From Antedon mediterranea (taxonomy: Eukaryota; Animalia; Echinodermata), in NCBI RefSeq assembly GCF_964355755.1, contig NC_092673.1, positions 13,860,948 to 13,924,947 on the forward strand: a stretch of DNA of 64,000 bases, in the 5' to 3' direction. The translations under genes were made by a program, and so were the position numbers. The notes under the pieces were generated by a model. It saw only the letters and a list, made by a program, of their open reading frames with translations, was not told where the DNA came from and did no database searches. Position 1 is the stretch's first letter. The number at the start of each line of letters is the position of its first letter. Positions 1 through 64,000 of the stretch are shown here, piece by piece.

Positions 1-230
1 GTAATTAATACAGACCTAGTTTTTTTGGTCACATGGCCTGAAACGCGACACTCTCTGTTTTACCGTAACCTCTCGGTACGAGGGGTGGCTACAAAACAGT
101 AATTAAGATCATGTACCTGGATTTTGTGTCACATGATCCACTCTTAGCTGCTCTAAACTATTCCCACGATTTACACGTTTTTTCATGTTTTATAATTCAC
201 TAAGCCGATGTAGGATTAAATCATTTATAT

Positions 231-2202
231 TAGGTATCCCAATGAAGCGGATTTTCGTTATGGCAATTTTAACACGTTCGTGAAATTTCAAAAAGTGACA
301 TGTCTTTGAAGTTAAAAATATACTATTTCTTATGTAGCCATGTGAATAAAATTTATATGTCTAGAAAGATCTTGTTTAAGATTTTATTTATATATATTTT
401 TAATCTATGTTTATTAAATATTTTAATAGAAAATGCAAGTTAAAAAGCCGGCGAGCCGAAATCCGCAGGCTAAAAATAACTTCGGAAAACACCTACCCAT
501 TTTCAAAACACGATCGCTCGGCGACCATAATAGGTGGTGGAGTAATTTTTGTTGCATGTTATCAGGCTTTCAATACTCTTTATTTTGATATGTAAATCGG
601 TTATTATTATTATGTACATCCGCCTCAAATGTCAATTTTTCCGATAAAAATTAAATTTTTTAGTCTTTCTCATTATCAAAATCTGGGGAATTTAGTATTG
701 AATTGAAGCTAATTTATATTTCTGTTTGATAAACTACATTGTTTTATTTGTCTTTGCGTGGTCGTCGTGCGAAGAGGCCAACAAGACCAACCACTTAAGA
801 AAATAATCCCTATCGAAAATAAAAGTATTTACCATTTTCCTTGCAGGGAGATTCAGTTCTCAGCTTATTACTAAATTACCGTCGCCCAGGAAATTTGCAT
901 GGTATTGGTATGCATGTATTAGCGCGTTAAATTATGATTGGATACCCCCACAGTGGACTGTTCCATTTTCGGAACTAGTCTTTCCTGCACACGAGGCATG
1001 GCGAAGAATGTCGCTTCTCATAGAATATTTGCTTCGAAACTTCAATTTTACCGATTTATTCAAGTATTTAATAAGTGGAGTATTTATCAAGCTACTATAT
1101 AAAGCAAGTACGTTTGGAATAAATGTACCGAAGGAATTTAAGAAGCTTTAAATTTGCTATGCAGCGGCCGTAACCCATTATATGTAGGCGACCGAAAGGC
1201 GCTTTTGACAGGGTTGCCGTTATATGTATACGCTGTATCTTGGCCTAATCGTGATTTCGTATTTCAATTTAAAGTGCACCTTAAGGTTAGAATATTTGAA
1301 AAGGAAATAAAATTAAACATATTAATATATACTATTGAAGTAATTACTTTCCTCCCGATATTTCTTCGGCAGAATTTAGTGGTGTTAGGCTTTAGGCCTA
1401 GGCCTATATAAACTTAACTTGTAGGAGGCGCGGCCGAGTTTACGCCCGGAATGGAATCGAATGCATAATAAGCACGGGCTTAATTCTAATTTTGAGCGGT
1501 TTGAAAATCAATTAAAATAATATTTATGATTATAATTAAAAATTTAAATTCTAGAATTATAAAAAAATGTATACTTACGAAAAATAATAACCAAGAACCA
1601 ATAGCCACACAGTTTTTTACCACAATATATATTTTTTTACATTTTAACATTTTTTAACAATATTTATGTTGTATTTCAGAAATACCTACCTGTCAATATA
1701 AATAATCTCACTAAAATACACATTACATTCTATGCAATGCAAAAAAAAAAGAAGTCAATTCATACACTGGTTCAAAAGTTACAAATCATTTAAAGACGGG
1801 AACTTTTTGAGCATTTTTGAGACATTTGGAAAAAATTAGCGCAAAAAGCCCTAAGACCAATTTTGGAGGGCGATATTTCCAAAAGAAAATTCGAGGACCT
1901 CCCCAAAAAAAATAGTCTTGTACAACTCTGTGGTATCTATGGGTTTAGCAAAAATTAGAACTTTCAAGTTATTAATATAAAAGTTATAACCCTTCAAAAA
2001 TGGTTCCAAATATAATTGAAAAAAATGCCATTTTTCAACCAAAAATCATCGTTTTTTGGCAACTTCAACGGACGATAACTTTTGAATGGATAATCCGATT
2101 TCAATCATTTAAATTGCAAAAGTTTATGTTCAGTAAGTTCCTATTGATTAACTGAAAAAAATAGTACCATCATTAATTTGAAATTTTACATTGGGATACC
2201 TA
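231..2202. mobile_element. Non-autonomous TIR DNA transposon (14-bp TIR, 7-bp TSD)
   Basis: TAGGTATCCCAATG at 231-244 and its reverse complement CATTGGGATACCTA at 2189-2202; TTTATAT flanks both ends (224-230, 2203-2209); no credible internal ORF. Confidence 0.75.
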
Positions 2203-2689
2203 TTTATATAGTATAGGCCGCCAAAACTCTCTCTGCATGAGCTGAAGGCCTACGGGCCCAATGTCGTCTCGTGGGCCAAATTAGGAAAACCGATGCGTAG
2301 GGCGGCTACAAAAATTGACGTCTTCTAGCTTTAGATAGGATTTTAATTACCGAACAATACATTGTTTGTTTGCATTGTTTATGCTTCTAAAGGCGATGAC
2401 AATGGTGTTTACTAACCCTATGAACCACCCTACGATCGAAGCCTAGATATTTATAATAACGAACAATACTTCGTAGGCTACGTTCAGAGAACAATGACCT
2501 ACGAAAGATTATGCGTAGATATGAAGCACTAATTTCCTTTTGTACTCTATTTACTTCTTAAATTCTTTCTAAGACTATAATAGCCTCTGCAATGAACCAT
2601 TTAATACATAGTACATTTATACATAAAATTACTCTACAAAAACACAATATAATTAAAATGTTCAAATATATTTTATTGATATATTATTA

Positions 2690-3446
2690 CAGTCGACTCC
2701 GCCTAAGTCGAATCTAATGGGACCGGTATAAAAATTCGAGTTACGCGAACTTCGACTTACAGATTTGCCAAAAAAAAATGCTAGGTTCACTCACTAGCCA
2801 CGCTATGGCTAGGCCTAGTGGACCCTGCCCTGTCGCGATAGTGGCCCACGCGATGAGCCTTCTTGAATTGAGTTTGCTTAGCTAGCTAGCTAGGCCTAAT
2901 AAATGCTAAGCCTCTTTATAGGCAATGATAAACTGTACTTTCTTTTATTGTTTAAGCCCGAAACAATACAAAAACGTATAATAAATACATTGCGGTTTTT
3001 ATTCGAAATCGGTAACCATTGTTTATTGCCATCTGTCTAGCACAAAATAGGTACCCACAAAACGCCGCTCAAGTTCTCAACTCTCAAACAACTCATACAC
3101 TATACACTAGCGCGAGTTGTAGGACACCGCCTATACTATACAACCTGCTTGAGAGAACCGATATGGTCCCACATTATCCCCTCTGTTGTTTGTTTATCGT
3201 TTCATCAGCTTTTTTAGCGCGTTGTTGCCGCGTAATTTGTGACTTCGACTTATACGATATAAATCACTAAAGAATGTGTGTATTCGGACCGCAAAAAGAC
3301 GTCGACTTAGACGAATTTCGACTTAGAAAAATTCGACTTACAAATAAAAATTACACAGTAATATAGGAAAGAATTGGGACTTTCCTAAAAATTTGACTTT
3401 TGCGATTTTTCGACTTACGCGAATTCGACTTAGGCGGAGTCGACTG
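2690..3446. mobile_element. Tc1/mariner-pogo-type MITE
   Basis: Perfect 24-bp TIR CAGTCGACTCCGCCTAAGTCGAAT at both ends; TA on both flanks (2688-2689, 3447-3448); many subterminal TTCGACTTA motifs. Confidence 0.9.
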
Positions 3447-4844
3447 TATTTATAATTTGTAATGTGGCCATACAGTAATTATTCTATGTGCATAAGCCTA
3501 GTTTGTGGTGTGTAAACAACAAAAATACTATCATGCTCTCCCCACCACCACCACCACACAACAGAGCACGGCGGCGCGTCCGTTCGTTCTTTGTAGATGA
3601 AACAATAATTTGGTAGAGTACATAAACTATCGGGGTGTTCACTATCCAAGAGCCTAATAAACATGCGAGTCGCCCAGTGTGTAACAACATTTTTTTATTT
3701 ATATCCCTAAATTCACAATCCGAAATCGCGTATTCTGTAATTTTACTCGACGCTGTTTGTTTTGACATTCATCACGGAGGCGAAATACATTTGCCAATTT
3801 GGTTTAACGCGAACATTTTGGGCTTTACAGTACTTCAATAATAGATGCATTAAAAAAAGACGCATTCCACTGAGTTTCTAACTATCTTGCTCTTTTGGTG
3901 TGCCATAGAAACGAAAATATAATGTTACTTTTTACGCCCGTACTTTTTATGTGATTCTTCTTCATAAAAAGTACTTATGAGGCCGAAATTTAAAGTTTGG
4001 TATTCACAATAAGTTACTTAACAAGTTTGGAGTCAAAAGGAAGTCGAAATAAAAACATAAAAACAGGAGCGAAACGTAAGGCCTAATAAATGTTGACTCA
4101 AAAATTAAACTTACCATCAGATCACATTCACTGCATGCAGCACGCATCGTCATCATGCAGTCTAGCCTAACTAAACTTTAAGTAAAAGTTTCGCTCCCAC
4201 AGTCAGTAGGGTTGTTTATTATTCTTAGTTAATTCTCCTCTCTATCAATTGGTTCCAACAACAATAAAGAACTTCCTCTAGTCTAGGTAGCAGACATCTT
4301 CTTGACATCTTCTTCTTCGGCTGGTTGGACCACCCTCTCCTCCTCGTCTCGTGAAATGATTAGAGTACACGTGTGGTGATGAGAGAGACAACAAAAATGT
4401 ATGGTTGTCTATGGGCGGCTAAAATGACCTTAAAATGAAAGACGACGATTAAGCGCTCTGAAGAACTGACCGAACTAAAATATACTAATTACTGATATAA
4501 TAATATAATATTGTTTACATTTATTGACGATACGATAATTCGAGATTTTAATATAATAACCATTTTTTTAATATATCAATTTTCCTGATAGGAGGGATTC
4601 TTATGTTCTGTTATTACATGGAGTAAACTCCATGGTTATTAATACAAAAAATATAGACAACTCTAATGCAAATCCGACGCCATCTATTGGCATTATTTCT
4701 TTATTTCCTGTCCTGTGACTGTTTTTTAGATCATGAACATTGTTGTGCACATTAAACGTGCCTACCTACATATGTTACAAAAATCGAATAAGATAATAAA
4801 TCTTAATAAAACAAATTTTGTTAAAGCTCACAACGCTAGTAAAT

Positions 4845-4935
4845 GAGAATGGCCCCTCGGAAGAGCAGTTTTATTTTATTACTGAGAGGGCTACCCTACT
4901 AAAAGAAAACGAAATAAATAAATAAATAAATAAAT
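4845..4935 (+). mobile_element. 3' end of an L2/CR1-like LINE or SINE
   Basis: Short GC-richer segment (GGAAGAGCAG...ACTGAGAGGGCTACCCT) followed by an (AAAT)n tail. Confidence 0.4.
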
Positions 4936-5292
4936 GGTAGGCTATTGTTGACGGAACAAACTAATTCTTGTACGATCTATCTTGTTGAAATTATTTAGCC
5001 TACATGCCCGATAACAAGGTATTAACAATGAGGCTAGTTGAAATGTTCAATTATTATAACTGTGGTTCCTCCAACGAATCCTGTAAGTAGATAAGTAGAC
5101 TCATATATTGTCTTAAAATTGTAAAAATATGTTACAGTAGTATAATTTACATACATAAAATCAACAAATTATATTAGGAGATATGATCAAATCGTTCTAA
5201 ATGAGGCTACTTGAAAATGTAACAAATTTATTTGTAACTGGTTTCCCCAAAAAGTATTGTAGGCGCGGCTCACATCATATTGTCTTACATTT

Positions 5293-5970
5293 TAACAAGG
5301 CACACATGGCTGCAGTCGCGTGCTCAAATTAAAGTTAGTGCTTACCGACGGACCAACCGACCGACCAACCACCTGACCAATCGACCGACATAGTGAGATG
5401 TAGAGTAAGAGTAAAAATACTACAGTGGATGCTGCAATATACTTTAAAGGAGAAGGTGAAAAATAAAGCTTATAGATTATCAGAAGAGTTGAAAAGTTAA
5501 TCAAATTTGATGTTACAGTATTATTAAAGAAAGGTTGTAAAACAGAAATCAGGCAAAAAGAGTGCGTATTAAGGTTTAACGCGGAGTGCGAGTGCAAAAA
5601 TCTGCGCACGCATGGCATTTTTTCTGAAAATTTCATCGAAAATCAATTTTGACAATTTTAAGCGCGCGTACGCATGCGGTATATGCGCTACGCACGTAAT
5701 TGTATTGCTATTATGATGAAATATGACCTGAAATTTATGAGTACCAAATTTTATTTAATTGGGATTCATGCTTGTGAAGATATGATTGATTTCCTTAAAT
5801 CGTCGTAAAAACATAACCACATCGATTCCTGGCCATAAGAAATATACTCTAAAAAATTAAATTAGCTAGATGAAACTGATATCAAGGCCATATACAAGTT
5901 AGTGTTTACCGACCAACCGAACAACCAACTGACATAGTGAGCTGTAGAGACGCGTTGCACGTTTCCTAAA
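5293..5970 (+). mobile_element. Helentron/HINE (DINE-1-like) non-autonomous element
   Basis: Starts TAACAAG; two related (ACCG/ACCA)n microsatellite blocks ending GACATAGTGAG(A/C)TGTAGAG; degenerate 3' stem-loop (ACGCGTTGCACGT) followed by an A-run. Confidence 0.5.
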
Positions 5971-6030
5971 AACGTGTTATAAATGTAGTATAATTACTCC
6001 TGTTTGCAAGAAGAAAGATTAAGATAAAAC

Positions 6031-6707
6031 AAGCACGAATGTGCGATACTCGGGGTACAGCAAATAAAGTCACATACACATCAATAACCTCCTACCAAAT
6101 ACGGCTATACGGTATCATCTCCGAGACGTGATATGGGTTACACAAAGTTTTTTAATCCATTTAAATTACAAATAAATATGGTAATCAGCACAAGAAAAAT
6201 AAACATGTGTAAAAATGATAATTACCGATTACACAAAATAATTACTTTAAAAAATAATAAAAATAAGATATACTGTATATCATATTGCGTATACAGTACT
6301 TTTCACCATCATCATCATCATCCGTTACGCTATTCTTCTTGGGTAGACATTGCGTACGCTAATCGTTTCCATGACTCTCTTTCGGTGGTCTGATGGCATG
6401 GTCTGTCATTAATTTTGCGATCGATGTATTTGCTTTTAAAGTTAAAAAAAAACTGGCTCGGACCGGGGACCTTCTTCGTGTTAAGCAGACGTGATAACCA
6501 TTACACCAAGAAGCCGCATATAACAATTACGCATTGTGGCTTCTTAATTAAACAAATCAATTAACAAAAAAGCACGAATGTGCAATACTCGGGTACAGCA
6601 GCAAAAGAAGCTGTACTGACGTCATAAGACCGGATGTAACGTGACATACACATCAATAACCTCACTACCAAATACGGCTATACGGTACCATCTTCGAGAC
6701 GTGATAT
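6031..6707. repeat. Dispersed direct duplication (about 105 and 135 bp; 6031-6135 and 6570-6707)
   Basis: AAGCACGAATGTGC(G/A)ATACTCGGG...CCAAATACGGCTATACGGTA(T/C)CATCT(C/T)CGAGACGTGATATG present twice. Confidence 0.8.
6454..6515 (-). pseudogene. 3'-truncated tRNA-Val(AAC) pseudogene or tRNA-derived fragment
   Basis: Minus strand GGCTTCTTGGTGTAATGGTTATCACGTCTGCTTAACACGAAGAAGGTCCCCGGTCCGAGCC matches the eukaryotic tRNA-Val D arm, anticodon arm (AAC) and T loop; the 3' acceptor strand is missing and replaced by a T run. Confidence 0.75.
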
Positions 6708-6876
6708 GACTGCATCCCTGTAGTATATTCATGCCAAACCTTATCTCAATATCTACAACGAATAAGGGAGGAGTAGTACTTTATAAATCGCACTTTTTGC
6801 TCAATAGTGTCCAGATGGAAGAAGAAGACGAGGAGAAGATGAGAGAGTACCAGACTGGGGTACCCCGAGTAATCAA

Positions 6877-7180
6877 CTAGGTGTTCAAATCTATGACACA
6901 CAAATAGGTGCACTATTCTTTGCTGATGAGGTGGTTTTAATCGGTGTCAATGAGTCTGAACTTGTGAAACTACTTAAAGTAGCAAGTGATTATTCACAAA
7001 AATGGAAATTAGAGTTAAATTTTGACAAATCAAATGTGCTGGTCACAGGGCAAAGAGTTAATCCACATAGAACATGGAGCCTTGGTAATCATTATATCAC
7101 AGAAATAGAAAGGTATAAATATCTTGGTGTAATAATATCACGTTCATATACAGATTCAGACAATATCAATGAAGTAATCA
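6877..7180 (+). pseudogene. Non-LTR retrotransposon reverse transcriptase fragment (RTE-X/L2-like)
   Basis: Reads GALFFADEVVLIG...WKLELNFDKSNVLV...IERYKYLGVII: degenerate (Y/F)ADD motif plus the thumb YKYLG motif. Confidence 0.8.
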
Positions 7181-10100
7181 GACGACGCGTAAGAACTAGT
7201 AGGACTTGAAAGTTGGCTCAATAGTGTCCAGATGGAAAAGAAGATGAGTGAGTCCTATAGACTCGGGTACCCCGAGTAAAAAATAAATAAATCATCATTT
7301 GCAATTCACTGTCCCTTTTTTCCAAAACTTTTCACTATATTCTGCTTTCATTCTATTATAATTGAAACACTATAAACACTGAGCGCAGTAATGATTTCAC
7401 AGTTTAAATCATAATAGTGCATTACATTTACATTAATCCATTATTTTTCTAAAAGTTTACTGTCTTTCCTGCCTCCTGCGCTAGTAATAAACACGCCATG
7501 ATTAATATTTCTTGTTTGTTAGTCCTCTTGTTTAGTGAATATGTTTATAAGCTTGAAAAGGGCATAGGCCTACTGGAGGAAAACTTGTTGCAAAAACGAC
7601 AAAGGAAATAAGTTTGATTTCCTTGTAGAACTGATTATCCAATTGGGTTTCATTTAAAAGAAGGACACAGTCATGTAGGCCTATATAGTTAATGTTGTTT
7701 CTTTCATCTTCATTTTATACACGTAAGATTTTATAGTTTGGATTTTTAATATTGACAAATATTTATACTGAAAATTTCTACATGAAAGAGTATCTTTAGG
7801 AATCTAAGCGGAAAAGTTATTAATTACAAATATTGGTTGAAAAGCGATAATTTTCTGACTTGCTATTAAGACATCAACTAAAACCAGTACCTGTATTCAC
7901 AACTGAGGATAATAATATTACTCTAACATTTAGGATCAATATATAAAAAGAATATAATATTGATTATAAAATAATAAATTAATAATAAGAGTGCGAGTGC
8001 AGTTTTGTTAGACTTTAGGCCTTGTTGTTTCTAAAGCTGATTAATGACAACAAGTTAGCGATAGTGTTTAATTAATTTATCATTTTAATGAAAACAAAAC
8101 AATGATTATGATTTCAACAATAAATATAAAAACTATGCTAATTATACTTGAATGGATAATATAATAATGGAATCTTCCCTTTTTTTAATTGTCGGTGTAT
8201 AGATCTTTCGAAGGATGATTTTGGACAGCTGGTAGTACCGATTTTGCACAACATTACGATAAATCTAAACTTTAAAAGCTTCGTCTTTTCAATAATATCG
8301 AAAGGTAGCATTTTCAGCACAAGAACAAACGATCTGGGAAAATCTCTTCAGATATAAAAAAAAACTCTTGATGGAAGATACAACTTTCCAGTTCTTAAAA
8401 AAAGTATACAGACAGCTGGAGTTTGATTTTTTATTTTTGTCCTAGCCTCCTGGTTTTTCAGTGGAGACAACATGGAAGATGTTAATAAGGTGTTGAAAAG
8501 AAATGTAAATGACTTTTTGATGGTTTAGTTCACCATTGTACAATTGGTATTACAATCTATATAAACAGAAGGAAAAAAGAAAAAATAATGAAAATATATT
8601 TGGACTCGAATCTCAGCTCTGTAGAGGTATGAACGTATGAACACAATGTTGTGTATATGTCAGTCTATGCTTCCAGACACAATCAAATAAAGTTTAAGCT
8701 CTTTCAGTATTGTTAGGTATACAATAACCATTGCTTGATATAGGCCTACATCACAGTTGTCACAGTCGCGACAGATCGGACAGATAATAAAATATAACGG
8801 ATGCAAATAAAACTACTACTCGTACTATTGTTTTGTTAAAATAAATTGTTCCTTAAAACAATCAATCGACAGTCAACAAAACTACGACTTCCTCTATCTC
8901 CCTTCTTTAAAATTCTTACATTCTTCACATGATCAGCACCTAACATTGGGTCGAGCATGGTTTCCATACTCTGCATGTAGTACTAATCGTAGTAGCCTAT
9001 AGCATTAAACTAAAGAGACTAGAGACATGATAATAAACCATTTCATGTATTACCGTTAACAAATGTTTGATTAGAAGTACCGGTATTCTACTTTATATAT
9101 CTGATAATTCCAACCTGAATACTTTATAATTTAAGTTTTTTATTTAAATTAATTGCTTATTCAGAATTTGATTGAGGTTCATTCATGATATCGTATAGTT
9201 TACTTGTTTTACTAAACTAATTTTATAAACAATGACATGATTCTAGGCCTATCATGTTGTTATAGAATAGAGATGTTTCTTAATATTATACATAATTATA
9301 TACAATTTAATTTAGCCTATCAAGGAATCAATTAAAAAATCTCATTAATAACAATTCCTCTCGAGTTGGTAATCACTGTCAAGTCTCTTCCCTAGTGCTC
9401 ATAATCTTCCCGATATATATCCTTTGATTCACCAGGATTAGGCTTTAGTTTAAAAAATACGACTATTAATTATGGCCAGAATAGCCGTCCATAGGTCGGT
9501 AATCACATACGGGTCACATACATTCAATGTCATTCTCCACCACAACCTCTCGCGTCGTTTGTGCAGAGATCAGAAGCAAAGTTATACAATCTTTTTGATA
9601 ATAAAAAAAAGGAAGGCAAGGCAGCAGCCGTTCGAAGGGGCTTCTTGTTGAACCACTGTTGTTAAAAGGACAAAGTCTCCGATAAAAAGAAAACTTTTTC
9701 TTATTGGCATCAATAATCAATTAGCTCTCCCATCCGAGAAAAAGCGCGACAGAATCTCCATGGGAGGACTACACTACACAGACAGGACTGTCTGACATGT
9801 ACACAAGCCACTCCTCTAGGGGTCAGCCATGAATCATCATGTATTGGTATAAAGCTATTAAAAGAAATAAATTAGGCCTCTAGGCCTACACTGTATTAGG
9901 CTAGGCCTACTCAAGACCGGTAGGCTTATTTTATATGATTATATTTATTTATGCATAGGCTAGGCCTACATGCCAAGTTTTGTTTCGTATACACTAGGCC
10001 TATACGCATCTGCGCATGCTCATATTATATATAGGCCTAGGCTAGGCCTATAGGTATAAGGCCTAGGGTAGTCATATGTTTCCAAGTGTGCGCAGAATGT

Positions 10101-10289
10101 TTTTAATCATGTGCTGCTGCTGGTGAGGTGAAAACAAGATTAGGGCAAATTGAGCCGCCGACAAGTTGAGCTGCCGCCAGAAAAACCTTATTTTCTATGA
10201 AACGCCAAATGCTAACTTTTGCCGGTGCTCGTTTTCTATTTACTAAGTTCTATTTTTATTAGGAATAACGATCACAGTTTTTAGTATAT

Positions 10290-10655
10290 TGTAACGTTTT
10301 TCCGTCTCGCCTGTCTCTACTGTGTACTAATACTATAGCCCGGTAGCAATCTCGTTCGTTAGGCCTGGCTAGCCTAGTTATTTATTATAAAGTTAAAGAA
10401 AAGATGCTCGGCTTATTGGAAGGAGTGTGCTCCTTCTAATAAACGGACCACCGGAAAAGTCACACACCCCCTAGTTTATTCTACGGACAGAGGGGAAGTT
10501 TAATCTCGCTAGGCTAGCCTATCAGGTTCTCAGGTTCCTCTCGTTCAGTCTGCTCGCCGTAGGCCTACACACATATGACGTACACTAAATTAAATAGATA
10601 TTGCTAGGTAAAGAGGGTTTATGTTTATGACAGGTAGCGTCCGGTTCGGCTTCAC
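10290..10655 (-). mobile_element. Partial LTR of the Gypsy family at 18567-24854
   Basis: Begins TGTAACGTTTTTCC and aligns almost base for base with 24161 to about 24545. Confidence 0.9.
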
Positions 10656-11606
10656 ATGAAAAAAATTGTACAAAAATGGCTGCAAAGGCTTTATTTTTCA
10701 GTTTGACCTTTGACCTTGATTGCCTAATATCTCAATAACGCGCAATCTCAGAGATTTGAGAATGGGCTCAAAATGTTAAGAAAATAAATGTATTATTTAG
10801 TCTAATAGAAACTTTTTTCAAAAAATTACCATGAATTAAGCTTTTTTGACCCTTGACCTCTAATGTTTGAAAATGTCGCACAGCTGTTCCACCTATACAA
10901 ATTAAGTCTGGCGCCACCAACGCTTAAACGACGCACTGTGGAGTTAAGAATGAGTTAACAGTTGTATACAAACCACGTGTAAACAATAAACCCGGTCAGG
11001 CATAGAATGGCTGTAATTAAACAGCCAATAAAAATAAAGTAAAGATCAAGCTGGTTTAAAAAATATGAATATTCATTACAACAACTCTCGACGAAGCTAG
11101 AAATGTGTTGATATGGTCTTATCACGTGTGATTGAGGACAGGGGTGTTAACGAAAAGTCAAGCCAAAAATGCCAAGTCTACAACATTACAAACAATCTTG
11201 AAGAGATTATAAAGTAGGTGTAACTTTGTTTGCCCGTATATATTAAAACTGATTTTTTAAGTAGTAGTCATTGATATGGTTTGATAGTTAGTTATCTTGT
11301 GAGTGTTTTAAAAGGGTAGATAAGGAGAGTTGCTGGCTGAGATTTGTATATGGCCGTTTGCCAATATGAATATTTTCGGTCTAGGCTAGCCATTATAGTG
11401 GGCCTAGATAATCCAGTTGCAGTGTATTTCAAGCGCAAAGTACTCTGTATCATCACCCAATCAAGTTTAAAATCACCGGTACATAATGATGTTTTACCTA
11501 GCCTAATAAGCTCAGGCCTAGGCTTGGCCTAGCCTATCATTTTATTTTACATAGGCCTAGCTAGGCCTAGTTAGTAGTAGGCCTATTTATTTGGTTTAAT
11601 TATTTT

Positions 11607-11740
11607 AAATGTTGTAATTGGAAAATGTAAAATGTAATTTTCATGTTACATTACAATACAGTACTAAAGTACTGTATTGTAAGTACTGTATTGTAATGTA
11701 ACATGAAAATTACATTTTACATTTTCCAATTACAACATTT
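11607..11740. repeat. Fold-back inverted repeat, about 59-bp arms
   Basis: AAATGTTGTAATTGG...CAATACAGTACT (11607-11665) and its exact reverse complement (11682-11740). Confidence 0.9.
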
Positions 11741-12261
11741 TTTTTGCATTCATATTAATTTATTGTTTATTTTCTTCACTCATCAAAAAACACTTCATTA
11801 ACCGAGACCTCATCAAGGACAGCCCATTCCAGAGATGAAAGAAAATGTCAACTACAACGTTAACATAACAGTATTAATCGTATTATCACTGAATGGTTAG
11901 TATGTATATTAATTATAAAGTGCAATTAAAAACAAACAACTATTTGATTCTTGTCATGAATATTTGTACAAATATATAATAATACTGTAACTATCCAAGA
12001 TAGCAACATCAGCAAGTGTTTTCAAAACAATATTGATTATCTGATAAAACTCCTAGAAAGTAGGAAGCCTTTTACCAAGGTAAGTGAAACTTAGAAACAC
12101 AAGCACATCAGGAAAGATAAAAAATCACTGGCATATTCACATTCTTTCAATATCAGTTATATAATAATTGAACTTGACTAATTCCAAATAATGATTGAAG
12201 GAGCATTGTATTTTGAAATTATTATTATTAATCAATCTTCTATGACTATGTAAACACTTAC

Positions 12262-15200
12262 TTTACAGGCTCTATGTACATGATTTCCAACAAAACTCTT
12301 TCCATGGTATTGTTGGCGAGGAATTTTGTTTTTCCGTAAAATTTCATCCATTTGAGTAGCAAGAGGTCCAGTTCCAAATTTTAGGTCGTTGTTTAATGAA
12401 GTACGCTATTAGGAAATATAAAATGTGTATTAAAAGCGTTTAATTGAATTCATTTTAATTAACTACATTGTATTTATATTTACCAAGTCTTTAACTTCTT
12501 GATCTTTTAGATTGATCTGGTGTCCAAGCTGTGAAATGGTATCCGCATTATATTCACGTTGAACAAGTGACAACGAGAGTTGGTTGCGCAACTCATCAAT
12601 TTCTGCATCCAAAGACTTAATTTTGTCTGTACAAGAGTTTCGATTGGATGTGGCTTCAGCTACTTTTTTGTCAAAGTCTGGCAAAAATTCACCTGGAATA
12701 ATAGATTTTAAATTTATTTAGTCAAGCATTTACAAAGGAAGATGGCAACAGTAAAACAGATTTAAATTTCTGGTTTAAAAAAAAGCAATTCACCCTCATA
12801 TATTTGATTGGATGCATCCTGTCTCATATTAAAATGATGAGGTCCAGGTTATGTATGTCCTTTTCCAGCATGTCATACATTTTTTTAAATAGACCAAGCG
12901 ATATGTGCAAAGCTGGAATGGATACCTGGAAAATATAATTTTAATACTTGGAATTAATTACACTGACATATAAAGGTATGCATGCTATATTATGATTGTT
13001 ATTTTTTTGTTTTAATTTTTAAATATTTGCATGTCCACCATGTCAACACTTTGCGCATGCATCAAATAGGTTGACGCTTCAACCAGCTAAAAAATGGATT
13101 TATTATACTGTACATGTTGTGTCGATTAGAGGACATGCAAATCAAAACTCACTGTTTCAAAATGTCATAACTAAAATTCTATTTAACTAACGACTAATTC
13201 GCTTACCCTGTTTAACTCAATGTTGACCATGTAAGGTCTAATTACACTATTTGACACCAGCTTGCTTTTCTTTATGTCTTGGCCATGGTCTACAAATGAC
13301 TTAAAATCGCGATTATACGATTTCAGGCATCTGCTGCTCTGAGGTGCCCTGTTTTGCTTTATATCATCCTGGTTGCAATAGCAGTAGATGCAACTGTATT
13401 TTCCTATAGGAAAAACACAGCTAAAACATCTTAAAGATGCATTTTAATAAAAAAATAAAAAGGCAATACTCAATATTTTTAGCGGGGATAGTTTTTTAAA
13501 ATTCTAAATTATACAGCACATGAAAATCCCATAACAAAAAATTGTCTAAGGAACGTTTCAACAATACAATTAAATATTTATTAACTCGCAATTATTTACT
13601 CACCATTGGGGCCAACCAGTCCATATATTCGGGATGAAAAGTCGTAGTCCCCAAAACAAAAGATGTTATGAGTTCTGAAATATGAGTAAATTATAACCAT
13701 AACATACACTAGGTTTTATAAAAATTATACCATCACCTAATATTATGGATTAATTGTTCTGCTATACTGTACATTACCTCTTTGTTTTGGGTGAGACCCA
13801 CTGACTTCCATCTAATTCCATGACCTCATCGATCACTAGGTTTAGTCCCTTTTCTATGTTGATGGTAAGGTCTGGGGCTTGAAATATCAGAATCACGATG
13901 ATGTTCTGCAGTGCGTTCGGCTTTTCCAAACCACAAATTTGCAATTCGAATTTGGTGGTGTCACCACCCTTATCACCACCAAATTTGATAAAGATCTCGT
14001 CATTAGGCCTATTGAAGGTGAGTTCATCTGACCTAAAATAGCATACAGTACAGTACAATTATAAAAATGTAGTGTAGAAAGCAAGACATTTTTGTAATTT
14101 ATGTATTTTATCCTTTCAAAACTAAATGTGTTTTTTATTTCATTGATTTAAATAAATACAATTGAAAAATTAATCCTATGAAAAACCTACATGTCATATT
14201 TATTCAAGTAGTCGTATACAAGTTCTTTAATCTTTGTTAGTCGTACGACTGCTACCTCTTCTAGCACCAGCCCTCCGATAGAGGTAGCACAATCTCTCTT
14301 TAGAAACATGTATTCTAAGGATTTTCTTACAATCCTACAATCTCTTCTTGACATATTCGCATTTTCCGCTCTGATGCAAATAAACCTGGACAGAATCTGA
14401 AAAAAAAATACTGCATTTACTTACTGACTGGGTTATCATTAGTTTGGATAACAATTATTATAACTATTATAATTTACATACCTCCGCAGTGCCCGTTGTT
14501 GACTCCAGTTTATTCTGCATTTGTTCATCACTGCTAGGCATTTTTTGGCATCCATTTGGGGATAAACGAAATTGATTGGAATGGCTGGTGGTGGTGAGGC
14601 TATTGTCTCGCTGACAAGTTTTAGTGGCTGAATTTGAAAAACATAAATATATTCATCATTACTATTAGTATTAATTATAATATAAAATGATATAATATTT
14701 ACTGTATTTGCCAGCCTGTATATTTGTATAGACTTTATTACTGTATATAAAGAGTTTTTTTTTTCATTTACTACATTACTGTATACATGTTATATTTTTA
14801 TATGTACATTGAAAAAATTAAATTTATGAATTACAATTTATTAATGTTTTTTAATGTACATCTTTGTGTTTATTTATATCAAGTTGGCTGTAAAACTTAC
14901 TCGTCCTTGAGTTGTGAGGGACATTTTCCCATCAGTTGCGTTCATATCGAACTTAGGGCGAGATAAGTACTGATCTAGTTAAATTTTACGAGAGCGGTAA
15001 TTCGATTAAATTCATTAAATTGCGTTCGACGGCTCATGTTAGGGCGAGATAACTTAAGCATCACATGCTCGCGACCCCGCCGACACAAACAGGAAGTACA
15101 GTTGAACAGGTTAGGGCATTTTATTGTGGGCTATTCCTTGTGTGTATACGCACTCATTCTACCACCTTCTTCTTCTTTTTCGAGTACTGCTTAACGATCC

Positions 15201-17259
15201 GTCGAAACAATGCTTCCTCAGTTATTATTATTATCGGGGTTTTTACCTATATTTTTACAAATGATTAATGACGACACGACGTCTGAACTAGATGAAGGTA
15301 CTGCTTTGCTGCTGTTTGCGTTAGTTGAGTTCATTTCTAGCTGCATGGAATCCCAGCGAATGATGCGACAACAACGACGGCTCAGATACCTACGATATGC
15401 CGAGGAACAGCGCGAACTTGGGGAGATCGTGTTTCTTTTACATACAAGCCTAGATGTAACATTTTTTGTCTTCGCTTTTACTTTTTCGGACATGTTGAAT
15501 GCGGTACAGATGTATTGAAATAAGTTTTAAAATAGTAATATGACAGATCGTCGCTCTCGGTTAACATGTGGTTCAGAAATAAAGCTAATTTGTTGATGTT
15601 TATATGTCAAAGTTGAAATTTGCTTTAATCTGATTGGTGTATTGGTGACCTCCAATTCTGAATGCCTCATGCTGTGTTAATTACCTTAATCGTTTTCTAG
15701 CTTTACCAGTGGATTTACTATTCCGTCGAGGCGATGGCCTTGACTGACCGTAGTCGAGGAAATTCCTTCATCTCGCCCTAATAATTCGTTCACATCGAAG
15801 TTATGGCGACATCATCTCGTTAATCTAGTAAATTTATCTCGCCCTAAGTTCGATATGAACGGGCCTATCAACTATTTCTTTTCTCACAAGGCCATGTGCC
15901 ATGTTCTTTAGTTCTGCTGGATACACATGTACTTGATTTGTTGTCGCACTTATTTCTTTAACAGCATTCACAATCGTTGCAAATGCTTGTTCCTTTATAG
16001 ATTTACAAAAGTGGCTTTCTGTTTCAGCTAGCACCAGCTTCAGATTGCAGTTAGTGCATTTTAGAGGCACCTTTAATATGGACTGTTCCACAATCGGTGG
16101 AATTGACTGAATGTTGTGATGTCGCAACTGAAGCATTCAATTTCTCCTCTTCCAACTGCCTTTTAAAGACTTTCTGTATGCAGAAATTGCAATAAAAATG
16201 TTGACACGGTGTCTGTATACTGTCAACAGAAAGTAGATTGCCACAAACATTGCATTCATATATATTATCGGCATCATCAAAAATACGATATTGGCGATTT
16301 AAAGCGAGTTCGCTTTGTGCCGATACAAAATTTCCCCATATGTTACGGGAATCAGGAAACTTGTATTGTTTCAACCGTCTTCCTTGTCTCAATTGCTGCC
16401 TCAATAAGTAGCAAGCAAGGCATTTCGATGTATGTAATTTAGCTAATTGAAAAAATGGTGATATGGTCTGTCCTTTAATAACTTTTGAGTGACATGTTGA
16501 ACAGATCCATTCAAAATGTATGTCATTTATTTGTAGTTGAATTTTCATATTCTCACTTTTATACTTTTTTTCATTTTCTTTAATTTTTTTACCACAGCAT
16601 TGACAGATGGAGTCTATAGCCCTCTCATGAAACTGCTCCTCCCTGTAAAAAAATTATATCATCAATTTATGAATTTTAAAAAAAACCAATTGGGCGCAAC
16701 AGTGCAATGTTGGGTTTCGTATTATTAGTTATAACTAATTAGTTATATGCTATAATATACTATCATGCCTACACTGTCAGACTGGTCTAGGCATATAGGC
16801 TAGTAGTAGTATTATTAATATTTAATTATATTTATAATATTCTAAAATCTAAATAATAATTTTATTTTGTCAACAATAAATAATGCCAAACTGTAGGCCT
16901 AGAAAAAAACAAATAACTATGTTTTAATAATATTAAATATCAAATTTTCTAGCGTTGGGCCTAGCGTCATCCTAGGCCCCCACCTATACCGCTCTTGTCG
17001 CGGTCATCACCTAGGCCTGAGCGCTCCGCTGAAATCGCCGATACGCTGATCGTATAAAAAAGGGTTGCACATTACAGGATTTTACCAGGTTTCTAACCAG
17101 CAACTCTATTTAAACCTTTGCTCAATTGAATCATATACAAATTTTGTTTTACATAATATTTGCTGTTTATCTACAAAAAATTACATTTAAACAAAAACAG
17201 TAAAATCATACGATCATTTTGTTCACTTACGTTTGTTTACTATTTGTAGCGCTAGCCAT
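12262..17259 (-). pseudogene. Chapaev transposase, at least 10 exons, disrupted (Chapa/CND zinc motif, RING, ZFA, DDE core)
   Basis: Approximate exons with GT-AG ends: 17259-17231 (MASATNSKQ, phase-compatible with the next exon); 16642-14909 (HERAIDSICQCCG, DIHFEWICSTC, HTSKCLAC, RING CNVC..CQHFYCNFC..CFSC, CTNC..H; split by a MITE and frameshifts); 14633-14481; 14398-14191; 14032-13797 (IKFGGDKGG); 13675-13601 (FGDYDF..YGLVG); 13404-13208 (CIYC); 12925-12793 (PALHISLG); 12692-12466; 12405-12262 (RQQYHGKSFVGNH). The catalytic Glu region was not found. Confidence 0.85.
14939..15865 (+). mobile_element. Non-autonomous PIF/Harbinger-like element inserted in the Chapaev transposase exon
   Basis: About 28-bp TIR CGTTCATATCGAACTTAGGGCGAGATAA; right end ...GAACGGGCC, left end eroded by a few bases; internal TIR-motif copies near 15040 and 15770; ORF 15210-15518 resembles a Harbinger transposase N-terminus. 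Confidence 0.7.
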
Positions 17260-18387
17260 AGTATTTCCTGGTTTCATGTACTGTACTAAATGTGATTAAA
17301 ATCTGCTTTATAAAATTTTTTTTATATTTTAAGCGTGGTCAAACAATAACATGTTTATGTTTTAACCAAATGAATTTAATATTGAACAAAAACAGTATGT
17401 TAAGAATTATTAAACTAATAAGTACTACAAGGTGGAAAAAATAGCTATCGATCTCGCGAAAATACGATTGATAGCGAAAATCATAATTTGCGCCGTTGCT
17501 CGAGCGTCGTCTGCTAATATTGAGGGCGCTTGACTTTTATTAATATTTATTACATGATGGAACAGCTGTGGTCGATATCTTGGTAACTATTTGTCCTAAA
17601 AAGTTCAGTTTGGTGTCAAATTGTTCAAAATATACACATTTATATTTGCTCTTACAAAATATTTTGTCAGAATTCAATTGGAAATGTCAATTTGAGCTAC
17701 AGTATGTTCCATCGTTTTGCATATATTTAGCAACTAATACTCTATACAAAGAGAGAGGGGAGGTGGTTGCGGTGGATGGAGAGACACATACTTTTTTGAC
17801 ACAAATGTCTGCACTATAAAATGTGAAGAAAAAAAATCGTATCACTACCATATTTGGGCACATCACACCTTTTTTGTTAAACTAGTTTGATAGTGTAGAC
17901 AAACATGTGAAACATATGTGTCTCTCCATCCACCCCAACCAACTCCCTCGCTTTTCTGATGCTACTGCATGCATCTATAGACATCAAAATGGCCGGAATT
18001 GTACTGGAAAGTTTTTAGCTACATTTGAAAATAGGTCCCAGAGGATGGGTGTATTGTAATGTTATCACAATTATGGTACAATTGTTTGTACTGGGAAAGT
18101 TTCAAAACTACATTTCAAATATTGGCTAATAACATCACATGCTATTAAAGATATACTTATTGTCCCCCTGACAATGTAATTTTTACAAATATTTTTGTTG
18201 AATGTTTTAATATAATTGATTTAATATCACATAATAGTTATTCACTATTTCACCAAAAATTGGATTGGAAAAAAATGGTTAAAAGTTAATGTGGTTTTGG
18301 TTAAATTAACTTTATTTTTTCTTTATAAAAGTGATATTTACTTTTTTTAGATTAACTCTTTGATTAAACACCTCTTCCAATGCAGTC

Positions 18388-18560
18388 TAGGCTCGCACTG
18401 GCCGATCGCCAAGTCGCCATGGGCGAAAACGTTTCCAGATTGGCGAAAAATAAAACGGCTACTTTAGCCATTTTGGCGATGTCATATGATAAAATAGATA
18501 ATCAAATAATCATTTTGGCGAAAGCATAAAGTCCAACTAAAAGGTCCATTTGTCGATCTC
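18388..18560. mobile_element. Single terminus of a hAT-like MITE
   Basis: TAGGCTCGCACTGGCCGATCGCC start followed by repeated TCGCCA/TGGCGA subterminal motifs; no partner end found. Confidence 0.4.
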
Positions 18561-18566
18561 CAAGGA

Positions 18567-19011
18567 TTAAATAATTATTGCTAGGTAAAGAGGGTTTATG
18601 TTTATGACAGGGGGCGTCAGGTTCGGCGACGGTGATATTCCGTCGGCTTCACGTACAATGTAAATAGATAAATGATGAAAGTACAAGTAGGTTAAATTCT
18701 CATGAGCCGTATGGCCTTTTATTCATACTTGGTAAAAACTTACCGATTATATACAAGATATGACACAATTACAAATACAATTTATGGGATGGATGGTCCA
18801 AGAGCTTCTCGTACGTCCCTCTCGCTTGGAATCAAAACGAAGAGTGCCAGAGACCTAGTAGGTCCCTGGATAAGTTGTTTACCAGAATTTAGCGCGTAGT
18901 TAAATTACACGCACAGAAAAGTAGCCAATCAGAACTTCGTCTTATTTGGCCTGCTACATTATAGCAATAGGTAGGAAATAAATGATTTGGACTATACCAA
19001 ATTCCGTTACA
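18567..19011 (-). repeat. Truncated 3' LTR of Gypsy 1
   Basis: Matches about 24457-24854, ends CCGTTACA and abuts the PPT. Confidence 0.9.
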
Positions 19012-19199
19012 TTACCCCCATCTCGGACTGATTTGTCCCCTGAATCCGAATACAAGAAAGTAGGCTTAGCCTATATGCCTGTGTAAAATGATTAACTAGT
19101 TTAGTTATTTAATTTTTAAAGCAAACAAACAACGTCAATTATAACTAAGTTTAACAATATGTCTATACTTAATTAAAAAAATACTCGCGGGAGGTTTCC

Positions 19200-21330
19200 T
19201 CAATTTGTTGTACGTCTCCGCTCCGCATCACAGTAATACTATTACTAATAGTGCTGGTTTCCACTACTTTCACCACTTGGCACACAATGTTGTCCTGCAG
19301 GGCGTTGCTTGCACGGGTACGTGTAGAAGGTCGGACGGGGTCGGTAACTTTATAGTATCGTTTTCTTCCTGCGAACTCAGTTTGCTTCGTTCATCTGGCG
19401 ATAAAAGAGCCGGCTTTCCCTTCGGATATTCTTCGTACCTTTCGGACGGGTTCTTGAGTCTGTAATAATATCTCGTCCATCAGGGAGCTATATCCTGGAG
19501 ACAAGGCCAACACCGGCAATTCTGCCATTATAGATGGCAACTCGGCAACATCGGCCGGCTTCGGTTGTTGGTGACGAGATACAGGTATTGACTCGGGTTT
19601 ATTCCTTCGATGCTGGTGGTGGTTTCATTCTTCGTGTCGTACTTGGTCCGCTTTTGTGTGGAACTTTCCTCCACAAAAACTGCATTCAAACCGCTTAGGG
19701 TTGCCTTCACCCTCGTATCGTTTTAACAGGTCAAAATGTAGTATTCTGAATTTCGGTCTAGGTCCTAGGCGTATCCGGTACGTTACTTCTGACAATTTCT
19801 TTTCAATGCGGAAGGGCCAACGCCATAAGCTTTCCAACTTTGGAGATACCCCTCTACGTTTTGTTTTATCGTACATCAGGACGAACATTCCTTCCTCCAA
19901 CGTCCTACCACCGGATCGATGATCGTACAACTTTTTCTGTCTTCTCGTACTTTTTTTAAAAACCATTTTGGCTCGTTCTCTGGCCAATTCCATCCAATGT
20001 TTCATACGAGACACAAAATCCTCCTCAGGAATATGATTTATTGGAGATATCATCAGGTCCACTGGTACCGTTGCCTCTCTTACGAACATCATCAGCTGGG
20101 GTGTTTCCCCTGTGGATTCTTGTGGGGTGGTTCTGTATGCAAACGTAGCGTAAGGGAGGAACTCGTCCCAGGTTTTCTGGTCCTCTAGAGGTTGTAACAT
20201 TATTGCAATTATATTCACTAACGTCCTGTTAAATCGTTCTACGAGGCCGTCCGATTTGGGGTTATATGGGGTAGTTCTGGTTTTGTGTATGCCTAATAAC
20301 ATACACATTTCTTTAATAATTGTTGACTCGAAATTTCGTCCCTGGTCGGAGTGTAACTGTTGCGGTATCCCGAACCTTGGCACAAACCCTTCCACAAAGC
20401 ACTTCGCAAGGGGATACGCCTCCATCCACTTGGTCCAATAATCGCCGACTACTAACACGTACTTATTACCACGTTCCGATATAGGAAATGGTCCAAGAAT
20501 GTCCATTGCGACTCGTTTAGTGGTTCTCGAACAGGCCACTGTTGTAGCTTAGCTTTCCTACGTTCTGGGGGTGATTTGCGCTTTGCACAGGGAACACACA
20601 TTCGAATATGCGCCCGTACATCTGCATGCATTTTGGGCCAATAAAATCGTTGTTTTAATTTTCCTATCGTCTTATGACAACCCAGGTGACCACTCGTAAC
20701 TCCGCCATGAGCTTCGTTTATTAAACTCGTCCTTAAAGTATGGGGAACTACAACTTTCCAGGTACTGCTGCTACTGTCGCCATTCACTGCCTCCCATCGC
20801 CGACATAACACTCCTTCTCGTATCTCTAGTACGTCCCAAATTATCCAATAAGGTCTATTGTCGGGATTCACGTCCTCCCATTTAGGGCGATCAGAATTGG
20901 TCAGTTTTACTTGGTACACCCATGATATAGACTCATCATCTAACTGTTTATTTTTCAGGTCGGTAGCTGGTACTTCAGGTTCTAATCTAGTTAATCTGGC
21001 ATAGGCTATTTCGGTAAACTGGTCCTCATTGTCACGTCCACACTGTTTACAAACACGTCTCGACAATCCATCTGCATTTCCATGTTTGTTTCCGAGTCTG
21101 TGAATTATGATAAACTCGTACTCACTAATCACTAATCACCAGCGGTCCAATTGTCCCTCTTGATTTTTAAAATTTAAAATTTAAAATTTAAAACAGAGTA
21201 AAGCATGGTCAGTCCGGATAGTAATCTTTCTCCCGTAATAGTATTGTCGGAAATATTTCAGGAAATACACAAGAGCTAAAAGCTCTCGTCTGGTAACGCA
21301 ATAATTTTGTTCAGCCTAACTAAGCATTTA
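19200..21330 (-). pseudogene. Gypsy pol relic: RNase H, integrase zinc finger (HHCC), rve core, C-terminal extension
   Basis: NYCVTRRELLALV..RTDH (RNase H); NADGLSR; AHGGVTSGHLG..RFYWPKM..CVPC; VAMDILGPF..LHSDQGRNFES..SDGLVERFN; frameshift near 20540. Confidence 0.92.
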
Positions 21331-21362
21331 CATAAAGCCCGTCCATCGGGTTATATACAGGA

Positions 21363-22443
21363 TTATATACAGGTAGACCTATCTGGTTCATCAGCACTTG
21401 CTGTTGTGTAACGATTCCATGTGTCATAATCATTACAGAGCACAAGATTATTTTGTAGAATGGATAATTCTTTCATTCTAATATTATCAAATGCTTTACA
21501 GTTTAATAAAAAATGTTTGATGTCTTCAATTTCACCATTCCCACATAAAGTACAAAGACCGGACACATCATTGGACCATTTATAAGTTTTACAATCTAAA
21601 GGTAGAGTGTTAGATCTTAATTTAAATTTCAGACTTGTCTCATAAAAATGTGTTTTATCAAGTAAATATTTTTCTAAATTAGGGAAAGGTTTCAATTTTG
21701 AGTATAAATTTAATGAAGTTTTTTGCATTATATTATTTGACCACTCTGATTTACATGATTCTGACACACATCGCTCGACATTGCTGACTGACAAAGGAAC
21801 AAGAGTTAAACTATCATTATCAAAAACATTGTTGTAAAAGCCTATATCTGTACATTTTTCAAATATGTCAACACAACTACTAAGAAATTTATATTTTAAA
21901 CGATCAAAGTCACATTTCAATTGTAGCATAGAATTAAGTACAATATTAGGCCACCTGTGGTCATCCATAGTTATAAAACGATTAAATAATTTAACTCCTG
22001 GACAGTTTGTGTAACTTGGATAATGGAACCCACCCAAGGTCACCATAAAGTGCCTCTTTTGGAGTATACCGTGGAGCTTTGAGAAGAAAGCGGGCCATTT
22101 GCAATTGCACGTTCTCTCGGTCTTCGTTATCCTTCTTGGATTTATTATACCAAATGCTACAAGCATAATTTATTGAAGGAATTGCAATGGTTTTCCTCAG
22201 TATGTTTCCATAGTATACCCGGTTAAAGTCATCAAGGTTAGCTATGATACCTTTGATATAAGCTATAAGCCGGTTGCCCTTTTGGATAACATGTTCATAA
22301 TGTGAATGTTCACTCATGTTTGAGGAAATATAGACCCCTAAATATTTATAACTATTTACTTCTTTTATCGATTTTTCACCTAATTTCCACTCTTTATCTT
22401 TATTTATACGTTGTTTTAAACACATGGGTTTATAATGGGCCAA
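21363..22443 (-). pseudogene. Non-LTR retrotransposon ORF2 C-terminal fragment (RTE-X-like) inside Gypsy 1
   Basis: WKLGEKSIKEVNSYKYLGVYI, IPSINYACSIW, ALYGDLGW, and a C-terminal CCHC CTLCGNGEIEDIKHFLLNC; frameshift between ORFs 21991-22443 and 21363-22166. Confidence 0.85.
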
Positions 22444-23109
22444 AAAGCCCCCTTAACCCTGCCACACTCTATCGAAAGAAGATGGACTGTGGCGATTCAA
22501 GGTAAATTCAATAGCTAATAATGGAGTTTGATGTACAGTTACGACAGTTTCAAGCCTGGATGTTTTTGTTTAAATGAAATATACTGACGTACTCTATTAC
22601 TATTAATTACTTATAAAAAATTAACTTGTAATTTTAGGCCTACTACTAATACTATTATTACTAGTAATAATGGAAGGTAGTCATAACAGTCCGTCATCAA
22701 TGAATTTTGTACAATACGGGCCAGCGATGAATGTACAGTCAGCAGTAGGCCTAGTTAATAAGACTTTTCGCGTCTAGCCGGGCTTTGAGCAGTTTTTAAT
22801 TGCTATTTTCTTTAGAAAAATTTGAATTTGAAGTATGTTTAATGATGATGATATTATTGTATTGGCAAAACAATCTTATCATTTCTATTTATTCGAACTT
22901 GTCATAGCCTGCTTAGCCGTCGACGATGTACGTGTACACAGTTACACGGTGACAGTTGAGTTTGGGGAATTCCAACACACAGTTGATCACAACGTAGGCT
23001 ACGAATGCTGCGTGTAGCCTACGCACTACAAATGCTACGCCACGCAACCACCACGCGTAGACTATGTTACCTACGCGTGGCAAAAGTTGCAGTAGTTTTT
23101 ATCTGTACT

Positions 23110-24050
23110 GTAATCTAAGTTGCATTAGGTAATTTTCGGCTTGTTCAGCAGTTCCGAACTAACGTTCAAGAATTTGATCAGGTCCTCGTAAGTCACGTTC
23201 CTGCTTTCAAAATTTCCCTTTAAGGAGGCGGCTAAGAAGGCAACGGCTTTATCATCTGACCACCCATTAGCTAATCTACAGGAATTGAAATGAGCCAGAT
23301 ATTCTCTCCAGGGTATTTTCTCCTCGTATCTGTCTGGGCTAATTATGGGCCGTTTCAGGGCCTCCCCAAAAACACGTTCGAATTTATAGGCATAGCATTC
23401 TGCTGCACTACCTCTGGTACTAACACCTGCGGCTCAGCGAAACTTTGTTGGGACCCCATAGCGAACCCGGCCGCTGTGTAACTGGGGCTTACTCCCCCAA
23501 CGTATGCATCACCCAGTGATTGCATTACTGTTTGACTACTCTGTCTAGACTCAGGTAGCCTTTCTCTTACTGGTACCGATTTATTAATCATACGACTGAT
23601 TCTTTGACCTCCTAGGCCTTCCATATCGCGTACCATACCTACAGGATCATCATCCAATTTACCGTCGGCCAAGGTTTCTGGATTCATGACGTCCAAACCT
23701 TGCCGCCCGTCGTACATCAGGTCCCGGCCTAGTGTAGCTGATTCGACGTGTTCTAAACTAATATTTTGCTTATTTCTCTGGTTAGGCCCTCTTACCCCTG
23801 ATGCTGCGTCGCCTTCATGCAGAGAACCTAACCACGGTTTAGTTCCATCAAAATTCCACCGGCTAACCCTGGTTCTAGGAATAGAGCTGGAAATATCCAC
23901 AGATGAGGTTTTATTATTAATAATATCGGAAGGTTTGGAAATCATATTTTTCCCGGATAGACCTCCTATTTCCCGTTCTATCTCCGTCATTCGTTCTTTG
24001 ATATCAGTAATCATATTCGTAGCCACACAACTCTGATGGTGGTGGACCAT
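23110..24050 (-). pseudogene. Gypsy gag relic
   Basis: ORF 23355-24050 starts just inside the PBS; a shifted frame gives PDRYEEKIPWREYLAHFNSCRLANGWSDDKAVAFLAASLKG, a typical capsid N-terminus. Confidence 0.75.
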
Positions 24051-24160
24051 CCATCCCGTTCACACACGTATACAAAATAAAACTACAGGGATAATACACA
24101 CACGTACAACTGCCAAACTGGATCCTACTCTACAATTTTATCCCACCATCCTGCCATTAA

Positions 24161-24854
24161 TGTAACGTTTTTCCATCTCGCCTGTCTCTACTGCGTACTA
24201 ATACTATAGCCCGGTAGCAATCTCGTTCGTTAGGCCTGGCTAGCCTAGTTATTTATTATAAAGTTAAAGACAAGATGCTCGGCTTATCGGAAGGAGTGTG
24301 CTCCTTCTAATAAACGGACCACCGGAAAAGTCCCACACCCTAGTTTATTCTATGGACAGAGGGGAGGTTTAATCTCGCTAGGCTAGCCTATCAGGTTCTC
24401 AGGTTCCTCTCGTTCAGTCTGCTCGCCGTAGGCCTACACACATACGACGTACACTAAATTAAATAATTATTTGCTAGGTAAAGAGGGTTTATGTTTATGA
24501 CAGGGGGCGTCAGGTTCGGCGACGGTGATATTCCGTCGGCTTCACGTACAATGTAAATAGATAAATGATGAAAGTACAAGTAGTTTAAATTCTCATGAGC
24601 CTTTTATTCATACAAGGTGAGAACTTACTGATTAAAAATACAAGATATGACACAATTACAAATACAAATTATGGGATGGATGGTACAAGAACTTCCCGTA
24701 CGTCCCACTCGCTTGGAATCAAAACGAAGAGTGCCAGAGACCTAGTAGGTCCCTGGATAAGTTGTTTACCAGAATTTAGCGCGTAGTTAAATTACACGCA
24801 CAGAAAAGTAGCCAATCAGAATAAATGATTTGGACTATACCAAATTCCGTTACA
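24161..24854 (-). repeat. 5' LTR (694 bp) of Gypsy 1
   Basis: TGTAAC/GTTACA inverted ends; near-identical to 18567-19011 and 10290-10655. Confidence 0.92.
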
Positions 24855-24929
24855 TTATATTATTAAATATTACAATTAAAGAAATAAATATGAAAATCTG
24901 ACATTTAAATATAAGGTTTAAATTTTTAC

Positions 24930-26202
24930 TCTATGTGTAATGCGACTTCCTGTGAGGATTTCAGCATCTATTACATGATCATGGAGGTGCTTAATGTATA
25001 GTCTTGTACCATTACATAGTTCTTTGGTGATATCTAAGTTGCGTAGTAACATAATGATTGCACCTTGTTTTAAAATTAAGCGATGTGTTGGCATACCAGT
25101 TGGTGTGATGGAGTGAAGAAATTCTAAAGGGTAGTTGTTTGCTTCCAGTTCATCATGTGTAATAGCCTTGTGTCTGTACTTGTATATGTTTTTGGCAAGC
25201 CTGGAAGTTTGTTTATAACTTTATCATAAAGTGTAAATGTAGTTTCATTAGGGGTGTAAGATTAGAATCATCTACAATGCTTTCACGTTCAGATAAGATG
25301 TTGCACTGATGTGGAATTTCTATGGATGACGGTGGTGCTTTGGTCACCTGACTACGAAGTTCACCATTGCCTAACTGAAGGAGCCATTGTGCATACTGCT
25401 GTTCATTTTCATTTGGCCTCATATTCTTTGTGAGTTCAAAAATCTTGAAATTGTGCCATAGTGAAGATCGCTTAAGGCAGTTTTCAATGATTGCTGTTTG
25501 GGATTGTTTGGGAAGAACAGGTAACACTTGGCGAAAGTCACGTCCCATGAGAACAACCTTTCCTCCAAATGGGACATGTGTTTCAGTGATATCTTTTAAC
25601 ATTTTATCAATTGCTAAAAGAGCATTACTTGGGATCATTGAAGCTTCGTCAATAATGAAAAGGGAAACTGAACGGATGTAGTTGGCATATTTTGATGTTG
25701 GAGAAATGTTGCAAGTGCTGGTGTCTAACACAGGAACAGGGAGTTTGAAAAGATTGTCCTCCAGCAAGAAGTGTCGCGGCAATTCCTGTCCATGCAGATG
25801 ATGCAACTTTAATAGATTTACTTTGACAATAAGTAATAAGTGATATGTGTATACCGTTGTTTTGCCACTGCCACCTGGACCATTTAAAAAATAACATCGG
25901 GTGAATGGTATATTTTGATCTTCAAAAAGTGAATCCAGATCTTGAGTCACTTGGTCAACTGCGATGCGTTGGTCTTCATTGAGACGCATTAATTGTGTGT
26001 GGGATTTTTCAGTTTCGGTAACAATATCGAAGTCGTCTGAGGAGAGATTTTGAATATCGAGCTGGTTAATATCAGGTAGTCCTAAGGTTGTTAAACTTGT
26101 ACCATTTTGTTGCAAAGACCTGTCTATGTCTTGGAGAGCTAATTGTGTCGCTATTTGGAGGGCATACCCACGATGTGTATAGTCTTTGTCACACAGCCGC
26201 AA
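24930..26202 (-). pseudogene. Helitron RepHel PIF1-family helicase fragment
   Basis: GPGGSGKT (Walker A), IIDEASMI (Walker B), PFGGKVV..DFRQVLPV, LTKNMR, WLLQLGNG; then YPLEFLHSITPTGMPTHRLILKQGAIIMLLRNLD..CNGTRL; frameshifted; Rep domain absent. Confidence 0.92.
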
Positions 26203-26569
26203 CTACGGCTCTTTCGGACATGTAAGTGTTCTGTGAACCACCGGTGAACAACGGTAAATAGCCACAACGGAACCACTCGCACTAATGTAAAAAGTAAATT
26301 TAATAATAATCTTTGACAAACAATACTTTCTTTTATAATCCAAATCCCCCCCAAAAAAACCCAACCAATTCTCAAACAATGACCGCCCTTTACAGTATCC
26401 CTATTCCCAATACAATTTATACAATTTCCTAATTTTCCCACTCCTTCCAGACAAAATATCAACAATCTTCTTATTGACAAATAAATATTAAATCCCAGAA
26501 CCCCCCCCCCCCCCTTTTCAAATACAATAGTATCCCAATATGAATAATTAAAGGAATAATAAAAGGTCC

Positions 26570-27515
26570 GCAATATTGTTACTTCTTGTCTTCTTCTGTC
26601 TCGATGCTGACACAAAACAAATTAGAACGATAAAAGTTAACACGATTCTGCAACTAAACAACTAGCCGACGCCTCTGCTCCCGTTCTGATGGTATAACCA
26701 ATTATTATTCTTCCCAAACTGCAACTATTTTCTGATATTTCCAACAGTTGAATAGTAAGAATGACTTGCAAAATATATATACAACTTTTTATACCCTTTT
26801 TCAAAACTATTTCACTTGGCTCCGGTTGCGGCTAAGGCACTTGGTTGGTTGTTATTCGGGCCTGCGGCTATGCCACTTGATTGGCTGGGTTCCGGGCTTT
26901 CGGCTATGCCACTTGGTTGGTCGAGTTCCGGGCTTGCAAGTTCTGTTGCCTGTAATAAAGCCAAATCATCTATGTCATCCTCAGGAAAATCATCTATGTC
27001 ATCCTCAGGAAAATCATCAATTTTAATGGATTGTTGTGATCAGTGTCTAGAGGGGGCAATATTGTTACTTCTTGTCTTCTTCTGTCTCGATGCTGACACA
27101 AAACAAATTAGAACGATAAAAGTTAACACGATTCTGCAACTAAACAACTAGCCGACGCCTCTGCTCCCGTTCTGATGGTATAACCAATTATTATTCTTCC
27201 CAAACTGCAACTATTTTCTGATATTTCCAACAGTTGAATAGTAAGAATAACTTGCAAAATATATATACAACTTTTTATACCCTTTTTCAAAACTATTTCA
27301 CTTGGCTCCGGTTGCGGCTAAGGCACTTGGTTGGTTGTTATTCGGGCCTGCGGCTATGCCACTTGATTGGCTGGGTTCCGGGCTTTCGGCTATGCCACTT
27401 GGTTGGTCGAGTTCCGGGCTTGCAAGTTCCGTTGCCTGTAATAAAGCCAAATCATCTATGTCATCCTCAGGAAAATCATCAATTTTAATGGATTGTTGTG
27501 ATCAGTGTCTAGAGG
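26570..27515. repeat. Tandem duplication, about 486-bp unit, 2 copies
   Basis: GCAATATTGTTACTTCTTGTC... at 26570 and 27056; near-identical ORFs offset by 486 nt (26748 and 27234). Confidence 0.92.
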
Positions 27516-28659
27516 GGGAGGGGTTAATAAATTGCGGAGGAAGTGGATGGGCTAGTAAACGGGTTGGTTGGTATATTCTCCGTTTTAATATACTTGGTGG
27601 GTGTAGTATGCATAGATGAGGTTTCAGATACTGTCCTCTTTTTATAATTTTTGTAGTCATCCGCGAGTTGTTTTTTTAAGATGTCAGCTAAATTTATAAT
27701 TTTTGACAGTCAAGTGATTTGTAGCTGTGCATGTTGTTGCCGGTACTTGTCACTTGCATATATGCAAGTTCTCTTCCAGCCATATGCCGAAGTTGCTGCA
27801 ATTTTGTTACGATGAGAGTAGCCTGACAATGGGCAGGTTTTTTGTTTGATGACATCTGAAAAATTATATGTATATTATATAAATAAACACAGTAGAGTCT
27901 AATCTTAATTGCCGAGTTTCCAGTTAAGCTAAAGACAAATAATTCACATTTTAATTGCAGTCCATCAGATAATGTGATCACGTGCTGCGCAAAACTATTT
28001 TATTTATATGTTTTGATATATTATATTATTAAACAAATGCAGTTTTGGTAGAATTTAAAGAAATTATATATGAGACTTAATTGTAATCAACCAAAGTGTA
28101 TGTAACAACCAAGTATAATTGTGAGTCCATCAAAGTGTGTTCCTGCGTGCAGCGTAATATATTTGATTTACCTACCCCAAAATACTGTCTAAAATATTAA
28201 AAGCGGTTTTTTTTTTTCAAAACAAATGCAGCTTTTGTTGATCTGTTAAAAAAGACAGTACAAAAATGTCAATAAATAATAATTGTAATTATAAGACATT
28301 TATTTGTGAACGTCTAGTTAGGCCAATTAATTTTACACCGGTGTATCGACGTGGTTAAAAGTTGCACAAAACTATACCTAATTGTAGTCATAAAACTGTA
28401 AAGGAAAAAAATACAAAATTATGTCTTACACTAAAAAATCAGGTTGATCAGCAATTGAAATTACCATTGATCATCTTTGTTTTATATCACAATATAACCA
28501 GGCTCAGGATGTAGGTGTGTGTGTGTGTATTTAGCCTAGGTGCAGTTCAGCTCCAATTAAAAATGTTTTGTGTGTGACCTAGGCGTACTTTAGTTATTTA
28601 TTGATAATATAAATGGGTGACTTACCAACAATTTCCCATGTGACGGTTAAATAATGAAT

Positions 28660-28840
28660 AGCGTTTAAAAATCGCGGGCAGTATATATATGGAGTATATC
28701 AGATCATGTGATCACGCGCTGTGCAGAATATTTGCGGCCGGACAGGTAGTGTTTAAAAATCGCGGGCAGTATATGGAGCCAATCATATCATGCAATCACG
28801 GGTAGTGCAAAATATTTGCAGCCGGACAGGTGTGCATTTA
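28660..28840. repeat. Two diverged copies of an approximately 85-bp unit
   Basis: GTTTAAAAATCGCGGGCAGTATAT...AATATTTGC(G/A)GCCGGACAGGT repeated. Confidence 0.75.
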
Positions 28841-29174
28841 AGCGAGTGACTGAGCGGTTGTTGTAAATGAAGTTGGTATGGAAAACTGAAATTGAAATTA
28901 ATTGATAGTTTTTTTTAAACATTATTTTGTTAAATAACAATGTGTGCAAATTACCTTTTTACCATGTGACTAAATCGAAACTCAAAATGCTAAACAGCTA
29001 AAAAATGAAACAATGACACAAACTAATATTTTGTGGAAACACGACACCCATTTGGATTCGTTTTATTTGTGTGTTGTTTTTTTTTTGCAATTTTTTTGTG
29101 TGTGTATTTTTTCGTATCTTTTTTGCTAGTTTTGTCTAGTTTTGATTTTTAGCTTCAAACGGTGATTAATTATT

Positions 29175-29250
29175 ACACATGTCGCGAATTGAACTCGAAC
29201 CTACTGAGCATTGATATCTATGGTCATGGCGATTTGCTCACTGAGCCAAA
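29175..29250 (-). mobile_element. tRNA-derived SINE head (Pol III A and B boxes)
   Basis: Minus strand TGGCTCAGTGAG (A box) and, about 35 nt later, GGTTCGAGTTC (B box); no cloverleaf. Confidence 0.45.
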
Positions 29251-29384
29251 CAGTGATTTACAAAATACATTCTGTTCCAAGGATAGGTGTAATTTATTTA
29301 TTTATTTATTTAATTTATTTATTCGATACGGCGTGTTTTGCCCCAAGTATCTCATGTAAAACTATATAGTGAGGGCAACCATGG

Positions 29385-30030
29385 TTGTCTTCGCTGTCCC
29401 GTACAAAATTTGATCCTTGGCCTGTCTTTGTTATAACGCCACCCCTTGCCTTCTTATACTCTTTTCGGAGATTTCTTAGCTTGGTTTTCACTATGTCGCC
29501 TGTTATCTCTAGGTACCCTCTCTCATCATGCGTTTAGCAATTTCTTCATGCACCTTCGCTTTCTGCCTGAACATCTTGTCTTCTAATTTCTTTTTTAATT
29601 CGGGCTCATTCCAAATCTCTATGAGATCCCTCTCTTCTTTCGTTGACCATTTATGCCTACCCATATTGATCACAGAAACGGCGATGAAAATAGTATCAAA
29701 ATTAAACGAAAGATTGCGATAAAATAAAAAGAATACAGTATTGCAGCTTGCTTGGTTGAAAGATGGAGACGTCAAAAAGAATATAACGCGCTGTCAAAAT
29801 TATTGTTGTTGTTGTTGGGGTCGTCTGCTTCCGGTTGGGTCGATGACCCATACATCACCCGATTAGCAAACTTAGATAACTTCGTAAGATCATGATAATT
29901 AACGTGCTCTCGGAGAGCACGTTAGCCGGAATTAATGTGATATCCAAGATCACGTTAACGACTTCCTGCAGGTTCACATTTAACATCGTGATAAAGAAAC
30001 TCATGATAATTTCTGAATGTGAACCTAGCT
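29385..30030 (-). pseudogene. Myb/SANT-like (trihelix) gene relic plus one terminus of a PIF/Harbinger element
   Basis: MGRHKWSTKEERDLIEIWNE..HEEIAKRM..VKTKLRNLRKEYKK with stops; Harbinger-type end AATGTGAACCTAGCT at about 30016-30030. Confidence 0.7.
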
Positions 30031-30059
30031 ATTATCTATAGAAACTATATTTAAAGATT

Positions 30060-30720
30060 TAGGTAAGATTTTCTGTTTAGATTTCATTTCCTCCTCAGCA
30101 ATGCTAACTTGGTACCGTAATGTTGATGATTTTGAAGTACAGATACCAAACTTTGATAATTCAGTCAAACATTCTGTGTACGAATGGGAAAATCTGTCTA
30201 TAATGTCTGAAATCAGAAGGTGTTATGGTCTGTATTGACAATGAATAACATGCAACACATTACTTTAATTCGTTTTAAAATTCTGCTACTATTTATTTGT
30301 TCATTGTCATGAGTTGTGAGACAGTATTCTGTCAAATTGAATTTAAACTTTTTGAGAACTGCCTTTTCCACATCAGTTAAAGTCATCTTGGTTATGAAGT
30401 TCCATAAAATGGGATCAAATAGCTCAAAGGCTAAAGGTTGAAACTCATCTATCTTTATAGAACAACTTGAAATCATGTTGGCGATTTTTTTTCAGCTTCT
30501 CATAGACATGGTCTACCATAATATCATTTAAATTAGGGATAGCATTGCATGTTGTGTTTCTACTTTCTTCTTCCAATTCTTCACATCTCTTTTTCTTCTT
30601 GTTTTGTTCTTCTAACAAAGCTTTTTTTTCTTTCCTACTTTCAAATAGAGATTTTAAAAGACACAATATAATACAAAAGATTAGAATTCTTTCTTCTAAA
30701 GACGGTTCCATAACGCTCCA
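30060..30720 (-). pseudogene. Academ-like transposase N-terminal fragment
   Basis: DPILWNFITKMT..KRIKVMCCMLFIVN..TELSKFGICTS..TLRY resembles the conserved region upstream of the Academ catalytic domain; several frameshifts. Confidence 0.5.
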
Positions 30721-30804
30721 TGCCTGCGGTAATTAAATTTCTATTGTATTTACAAAAGTTTGATTTATATAAATTATTGTTCAATCACATGAACATGTCA
30801 TTAA

Positions 30805-31765
30805 AATGGCAATTTCTAAATTTAATTTCTGTTGCTCTAGTTTTAATTTATTTATTTCGTCGTTCAATTTGATTTCTTCAGTTTTGTTTTTTTGAATTGT
30901 TGACTTAGCCAGCTTGACGCCCCAGTCCATATATTCATCCTGTAAATTTCTTTTCCTTTTTGGATCATTTAATTGCTGGGTCGTTGTGGTTGGTTGTAAT
31001 TGAATGACATCATGTGAGTCATCTTTACCATCATCATTACCTAAAATAAAATTGTAACATTTACTTCCTATTTTTATAACAATATAGGCCTAATTTAATT
31101 AATAATAACAATGGCTTTTAACTTACTACCAGTTTCTATATATGTTTCACACTCTGTCGAAACACCAACAAACATCGCACTATTTAGTCCTCCGTAGATG
31201 TCACAAATAATTTCACAAATTTTGCACATTGTATGAGGTGGACCACCGTCGGTCCCTTGATGTTTAACCTACAAAAATTAAACATTAAATTAAATACTTC
31301 ACTTTATCATATATGACTTAATTATGTCATTTTCTAGACTTACAGTAGCCTAATATTAGCCTATACTTATGCTTAATACTATAATATAGATAGGCTATAC
31401 TGGGCCTAGTCTACCTACTGTAGCTTTTATTTTCTGAATTTATTGTTTATTATTGTATTGATTAAACATATTCTTAAAAGGAAATACAGTATATGGGTAA
31501 GATTTGTTTTTACCTTATTGATATCTTTTTTGGCTTCCGCCACTAAGTTCTTCCACTTTTTGTTTATTTTTTCTCATGTTTGTTGAACTCCAGGATTAAT
31601 TGCATTTATGCTATTACAAATTCTGTCCCATTGCTTTCTTTTAATTTCAACATTAACATTCGCATTTAATTATTAGAGCAGTATTGTTTTCGATTCATTA
31701 AATAGCTCGACTAATGCTATCTTTTCACTTGCTGAGAACGCCGGCCTTCTTTTATTCACGTTCAT
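30805..31765 (-). pseudogene. Three-exon Myb/SANT-like (NAIF1/MSANTD3-type) Harbinger partner gene with stops
   Basis: Exon 1 MNVNKRRPAFSASEKIALVELF..KRKQWDRICNSINAIN..KKWKNLVAEAKK; exon 2 GTDGGPP; exon 3 coiled coil; GT-AG boundaries; TAAGACC/GGTCTTA subterminal motifs at 31890-31990. Confidence 0.75.
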
Positions 31766-32789
31766 TGTAAACAGAATTGTGATTTGAGTGAGTGTGACGA
31801 ACATAACCTTATTTGGTATTATAAGCGTAAAGTGCGCCCTCAATGTTTGTTATAATATGAGTTGTTGTTTGCGCATCTATACTCGTTGCGGTCTTAGGTA
31901 AGACCATTTTATAGCAATGGTCTAACAGGGTCGACTTTAATAAGACCGTCTTTCTGATAAAGCCGGCATTAGTCGGGGAGTTAAGACCATCATTTACCCA
32001 ATATATTTGGATTCCCTAGAAAAAACTGGTTTAGAAAAGTCATATGAGAATTTCTACCTCTCCGGGTGGCACCTACCTCATTCATAGCCTAGTCTAGTAG
32101 GTTACATCGCTTAACCAATTGCCAGGCAATTTTATAACATATTTACATTATATTTCATCCGCGCAAGCAATATAATCGTTATCAAGAGTACAAATCACAT
32201 ATAATACGAAGAAAAACACTTTTATAGGTAATTATTAATTGATATTTAATGCATTTTTTTTAAGTCTGTAACGTAAATTACGTCATTTGTGCGACATATT
32301 TAATTGACGAATTTTTTAAAATAAAACTCATTTTTTGTCAAAATTTCACTTACATGCGTTTAACGTATAGGTAAGGCTCCAAAATATACAGTATTTACAA
32401 TGATAAATGGGATTATATTTAATTTTTACACTAGTGAATATTATGAAATTGGCCGGCGACAGGCGGTTTTGTGTCATCATGAAGTTTAAAGTGACATTAT
32501 TTTTTAAGGGCAAGGATTTTCGAAATGAAACTTGGCCAATACAAAGAATAACGTTTCCTGTACCGTCATAACGCTTTAAAACACACTTTTAGTGCATAGT
32601 TTTATATATATATAACACAGTAATTATAGGCGACATTGGTTTTTCATATTCGTGTTGGTATAGTGAGCCTGAGCCCATAGGATCTTTTATATTTTTAATT
32701 GAGCGTTTTGGTGATAAAGATCAGCATCAGCGTGTATTCGATTTACTTCTTATTAGGCCTACATTTGGTTCTGTGCTTCTGGACCTCCC

Positions 32790-33400
32790 TCTTTCTTTAC
32801 CTTGGTCTTCATAATCATGTATCCGGAAGGAATAATTTTGCTATCTTCATATGGAAAATCATGGTCTAGGTAGTCTGGCTTGTCATTATCTGGATAAAAC
32901 CTTGATATTTGATATTGACTGACAGCACTGACAGTGTCCCAACATTGATTTTATTTTATCATCACAGGATAATCTTAAGCATTCAGTGTTAAAAAATTCA
33001 CAAGCTTCCGCTAACATAGCCCATTGCGATCGGCAGGAGTGATGGTCAAGATGTTTACTTCTGGTTACGTTATTCGATTTCGGGGGCACTCTTGCCTTCA
33101 CAAGTCTCTTGTAGTTCTTAGCATTTCTAGAATTACACTTGGGCGGAATCATTAAATGATGAATGGTAGACTTACTGATACCTGCTACATTCAGATTAGG
33201 CACAGAGTCCAACAGATGATTTTGAATATCACCTAGAGTAACACCAGAGCTCATCGTTGTGTCTGTCCTTTGTTGTTCTTGTGCTGCAAATCCATGTCCC
33301 TGCAAAAAACGCTGCGTTTCCTTAACAATTGTAGGAAATTGTTTGTGTTTGGCTGGTCTGCCTGGCTTAGCATTAACTAACTTAAAAATTAGATTTTCAA
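32790..33400 (-). pseudogene. Zator transposase fragment
   Basis: PGRP..GFAAQ..GVTL..ISKSTIHHLMIPP..LSCDDK, then a shifted frame AVSQY..PDYLDHDFPY..IIPSGY; S.DDK and DHDF..PSGY are Zator signatures. Confidence 0.8.
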
Positions 33401-34179
33401 TTGTACAGTTACAGTAATGCAAATTGTTTCTAAACCTCTGTTAATTCGAACACACACAAGTTAGTTGATCACTTACCATTTCTCTGTTGGGTTGAGGATC
33501 CCTCGTCATCATCTGATAATTCTACAGAATCTGAAGAAAAATGTATACAATACAAAAATCTTAAGTGAAAGCTTTAATTATTAGTGTAGGGTCTGCCTGT
33601 AATATAAAATTTTATTGGGCTAGCTGTTGCTAGAAATGTTTACAGTTCAATCATTGACATTTTTCAATTGTACAGATAATACAAATTGTTTCTAAACCTT
33701 TTAATTTGAACACACACATAAACACCTTCAGTTAGGCAAGTTATGTTTAGTACATTTAAATATTATACAAAAACACTATCCTGTACATTTCAAATAATCC
33801 TCAAATTTTCTTTTTTTTTGTCTTTGAGTTGGCAGACTCTCCTCTTCAAATGTTGTTGTTAAGTTAAAAGACAGCTCACACTCCTTTTTGTCTTCTACAA
33901 CACAAAAATCAAATAAACAAATTGTAAGAATTATTGCAGCGTTGCTCTGAAATAACTTAATTGACTTAATACAATACAATTTTAAAAGTTTTGAATTCAA
34001 AGATTTTCAAAAATCTTTTACTCCAATTTAAGCTGAAAATTACAACATTTAAAATAATAATGACTACATAAACAAAATAATTATGAAAAGAATCAAAGTA
34101 CATACAAACAATTAAAAAAATTGAATTAGTATATAAAAGTGCTCTTTATTTAAGGTCATTTTAGTTTTGACTAGTTGGA

Positions 34180-35230
34180 ATTCCATCCATCTGTTGGCTT
34201 TTCCTTGTCCTTCATGGCTCTTTACTGCATTGCTGCATGGCCACAAAACAGTTTGTTCTGAATCCAGTCATAAGGAATGACTCCTTCCTCTTCTTGGTTA
34301 TTTTCTAGCCAGATTGCTAAAGCCCATATTGTGCTGTAGACAAAAAACAAAACTTCCAAACCAGTGCTGATAATAATTTTGTTAATAAGTCAATTTTTTT
34401 ACCCCAATTTGTTCAGCAAGGGGGAAAAACATTCGCTCTGTTTGAAGGGAGACACACATCCTTGCTGGGTGGTACGTATGCAATGTTGATTATTTTGAAT
34501 CACATGGACTACTGAAAAAATTGTGCATGTCACACTGTTGAATACCATCCAGTCATCTGTTGACTTTTGCCTTTAATTCTTATGGCTCTTACTGCATTGA
34601 TGCATGGCCACAAAACAGTTTGTTCTGAATCCAGTCATAAGGAATGACTCCTTCCTCTTGTTCATTTTCTAGCCAGACTGCTAAAGCCCACATTGTGCTG
34701 TAGATAAAAAACAAAACATTCAAACCAGTGCTGATAATAATTTGGCTAATAACACAATTGTTTTTTTCCAATTTGTTCAGCAAAGGAAAAAAAACATTCC
34801 CTCTGTTTGAAGGGAGACAGTTTCAGATCTTTAATTGATAGAATTTGTTTTTTGTGTGGTTTTACCAAGATCTGGTACGTATGCAATGTTGATTAATTTT
34901 GAATCACATAGACTACGGAAAAAATTGTGCATGTCACACTGTTGAATACCATCAAGTCATCTGTTGACTCTTGCCTTATTCTTATGGCTCTTACTGCATT
35001 GATGCATGGCCACAAAACAGTTTGTTCTGAATCCAGTCATAAGGAATGACTCCTTCCTCTTCTTGTTCATTTTCTAGCCAGACTGCTAAAGCCCACATTG
35101 TGCTGTAGATAAAAAACAAAACTTCCAAACTAGTGCTGATAATAATTTTGCTAATAACACAATTGTTTTTTTCCAATTTGTGCAGCAAAGGAAAAAAAAA
35201 CATTCCCTCTGTTTGAAGAGAGACACATCT
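34180..35230 (-). repeat. Three tandem copies (about 370-400 bp) carrying a CACTA accessory (DUF4806-type) first exon
   Basis: Each copy encodes a variant of MWALAVWLENEQEEEGVIPYDWIQNK after a CTACAG acceptor; copies near 34230, 34590 and 34990. Confidence 0.65.
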
Positions 35231-35719
35231 TTATTTCCCTTCTAACAAAAAAAAAGAAAAAAAGAGTGGAAGGGCGTAATCTCAGAAGAAGAGCTTATAA
35301 ATGTAGAAACCCCTGTATAATAATATAAATGTATTAAAAAATTTGAAAAAAGCCAATCTCTAATTTAGTGATAACAAGGTTAAATGTCTTGTTCAATATA
35401 CAGTAAAATGGCATTCAACGTGAACAGTTGCCCAATCATCTATGGATCATCTACAGTATACTTCAACAGAGACATTCATTTTTGTAATAATTATTGAACA
35501 AAAATCAATGGAAACAAAGTATGCATTGAATTTGACAGTGAAGAAGATTTCTCTTGCACTGAAGATTATACCAGAACTACTGTATGTACAGTATAATGCA
35601 AAAAAATGTATTGTTTTTTGCTCTTCTGCCATTTGAAACTTCTTATGGCCTGTTGAAATATAGTTAACGTTGACAGTTACTGTATAAGTTTCCTAGCGTC
35701 ATTCACAATTTAAGTAAAC

Positions 35720-37143
35720 TGAAATTACCACCAAATGAACAGCAACAACTGCAAGAGCATCAATTACAATTTGAAGTCAACTGAAATTACCACCCAAACA
35801 GCTGGAGAAGATAATCTACCAATGGTATTGGTGCTCTTGAGAAATGTTTTACGAACAGCAACAACTGCAAGAGCATCAATTACAATTTGAAGTAAACTGA
35901 AATTACCACCCAAACAGCTGGAGAAGGTAATCTACCAATGGTATTGGTGCTCTTGAGAAATGTTTTACGAACAGCAACAACTGCAAGAGCATCAATCACA
36001 TTTTGAAGTCAACTGAAATTACCACTTAACAGCTGGAGAATGTGATCTACCAATGGTATTGGTGCTCTTGGAAAGGTTTTTATGAACAGCAACAACTGCA
36101 AGAGCATCAATCACATTTTGAAGTAAACTGAAATTACCACTTAACAGCTGGAGAATGTGATCTACAAATGGTATTAGTGCTCTTGAGAAATGTTTTACGA
36201 ACAGCAACAACTGCAAGAGCATCAATTATAATTTGAAGTAAACTGAAATTACCACTTAACAGCTGGAGAATGTGATCTACCAATGGTATTGGTGCTCTTG
36301 AGAAATGTTTTACGAACAGCAACAACTACAAGAGCATCAATTACAATTTGAAGTCAACTGAAATTACCACCCAAACAGCTGGAGAATGTGATCTACAAAT
36401 GGTATTAGTGCTCTTGGAAAGGTTTTACGAACAGCAACAACTGCAAGAGCATCAATCACATTTTGAAGTCAACTGAAATTACCACTTAACAGCTGGAGAA
36501 TGTGATCTACAAATGGTATTAGTGCTCTTGGAAAGGTTTTTATGAACAGCAACAACTGCAAGAGCATCAATCACATTTTGAAGTCAACTGAAATTACCAC
36601 TTAACAGCTGGAGAATGTGATCTACAAATGGTATTGGTGCTCTTGAGAAATGTTTTACGAACAGCAATAACTGCAAGAGCATCAATTACAATTTGAAGTA
36701 AACTGAAATTTACCACTTAACAGCTGGAGAATGTAATCTACAAATGGTATTGGTGCTCTTGAGAAATGTTTTACGAACAGCAACAACTGCAAGAGCATCA
36801 ATTACAATTTGAAGTAAACTGAAATTACCACTTAACAGCTGGAGAATGTGATCTACAAATGGTATTAGTGCTCTTGGAAAGGTTTTTATGAACAGCAACA
36901 ACTGCAAGAGCATCAATCACATTTTGAAGTCAACTGAAATTACCACTTAACAGCTGGAGAATGTGATCTACAAATGGTATTAGTGCTCTTGGAAAGGTTT
37001 TTATGAACAGCAACAACTGCAAGAGCATCAATCACATTTTGAAGTCAACTGAAACTACCACTTAACAGCTGGGGAATGTGATCTACCAATGGTATTGGTG
37101 CTCTTGGAAAGGTTTTTATGAACAGCAACAACTGCAAGAGCAT
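35720..37143. repeat. Tandem satellite, 115-bp unit, about 12 copies
   Basis: Unit GAAATTACCACTTAACAGCTGGAGAATGTGATCTAC...GAACAGCAACAACTGCAAGAGCATCAAT..TTTGAAGT(A/C)AACT; period not a multiple of 3. Confidence 0.95.
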
Positions 37144-38555
37144 ATTTGAAAATTGGAGAAATGCAAAAAAAAAGTACATATCAATTCATGAACCTGTCTG
37201 ATAAAGGTAGATCAAATAAAAGATACGAACAGACAATTAAATGTTATTGTATTCAATAAAAGGAGGAGGATGAGCAGTTCCAAATATTTGGAGTGCATTG
37301 CAACTACTTCACATTTTGTCTATTTCACTGTATATTGAATATTACATAGAATCCTCTTTCACTATTTGGAAAGAATTTCCTGTTAAACAACCTGTAGTTT
37401 ATTTACATTTAGAATTCCCTATTTATAATTTTTTCACTTTATGGTTCCCTTGTATGCATCATCCACAATTCTTATTTTTTAAAGGAATTTTTGATCTACT
37501 TTCACTATTGGGTAAAAAGTAATGATCTTCATCATCATCTTGATAATGTCGCCTCCAAATTGTATATTTTGGCACCCACTTTACAGATAGAACTAAACCT
37601 ACATACACCACTATATTTACATTTTTAGGACTCATTTGTTTATTCAGTAAAGAGAGGCCTCCAGCCCATTTTACAATAGGAAATCATATTTAATTTTTTT
37701 CTAATGAAAATTATCATCATAGATTTCTAAACACAGATTTGTATATATATATAATATTGCTTCAATGAGTGGTAATTAGTATATGCATAAACCTTTGTCC
37801 ACAGACATACCTGGTTTCTTTTCACAGTCCCTTTTTTGCAAAAACCTTGTGTGCATGTATGGAATATATCTTTTAGTTGCAGTGTGTTATTTTGCAAAAC
37901 ACCATCTAACTTTATGTCTGTGTCATTTGTTGGCGCATCGTGGTGATCTTTATCTTGGTCAATATCATGACCTAATCCCACTTGTGATGAATTCTGATAG
38001 TGAATTGCATTCAAGATACTCACTTGTACTTGTGTAGTGCATAAGCGTTCTACATTGATATCTATAATTTAAAAAAAACTTCTTTGTCCACTTTGCAGAC
38101 TACTTTCCATGTGAATAGATAATAGGTATATTTTATCAACACCATTCTTGTAGCGTTATATAACTTAATTTAAGTAGGCCTCATTTTAGCAATTCCACTA
38201 TCTGGTAACGCTCTTTGTCTAAATTGCACCTCTACCATTGTAGCCTATTGTAAAGACTTTCCATGAAGGATACCATTTTAGCTTATTACCACAAAGGTAG
38301 TATCTCTATTACCTAGTTTTGTGTAGCTAGCCAAACATACAGACATGGCCTTTCTCTAACCTTGGCCACTAAATATATTTATATAATAATAAAAATGTTA
38401 ATACAGTTTACTGTTCATGCAAAATTTACAGTTACTGAAGTTAATATTTTGTAAATCAATGATACAACGCAAATGCCTAATATCTTAAAATAATTAAAGT
38501 AAATTGAGTGATAAATGATTGTTTCCATACCCATTACATTTGTTTGAAAATATTA

Positions 38556-39750
38556 TTATACATTCTCAGTGAACATGAAGTGCGACTGACCCAATTGTTT
38601 GCAAGATGAGCATTTGTAATACCCTTTGAAGTATGACTTTGTTAATGAATCATTCAATATTTCAAACCCTTGTTGTGAGAATATGTTAATGACTTTGTGA
38701 ATTTTTATGCTTTCTGCCACATGATTTGCAAAAACATGCATATCGCCTGTGAAGTCAGTCATCTGATATAAGTGTACCCAATATCTTGCTTTACAATGAA
38801 AGTCTGAAATTTCATGTTAGTGATTAAAAGACAGGGAAATCATGCCACAATTTGAACACATGCAATTTTGTATGCCAAGGCATTCTCTCAATTACTATAT
38901 TTTTTGTATTTTCTTATGCTCTTCTCTTCTAAAATTTCTGTACGTGAGATCACCTGTTTTTTTATCTGTCACAAACCCCCACTTAAAACTTCTAACAAAA
39001 TCTTCAAAATGTTTGTGTTAAAACATAATTAGATTAGTTATTTTAATTGGTAAAAGGTGGCTATATTTTCCGTTATATTTATTCTTGTTTCTGTTGGGGC
39101 CTCCTTATTGGGATCAATCATTGACCATGATTTTGTTATGTCATGATAGTGTTCCTTAGGACATTTGTACCAGAAACATTTGTTAAAAAATTTCATATCA
39201 GCACAAAATACATATTTTAAACTTACCTCTAAACTAAAAATTTTAAGTTTTGTAACGGACTTCATTATATCAGTTATACCTTTCATTATTGGTTTTAAAA
39301 TTTTATTTTTCTTGAACTTCTGCCATTGCAACCACATATTCATTTACCACATATTCATTTACCATACATAGAATATTAGTCAAACCATTAAGTGGCCAAA
39401 GTTGGTCCCATCGGTTGTTTCTCCATTTACAATACAATACTGGAATTAAATTGAGATAAAGCCATACATATTTTTTTCTCTAGTGGTTGACACATTACAT
39501 CATTCAGTTCTTCCATAACTTGGATGCCAATGTGTTGTTTAGCTGCTTTGCCCTTTATTTTAATGCATACAACGTAGGCATATTTGTGTTAAATGATAGC
39601 TCATGGAATGCAACATCGGACACACAGTGTTTATCTTTCACATATACTGTAGTAACCTTTCTAAGTTACCTACACATGCCCACTTTTTCTCTGCCCACAG
39701 TCTGTCCTGAAAAACATCTACTTGCTTTTGTTTTCTTTTATTCTCCTTGT
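38556..39750 (-). pseudogene. Heavily decayed DDE transposase of the Transib/RAG1/Chapaev/P-like group
   Basis: Ordered motifs: YVKDKHCVSDVAFHELS; TDGTNFG (D1); YVFCADMKF..WYKCPK..WSM.DP (D2); KLWHDF; TGDMHVFANHVAE..FSQQGFEILND (E); CSSCKQLG knuckle. Confidence 0.7.
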
Positions 39751-40003
39751 TTTTATTTCCCTTCATTTTTTGCTCATTGTTCCCTAACCATATACCATAT
39801 GTCTGACTCTATTTTTCAAACCTTCTTCAAATAATTTTAGATTTCCCTCCAGCCATTCATGCTTTTTTGTGCTTCTGTTAAAGCTTTCTGGCATTATGGT
39901 CATTTTCGGTTACCTTCAGAACGGTTTGAACACAAATAAGTTTGTAGTGAGTTAGAACGTAGACAACTACTGAAGACATCTTTTCAGTTTGAAATTTAAC
40001 AAG

Positions 40004-40840
40004 ATTTTGTTTATCTTAATGTTGATGATTGATTGTACCAGTACTACATTCAGATCTGAATCCTAAATGTCCATTTTGTTTATCTTAATGTTGATGATTG
40101 ATTGTACCAGTACTACATTCAGATCTGAATCCTAAATGTCCATTTTGTTTATCTTAATGTTGATGATTGATTGTACCAGTACTACATTCCGATCTGAATC
40201 CTAAATGTCCATTTTGTTTATCTTAATGTTGATGATTGATTGTACCAGTACTACATTTAGATCTGAATCCTAAATGTCCATTTTGTTTATCTTAATGTTG
40301 ATGATTGATTGTACCAGTACTACATTCAGATCTGAATCCTAAATGTCCATTTTGTTTATCTTAATGTTGATGATTGATTGTACCAGTACTACATTCAGAT
40401 CTGAATCCTAAATGTCCATTTTGTTTATCTTAATGTTGATGATTGATTGTACCAGTACTACATTCAGATCTGAATCCTAAATGTCCATTTTGTTTATCTT
40501 AATGTTGATGATTGATTGTACCAGTACTACATTCAGATCTGAATCCTAAATGTCCATTTTGTTTATCTTAATGTTGATGATTGATTGTACCAGTACTACA
40601 TTCAGATCTGAATCCTAAATGTCCATTTTGTTTATCTTAATGTTGATGATTGATTGTACCAGTACTACATTCAGATCTGAATCCTAAATGTCCATTTTGT
40701 TTATCTTAATGTTGATGATTGATTGTACCAGTACTACATTCAGATCTGAATCCTAAATGTCCATTTTGTTTATCTTAATGTTGATGATTGATTGTACCAG
40801 TACTACATTCAGATCTGAATCCTAAATGTCCATTTTGTTT
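40004..40840. repeat. Tandem minisatellite, 69-bp unit, about 12 near-identical copies
   Basis: ATTTTGTTTATCTTAATGTTGATGATTGATTGTACCAGTACTACATTCAGATCTGAATCCTAAATGTCC; period 69 (40021, 40090, 40159). Confidence 0.97.
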
Positions 40841-41239
40841 TTCAATGTACATTTGGATGTATATACATTTATAGTTGGTTTGCCTAGACCTGGATTCAGT
40901 TCGATATCGCTGCTTAATAGAAACCTAACTAACAAACACTACTATATAAATGTTGTAGAGATACGTATCTACGGTTTGGTCAAACATATTCTTTTCCATC
41001 TGAATCCGAGTAGTCAAAATAAGATAGGCCTACATTTTGTTTTTAAGCTTAAGCTCAGCTTTAAATTTATCTAAAACTGACAGGTTGCTGGTCAAAATCA
41101 TCTAGCTGGCTGGCTTTTCGGTATCAGAAATATACTGCTTTTTGGAAATAGGTCACTTGTCGTCATCGTCAATTATAACATTGTTGTGCACCCTTTTAAT
41201 TAGCTGTTTCTAACAATATTTAAAGGATTTTACTATTAG

Positions 41240-41578
41240 TATGTCTTGGTGGTACATAATGAGCTCCTTGGTTTTCTGCAAACAACATAAGGCATGTCCA
41301 ATGGAAGTGTATCACTGCCATCTGGACGAATAATACTTGTTGCTCCTTTTAATGTTGATACAACAATTATCTGAATGTAAAACAATTCAACTTGTAGTGT
41401 TAAATGGTCTCCAAATGTACCAATTTGTGACATGCAATAAAGGTATTAAACTTGGTGTTAAATTTTTTCGTGAGATCTGAAGATTCCTACGTTTTGTAAC
41501 TGATGACATAGAGCATTGAATTTGAAATTGTCATCTATCACTGGGTCATAATAGTCAAACTGTAACCCAAATTTATGT
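41240..41578 (-). pseudogene. OTU-family cysteine protease domain relic
   Basis: DPVIDDNFKFNALCHQL (degenerate DGNCxF), YL..MSQIGTFGDHLTLQ..IQIIVVST, AENQGAHYV (catalytic His motif). Confidence 0.7.
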
Positions 41579-41989
41579 TTTTCACAAGGGGGTCACTCGA
41601 GTTGGCGGGGTTGTCATGCCCGAATTTAGATGCACTATCTAAACCTCTGCCTAGGAAATGGAACATCGCGGTTTGGCGCAACTCCACCTTGTTCATGTAG
41701 CAGATTATGAAGATTGTTTACTTTGTGGCAAAAGCACCTTTTTCAGGAATCAAACTAACAATCCTAGAAGGAGTGCATAACAATTTGTGAATGCAAGATT
41801 GTTAAAATGTAAAATTGTAGGCCCTGTTTTTGTTGCCGCGATCTATATAAAAATCCAAATCCTGTTTATTTCCTGAAAAATCCGACTAAAATAAAAATTT
41901 AAATCCTGATACCAATTCCGGCGAATGTGTCTCAATAATCTCAACGAAGCATATAAAAAATTCCAGCTGATTTAGTGTCTTTAGTATGT

Positions 41990-42700
41990 AAAGTAATAAA
42001 AAAAGTATGTTGCCATTTTTATAAAAAAGCTTAAGTATGTCAAATTCAAGATGGCCGCCAAATTCAAGATGGCCGCCAATACGTAAAATAATCAATAAAT
42101 GTACCATATTGGACAAAGTAACACCCATTATGAATGATATTTTAAGTTAAAAATAATGGCATATGGGTTCTCTGCTATATAAGCATTATTATAAACGTAC
42201 ATTCATCCTTATTCTGACATTTTGAATTTCAAAATGGCTGCCATTTTTTTTAAATGGATTAAATTTCTTATTTAAACGTTTTCAAGTTGTTACATTGATT
42301 GAAATCACATAAAATGATAGGCCTATGAAAACAACATGGTGAATAACGCAAAATAGTAGGTAAAGTAATAAAAAAATATATGTTGCCATTTAAAAAAAAA
42401 AGCTTAAGGGTGTCAAATCTAAGATGGCCGCCAATACAAAAATTAAACAATAAATGTTCCATATTGGACAAAGTAACACCCATTATGAATGATATTTTTA
42501 GTTAAAATTAATGGTATGGGTTCTCTGCTATATAAGCATTTATTATAAACCTACATTTATCAGTATTTGGAATTTCAACATGGTCACCATTTAAAAAAAA
42601 TTTATTCAATTTCTTATTAAAACGTTTGCAAGTTATAACATTGATTCAAATCAAATACAATGATAGGCCTATGAAAAAAACATGGTGATTAACACAAAAT
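41990..42700. repeat. Duplicated approximately 370-bp subterminal unit of a DNA transposon (AAGATGGCCGCC motifs)
   Basis: About 41990-42360 is repeated at about 42360-42700; inverted copies of the GGCGGCCAT(C/T)TTG motif at 49715-49900. Confidence 0.7.
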
Positions 42701-42759
42701 GGTGACCATCAGGAGTACACTTCTACCTAACCCTAACCTATTTCATAAACTAACTTTGC

Positions 42760-44150
42760 CAAAGTCCTTTGATGAAATATTTCTAATAAGTGAGCTGTCT
42801 TGAATGTGATACAGTAAATTGTCCTTCCTTTTGTTCTCTACTATTGTATCCATCAAACTTCTACTAGCACCGAACCATCCATAATCTATTAATAATACTA
42901 TTAATTGTGTACTGATCTGGATGTTACGTCCTTTTTTATCGGTTGTATTGTTTCATCTGTTGAAATGGATTACAGTAGGCATACTGTATGCTTCTAGATA
43001 ATGAACGATCTTATCTTTGTCGTGTACTAGAAGAAGTAATCAGTCTGAAGTAAAAAGTGCACATGGAATAACGCCAAACTCATACTTTGCTATATACAGT
43101 ACTGTACCGACTGACTACGTGATACGACAAATAATCTCAATAGGAGTCCTCTTTTACTTTGTTAAGTTTTTCACCTGTATTCACAGTCATGTGTATTTTT
43201 GTCAATATTCTTCCCTTTCTTTAGGATCCCATATAGACAGTTTGCCTTCTACAAGACAATGCCTCAAACATTTTTTCTCCTGCAATGTCATCATGTCATG
43301 GCCAATAAACCCCTCTCTGAGAATTGCAGGAATCTTCATTATTTGGGATGCCTTTCCCACTTTCATCTGTCTTTAAATGTTGGCTTTCGAAGTCATCAAC
43401 TAGATTTTCCAATGTGTGTTATCCCAATGATACCACGCTCAATGACATTGAGTTTACGATTTTCTTGTTCAATTCCGTTATCTTAATCAATTGATGTAAA
43501 TCTAGCAAGTCCCTTTGTCACACATAAATGTCCTCTCTTAAACTCTGTCCAGTATTTGGAATTTTTTTCAGTACTCTGTTGAAACAGGGAGGTGTTATAC
43601 CTCCCTGGTTGAAAGATATACAGCGAAAGTAACTGGCCGTAGTCCAGAAATATTAGATAAATGCATGTGTACTTTCCATGTGTGCAGATATCGTCTTGTG
43701 GCTCTGACATATAATAGAAATATTGTCGACTCTCTGTATTCAAGTTTATATCATTATGATAAACATGTTCCAAAGAAAATGAAAGGTCACTTAGAATCTC
43801 TTTCTCTGTCTGCATTTTTTAAGGAAAGTGTCAGAAATTGTAGAGAAAGCAGAGTTAGTATGTGCTTCTGTGACGTCCTTTAGATATGTTTTCCATTTAA
43901 GATATTTGTGCCACTGTTGTAGGTAATACAAGTTCAGTTTCAACAAAAGCACTGGCCCAATGCTAGCCATAATATAGCTCGCTGGGTCGAAATAAGAATT
44001 GCTTCTTGATGTCCTCTCTCTCCAACTCAACTAATCTGGGTCAGGCATCATCAGGCATTATCTTGCCTTTCCCTATTACATGAGTTGTTATACCACAACC
44101 ATGTGTAATGGTGGTCCATCTGTAGGGCGTATAAATCTAGTGAATTTGGT
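42760..44150 (-). pseudogene. Academ transposase relic
   Basis: EFKRGHLCVTKGLARFTSID.DNGIEQENRKL..GIIGIT; KYEFGVIPCALF..DK; FDGY; many stops and frameshifts. Confidence 0.72.
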
Positions 44151-44520
44151 AGAGATTGTAGAATGTGACTGAGAAGTCAGAGTTAATGCTTCCTACGAAG
44201 CCTGTGAATGAGCTGTATCTTTATTTCCTTCAACCTTCGGCCAAAAGTGGTCAGGTTGAAAACTTACAATCCATACTGGTTACTATGGGCCTGAAGGTTC
44301 AGACATTAAATTACATGGCAATAACTCATTTATTATTTCACATTAGGTATAAATACACTTGTTTTATATTTGTCGTATTTGAATGAGACTTTTCCGTGGA
44401 GTATTGTTAGGCCACGCCCACTATGCGCAGTGGAATTTTGTACTCAACGGAAACGTGTAACTCGAATACATCAAATGAAAACGTGCTTAACGATTCAAAA
44501 ACACGTGTATAGCTAGCTCT

Positions 44521-46308
44521 ATGATGGCGAACACAACACTTAAATCGTTTTTGGCAATTTATTTGTTGTACGAAGAAGATAGTGATGGCGATGATGAGGA
44601 CGATCAGCGTATTGCCGTCTGTGCTGTTTTACTAAAGTCAACGTACGTAACGTAGGATATTCATATTCATATTCATTTATTATCCAGAAAAATAAAACAA
44701 TAATACAAAAAGCATAAATTACATAGAACAACAACAAGCAGAGAAAAAAACGCAGGACACTATCCTGCGTTTTTTCTCTGCTTGTTGTTGTTCTATGTAA
44801 TTTAATTTATTTAGCAGCCTATGAAAGCAAAACAAAAAAAAGTCACGTAGGCCTACTCAGCTCACTCATGCTCCAGTGGCAGAGCACGGCGGTGGGTGGG
44901 CAATTTAGGAGGGCCAGAGTGGGTCTGTTATAGTAGGCCTACCTTCCCGATCATAAGCGTACAGGCTGTACTACAGCCCTACATTGGTCTACTCAGGCAT
45001 ATTATGCCCTAACCTGCCACTGCACCTAAACCAAGTCTAATGGTACCTTACTGCGGCCTATATATTATTATTTAGTGACTATAAAATAGCATAAAATAAA
45101 ATTATAACCTACTTCCTATACTGTAGGTCTGTATAGAAATAGTATAGTGGTAGTATATGCATAATACGGTTATGTAATAAAGGATCATCATCTAAAGTAG
45201 GCCTTAATACTACATGCTTACATATGAGGTTAATCTAGACTAAGATTATTCCGATTAAAATGGTTTTGATTTTTGCAGATCAGGTAGGAGACCTCGCCAC
45301 CGGCAGATGTTTTATATAGAGAATGTCATACATACATTTAGACTGGATGAGTTTAAAACATTCTTTCGTGTATGTCGAAGCAGTGTGGACATCTTACTGG
45401 AATGGATTAGTCGTACCTGCCAAGATGAACATATCGCAGGAATTACTGAAAGAGAGTCAACAGGAGGAATGCCACAGGTACCCTTAGAAAAGAGAGTTTT
45501 AGTGTTGTTGTGGTATTTGGCCAGCTTGGATAAATATTCATCGATAGCAGATAGATTTGGATTGAGTGAAAGTACTGCTTGTGATGCCACAAGAACACTA
45601 GCTAACTTTATATCCCAGCATCTGTTGGATAAGATTATACAGTGGCCCTCCCAGAATGAATGCATAGAAATCTCCAGCATATATAGAGAGTTGAAACATT
45701 TTGACGGTGTTGTTGGGATGATAGACGGAACACACATACCAATTAAGCAACCTTCTGAACGTGGCACAGACTACTATAATAGGAAAGACTTCTACTCTGT
45801 AGTTCTACAAGCAGTGGTAAGAGAAGACATGCAATTTACTAATGTTTACACAGGATGGCCTGGAAAGGTTCACGATTCAAGAGTTTTCAGAAATTCGCCT
45901 CTCTTTGAAATTGGTCCCCAACTCTGCAATGGAAACCGACATATTCTAGGTGACTCTGCTTACCCAAACCTTGTTTGGTGTCTTGTTCCTTTTCGGGATG
46001 ATGGGCATTTAACCCCAGCTCAAAGAAGATATAATAAGACTCATGCTAGTATCAGGAGTGTTGTGGAGCGTGCATTTGGCCTTTTGAAAGGCCGGTTTGT
46101 ACGTCTTCGCTACATTGATCAAAGGCACATCAGAACAATTGTAACAACAATTTTATCTGCTTGTGTTCTGCATAACATATGTATTTTGAACAATGATGAA
46201 TTTCAAGAGATTCTAGAAGGTGAACATGTGGTGCCAGAATTTGGTGATGGACATGAAGCAGCTGTCAAGAGATTGACAATAGCTAGAAATTTGTTACAGA
46301 AGGATTAA
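44521..46308 (+). CDS. PIF/Harbinger (HARBI1-like) DDE transposase, two exons, about 383 aa, apparently intact
   Basis: Exon 1 44521-44642 (phase 2, GT donor) joins exon 2 from 45279 (TTTTGCAG acceptor) in frame with ORF 45307-46308; FRVCR, IADRFGLSEST, IDGTHIPI, YYNRK, WPGKVHDSRVF, GDSAYP, VERAFGLLKGRF, ACVLHN. Confidence 0.9.
44715..44804. repeat. Hairpin with about 42-bp arms attached to a LINE-like 3' tail in the Harbinger intron
   Basis: TAAATTACATAGAAC...CGCAGGA, loop CACTA, TCCTGCG...TGTAATTTA; preceded by (TATTCA)n-TTTATT at about 44658-44680. Confidence 0.85.
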
Positions 46309-46439
46309 CACAATACTGTCAGATACTGTAGAAGAAAGGTTGAATAAAAGTTACTTTACAGTACAATAGAATTCAGATTTATTTTTTAATTTGTAGTTTA
46401 GAATGTTGATTTCTGTGTAAAATGAGGCATACCAAAGTT

Positions 46440-47325
46440 AATATTTTTATTTTATTTTATTCAATCAAAACCAACAGCGATAAATACCGCCACTAACAGG
46501 TTTGAAACATAAAACAATACAACATCAAAAACGGTTAACAATAAAATACAGATAAAATATATATATATATATATAAAACATAGATTGGCATGCCATAAAT
46601 AATTTCAATTAAAACAGGTTATGCAGACTGTTCAAGAAGTGAACACATCATCGTCCTCTTAAAATAACCAAGTCTATCATTAAAAATATCGATATGATTG
46701 CTATTTAGATTATTAAATGTATAAGGTAGTCTATGAAAAAGTCCCCTCTTAGTACAGTCGACACGGCTAAAAGGAATATGCAATAAATGTCTATTTCGTG
46801 TACGACCAGGAACATTTAAACTAAATAGTGAAATTAATGAACAGTCATATTTAGAATTTAAAATATTATATAAAAAAACCATATCAGATATCGTTCGACG
46901 ATTGCTGACAGAATCAATGGAAAAGGCAAAATTAACACAGTTATAAGACAGGAATCGAACAAACTTCCGTTGAACAGTGTCGATTCGACGGGCCTGACAT
47001 GGAGAAATTGAATTGAAAATTGCGGAACAATATTCAAGGTGAGGACGTATAATAGATTTGTATAAAGATGAAAGTGCCCTGCCGTCGTTCATAAACCTAC
47101 AATTTCTCCATATTAAGCCCATCATTCTATTAGCTTTTGACAACACATGATTAATATGTGAACAAAAATTTAATTTACTATCAATAAAAATACCTAAATC
47201 TTTCCATACATAAACCATCTCAAGATCATGTCCACTCAGATTATAATTGAAGAGCACAGGCCTTTTTTTAAGTGTTATAGATAAATATTTGCATTTATTA
47301 GCATTAAGTTTTAATGCATGCATGC
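46440..47325 (-). mobile_element. 5'-truncated CR1-group LINE (ORF2 C-terminus and 3' UTR)
   Basis: LKLNANKC..KDLGIFIDSKLNF..KANRMMGLI..LYKSIIRPHLEYC..VQRKF; 3' stem-loop-like segment and (AATAA)n tail at 46440-46500. Confidence 0.88.
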
Positions 47326-47689
47326 AAATATATAAAATTAAATTAATGAATCACATTTAAAACATTTGTTGATACTGAAGCTGTTGCACTTTATTGCAGT
47401 TTATAACATCCTGAAAACATCATGAAAAATACATACTGTAGTGAGACAACACTTTAAATTGACCCAATAAATTACCTGCTACCAAAATATTTACTTTATA
47501 AATACTGTACAGTACAATAATTTGTTTCTTCAATCTCAACACAAAGCATCATGCTGCCAAATAACAAACTACTAAAACTTTATAATAAAACTGTAACAAT
47601 AAAACCAGAAAACTACTGCTATAACTAATAGTATTTTTTAAAGTTACAGTTAACAACAAAACTTAGCCATTTAACAAAAACCGTTTCTC

Positions 47690-48300
47690 CTTTAATTTGT
47701 TCTCTCTTGTTTAAGTGAACCAACTATCTCTTTTAACAGTTCAATTTTCATTGATTCGTGTTCTCTTCTTTCTTTCTGTCGTTTTTCATTTTCAGCCAAT
47801 TTATTCTTCTCCGACTCTCTTAAAAAATCCAGCAATTCAGTTTGCACATTTGGCTCTTTACACTTTTTTTTTTATTCCTCCGCTTTCTTATTCCGGATAC
47901 CGAACTACTTGAATCCGATTCTGTATTGCTAAGCGTTGAATTATTCTGGCCATCACTTTCTTCTACTACTTCTTCCTGTGGCAATGGGCATCCAGAACCT
48001 CCAGTGATGGGTGGGTTTATGTCGTGCCTTTTGGCAACAATTTCATCTATTTCTTCAAAGTATTGAAAAGATTTGCGCTTGGCACCAGTCTTCTCTTGTT
48101 GTTGTTGTTGTTGTTTCTTTACTGATTGGAGCTTGCAGTTCATCATTGTCTGGCACACTGATTTCTGGCTTGTCTGGCACACTGATTTCTGGCTTGTCTG
48201 GCACACTGATTTCTGGCTTGTCTGGCACACTGATTTCTGGCTTGTCTGGCACACTGATTTCTGGCTTGTCTGGCACACTGACTGCTGATAAAACAAAACT
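47690..48300 (-). pseudogene. C-terminal part of the Myb/SANT partner gene of the Harbinger element (convergent with the transposase)
   Basis: KTGAKRKSFQYFEEIDEIVAKRHDINPP followed by an acidic/Ser linker and a coiled-coil tail; convergent layout typical of Harbinger. Confidence 0.7.
48146..48280. repeat. 24-bp minisatellite, about 5.5 copies
   Basis: TGTCTGGCACACTGATTTCTGGCT repeated. Confidence 0.95.
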
Positions 48301-50759
48301 CCATTAATCCATAACTCATAAATACTACAGTATTATTGTACATAAGCATCTAGGTCAGTGACATCAGAATTGAAGTTACACAGTATAATAAATTATAAAT
48401 CTGGATATGTAATTAGCTACTTTTCATTTAAACCACTTAGACAACCTTTGTCTTGGAAGTGGCAATCAACTCTCAACATGTCTCAGTTGTTTTAGTTGTT
48501 TGATCCTTCATTATGTTTGCAGTACTGTATTACTATTATATTATACAGTTTTTTTAAATACCTGAAGCTTGTAACCCTATTTCTTGATTCTTTTGATTAT
48601 AATTTAGATATTTATTCTTATTCTAGTTAATATTATTATTATGTATCTATAAGTATGGTAGCATTTGATTAATTTAAAAATACAATACAATGCAGTAATT
48701 TATAGGCGGCCTGTCCTACTACTAGTAGTATAGAGTAGTGGTGTAAACATTTAAAAGAGATTACAAATTCTATATCCGTAATTGCCGTAAGCTTCTCAAC
48801 AACTAACTAGACAAGGGGCTTGCCGAGTGACAACATATTTTATTTATAGCTACAGTAGGCCTGTACTTTTTATAAATCAAAATAAAGTGTCTGCCATAAT
48901 ATATCTAGGCTACCTAGGGCCTAGATAGGCTAGGCCTATATTTGTGTAAAATAAAAAATTGTTGTAATTTTACTTATTTTTATTCAAATAAAGTATAGGC
49001 CTAGGCCTAACTGTATTTAATAATTACTTCAATTTTGTTAAGTCGCCGTCGTAGCAGACTGCAAAAGAAGCGCGACTTTCTTGAGGCCTAGGCTACATTA
49101 CATACTCTATCTACCTACTACCACCTGTTTATACTAGGGGTCTACACAAGAGACCGACCGCTGGGTAGTCTAGTACTAGCCCTAGGAGGTAGTATGCCTA
49201 CCACCTAAGTTGATCTACTGTAGTCTAGGCCTATGCAAATTTAAACAAAATTAATATCCTTCAGATCACTTAAAAGTAACATACAAGTAAAGTTCAGTTT
49301 ATTATCCTAACTCAAAAGCTAGGATTTGTAATACCTTTCCAGCATCAATAATTTTTTTATGATTGAGCTGCACATGTGCTATATCGTCTCAAAAGTTCCC
49401 ATTCACATACAACAATTGTGGTCCTGTCTGAGATACAAACATTGAAATAAATGTTTCAGCTTTATGAAAAGAAATGAGATCTATAATTTAGAATTTGAAG
49501 TAATTGTTGAATATTTGATATCAATTTGTAAGTCGTTCCGATGAATTCATTTAATGGTCATGTGGGGTATTATATCTATTATTATAGAGAACATTGACAT
49601 CTTAAACAGCCTAATATTAGCCAATCCTATGAGAAGTGACTATTTTAGAACATTGTATACAAACAACAATTTATGCACACATATTTTTTAAAAAATGTAA
49701 TAAATATTTTCAGTGGCGGCCATTTTGAAATCCAAGATGACTGACAAATTATCGCTTTACAAAGCTAAGATTGTATAATATAATATGATATTGTAATAAT
49801 ACCATCAAAACAGACTTGTTCCACATTCATAATTTGTGTTAATATTGGTGATATTCTGATTTTAAATAGTGTTTATTTGAATGTTGGCGGCCATCTTGAA
49901 TTTGGTCCTTTAAATGTGTTTAGAAAAAATGGCAACATATTTTTTTTCATTCCTTATATTATCAACATATGAAATAAAGTCAAAGTTTGCTTTTAACAAA
50001 AAATTTACACGACATTTATATAAACGACATATCAGCCTACACTATATTCAAAACAACCGTATTCCTATTCTTTATCTACACTATATTCAAAACAACCGTA
50101 TTCCTATTCTTTATCATTGTGTTTAGCTCTAACCAAATTGGTTATATAGTAAAACACAGTGCTACATTGCTATGTAAATTTCATGTATCATAATATTATT
50201 AATATTAAATGTTTCCTATTATTTATCATTGTGTTTATTAAACATGGAAATAATAATTACCCTGTCTGACATACTTTTGTCAACTCAGTAAACGCTTGTA
50301 TATCAAATATTCTCTCATATACTCTGGGATTCACTCACAAATAGGCCAATACAAATAATTAGTATTCTACAATTACACTTTATTCCTGTTGGTCTACTTT
50401 TAAGCATCAAAATACCTGTGGTAAAAATAACTAGATCAATTATTTTAGACATTGTGAACTCTGTAGGTCACTTAAAGGTAAAGATGAGTTTTTCATCATG
50501 TAAGATCTATAAAAGAATTTGTCATATTAAACATTATTATCATTAATTCATGAAGATGAACAAAAATAACATTCGAAATATAGAATCTACATGCTTCACC
50601 TTCTCAGAATAAACATTAGTAATATACCCACTTATAATCTACAAGCTGCATTTTATGTAAATTTAAATAGTATATTGACCTATAGCGGCCAGCTATAAAT
50701 CCTGGAATGCCATCGCGCGCAGAGTAATATATATTGTATTTACGTCACGTAAAACTTTG

Positions 50760-51565
50760 TCTCTATCTGCCGTTGCATATTTGACACTCCCATTCAACGG
50801 TATCTACTGTGATATGGAGGTACATGTATTATGATACCACCTCCCACACACATCACAACAGCTCTGTTGCCTGCCTTTGGGCAGTGCATGGCACAGCCTC
50901 ACATGCTCTTAGAGAACCTTTTTGGCCTCTCAGCAATAGTCTTCTCAGAACGAAAACATGCATGATTTTTGCATCATCCAGCAGAATTGGGTTCACGTCC
51001 ATTGTAATACTGAATGCATTCTGAAACATAAATAAAAATGAAAGCAAATTAAAACAAGGCTAATCTTATATTGTATAAAGTACAGTACAATACTGTCACC
51101 AAATTAATAATTATGCAATTGTGGTTTGTGTTTTCTTACAACATAATATACTAGGCAGATTATTTTGTGACCAATTTTGTAAAGGCTCATTTGAATTACT
51201 TGGTTCTTGTTGAAAATATTTATATTTGTAATGCAATACACCAACTCCCTAGCACAAAGTGCCAAAATGTTATTGCTAGTGTTTTTCCAGTTGAATTCTT
51301 GAAATAAATTTGATTAACATGACATCTTGTTTTTTTTACGAAGACAATAAAGTTTCTTGTATCTTTTGAATGTAATACTTCAATTCTAAAAATAGAAGTG
51401 AAATGCTTAAACTTATTTATGTAAAATATTTACCTGAAGTTTTCAAGGTGACGTTCGTTATTTAGATTCAAAGAATCTAAAATACACACACTAATTGATG
51501 GGATGTGTGCTACAAGAAGAATCCAGTGAGTTGTGACATGTATTGGTGCAAACAACCACTTGAAT
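50760..51565 (-). pseudogene. Spliced Ulp1 (C48) protease plus PHD finger relic, transposon-derived (Ginger1- or Zisupton-like)
   Basis: Exon at about 51560-51434: KWLFAPIHVTTHWILLV..CILDSL. Exon from about 51020: ..RACEAVPC..CDVCGRWYHNTC..EWECQIC, with frameshifts. Confidence 0.65.
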
Positions 51566-51819
51566 TTTGATAGCACAATAACAAATGGAAAAAAAACACA
51601 GAAATATAGTTGACAGTTTCACAAAAAATGAGCATGGCAGAATATTATATTATATTAAATGTAATTAGGTGATCATTTAGAATAAAATGATTTACTGAAA
51701 CCAAATTTATATAAAACCCAGTGCTAATTAATTACTATGTAAATGTAATTTATTATACTATTTGTTTCCTAAACATTATCATTGTGTTTAACCGTAACCA
51801 AATTGGTAATAGTAAAACA

Positions 51820-51965
51820 CAATTCAATTCAATTCAATAGACATTTATTAACAAAATCTGAATACATACAGTAGGAAAACAAGAAACAGGATTTTACAGA
51901 ATTATAAAGTATATCAGAAAATGAAGGCAAAAGCCCAGAAAGATGTTTATGCAAGCCTGTCTTCT
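51820..51965 (-). mobile_element. LINE 3' end with (TTGAA)n tail
   Basis: Minus strand AATAAATGTCTATTGAATTGAATTGAATTG. Confidence 0.45.
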
Positions 51966-51967
51966 TG

Positions 51968-54900
51968 ATCAATTTTTCAAATCCGTTTTGTGTTATTTAG
52001 ATGACATACTGATTTATTCTAGTAGTTTTGAGGATCATCTAGAACACATTGATGTTTTTTTCAATCGACTATGAGAATTTGGACTGAAGATAAAACCAAG
52101 TAAATGTGACTTATTTTGTCCAAAAGTTAAATATCTAGGACATATTGCAACCAGAGATGGAGTTGCAGCAGATCCAGAAAAGCTGACTGCAGTAAAAGAT
52201 TGGCCTGTACCTTCCACTGTTAAAGAGTTGCGTTCATTTTTAGGTTTTTGTTCGTTTTACCGACGATTTGTACCTGGTTTCTCGCAGATAGCTGGACCTC
52301 TACACAACCTAGTTGCAGAGTCTTTGAAAGAGATTAAAGAGAAGAAATTTGTTAATTTTAAATGGAGGCCCAAACACCAAAGTGCATTTGAGGTATTGAA
52401 GACCAAGCTCTGTTCAGAACCAGTACTTGCTTATGCAGATTTTACCTTGCCTTTCGAAGTAGAAATAGATGCATCATTTATTGGGTTGGGAGCGGTGTTG
52501 TCACAAGTACAGGATGGGAAAAGACGTGTAATCGCATATGCCAGCCGAACGTTACGAGGTGCAGAACGAAATATGAAAAAGTATTCTAGTATGAAGCTGG
52601 AGATGCTGGGAATGAAGTGGGCAATTTCAGACAAGTTTCGTGATTATCTTTTAGGAAACAAATTTATTGTGTTTACAGACAATAATCCGTTGGCTCACCT
52701 TAACTCTGCCAAGTTAGATGCAGTTAGTCAGCGATGGATTAGCGAGTTGTCATCTTTTAATTTTGAAGTTCATTACAAGCCTGGGAAGAACAATAAAGCA
52801 GCAGACGCTCTATCTCAAAGAGCTCACAGAGAAGACCCTGTTATAACTTCCGAAGACTTCCGACAGACAGCTGGAATGACCAGTCTCCCTGAAAGTTTAG
52901 CTAATCACAATTTCAGTCATATAAACATCCAAACACATGTAAAAGCACTCAAGGCGGTACCCGTATTTCCTGGCTACGACTACCAACAGCTGGCTGAATT
53001 TCAACGGAAAGATTCATCCATTGCAAGACTTTGCCACTACATTAGTCTAAACCGTAAACCAAACCCTGACGAGAGAAGCAATGAAACCGAGGAAGTTCGA
53101 CTACTTCTACGGGAGTTAGATCAAGTCAGAGATGATCTACTTTACCGAGTGAGCGCTGATGGCGACCAGTGGCAATTCATTCTACCCGACGTATTAAGAG
53201 AAGATGTCATGAAAGCCTGTCATGATCAAACAGGTCACCAAGGAGCAAACCGAACTTTGGGTTTAATACGCAAACGTTGTTTCTGGCCGAAGATGTATGA
53301 GAACATAACTTCATGGTGTGAACAGTGTGACCGATGTTTAAAGGCTAAAGTTGGTCCTAAAGTCCGGGAACCATTAAGAAGTATCGTCGCTTCAAAACCA
53401 AGTTGTTGCTGTTGACTTTACTTGAGAAGGACTCTACCGGAAAAGAAAACGTGCTCGTGATCACTGATGTCTTCTCCAAGTACACATTAGCTGTAAAGAT
53501 ACAGCAAAGATACTGGTAAGGGAATGGTTCACCAAGTTTGGTATTCCTCAAAGACTCCACTCCGACCAGGGACGGAATTTTGAATCTTCACTTATTCGTT
53601 CACTTTGTACAATGTATGGAGTAACCAAGACAAGAACAACACCGTACCATCATGAGGGAAACGGACAAGTAGAACGATTCAACAGAACTCTGCATGATCT
53701 ATTGAAATCACTACCAAGTAATCAGAAACGAAGATGGTCCGAACATTTGCCTGAAGTACTTTATGCCTACAATGTAGCTGAACATTCATCAACTGGCTTT
53801 TCTCCATTCGTCTTGATGTTTGGAAGACAACCTAAACTACCTATCGTAGCGTAGCGGTAACTAAAGAGATAAATGATTGGTTAGCCTCGAGTATGGAAAC
53901 CATGAAGATGACGTATGAGAAAGCAGGGGAGCGTCTCAAACAGGAAGCAGAGAACCGGAAGAAGATCTACGACCAGAAAGCTAAAGAGAAATCGTTGGCA
54001 ATGGGTACAAAAGTCTTTACCAAGTCGCATCCACTAGGGAGACACAAGATTGCTGATGAATGGGACCCAGCAATATTTGAAATTATATCCAGACCTGGAG
54101 GTAACACTTCTTACACCGTTAAACGTGTAGATGGTACTGGTGGAAAGAGAACTGTTCATCGTCGAGAAATAAAACCATGTCCTTTGGTGTACCTACAACC
54201 AGAGCAAGAAAATCAACAACCAATGTCCTATGTGTTCGATGACTCGCAGTCCGATTCTGATGGCGTTAGTTCAGACGATACACCTCGACGCAGCATCCGA
54301 CTAAGGAGGAAGCTTAATCAAAGATGTCAATCAGTACATGGATCCGATGATATGCACCACCAACATCTAGTTAATATTAATGATATTTTGATAAGTGTGC
54401 GGACCAAATGTAAAATGTTTCTGCACATTTAGTTTAATCTTACATATTTTATTTCATAATATTAAGTTTGAGGACAAACTCAGCTTAAACAGGGGAGTGT
54501 GGGGATTTATCTAATCATGTGATAATTAAATACTTCCCTCTATAGGTGTTAATGCCCCCTGTAACAGTCTTTTTCAAATTATTTGCTTTCTTTTGTATTC
54601 ATGAACCGGTCAAGGAAGCAGATAGTTTTGTCTCTTATGTAATTAAAGATCTGATTAAAAGGTAATTACTCTAGACCTTTTGTTTTGGGTTTAACCTTGA
54701 CTCATGGAATGTGCAGTTAGGAAGCCTATTGAATAGTATTGTGTTATAATCTTGGAACTAGGATGGTTATGCCACATAATGTTATAATATACTTTTGTGA
54801 TAAACCTTCTTTGTATTAACAAATTATGTTTATATAGATTTAGTTAGAAGAGAGTTTCTAGTTAACAGTTTGTATAACAGTTCACACTTGATTAATTTGT

Positions 54901-55281
54901 ACACACGAGGCTACCATGCGATACCGTGATAGATCGTCATGTAGTGCGCCCTCTATTTATCATACAAAATGGCTGCGCCCATGGACTTGTTATTGTTTAT
55001 ATATTTTACGCAAACCTAAGATTATAACTCCTTGATTCAATGAATAGACTAAGTTTAGTATTCAAATAGTGTGAGTAAATTCCAACATGCATTTATTCTA
55101 GTAATATTCAGGCACTTATGATGTAATTGTGTAGGTAATTAATTAGGTATTTGTATACAGAGGCTGTTTAGGTAGACGTGCCGTTTGATGTAATATTCGT
55201 AGTCCTCAGAGAGAAACCTTTTTATTAGAGTCGCCTGTTAAGTTGAGGTCGTTACTAAGAATTAGCTTGTATTTCCCCATA
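51968..55281 (+). mobile_element. Ty3/Gypsy LTR retrotransposon 2, 5'-truncated: RT end, RNase H, integrase, PPT, 3' LTR
   Basis: YLDDILIYS at 51994; SFLGFCSFYRRF; EIDASFIGLGAVL; FTDNNPL; ADALS; CHDQTGHQG..WP..CDRC; HSDQGRNFES; GQVERFNRT; PPT AAACAGGGGAG; LTR TGTGGGG...CCCCATA at 54498-55281. Confidence 0.92.
54498..55281 (+). repeat. 3' LTR of Gypsy 2 (about 784 bp)
   Basis: Starts TG immediately after the PPT; inverted end TTCCCCATA (CA changed to TA). Confidence 0.65.
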
Positions 55282-55284
55282 ACT

Positions 55285-55860
55285 TTACGCTTTTAGCCAA
55301 ATGAGTAAGGGTATGGACATTGTACTTCATTGACTGTGGCCCATATAGAACCTGCATTTGGACAACAAATTCCCTCGGCAGCTCTGTTAACATCTGCAGG
55401 ACTCACCGATTTCTGCAATAAAATAAACATACCTTCTACCGGGGCACTAAGATGCGACAGGTAAGCATCTGGTAGTAGACAGAGAAAAAAAACAGCAATC
55501 AATTATGCCATTCTGATGCTTTCCACCTTTTCCTTTCATCAATGATTCGTATCATTTGGTGTGCACCTACATTCTCCAGCCAATTTTTCACTAGTAGTTT
55601 GCTTACCCCCAAAGCTACTGCATGCATGTAATCAGGAACAAATCCCAAACAATTTCAAACTTCGGCAAGTTGATTAGGTGCCTTTACACCATGAATATTT
55701 CTGTTTTCTCCAAATGCCGGTCAGTGGATAACAGAACTTGCAACCATAATAGCCATTGAATTGTACTGTGTTTGCTGTCTACAAACAGTTTCAGGAACAG
55801 CGACATCTTTAGTTCAGATGTCCCAAACCAAACTCCAGCCAATATCAAGCTGCATCGTCC
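55285..55860 (-). pseudogene. CACTA/EnSpm transposase relic
   Basis: LILAGVWFG; NTVQFNGYYGCKFC; FVPDYMHAVALGV; WKASEW; EGMFILLQKSVS. Confidence 0.8.
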
Positions 55861-56439
55861 CAAATTGTTGTTTTTGGTTACTCAAAATATTATTCTAATA
55901 ATAGTCAAGTTAGAGTTTGTTCGTTGATTTTTGAAATGTTAATTGTTTTTTTGACATAGGCTAGCCTGGCCTCTATGGCCTAGTAAATGTATGCGAACCT
56001 AGCCATTTTTCATGCTCATTATTGGCATTCTGCAACTGTTGTTCGACTAAATGCATATTGACTATATGCTCATCTCTCATCATTTCATCATTTTTTTACA
56101 ATTTCTTTTTGCAGGTTCCGTCAACTTATTCAATGAGGTTTATGGTACTGCAACTGGCTAGGCTAGTAATATCTTCATCAATAGACCAATTCAATTTTCT
56201 GTGGACCTATATCAACGGGAATTATCACTGTTGTACCTATATAAACAATGAAAATAATGTTAATAATCTATTAACAATGTTCGTGAGATTGCTCTTAAAG
56301 AATAAAGGTCAACTGGAATTATCACTGCTGGGGATCGCTGTGGTTGGACATAGTGTATTCATCCTTCTTTGTTTTAGGTTGGTCCTAGGTAAGCACATAA
56401 CTTATAACATACCATTGTTGTCTAAAATGTTCCCCAATT

Positions 56440-56741
56440 AATGAAATTCCGAGGAATAATCTCAGCAATTTTGACAGCCTCCTCCGAAGGCACTGCAACA
56501 TCTTTTGTAGCTTTCGCCTTTATATTAGCCTATCATTTTCACAGATGGGCTGCCAACCGATGCTTTGATAATCCTGCAACTGTGTCGTTGAATTCTTGTT
56601 CTCCATCCTTCGTTCCTTTTTTATATCATTCAGAAATTGTTTTCTTTGCTTTCTAATGTAGTTGAAAAATACAACGATACCCTTGTATTTTTCAACAAGG
56701 ACCACTTGTGTACATCGTTCAAATTTTGACATTTTCGGCAT
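56440..56741 (-). pseudogene. Myb/SANT-like (Harbinger partner) relic
   Basis: MPKMSKF..VLVEKYK..KKER..VAGLSKHR..ANIKAKATKD across frameshifts. Confidence 0.5.
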
Positions 56742-59063
56742 TTCAATTACCTCACGGTGTAACATTAAAAAAAGGTAACCTAGGCCTATTGTGGCGAATG
56801 TTTTTTTTGTATTTTGCGCTTCAGTAAATCCAGGGGCATATCAAGGGTCGCCGCCCTTTGTATCATTGTCTGATTGGTTATTTATTAGACATACAGTATT
56901 GCACCAGCCGCTGTAACCTCGACTAGAAACTAGACATTAAGTTGAACTGCAAACTTTGACTACTTCGTTTATGAATTGAATTTGGAGTAATAGCAGAATT
57001 ATCGAATAATCTGTTTTTACCGTACAAGGTGACTTACTGAATCTCACCCTTTTGAAAGAGTATATGTAAATGCTTGTATGTTAATTTCCTTATTTAGAAC
57101 AATTCAATCATACAATTTCCTTTTTTTCTTGCAATACACAAAATGAACTAGTACATTTGGGCTTTGTCAATAGCATTGTGTGAAGAACTTGATTGACTCT
57201 TTCTAGTTTTTTGGACAGACAGAATATCAATATCGTCGTCGTCGTTTTTACTCAAATGCCTTACTCTGGCCTGTCTGCATAATTGAGAACAGTCCCAGCA
57301 TCTGATTTGACAAGCAATAGTTTTTTACCCTTTCTAATTTTTCCGTCAGCTCACATACGAACTCGTTGGGCGGTTAACTGCCTTGGCCTGTCTGTCTGGC
57401 CTGTCTGTCTAGCCTTTGAAATTCATGTTCTGGAATGCCTTTTGTACCTCCCCAGGTCCCGGGGCCATGTTGAAGCCTTCACGTGGCGGCCCTGTTGACG
57501 TCACATATTGCATATGTGGCTAACTAATTCAACGTCATATAGTTTTTCACACAGGTTTTATAAAATAATAAAAATATTCAAATACAAAGGAGATATTGTG
57601 TAAATATGCATAACTACCAATCTCCTTGGTCAAATATGGAGAGGACTTTATGGTAATAGTGGTATTTTTTTTTCCATTTTTTTTTTAGTGGAATACTTCG
57701 ATAGATTTAGACTTACACAGACACAAAGAAAAAATAGACAATCATTTGTTTTACTGTCAATTTGTGTAATTTTCATTTATTTAGTTCAAGAAAGAAATAA
57801 TGTATTTGGAAAGCACACTTCAAGACCTTTCATTTGGTATCAAACATTATTCAATTACTGTAAATAGAAAAAAGTGTTTTCATTTTGAATACTTGTGTTC
57901 TCTATACTGCTTATAAACATAAATATGTAATATTTATATTCAAACAATATTTAGATTGAAAAAAAAAATTATATATTGGAAAAAAAAAAAATTATATATT
58001 GGAAAAAAAAAAAATTACATTTGTATGCGGTGATGCACAGGGCTCAGTGTAGTTTAGTAAGTCTGGATAACAAGCATCGCATAAAAGTGGGCAACCAGGT
58101 TTCCCAGTCGCTGCTGCTAAAAGGGGCAAACAAGTGAAGTGAAGTGGTACCAAGTGTGATTTTCTAGGTAAATTTGTCTCAACATAACCAAATTAATTTG
58201 TTGTCAAAAATTCCATGTAGACGATAACTGTACAGTATATATGTTTTTTGAATCGGTTGCTTTGTGCAATTGTTTCCAGATTGAAATCCCAGAAACAATG
58301 GAGGAGAACTTCTACACCGGCCAGGTAAATATTGGGTTCCATGCGTTGGGTACAGACGCCACCCCCCCCCCTCCCCAAGTCCCAAAAGGTCCACTATTTC
58401 ATCGGTTGGTATTTTTTCTTGTCTTGTTTAACTAAAGACAATATTATATATATACAAAATTTACATTATCAATGGTATACAAACAAAAATATGTTAATAT
58501 AAAATGAAAAAATACCGGTAATTAAATTACGGAATCTGAACTGACTACAAATTCGATGTGAAACATGCGCAGTCGATCATGTGACGACAAGCAATAGCTT
58601 TGCGCTTCATGTACGTGGTACACAGTAAAGTGTTTGCTGGAAATACAGACAACCGGCGGTAAAGACACGTCTGGAAATACAGACCCTATCGAATACGGTG
58701 CCTAAACATGGGAAGGAAGGAGCAGGAAGCTAGAAAGCAGAAAGCTGCTGGAAAATCATGCTAAAAGTTGGATGGCTGGATAAAAAAATCGTGTGAAAAA
58801 GATAAAGAACAAGACCAAGAGGCTAAAGATCTAGGCCTAGGGCCTGTCCTAGAACAGCCAGATTTACGTAAACTCATGGTGAACGGACGTGTCTAAAACT
58901 TCGCTCCCGGTTTTCATTGAACTCAATTATTTCACCATTGTTGTGGCTGATTCAACCAGCTATCATTTTGACTCGGACACTACTAGTCTTACGGTAATTA
59001 GTTCATCTACCTTGCCATATTGCTACTGATATTCCGCTTTTTCTACTGTCGTTCATCAATTCA

Positions 59064-59712
59064 ATGGCTAGTTCCAGTACTAGATCAACACGGAAGAATG
59101 GTAAAGGCGGCAGTGCACCTGGTGACGAAAATGCTACCGCTGTAGTCAGCTCGGATCAACCTAAAAAAAATCAACACAATGGTGACTCAGCGCATGATTT
59201 AGCAGGTGTGAAAAAACTGATCGACTCGGAACTACGAAGATGCGTCAGATACCGCTTCGGCTATTGTTAAAACAAAATTAAAGAACAATAGATCGGTAAG
59301 ATTACAGACCTTATTAGAGATTCTGTTCAATTTGATATTGCCAACGCTAACGATAAAATAGGCCTTCCAATAATGAAAATACTGATAATGAAGCGTGTAG
59401 TGTATTTAAAGACAACCTTAATGTATCAGTTGACTCTGCCGACATAGACAGGTCTCATAGACTGGGGCCTAAAAGAGAACCAGACCCCAAGAAGAAGAAA
59501 AATAGTAGGCCTATTATAATTAAATTCTCCAATTACAATAAGCGAAACGAGGTTTTTAAGGCCAAAAAAGGTTTTAAAAACTCGCCATACTTTGTACATG
59601 AGAATTTAACCATGAAACGCTCGCAGCTGTTGCGTGAGGTGAAAACCAAATATGCAGACGCTATCAAGTCCACCTGGACACAAGATGGAAAAATACACAT
59701 ACTTACGCACAC
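59064..59712 (+). pseudogene. LINE ORF1 (CR1/L2-type RRM-CTD) relic, cut by Gypsy 3
   Basis: MASSSTRSTRK..; NENTD..DIDRSHRLG..RPIIIKFSNYNKRNEVFKAKK..VHENLT..TWTQDGKIHI. Confidence 0.85.
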
Positions 59713-59715
59713 TAT

Positions 59716-59909
59716 TGTTATATGATGGCACCATATATTATGATGTCGCCCTCTATAGTATGTAGGATACCCATAAGGGAACAGACCTCTAAAACATGGC
59801 TTCAGTATAGAAGACCTCACGAATGATTGTGATAACAATGATGTCGAGTAACTAAAGAATAAAAGCATTGTGTTACTAGAAACGTCATCATGTATTAAAG
59901 AATATTACA
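59716..59909 (+). repeat. 5' LTR of Gypsy 3 (194 bp)
   Basis: TG...CA ends, internal AATAAA, immediately followed by a TGG PBS. Confidence 0.85.
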
Positions 59910-60297
59910 TGGTGGCAACGGTAGGATTGAAATATATAATAAAGTCAATTGATAAGCTATACTAGGCTAGAAGAATAAATAGGCTAGCGTACACGCCGCC
60001 GCACGAATAGATTAGTAAAACGTGTTGTTGAGAGTACACACGTGCGGAGAGAACTGAATTGGATTTTGTATTCGGATAGCAGAAGGCAAAAAATAGCCCA
60101 TACACATTTTGTTACCAAAACCTAAATCAGCCAGAACCATTAAATATATCGACAGGCAACATATCAGAGAATTGGAAGAGATTCAAACAGAGATTTGAAC
60201 TATGTAACATTGCCAGTGGAATGTCACGAAAACCAAGTGAAACGCAAACGTCATTACTACTCCATACTATTGGGCAACAAGGCTTAGATGTATATAA

Positions 60298-61575
60298 GGC
60301 CAAATAAAAAAAAAAACTTGTTAAGCGTCACACCCTCATAAATTTTCAGGGGCGGGGGGACGGTTTTTTTTTTGTTTTTTTTACTTTTTATGGAGGTATA
60401 TTTTTGAGCGATGGACATTTTGGCCCACTTTTTTTTAGGACGAAACGTCAAACTTTTTAAATGCGAAACAGAACAAAATTGACTATAGTATGAAATATTA
60501 TTGTCAATGACAAAATTGAGTTTTGTATTGTTTATATCCAGACGTAATTAAAACATTAAATTTAATTGCCACCGAGCGAAATTGTAGGCCCTAGGCTAAT
60601 CCGTCCAAGCTGCCACCCCCGCCTCGCTCATCGGCCATGGTCCGCCGTCTCTTGCTCGACTCATCTATCCAGGAAATTCCCTATATCGCGAGAAGCATGA
60701 TGTTGGTCTCAATATACTAAATAGTGGGCTGATTTTGAAAACAGCTTACGGCATTTCTTAAGTGAATTTTTATTCAACGTATTCATTCTTCTTTGATGAA
60801 TCCCTTGCCAATTGCTGTGTAAATCAGTATTTAAAGTTGTTATGCGAAAAGTGTGTGTAATTATTCCACAGGTAAACCATGGCCATGCATATGAAAACCA
60901 ATCGCCCAACAGGACCTCGTGGTGTGCCGATCTCGAGCATCGTAAACAAAATTGGTAGAGTCCATTAAGTATGGGGTGTTTCCTATTTACGAACCTATAA
61001 AAAACGCGCTTCGACCACTGTGTAGGCAAAGTATTTATTTCGTTAAATCCCTAAATTGATAATCGTGTATTCTGTAATCACGTGACTGATGATGTAATCC
61101 TCAGCGACGTACTAAATGCACGTGATTTAATGTGTTGGGGAAAAAGCTTGCTGTTTACCACATTACATGATTCGCGGTGCTATTCGCGTTTCCTTGACGT
61201 AAATCGGCGGCGTGTAAATGAAACAATTGTTTTCACCAAATTGTCGTTGTCGACATAGAGCGATCGGTGGCTAGCTAGCGTGGCTAAGCCATGGAGTTAC
61301 CTCCATGGCTAAGCTAAAGAAGTACGTATTTTTTAAAAATGACACCAGCCTAGCAAACATTTGCTAGTTTTGAAATTTTCAACTAGCAATTATGAAGAAT
61401 CTACTAGCAAAATGATAGTTTGCTAGCGTGAATTTTGAGCCCTGCTCTGGAGCTGGGCCGGGCCGCTGAACTTTCCGTTGTATATAGGAAAAAAAAATAA
61501 ATAAATAAAAAGAGAGGCGGCTGGATAATCAGGAGCGGGCGGTGACGCTTAACAAGTATGTTTTTTTATTTGGCC
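60298..61575. mobile_element. Non-autonomous Zator-type (or Harbinger) element inserted in Gypsy 3 gag
   Basis: TIR GGCCAAATAAAAAAAA..ACTTGTTAAGCGTCAC; TAA TSD (60295-60297, 61576-61578); excision restores GLDVYNAFKF. Confidence 0.88.
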
Positions 61576-61609
61576 TAACGCATTTAAATTTGAAAATGAA
61601 GCTGAGAAG

Positions 61610-64000
61610 ATGAGATTAAACACAGTTATGCACAAATTTGAGGAATATTGTAACCCCAAGAAAAACATTACATTTGAACGACACACTTTCTTTCTTAATA
61701 TATTACCACTGAGAATGTATAGAGCTATGTTTCCTAAAAACATGAGCAATAATGTACCTAATGATAGATATGTTAACAAATCTAATGTAAAAGTCACAGC
61801 GTATAACGGAGCACAAATCAAACATTATGGTTACATACACATCCCATGTTACTTCAATAACTTACACACAAATGCAAAGTTTTATATTGCAGAGGTACAG
61901 GGACCAGCTATAATGGGACTACCGACGCTAAAGACTCTGAAGATAATACAGATAAACTATGCAGTCAAAGTAAATGACAAAATCAAGGATGTAGAGGACA
62001 TAAAAAGACTCTATCCAGACAGATTTGAAGGCATTGGCAAGTTTGAGGGTACGTACAAAATAGTTATAGACGAAACGGTACCACCTGTCATACACGCACC
62101 AAGGTCATGTCCATTAGCGATAAAAAATGACATAAAGGCTGAATTGGATGAAATGATGAGATTAAATGTCATACAGAAAGTAGAGAAACCAGTGGATTGG
62201 GTTTCAAGTTTGGCCTACTCACAGAAACCAAATGGGAGATGGCGGATATGTTTAGATCCTAAGGACTTAAATAAAGCTATAAAACGCACATACCATCACA
62301 CACCAACCCTAGATGAGATAACACATAAATTTAGTGGGGCAAAGTTTTTCTCTAAACTAGATGCACGACATGGATATTGGTCCATAAGACTTGACAAAGA
62401 ATCCAGTTATCTTACCACATTTAACACTCCAGGGTTTGGAAGATTCAGATTCCTAAGATTACCATTTGGACTGAATGTCAGCCAAGACGTTTTTCAACAT
62501 AAGATGGATCAAATATTGGAGAAATGCATCGGAGCCACAGGCATCGCAGATGACGTTGCTGTATTTGGGAAAACAGAAGAAGAACATGATCGAAACTTAA
62601 TGGACCTGATGGAAACCGCTAGAGAATATGGGCTTGTATTCAATGCAGAGAAATGTGAAATAAAGCGACCGCAAATAAATTTCTTTGTTAAAGAGTTACA
62701 AAGTTTCCTAGGCATCGCCACGTATACGAGTCCCTTCTGTCCCAAGCTGTCAGACAAAACAGCACCCCTCCGAGAACTTCTGAAAAAAGATAATGTATTT
62801 GAATGGAATGGCTCACAACAAAAAGCATTCGAAGAGATAAAGTCAACAATATGTAACCAGACAACACTGACCTATTTCCAACCTAACAAAAAGTTGAAAC
62901 TACAAGTGGATGCATCCCTGATTGGAGTGGGAGCAGCACTCATACAAGACGAAAAAGTTGTTGCGTTTACATCAAAGGCATTAACAGAAGCGGAACAAAG
63001 ATATGCGAACATTGAAAGAGAACTACTGGCGGTAGTGTACGCAGTAGAGAAGTTCCACACATATGTGTATGGAAACTCATTCATTGTGGAATTGGACCAC
63101 AAACCGTTAGAGATGATCCAACTAAAAAATCTAATGAGTGTACCACAAAGACTACAAAGACTACTAATGAGACTACAAGGATATGATCTGACAATCAAGT
63201 ATAAACCAGGCAAAGAAATGGTCCTGCCAGATGCCATGTCTAGATTAAACCCTATAAATGACAGCCAAATTGAAGAAGAAGTAAAGATACAACTGTCATA
63301 TTTCTCAGAGTCCAAAGAAGAAGAAATAAGGCAGAAGACCAAGGAAGACCCAACTCTCATAAAATTGGGAAGTATAATACAGCAAGGCTGGCCAGACAAA
63401 CTAAAATCTGTACATAAGACAATAAGACCATACTTCCCATACAGGGATGAACTCACACAACAGAGAACGGAATAATACTAAAGGGTAACAGAGTAGTGAT
63501 CCCAGATGTCATGAGACAGGACATCCTAAAACAACTACACACATCCCACTTAGGCATAACCAAGTGTCAACTGATGGCTAAAACATCAATCCATTGGCCC
63601 AGTATTAATGAGGAAATAGAAAACATGATAAAAGCATGCCCATCATGCCAACAACACAAACACAAACAACAACATGAAGAGAAAAATCCCTACCAAAGAA
63701 TGGGAAATACTCGCAGCTGACCTATTCTACATAAATAGAGTAGAATACCTCCTAATAGCAGATTATTACACCAAATATCCAATCATAAGAAAAATACCGG
63801 CAGACCAATCAAACAGTGAAACAGTTATATCGATAATAAAAAATGTCTTCTCAGAGTTTGGGATGGTTCAAGAATTGATTACCGACAACGGACCACACTT
63901 CAACAGTGAACAATTCAAACAGTTTAGGAAAGATTGGAAATTCATACACACAACCACAAGTCCTCACCACCATGAAGGAAATGGATTCATCGAACGAATG
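61610..64000 (+). pseudogene. Gypsy 3 gag-pol relic (internally deleted gag/protease, RT, RNase H, integrase)
   Basis: WVSSL..RICLDPKDLN; FSKLDARHGYW; RLPFGL; IADD; LQVDAS; IERELLAVV; DHKPL; LH.SHLG..WP..CPSC; TDNGPHF; frameshifts near 63475 and 63700. Confidence 0.92.

Follow-up and report, generated by a model that had tools for sequence, protein, structure and literature searches.

Asymmetric bipartite ends in a decayed RING-type Chapaev transposon and the likely age of the long/short end design

The RSSs of V(D)J recombination (12/23) and the TIRs of amphioxus ProtoRAG are bipartite and asymmetric, and the RSS heptamer reads CACAGTG. Chapaev transposons, reportedly described by Kapitonov and Jurka in 2007, are single-gene elements that share with RAG1 the N-terminal zinc fingers, the RING and a predicted core fold. 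For the RING-bearing subgroups, the relevant passages of two papers give CAC...GTG termini, a 4-bp TSD, Chapa and RING domains and a DDE core, with a TSD of 3–4 bp and C(2)C, LH and H(3–4)H motifs as the marks of the type (PMC4411706, PMC4079192).

Among Transibs, RSS12/RSS23-like ends without RAG2 have been in print since 2005, namely in Transib5, Transib2_AG and TransibN1-3_AG (passages of PMC1131882), and subgroup I Transibs likewise pair such ends with the absence of RAG2 (PMC9435367). The suggestion of an initial annotation of this locus, that asymmetric ends may be enforced without RAG2, is therefore not new for the superfamily. AanRAGL of Aureococcus anophagefferens has a 13-bp terminal block and an inner block, with spacers of 4 and 13 (PMC9435367). 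According to the sections concerned, ProtoRAG has spacers of 27 and 31 and prefers unlike ends only moderately (PMC8289069), the spacers of PflRAGL-A are 10 apart with an AT-rich nonamer, and the nonamer-binding domain (NBD) has a role in the 12/23 rule (PMC10629977). Where that rule arose is debated in the parts of the literature we drew on: with RAG2, in a Transib seed or in an early RAG transposon (PMC8355894, PMC10629977). Our literature search returned no description of asymmetric Chapaev ends; its scope ended short of Repbase Reports 2007/2008 and a bioRxiv zinc-finger supplement, which may bear on novelty.

The element studied here lies in a 64,000-nt stretch of Antedon mediterranea DNA (the window). 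This element is a RING-type Chapaev that has decayed and is non-autonomous, with crinoid proteins closest. The Chapaev identity first assigned to it is borne out by CAC...GTG termini, a 4-bp TSD and a Chapa zinc finger followed by a RING, and what is left of its core has both Asp motifs and CxxC of a DDE transposase (PF06918). Its lineage differs from published RING-type Chapaevs in lacking ~50–60 residues after a GRP motif. With Transib it shares a single transposase, no RAG2 and bipartite ends about one turn apart. In the passages of PMC1131882, Transibs differ by a 5-bp TSD, a core-only transposase without Chapa or RING and, in the 2005 families, an A-rich nonamer-like inner block, whereas the window element has a 4-bp TSD, Chapa and RING, and a different inner motif. 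AanRAGL resembles it in the 13-bp terminal block and the 9-nt spacer difference, and begins its inner block with CCTCAA, a word that also occurs, perhaps by chance, in the window long end; AanRAGL differs in encoding RAG2L, in a 5-bp TSD and in blocks much nearer the terminus (PMC9435367). ProtoRAG and PflRAGL-A also have bipartite asymmetric ends and share a RAG1-like N-terminus and predicted core fold with Chapaev, but need RAG2L and have a 5-bp TSD, as stated in the relevant sections (PMC8289069, PMC10629977). V(D)J RSSs start with CAC as Chapaevs do, and the inner motif of Chapaev relatives sits at the nonamer positions 20–21 and 31–32; Chapaevs, however, lack a conserved heptamer past CAC, a consensus nonamer and RAG2, and their core is 14–16% identical to that of RAG1.

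Boundaries and state of the copy

The element spans 6,692 bp (10879–17570) and ends in perfect TIRs. As initially annotated, its two starts are identical, matching over 13 nt between 10879–10891 (+; the short end, 3' of the transposase gene) and the reverse complement of 17558–17570 (−; the long end, 5' of the gene), and are flanked by a GTCG TSD (10875–10878 and 17571–17574). An empty-site joint, 10874→17571, is present in contigs of three of four runs, the three being one sample; it skips 6,696 nt, the element plus 4, and thus confirms the boundaries and the 4-bp TSD. Genomic copies were viewed through contigs of five public runs from two samples, of which runs X2–X5 are possibly the window's own source and thus not independent of it. 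Within the window the TIR 13-mer has no further occurrence and neither end has a second copy, and protein and pattern scans of viral contigs found no relatives of the element.

The copy is dead, a point on which the initial annotation was silent: it carries frameshifts and a 936-bp nested insertion and lacks the C-terminal 170 residues of the transposase. As an insertion it is ordinary. The nested insertion (14931–15866), which has 28-bp inverted repeats, is absent in contigs of three of four runs.

The transposase gene runs on the minus strand. Its likely first coding exon (17231–17259, −) would comprise 29 nt from an ATG to a GT donor. A putative exon 2 (14901–16642, −) would encode the Chapa zinc finger, the RING and a further zinc finger; it is split by the nested insertion and broken by two frameshifts, near 16165 and 16120. 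Exon 3 (14482–14627, −) opens with the GRP Pro, 24 codons ahead of the dimerisation-domain helix, and lacks ~50–60 residues that other Chapaevs have. The decayed core exons, placed approximately at 12253–14400 (−) in a tentative gene model from tblastn and PF06918, match residues ~315–722 of the relative P0155. They retain the first catalytic Asp motif near 13970, the second near 13640, CxxC near 13380 and LH, and miss the part with H..H and Glu; this part is present in P0155, whose core is 70% identical to the window copy. The Antedon assembly that contains P0155 has at least four annotated copies, spread over three sequences. Word-index protein searches gave P0001 as the sole match. In the 3' interior (10935–12252) nothing of the transposase C-terminus was found on the sense strand; the best candidate there lay on the opposite strand (E 0.02), lacked a catalytic motif and was taken as chance. 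The same interior contains a 59-bp hairpin (11607–11740) and a high-copy repeat near 11994–12242.

We found no RAG2-like gene inside the element, as a RAG-like transposon would carry: 10879–12463 has no ORF of 80 aa, and the 5 of its 14 short ORFs that were searched gave no RAG2 or kelch match. A decayed RAG2-like remnant may lie inside the window element. In complete relatives of 4.4–4.9 kb, each flank of the transposase is <700 bp, which leaves no room for RAG2.

Blocks, spacers and sister copies

At the short end, a 12-nt spacer (10892–10903, +) separates the TIR from an inner block (10904–10920, +). At the long end, a 21-nt spacer (17537–17557, −) leads to an extended inner block (17502–17538, −) that contains the 17 nt first reported, 17520–17536. 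The two 17-nt blocks are identical at 13 positions, lie 12 and 21 nt past the TIR as claimed, and form the best 17-mer pair between both ends. A further 7-nt match, 10928–10934 (+) versus 17504–17510 at an offset of 11, had been missed. Of the proposed RSS likeness, the A-rich 9-mers do follow the initial 7 nt at distances of 11 and 23 nt but are weak as nonamers; the ends agree with the heptamer in five of seven letters, counted from the start, and contain no canonical heptamer and nonamer.

By itself, the end-versus-end match is only borderline. Among 2,000 dinucleotide shuffles, 21 gave a 13/17 match over 47 nt and 45 over 67 nt; among 2,000 random pairs drawn from the window, 42 and 102 did so. 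A separate shuffle control reached the match in 8/300, and gapped-score controls did so in 309 and 528 of 5,000. The case for asymmetric ends is carried by other copies and by relatives rather than by the window pair alone.

A private indel, or drift, in a once symmetric and longer TIR would also leave unequal spacers. The copy is old and broken, 1–10% of controls reach the end-versus-end match, and the long spacer contains two TAATAAA words at a distance of 10 nt, which looks like a duplication. However, a second insertion, from another study and with an unrelated flank, again has a long-end spacer of 21 nt, sister elements have 22 nt and lack the doubled word, and distant relatives show the same two positions. 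Private change is thus largely refuted for the long end and, as an account of the element, highly improbable.

The sister elements were seen in further contigs (4, 1 and 3 in three runs of one sample) that match only the 31–37-nt inner block, differ from the window there at one to four positions and are unrelated further inward; their depth reaches 984, versus 50 for the window copy. In these contigs, chosen by their match to the block and viewed over 30 outer letters that end before the terminal CAC, the block-to-terminus spacing is 22 nt, the terminal motif being shifted outward by one base, and the spacer letters agree with the window's at 9 of 19 when read by eye without gaps.

The initial annotation had itself named a private indel and a block not conserved across the family as outcomes that would count against it. 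Neither outcome was observed: on the long end the asymmetry is kept, at 21 nt in the second insertion and 22 nt in the sisters; the block is kept in sister long ends, and distant relatives carry an inner motif at both ends. At the long end both blocks are kept while the spacer letters vary, and the motif positions on paired ends of relatives differ by 8–11 nt where an offset is clear; the 12-nt spacer of the short end was read in the window copy alone, with contig breaks at 10880 as a weak hint. Two conserved blocks around a variable spacer of fixed length are therefore seen at the long end in sisters and at both ends in relatives.

Ends of distant Chapaev relatives

In distant Chapaevs (~24–32% identity), an inner motif is located at RSS-nonamer positions. 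The motif, GACACTTAG, was found blind in 32 non-redundant ends, which had been picked by their first 12 nt. It falls into two 3-nt windows about 10 apart in 24/32 ends, against 9–13/32 in 12 shuffles. When trained on one clade, it peaked at 18–20 or 28–30 in 18/21 held-out ends, including one fetched later (L082), against 40/255 control sites; these windows were picked after the first motif run, which makes the held-out test only half blind.

The two ends of a family differ in motif position by 10–11 nt in 4/7 families (10 in L020 and L025; 11 in the L032 family and L050) and by 8 nt in 2/7 (L011, L056), while L030 has no clear offset. Most paired families form one clade (38–77% identity) and share common ancestry. 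Families were counted from the tree, since single-linkage grouping had fused three of them; the trees contained search hits only, and one of them was built by a quick method. The offset of 11 in the L032 family is seen in three separate TSD-flanked insertions, and in L032 CACTTAG begins at 20 and at 31, where RSS12 and RSS23 have their nonamers. Matching TSDs are absent from L020, L041 and L056, and L018 has the motif 5 nt further inward. An apparent 5' end of L060 was left out of the pairs, as its TIR differs and it lacks a TSD; a 5' candidate of L043 is probably no end, and neither L081 nor L083 yielded an end that could be used.

On the relatives' motif the window ends score poorly, at best −1.3 at position 24 (long) and 3.8 at 41 (short). 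The window ends have the AGT tail of the motif at 27 and 36, compared with 25–27 and 36–37 in relatives, and the short-end core AGT..GCGC starts at 26 in L038 and L015 and at 27 in the window. The spacer difference of 9 nt in the window element is about one helical turn, although offsets of 8 and 9 deviate from a full turn. Distant Chapaev families that lack RAG2 share the long/short design first proposed for this element, with ends that differ by roughly one turn of the helix.

Host factors could instead bind the inner blocks, whose positions would then be kept for expression or DNA bending rather than for end pairing. Several short 5' ends carry, near position 50–60, the word TTCCGG, which we take to be an ETS-type promoter motif. 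A YY1-like factor binds ProtoRAG TIRs, according to the passage on them in PMC7481187. Against host-factor sites, both ends have the same motif, each at its own set distance from the cut site. The short form lies 3' of the gene in the window element, L006, L007 and L015 but 5' in others. This pattern fits terminus distance better than promoter position. We consider host-factor sites quite unlikely as the explanation.

The NBD-position segment and short/long pairing

The predicted model of P0155 resembles the RAG1 core (Foldseek E 6e-17; Z 26.9, rmsd 4.2, 462 aligned) and ProtoRAG 6b40 (Z 24.9), and the family profile matches RAG1 99–384 (E 2e-27). Other Chapaevs have a full segment at the position and length of the RAG1 NBD, 73 residues in P0005 between GRP and the RAG1-460 equivalent and helical in the predicted model. 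The same stretch measures ~22 residues in P0155 and in window exon 3, and P0002 is as short. The distance to the catalytic motif is 135 residues in the crinoid-type lineage versus ~180–196 elsewhere. The window lineage lacks most of the segment that would follow GRP at the NBD position, ~50–60 residues being absent there, and has nevertheless kept the offset. A profile search with the segment matched no RAG1 chain, so its likeness to the NBD is confined to position and length; a homodimer prediction of the L001 segment, run without alignment, scored 0.00 and speaks neither for nor against that likeness.

We favour, at a probability of about 0.6, the reading that the 9-nt-offset inner blocks of this decayed Chapaev were inherited from a Chapaev–Transib–RAG ancestor and would be used by an intact transposase dimer for short/long pairing. 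The RAG1-like core of the transposase would bind the CAC termini and a second DNA-binding part the inner blocks, and in an asymmetric synapse a difference of about one turn would leave both blocks on the same DNA face. In most Chapaevs the reader of the inner block is probably the helical segment of 75–80 residues at the NBD position. With this segment mostly missing, it would be unsafe to presume that the window element is read as RAG reads its ends: the GRP hook and ~22 residues remain, and the block is changed and lies further inward, so another part probably reads it, be it the hook, the N-terminal zinc fingers or a host factor. As far as the end sequences indicate, the putative short/long pairing of Chapaevs may be a strict rule or a preference. 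Points that weigh against the favoured reading are the poor motif scores of the window ends, offsets of 8 and 9, the common ancestry of most paired families and the polarity of the ends, which varies among families.

The shortened segment and the poor motif scores of the window ends would suit a relic, in which the offset was inherited but the transposase reads only the terminal 13 bp after losing the NBD-position helices; amphioxus RAG1L is described, in the part of PMC10629977 concerned, as depending little on its NBD. In the sisters, however, the block is almost the same and the spacer length differs by no more than 1 nt, although the spacer letters and the interior have diverged. This suggests that selection has gone on acting on block and distance, and makes a relic unlikely.

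Since many distant relatives also have ends that differ by about one turn, the long/short geometry underlying the 12/23 rule probably arose before RAG. Should such ends at the nonamer positions prove widespread among Chapaevs, the design would predate the RAG1–RAG2 pair. A further claim is doubtful but would reach furthest: that single-protein short/long pairing in Chapaevs, without RAG2, places 12/23-type geometry before their split from Transib/RAG1, and that the crinoid-type lineage still enforces pairing after loss of the NBD helices, through a second, RAG-independent read-out of a rewritten block. Chapaevs offer a natural test set of intact single-subunit enzymes, some of which have the NBD-position segment (P0005 type) and some of which lack it (P0155 type), with offsets of 8, 9, 10 and 11 and both polarities.

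Element boundaries, ends and transposase

The Chapaev element spans 10879-17570, and its two ends open with an identical 13 nt, each flanked by GTCG. Contigs from three runs of one sample carry the empty site, joining 10874 to 17571; because this joint skips the element plus 4 bp, it fixes both the boundaries and the TSD, in agreement with the CACAG-type termini and GTCG duplication described in the initial annotation. Past the TIR, the inner blocks begin after 12 nt at the short, left end (10904-10920) and after 21 nt at the long, right end (17520-17536, reverse complement). The two blocks are identical at 13 of 17 positions, reproducing the placement and identity first reported. Taken alone, this end-to-end match is borderline, with 1-10% of shuffles or random pairs equalling it depending on the null and score. 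The insertion lies within a multi-copy host repeat (10500-10878 and 17571-17950; empty-site depth 841-3,867), and a very high-copy repeat begins near 17840.

The minus strand of the element encodes, in several exons, a transposase that has a RING finger and matches PF06918; its nearest relatives are named crinoid proteins, which makes a crinoid the probable host. One of these, P0155, is full-length (890 residues) and 70% identical to the window transposase over the core. The window copy covers P0155 residues 2-722 only, and its frameshifts, 936-bp nested insertion and loss of the part bearing the catalytic Glu make it non-autonomous. A 26-row family profile matched RAG1 99-384 (E 2e-27), and the predicted P0155 model (pLDDT 80.8) found the RAG1 core as its best structural match, followed by amphioxus RAG1L and Transib. 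The CAC termini, 4-bp TSD and Chapa plus RING combination fit the Chapaev description in PMC4411706 and PMC4079192. The feature is real and the element is a Chapaev member, as originally assigned.

The nested element (14931-15866) has 28-bp inverted repeats and an apparent ATC duplication, is multi-copy by depth, and is missing from the contigs of three of four runs; its 107-aa ORF gave no Pfam match. At 11157-11234, a weak opposite-strand likeness to the missing transposase C-terminus (E 0.02) may be an inverted remnant or chance. A perfect 59-bp inverted repeat with a 16-nt loop occupies 11607-11740 in the element's 3' interior, where raised depth suggests a small repeat. The window is rich in repeats: we take a 349-aa open frame at 45259-46308 to resemble a PIF/Harbinger transposase, and frames at 19625-21135, 52075-54432, 61553-63475 and 25213-26202 are presumably pol frames of retrotransposon type plus one resembling a helicase.

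The long-end spacer in other copies

One contig, from a run of another study, spans 17457-17570; its spacer has no indel and its flank is unrelated, which means that a second insertion keeps the 21 nt. Three runs of one sample add 4, 1 and 3 contigs whose match to the element is confined to all or part of 17502-17538 and contains 1-4 differences; their depth reaches 984, versus 50 for the window copy, and further inward they are unrelated to the element. Outward, read by eye, the consensus terminal motif falls one base later, so that the spacer measures 22 nt and, compared without gaps, shares 9 of 19 letters with the window's long spacer (also by eye), in contigs selected by the alignment step, few of which reach the terminus and whose displayed sequence ends short of CAC. 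The pattern sought initially, conserved block and distance with varying spacer letters, is present at the long end. Long-end asymmetry is not private to the window copy, and drift or a private indel is a highly improbable source of the offset. Contigs starting at 10880 in two runs hint, weakly, at a sister element sharing 10879-10909.

End geometry across Chapaev relatives

Scanning metagenome contigs for Chapaev relatives yielded 80 loci. Ends chosen by their first 12 nt alone numbered 50, or 32 without near-copies, some families still being counted twice. A blind motif search in these 32 returned GACACTTAG, with 24 starts within two 3-nt intervals ~10 nt apart, against 9-13 across 12 shuffles. 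With the intervals set at 18-20 and 28-30 after that search had been viewed, a matrix trained on seven ends, all from one clade, peaked there in 18 of 21 held-out ends, versus 40 of 255 control CAC-N4-GTT sites. L082, a locus added later, peaks at 19. Both ends are known in seven families, most from one clade (38-77% identity), with offsets of 10, 10, 11, 11, 8, 8 and one unclear. In the L032 family, three TSD-flanked sites have CACTTAG beginning at 20 and 31, the nonamer positions of RSS12 and RSS23 in the layout given in PMC1131882. Long/short end geometry across the Chapaev family is well supported. L082 itself (5584-9046, typical short 5' end) comes from a 360-kb contig assigned to a bacterial metagenome-assembled genome and would be either misbinned eukaryotic DNA or a transfer.

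The window lineage forms a long separate branch in the tree, about 24-32% identical to these relatives. Its ends score poorly on their inner motif; they carry the motif's AGT tail at 27 and 36, which keeps register with its positions in relatives (25-27 and 36-37). A GCGC word after AGT is common to the window ends, L038, L015 and L060. That the offset is simply a relic seems unlikely. The transposase gene is followed on its 3' side by the short end in the window, L006 (5197), L007 (3558) and L015 (2869) and preceded by it, on the 5' side, in most other families; end polarity has flipped at least once among Chapaev families. The 5' end of L038 (66-110) carries ACAAAAAGT exactly 12 nt past its first 7 nt, then the AGT..GGCGC word of the window short end, although the two proteins are 28% identical.

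The NBD-position segment and a proposed pairing of unlike ends

Structural alignment equates RAG1 residue 460 with P0155 287 and with 413 of P0005, a Chapaev protein with a full segment at the position of the RAG1 nonamer-binding domain (NBD). The GxP motif precedes this point by 22 residues in P0155 versus 73 in P0005. Window exon 3 runs from the Pro of this motif to the next helix in 24 codons, so no exon was missed there, and a second crinoid protein is as short over this stretch. About 50-60 residues are missing in the window lineage where RAG1 has its NBD, the domain to which PMC10629977 assigns enforcement of the 12/23 rule. The Chapaev segment resembles the NBD in position, length and helical content only, its profile having matched no RAG1 chain, and may be homologous to it. 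An intron just before the same Pro recurs in many Chapaev families (L011, L025, L030, L036, L050 and window exon 3).

We favor, at a probability of roughly 0.6, a transposase dimer whose RAG1-like core would hold the two CAC termini while a second part would hold the inner blocks. The one-turn offset would then make the synapse asymmetric and favor one short plus one long end. The NBD-position segment probably serves as this second part in typical Chapaevs; in the window lineage inner block and protein are both altered, and another part probably reads the block. Inner blocks serving as host-factor sites are a shade less likely still than a relic offset. Enforcement of short/long pairing with neither RAG2 nor the NBD-position segment is doubtful.

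The initial annotation had suggested that this lineage may enforce paired asymmetric ends without RAG2. Complete two-ended relatives (4.4-4.9 kb) have no room for RAG2. RSS12/RSS23-like ends without RAG2 are already published for Transib (PMC9435367, PMC1131882 and PMC8355894). AanRAGL spacers are 4/13 (PMC9435367); ProtoRAG, whose spacers are 27/31, moderately prefers unlike ends (PMC8289069). A 2026 preprint connects the zinc fingers of Chapaev and RAG1, with no mention of TIRs or asymmetry in the text searched (10.64898/2026.01.24.700457). The literature searched, which took in neither Repbase Reports nor the N-RAG-TP paper, does not describe asymmetric ends for Chapaev. The further point made here is a lineage that retains the long/short offset while lacking most of the segment at the NBD position.
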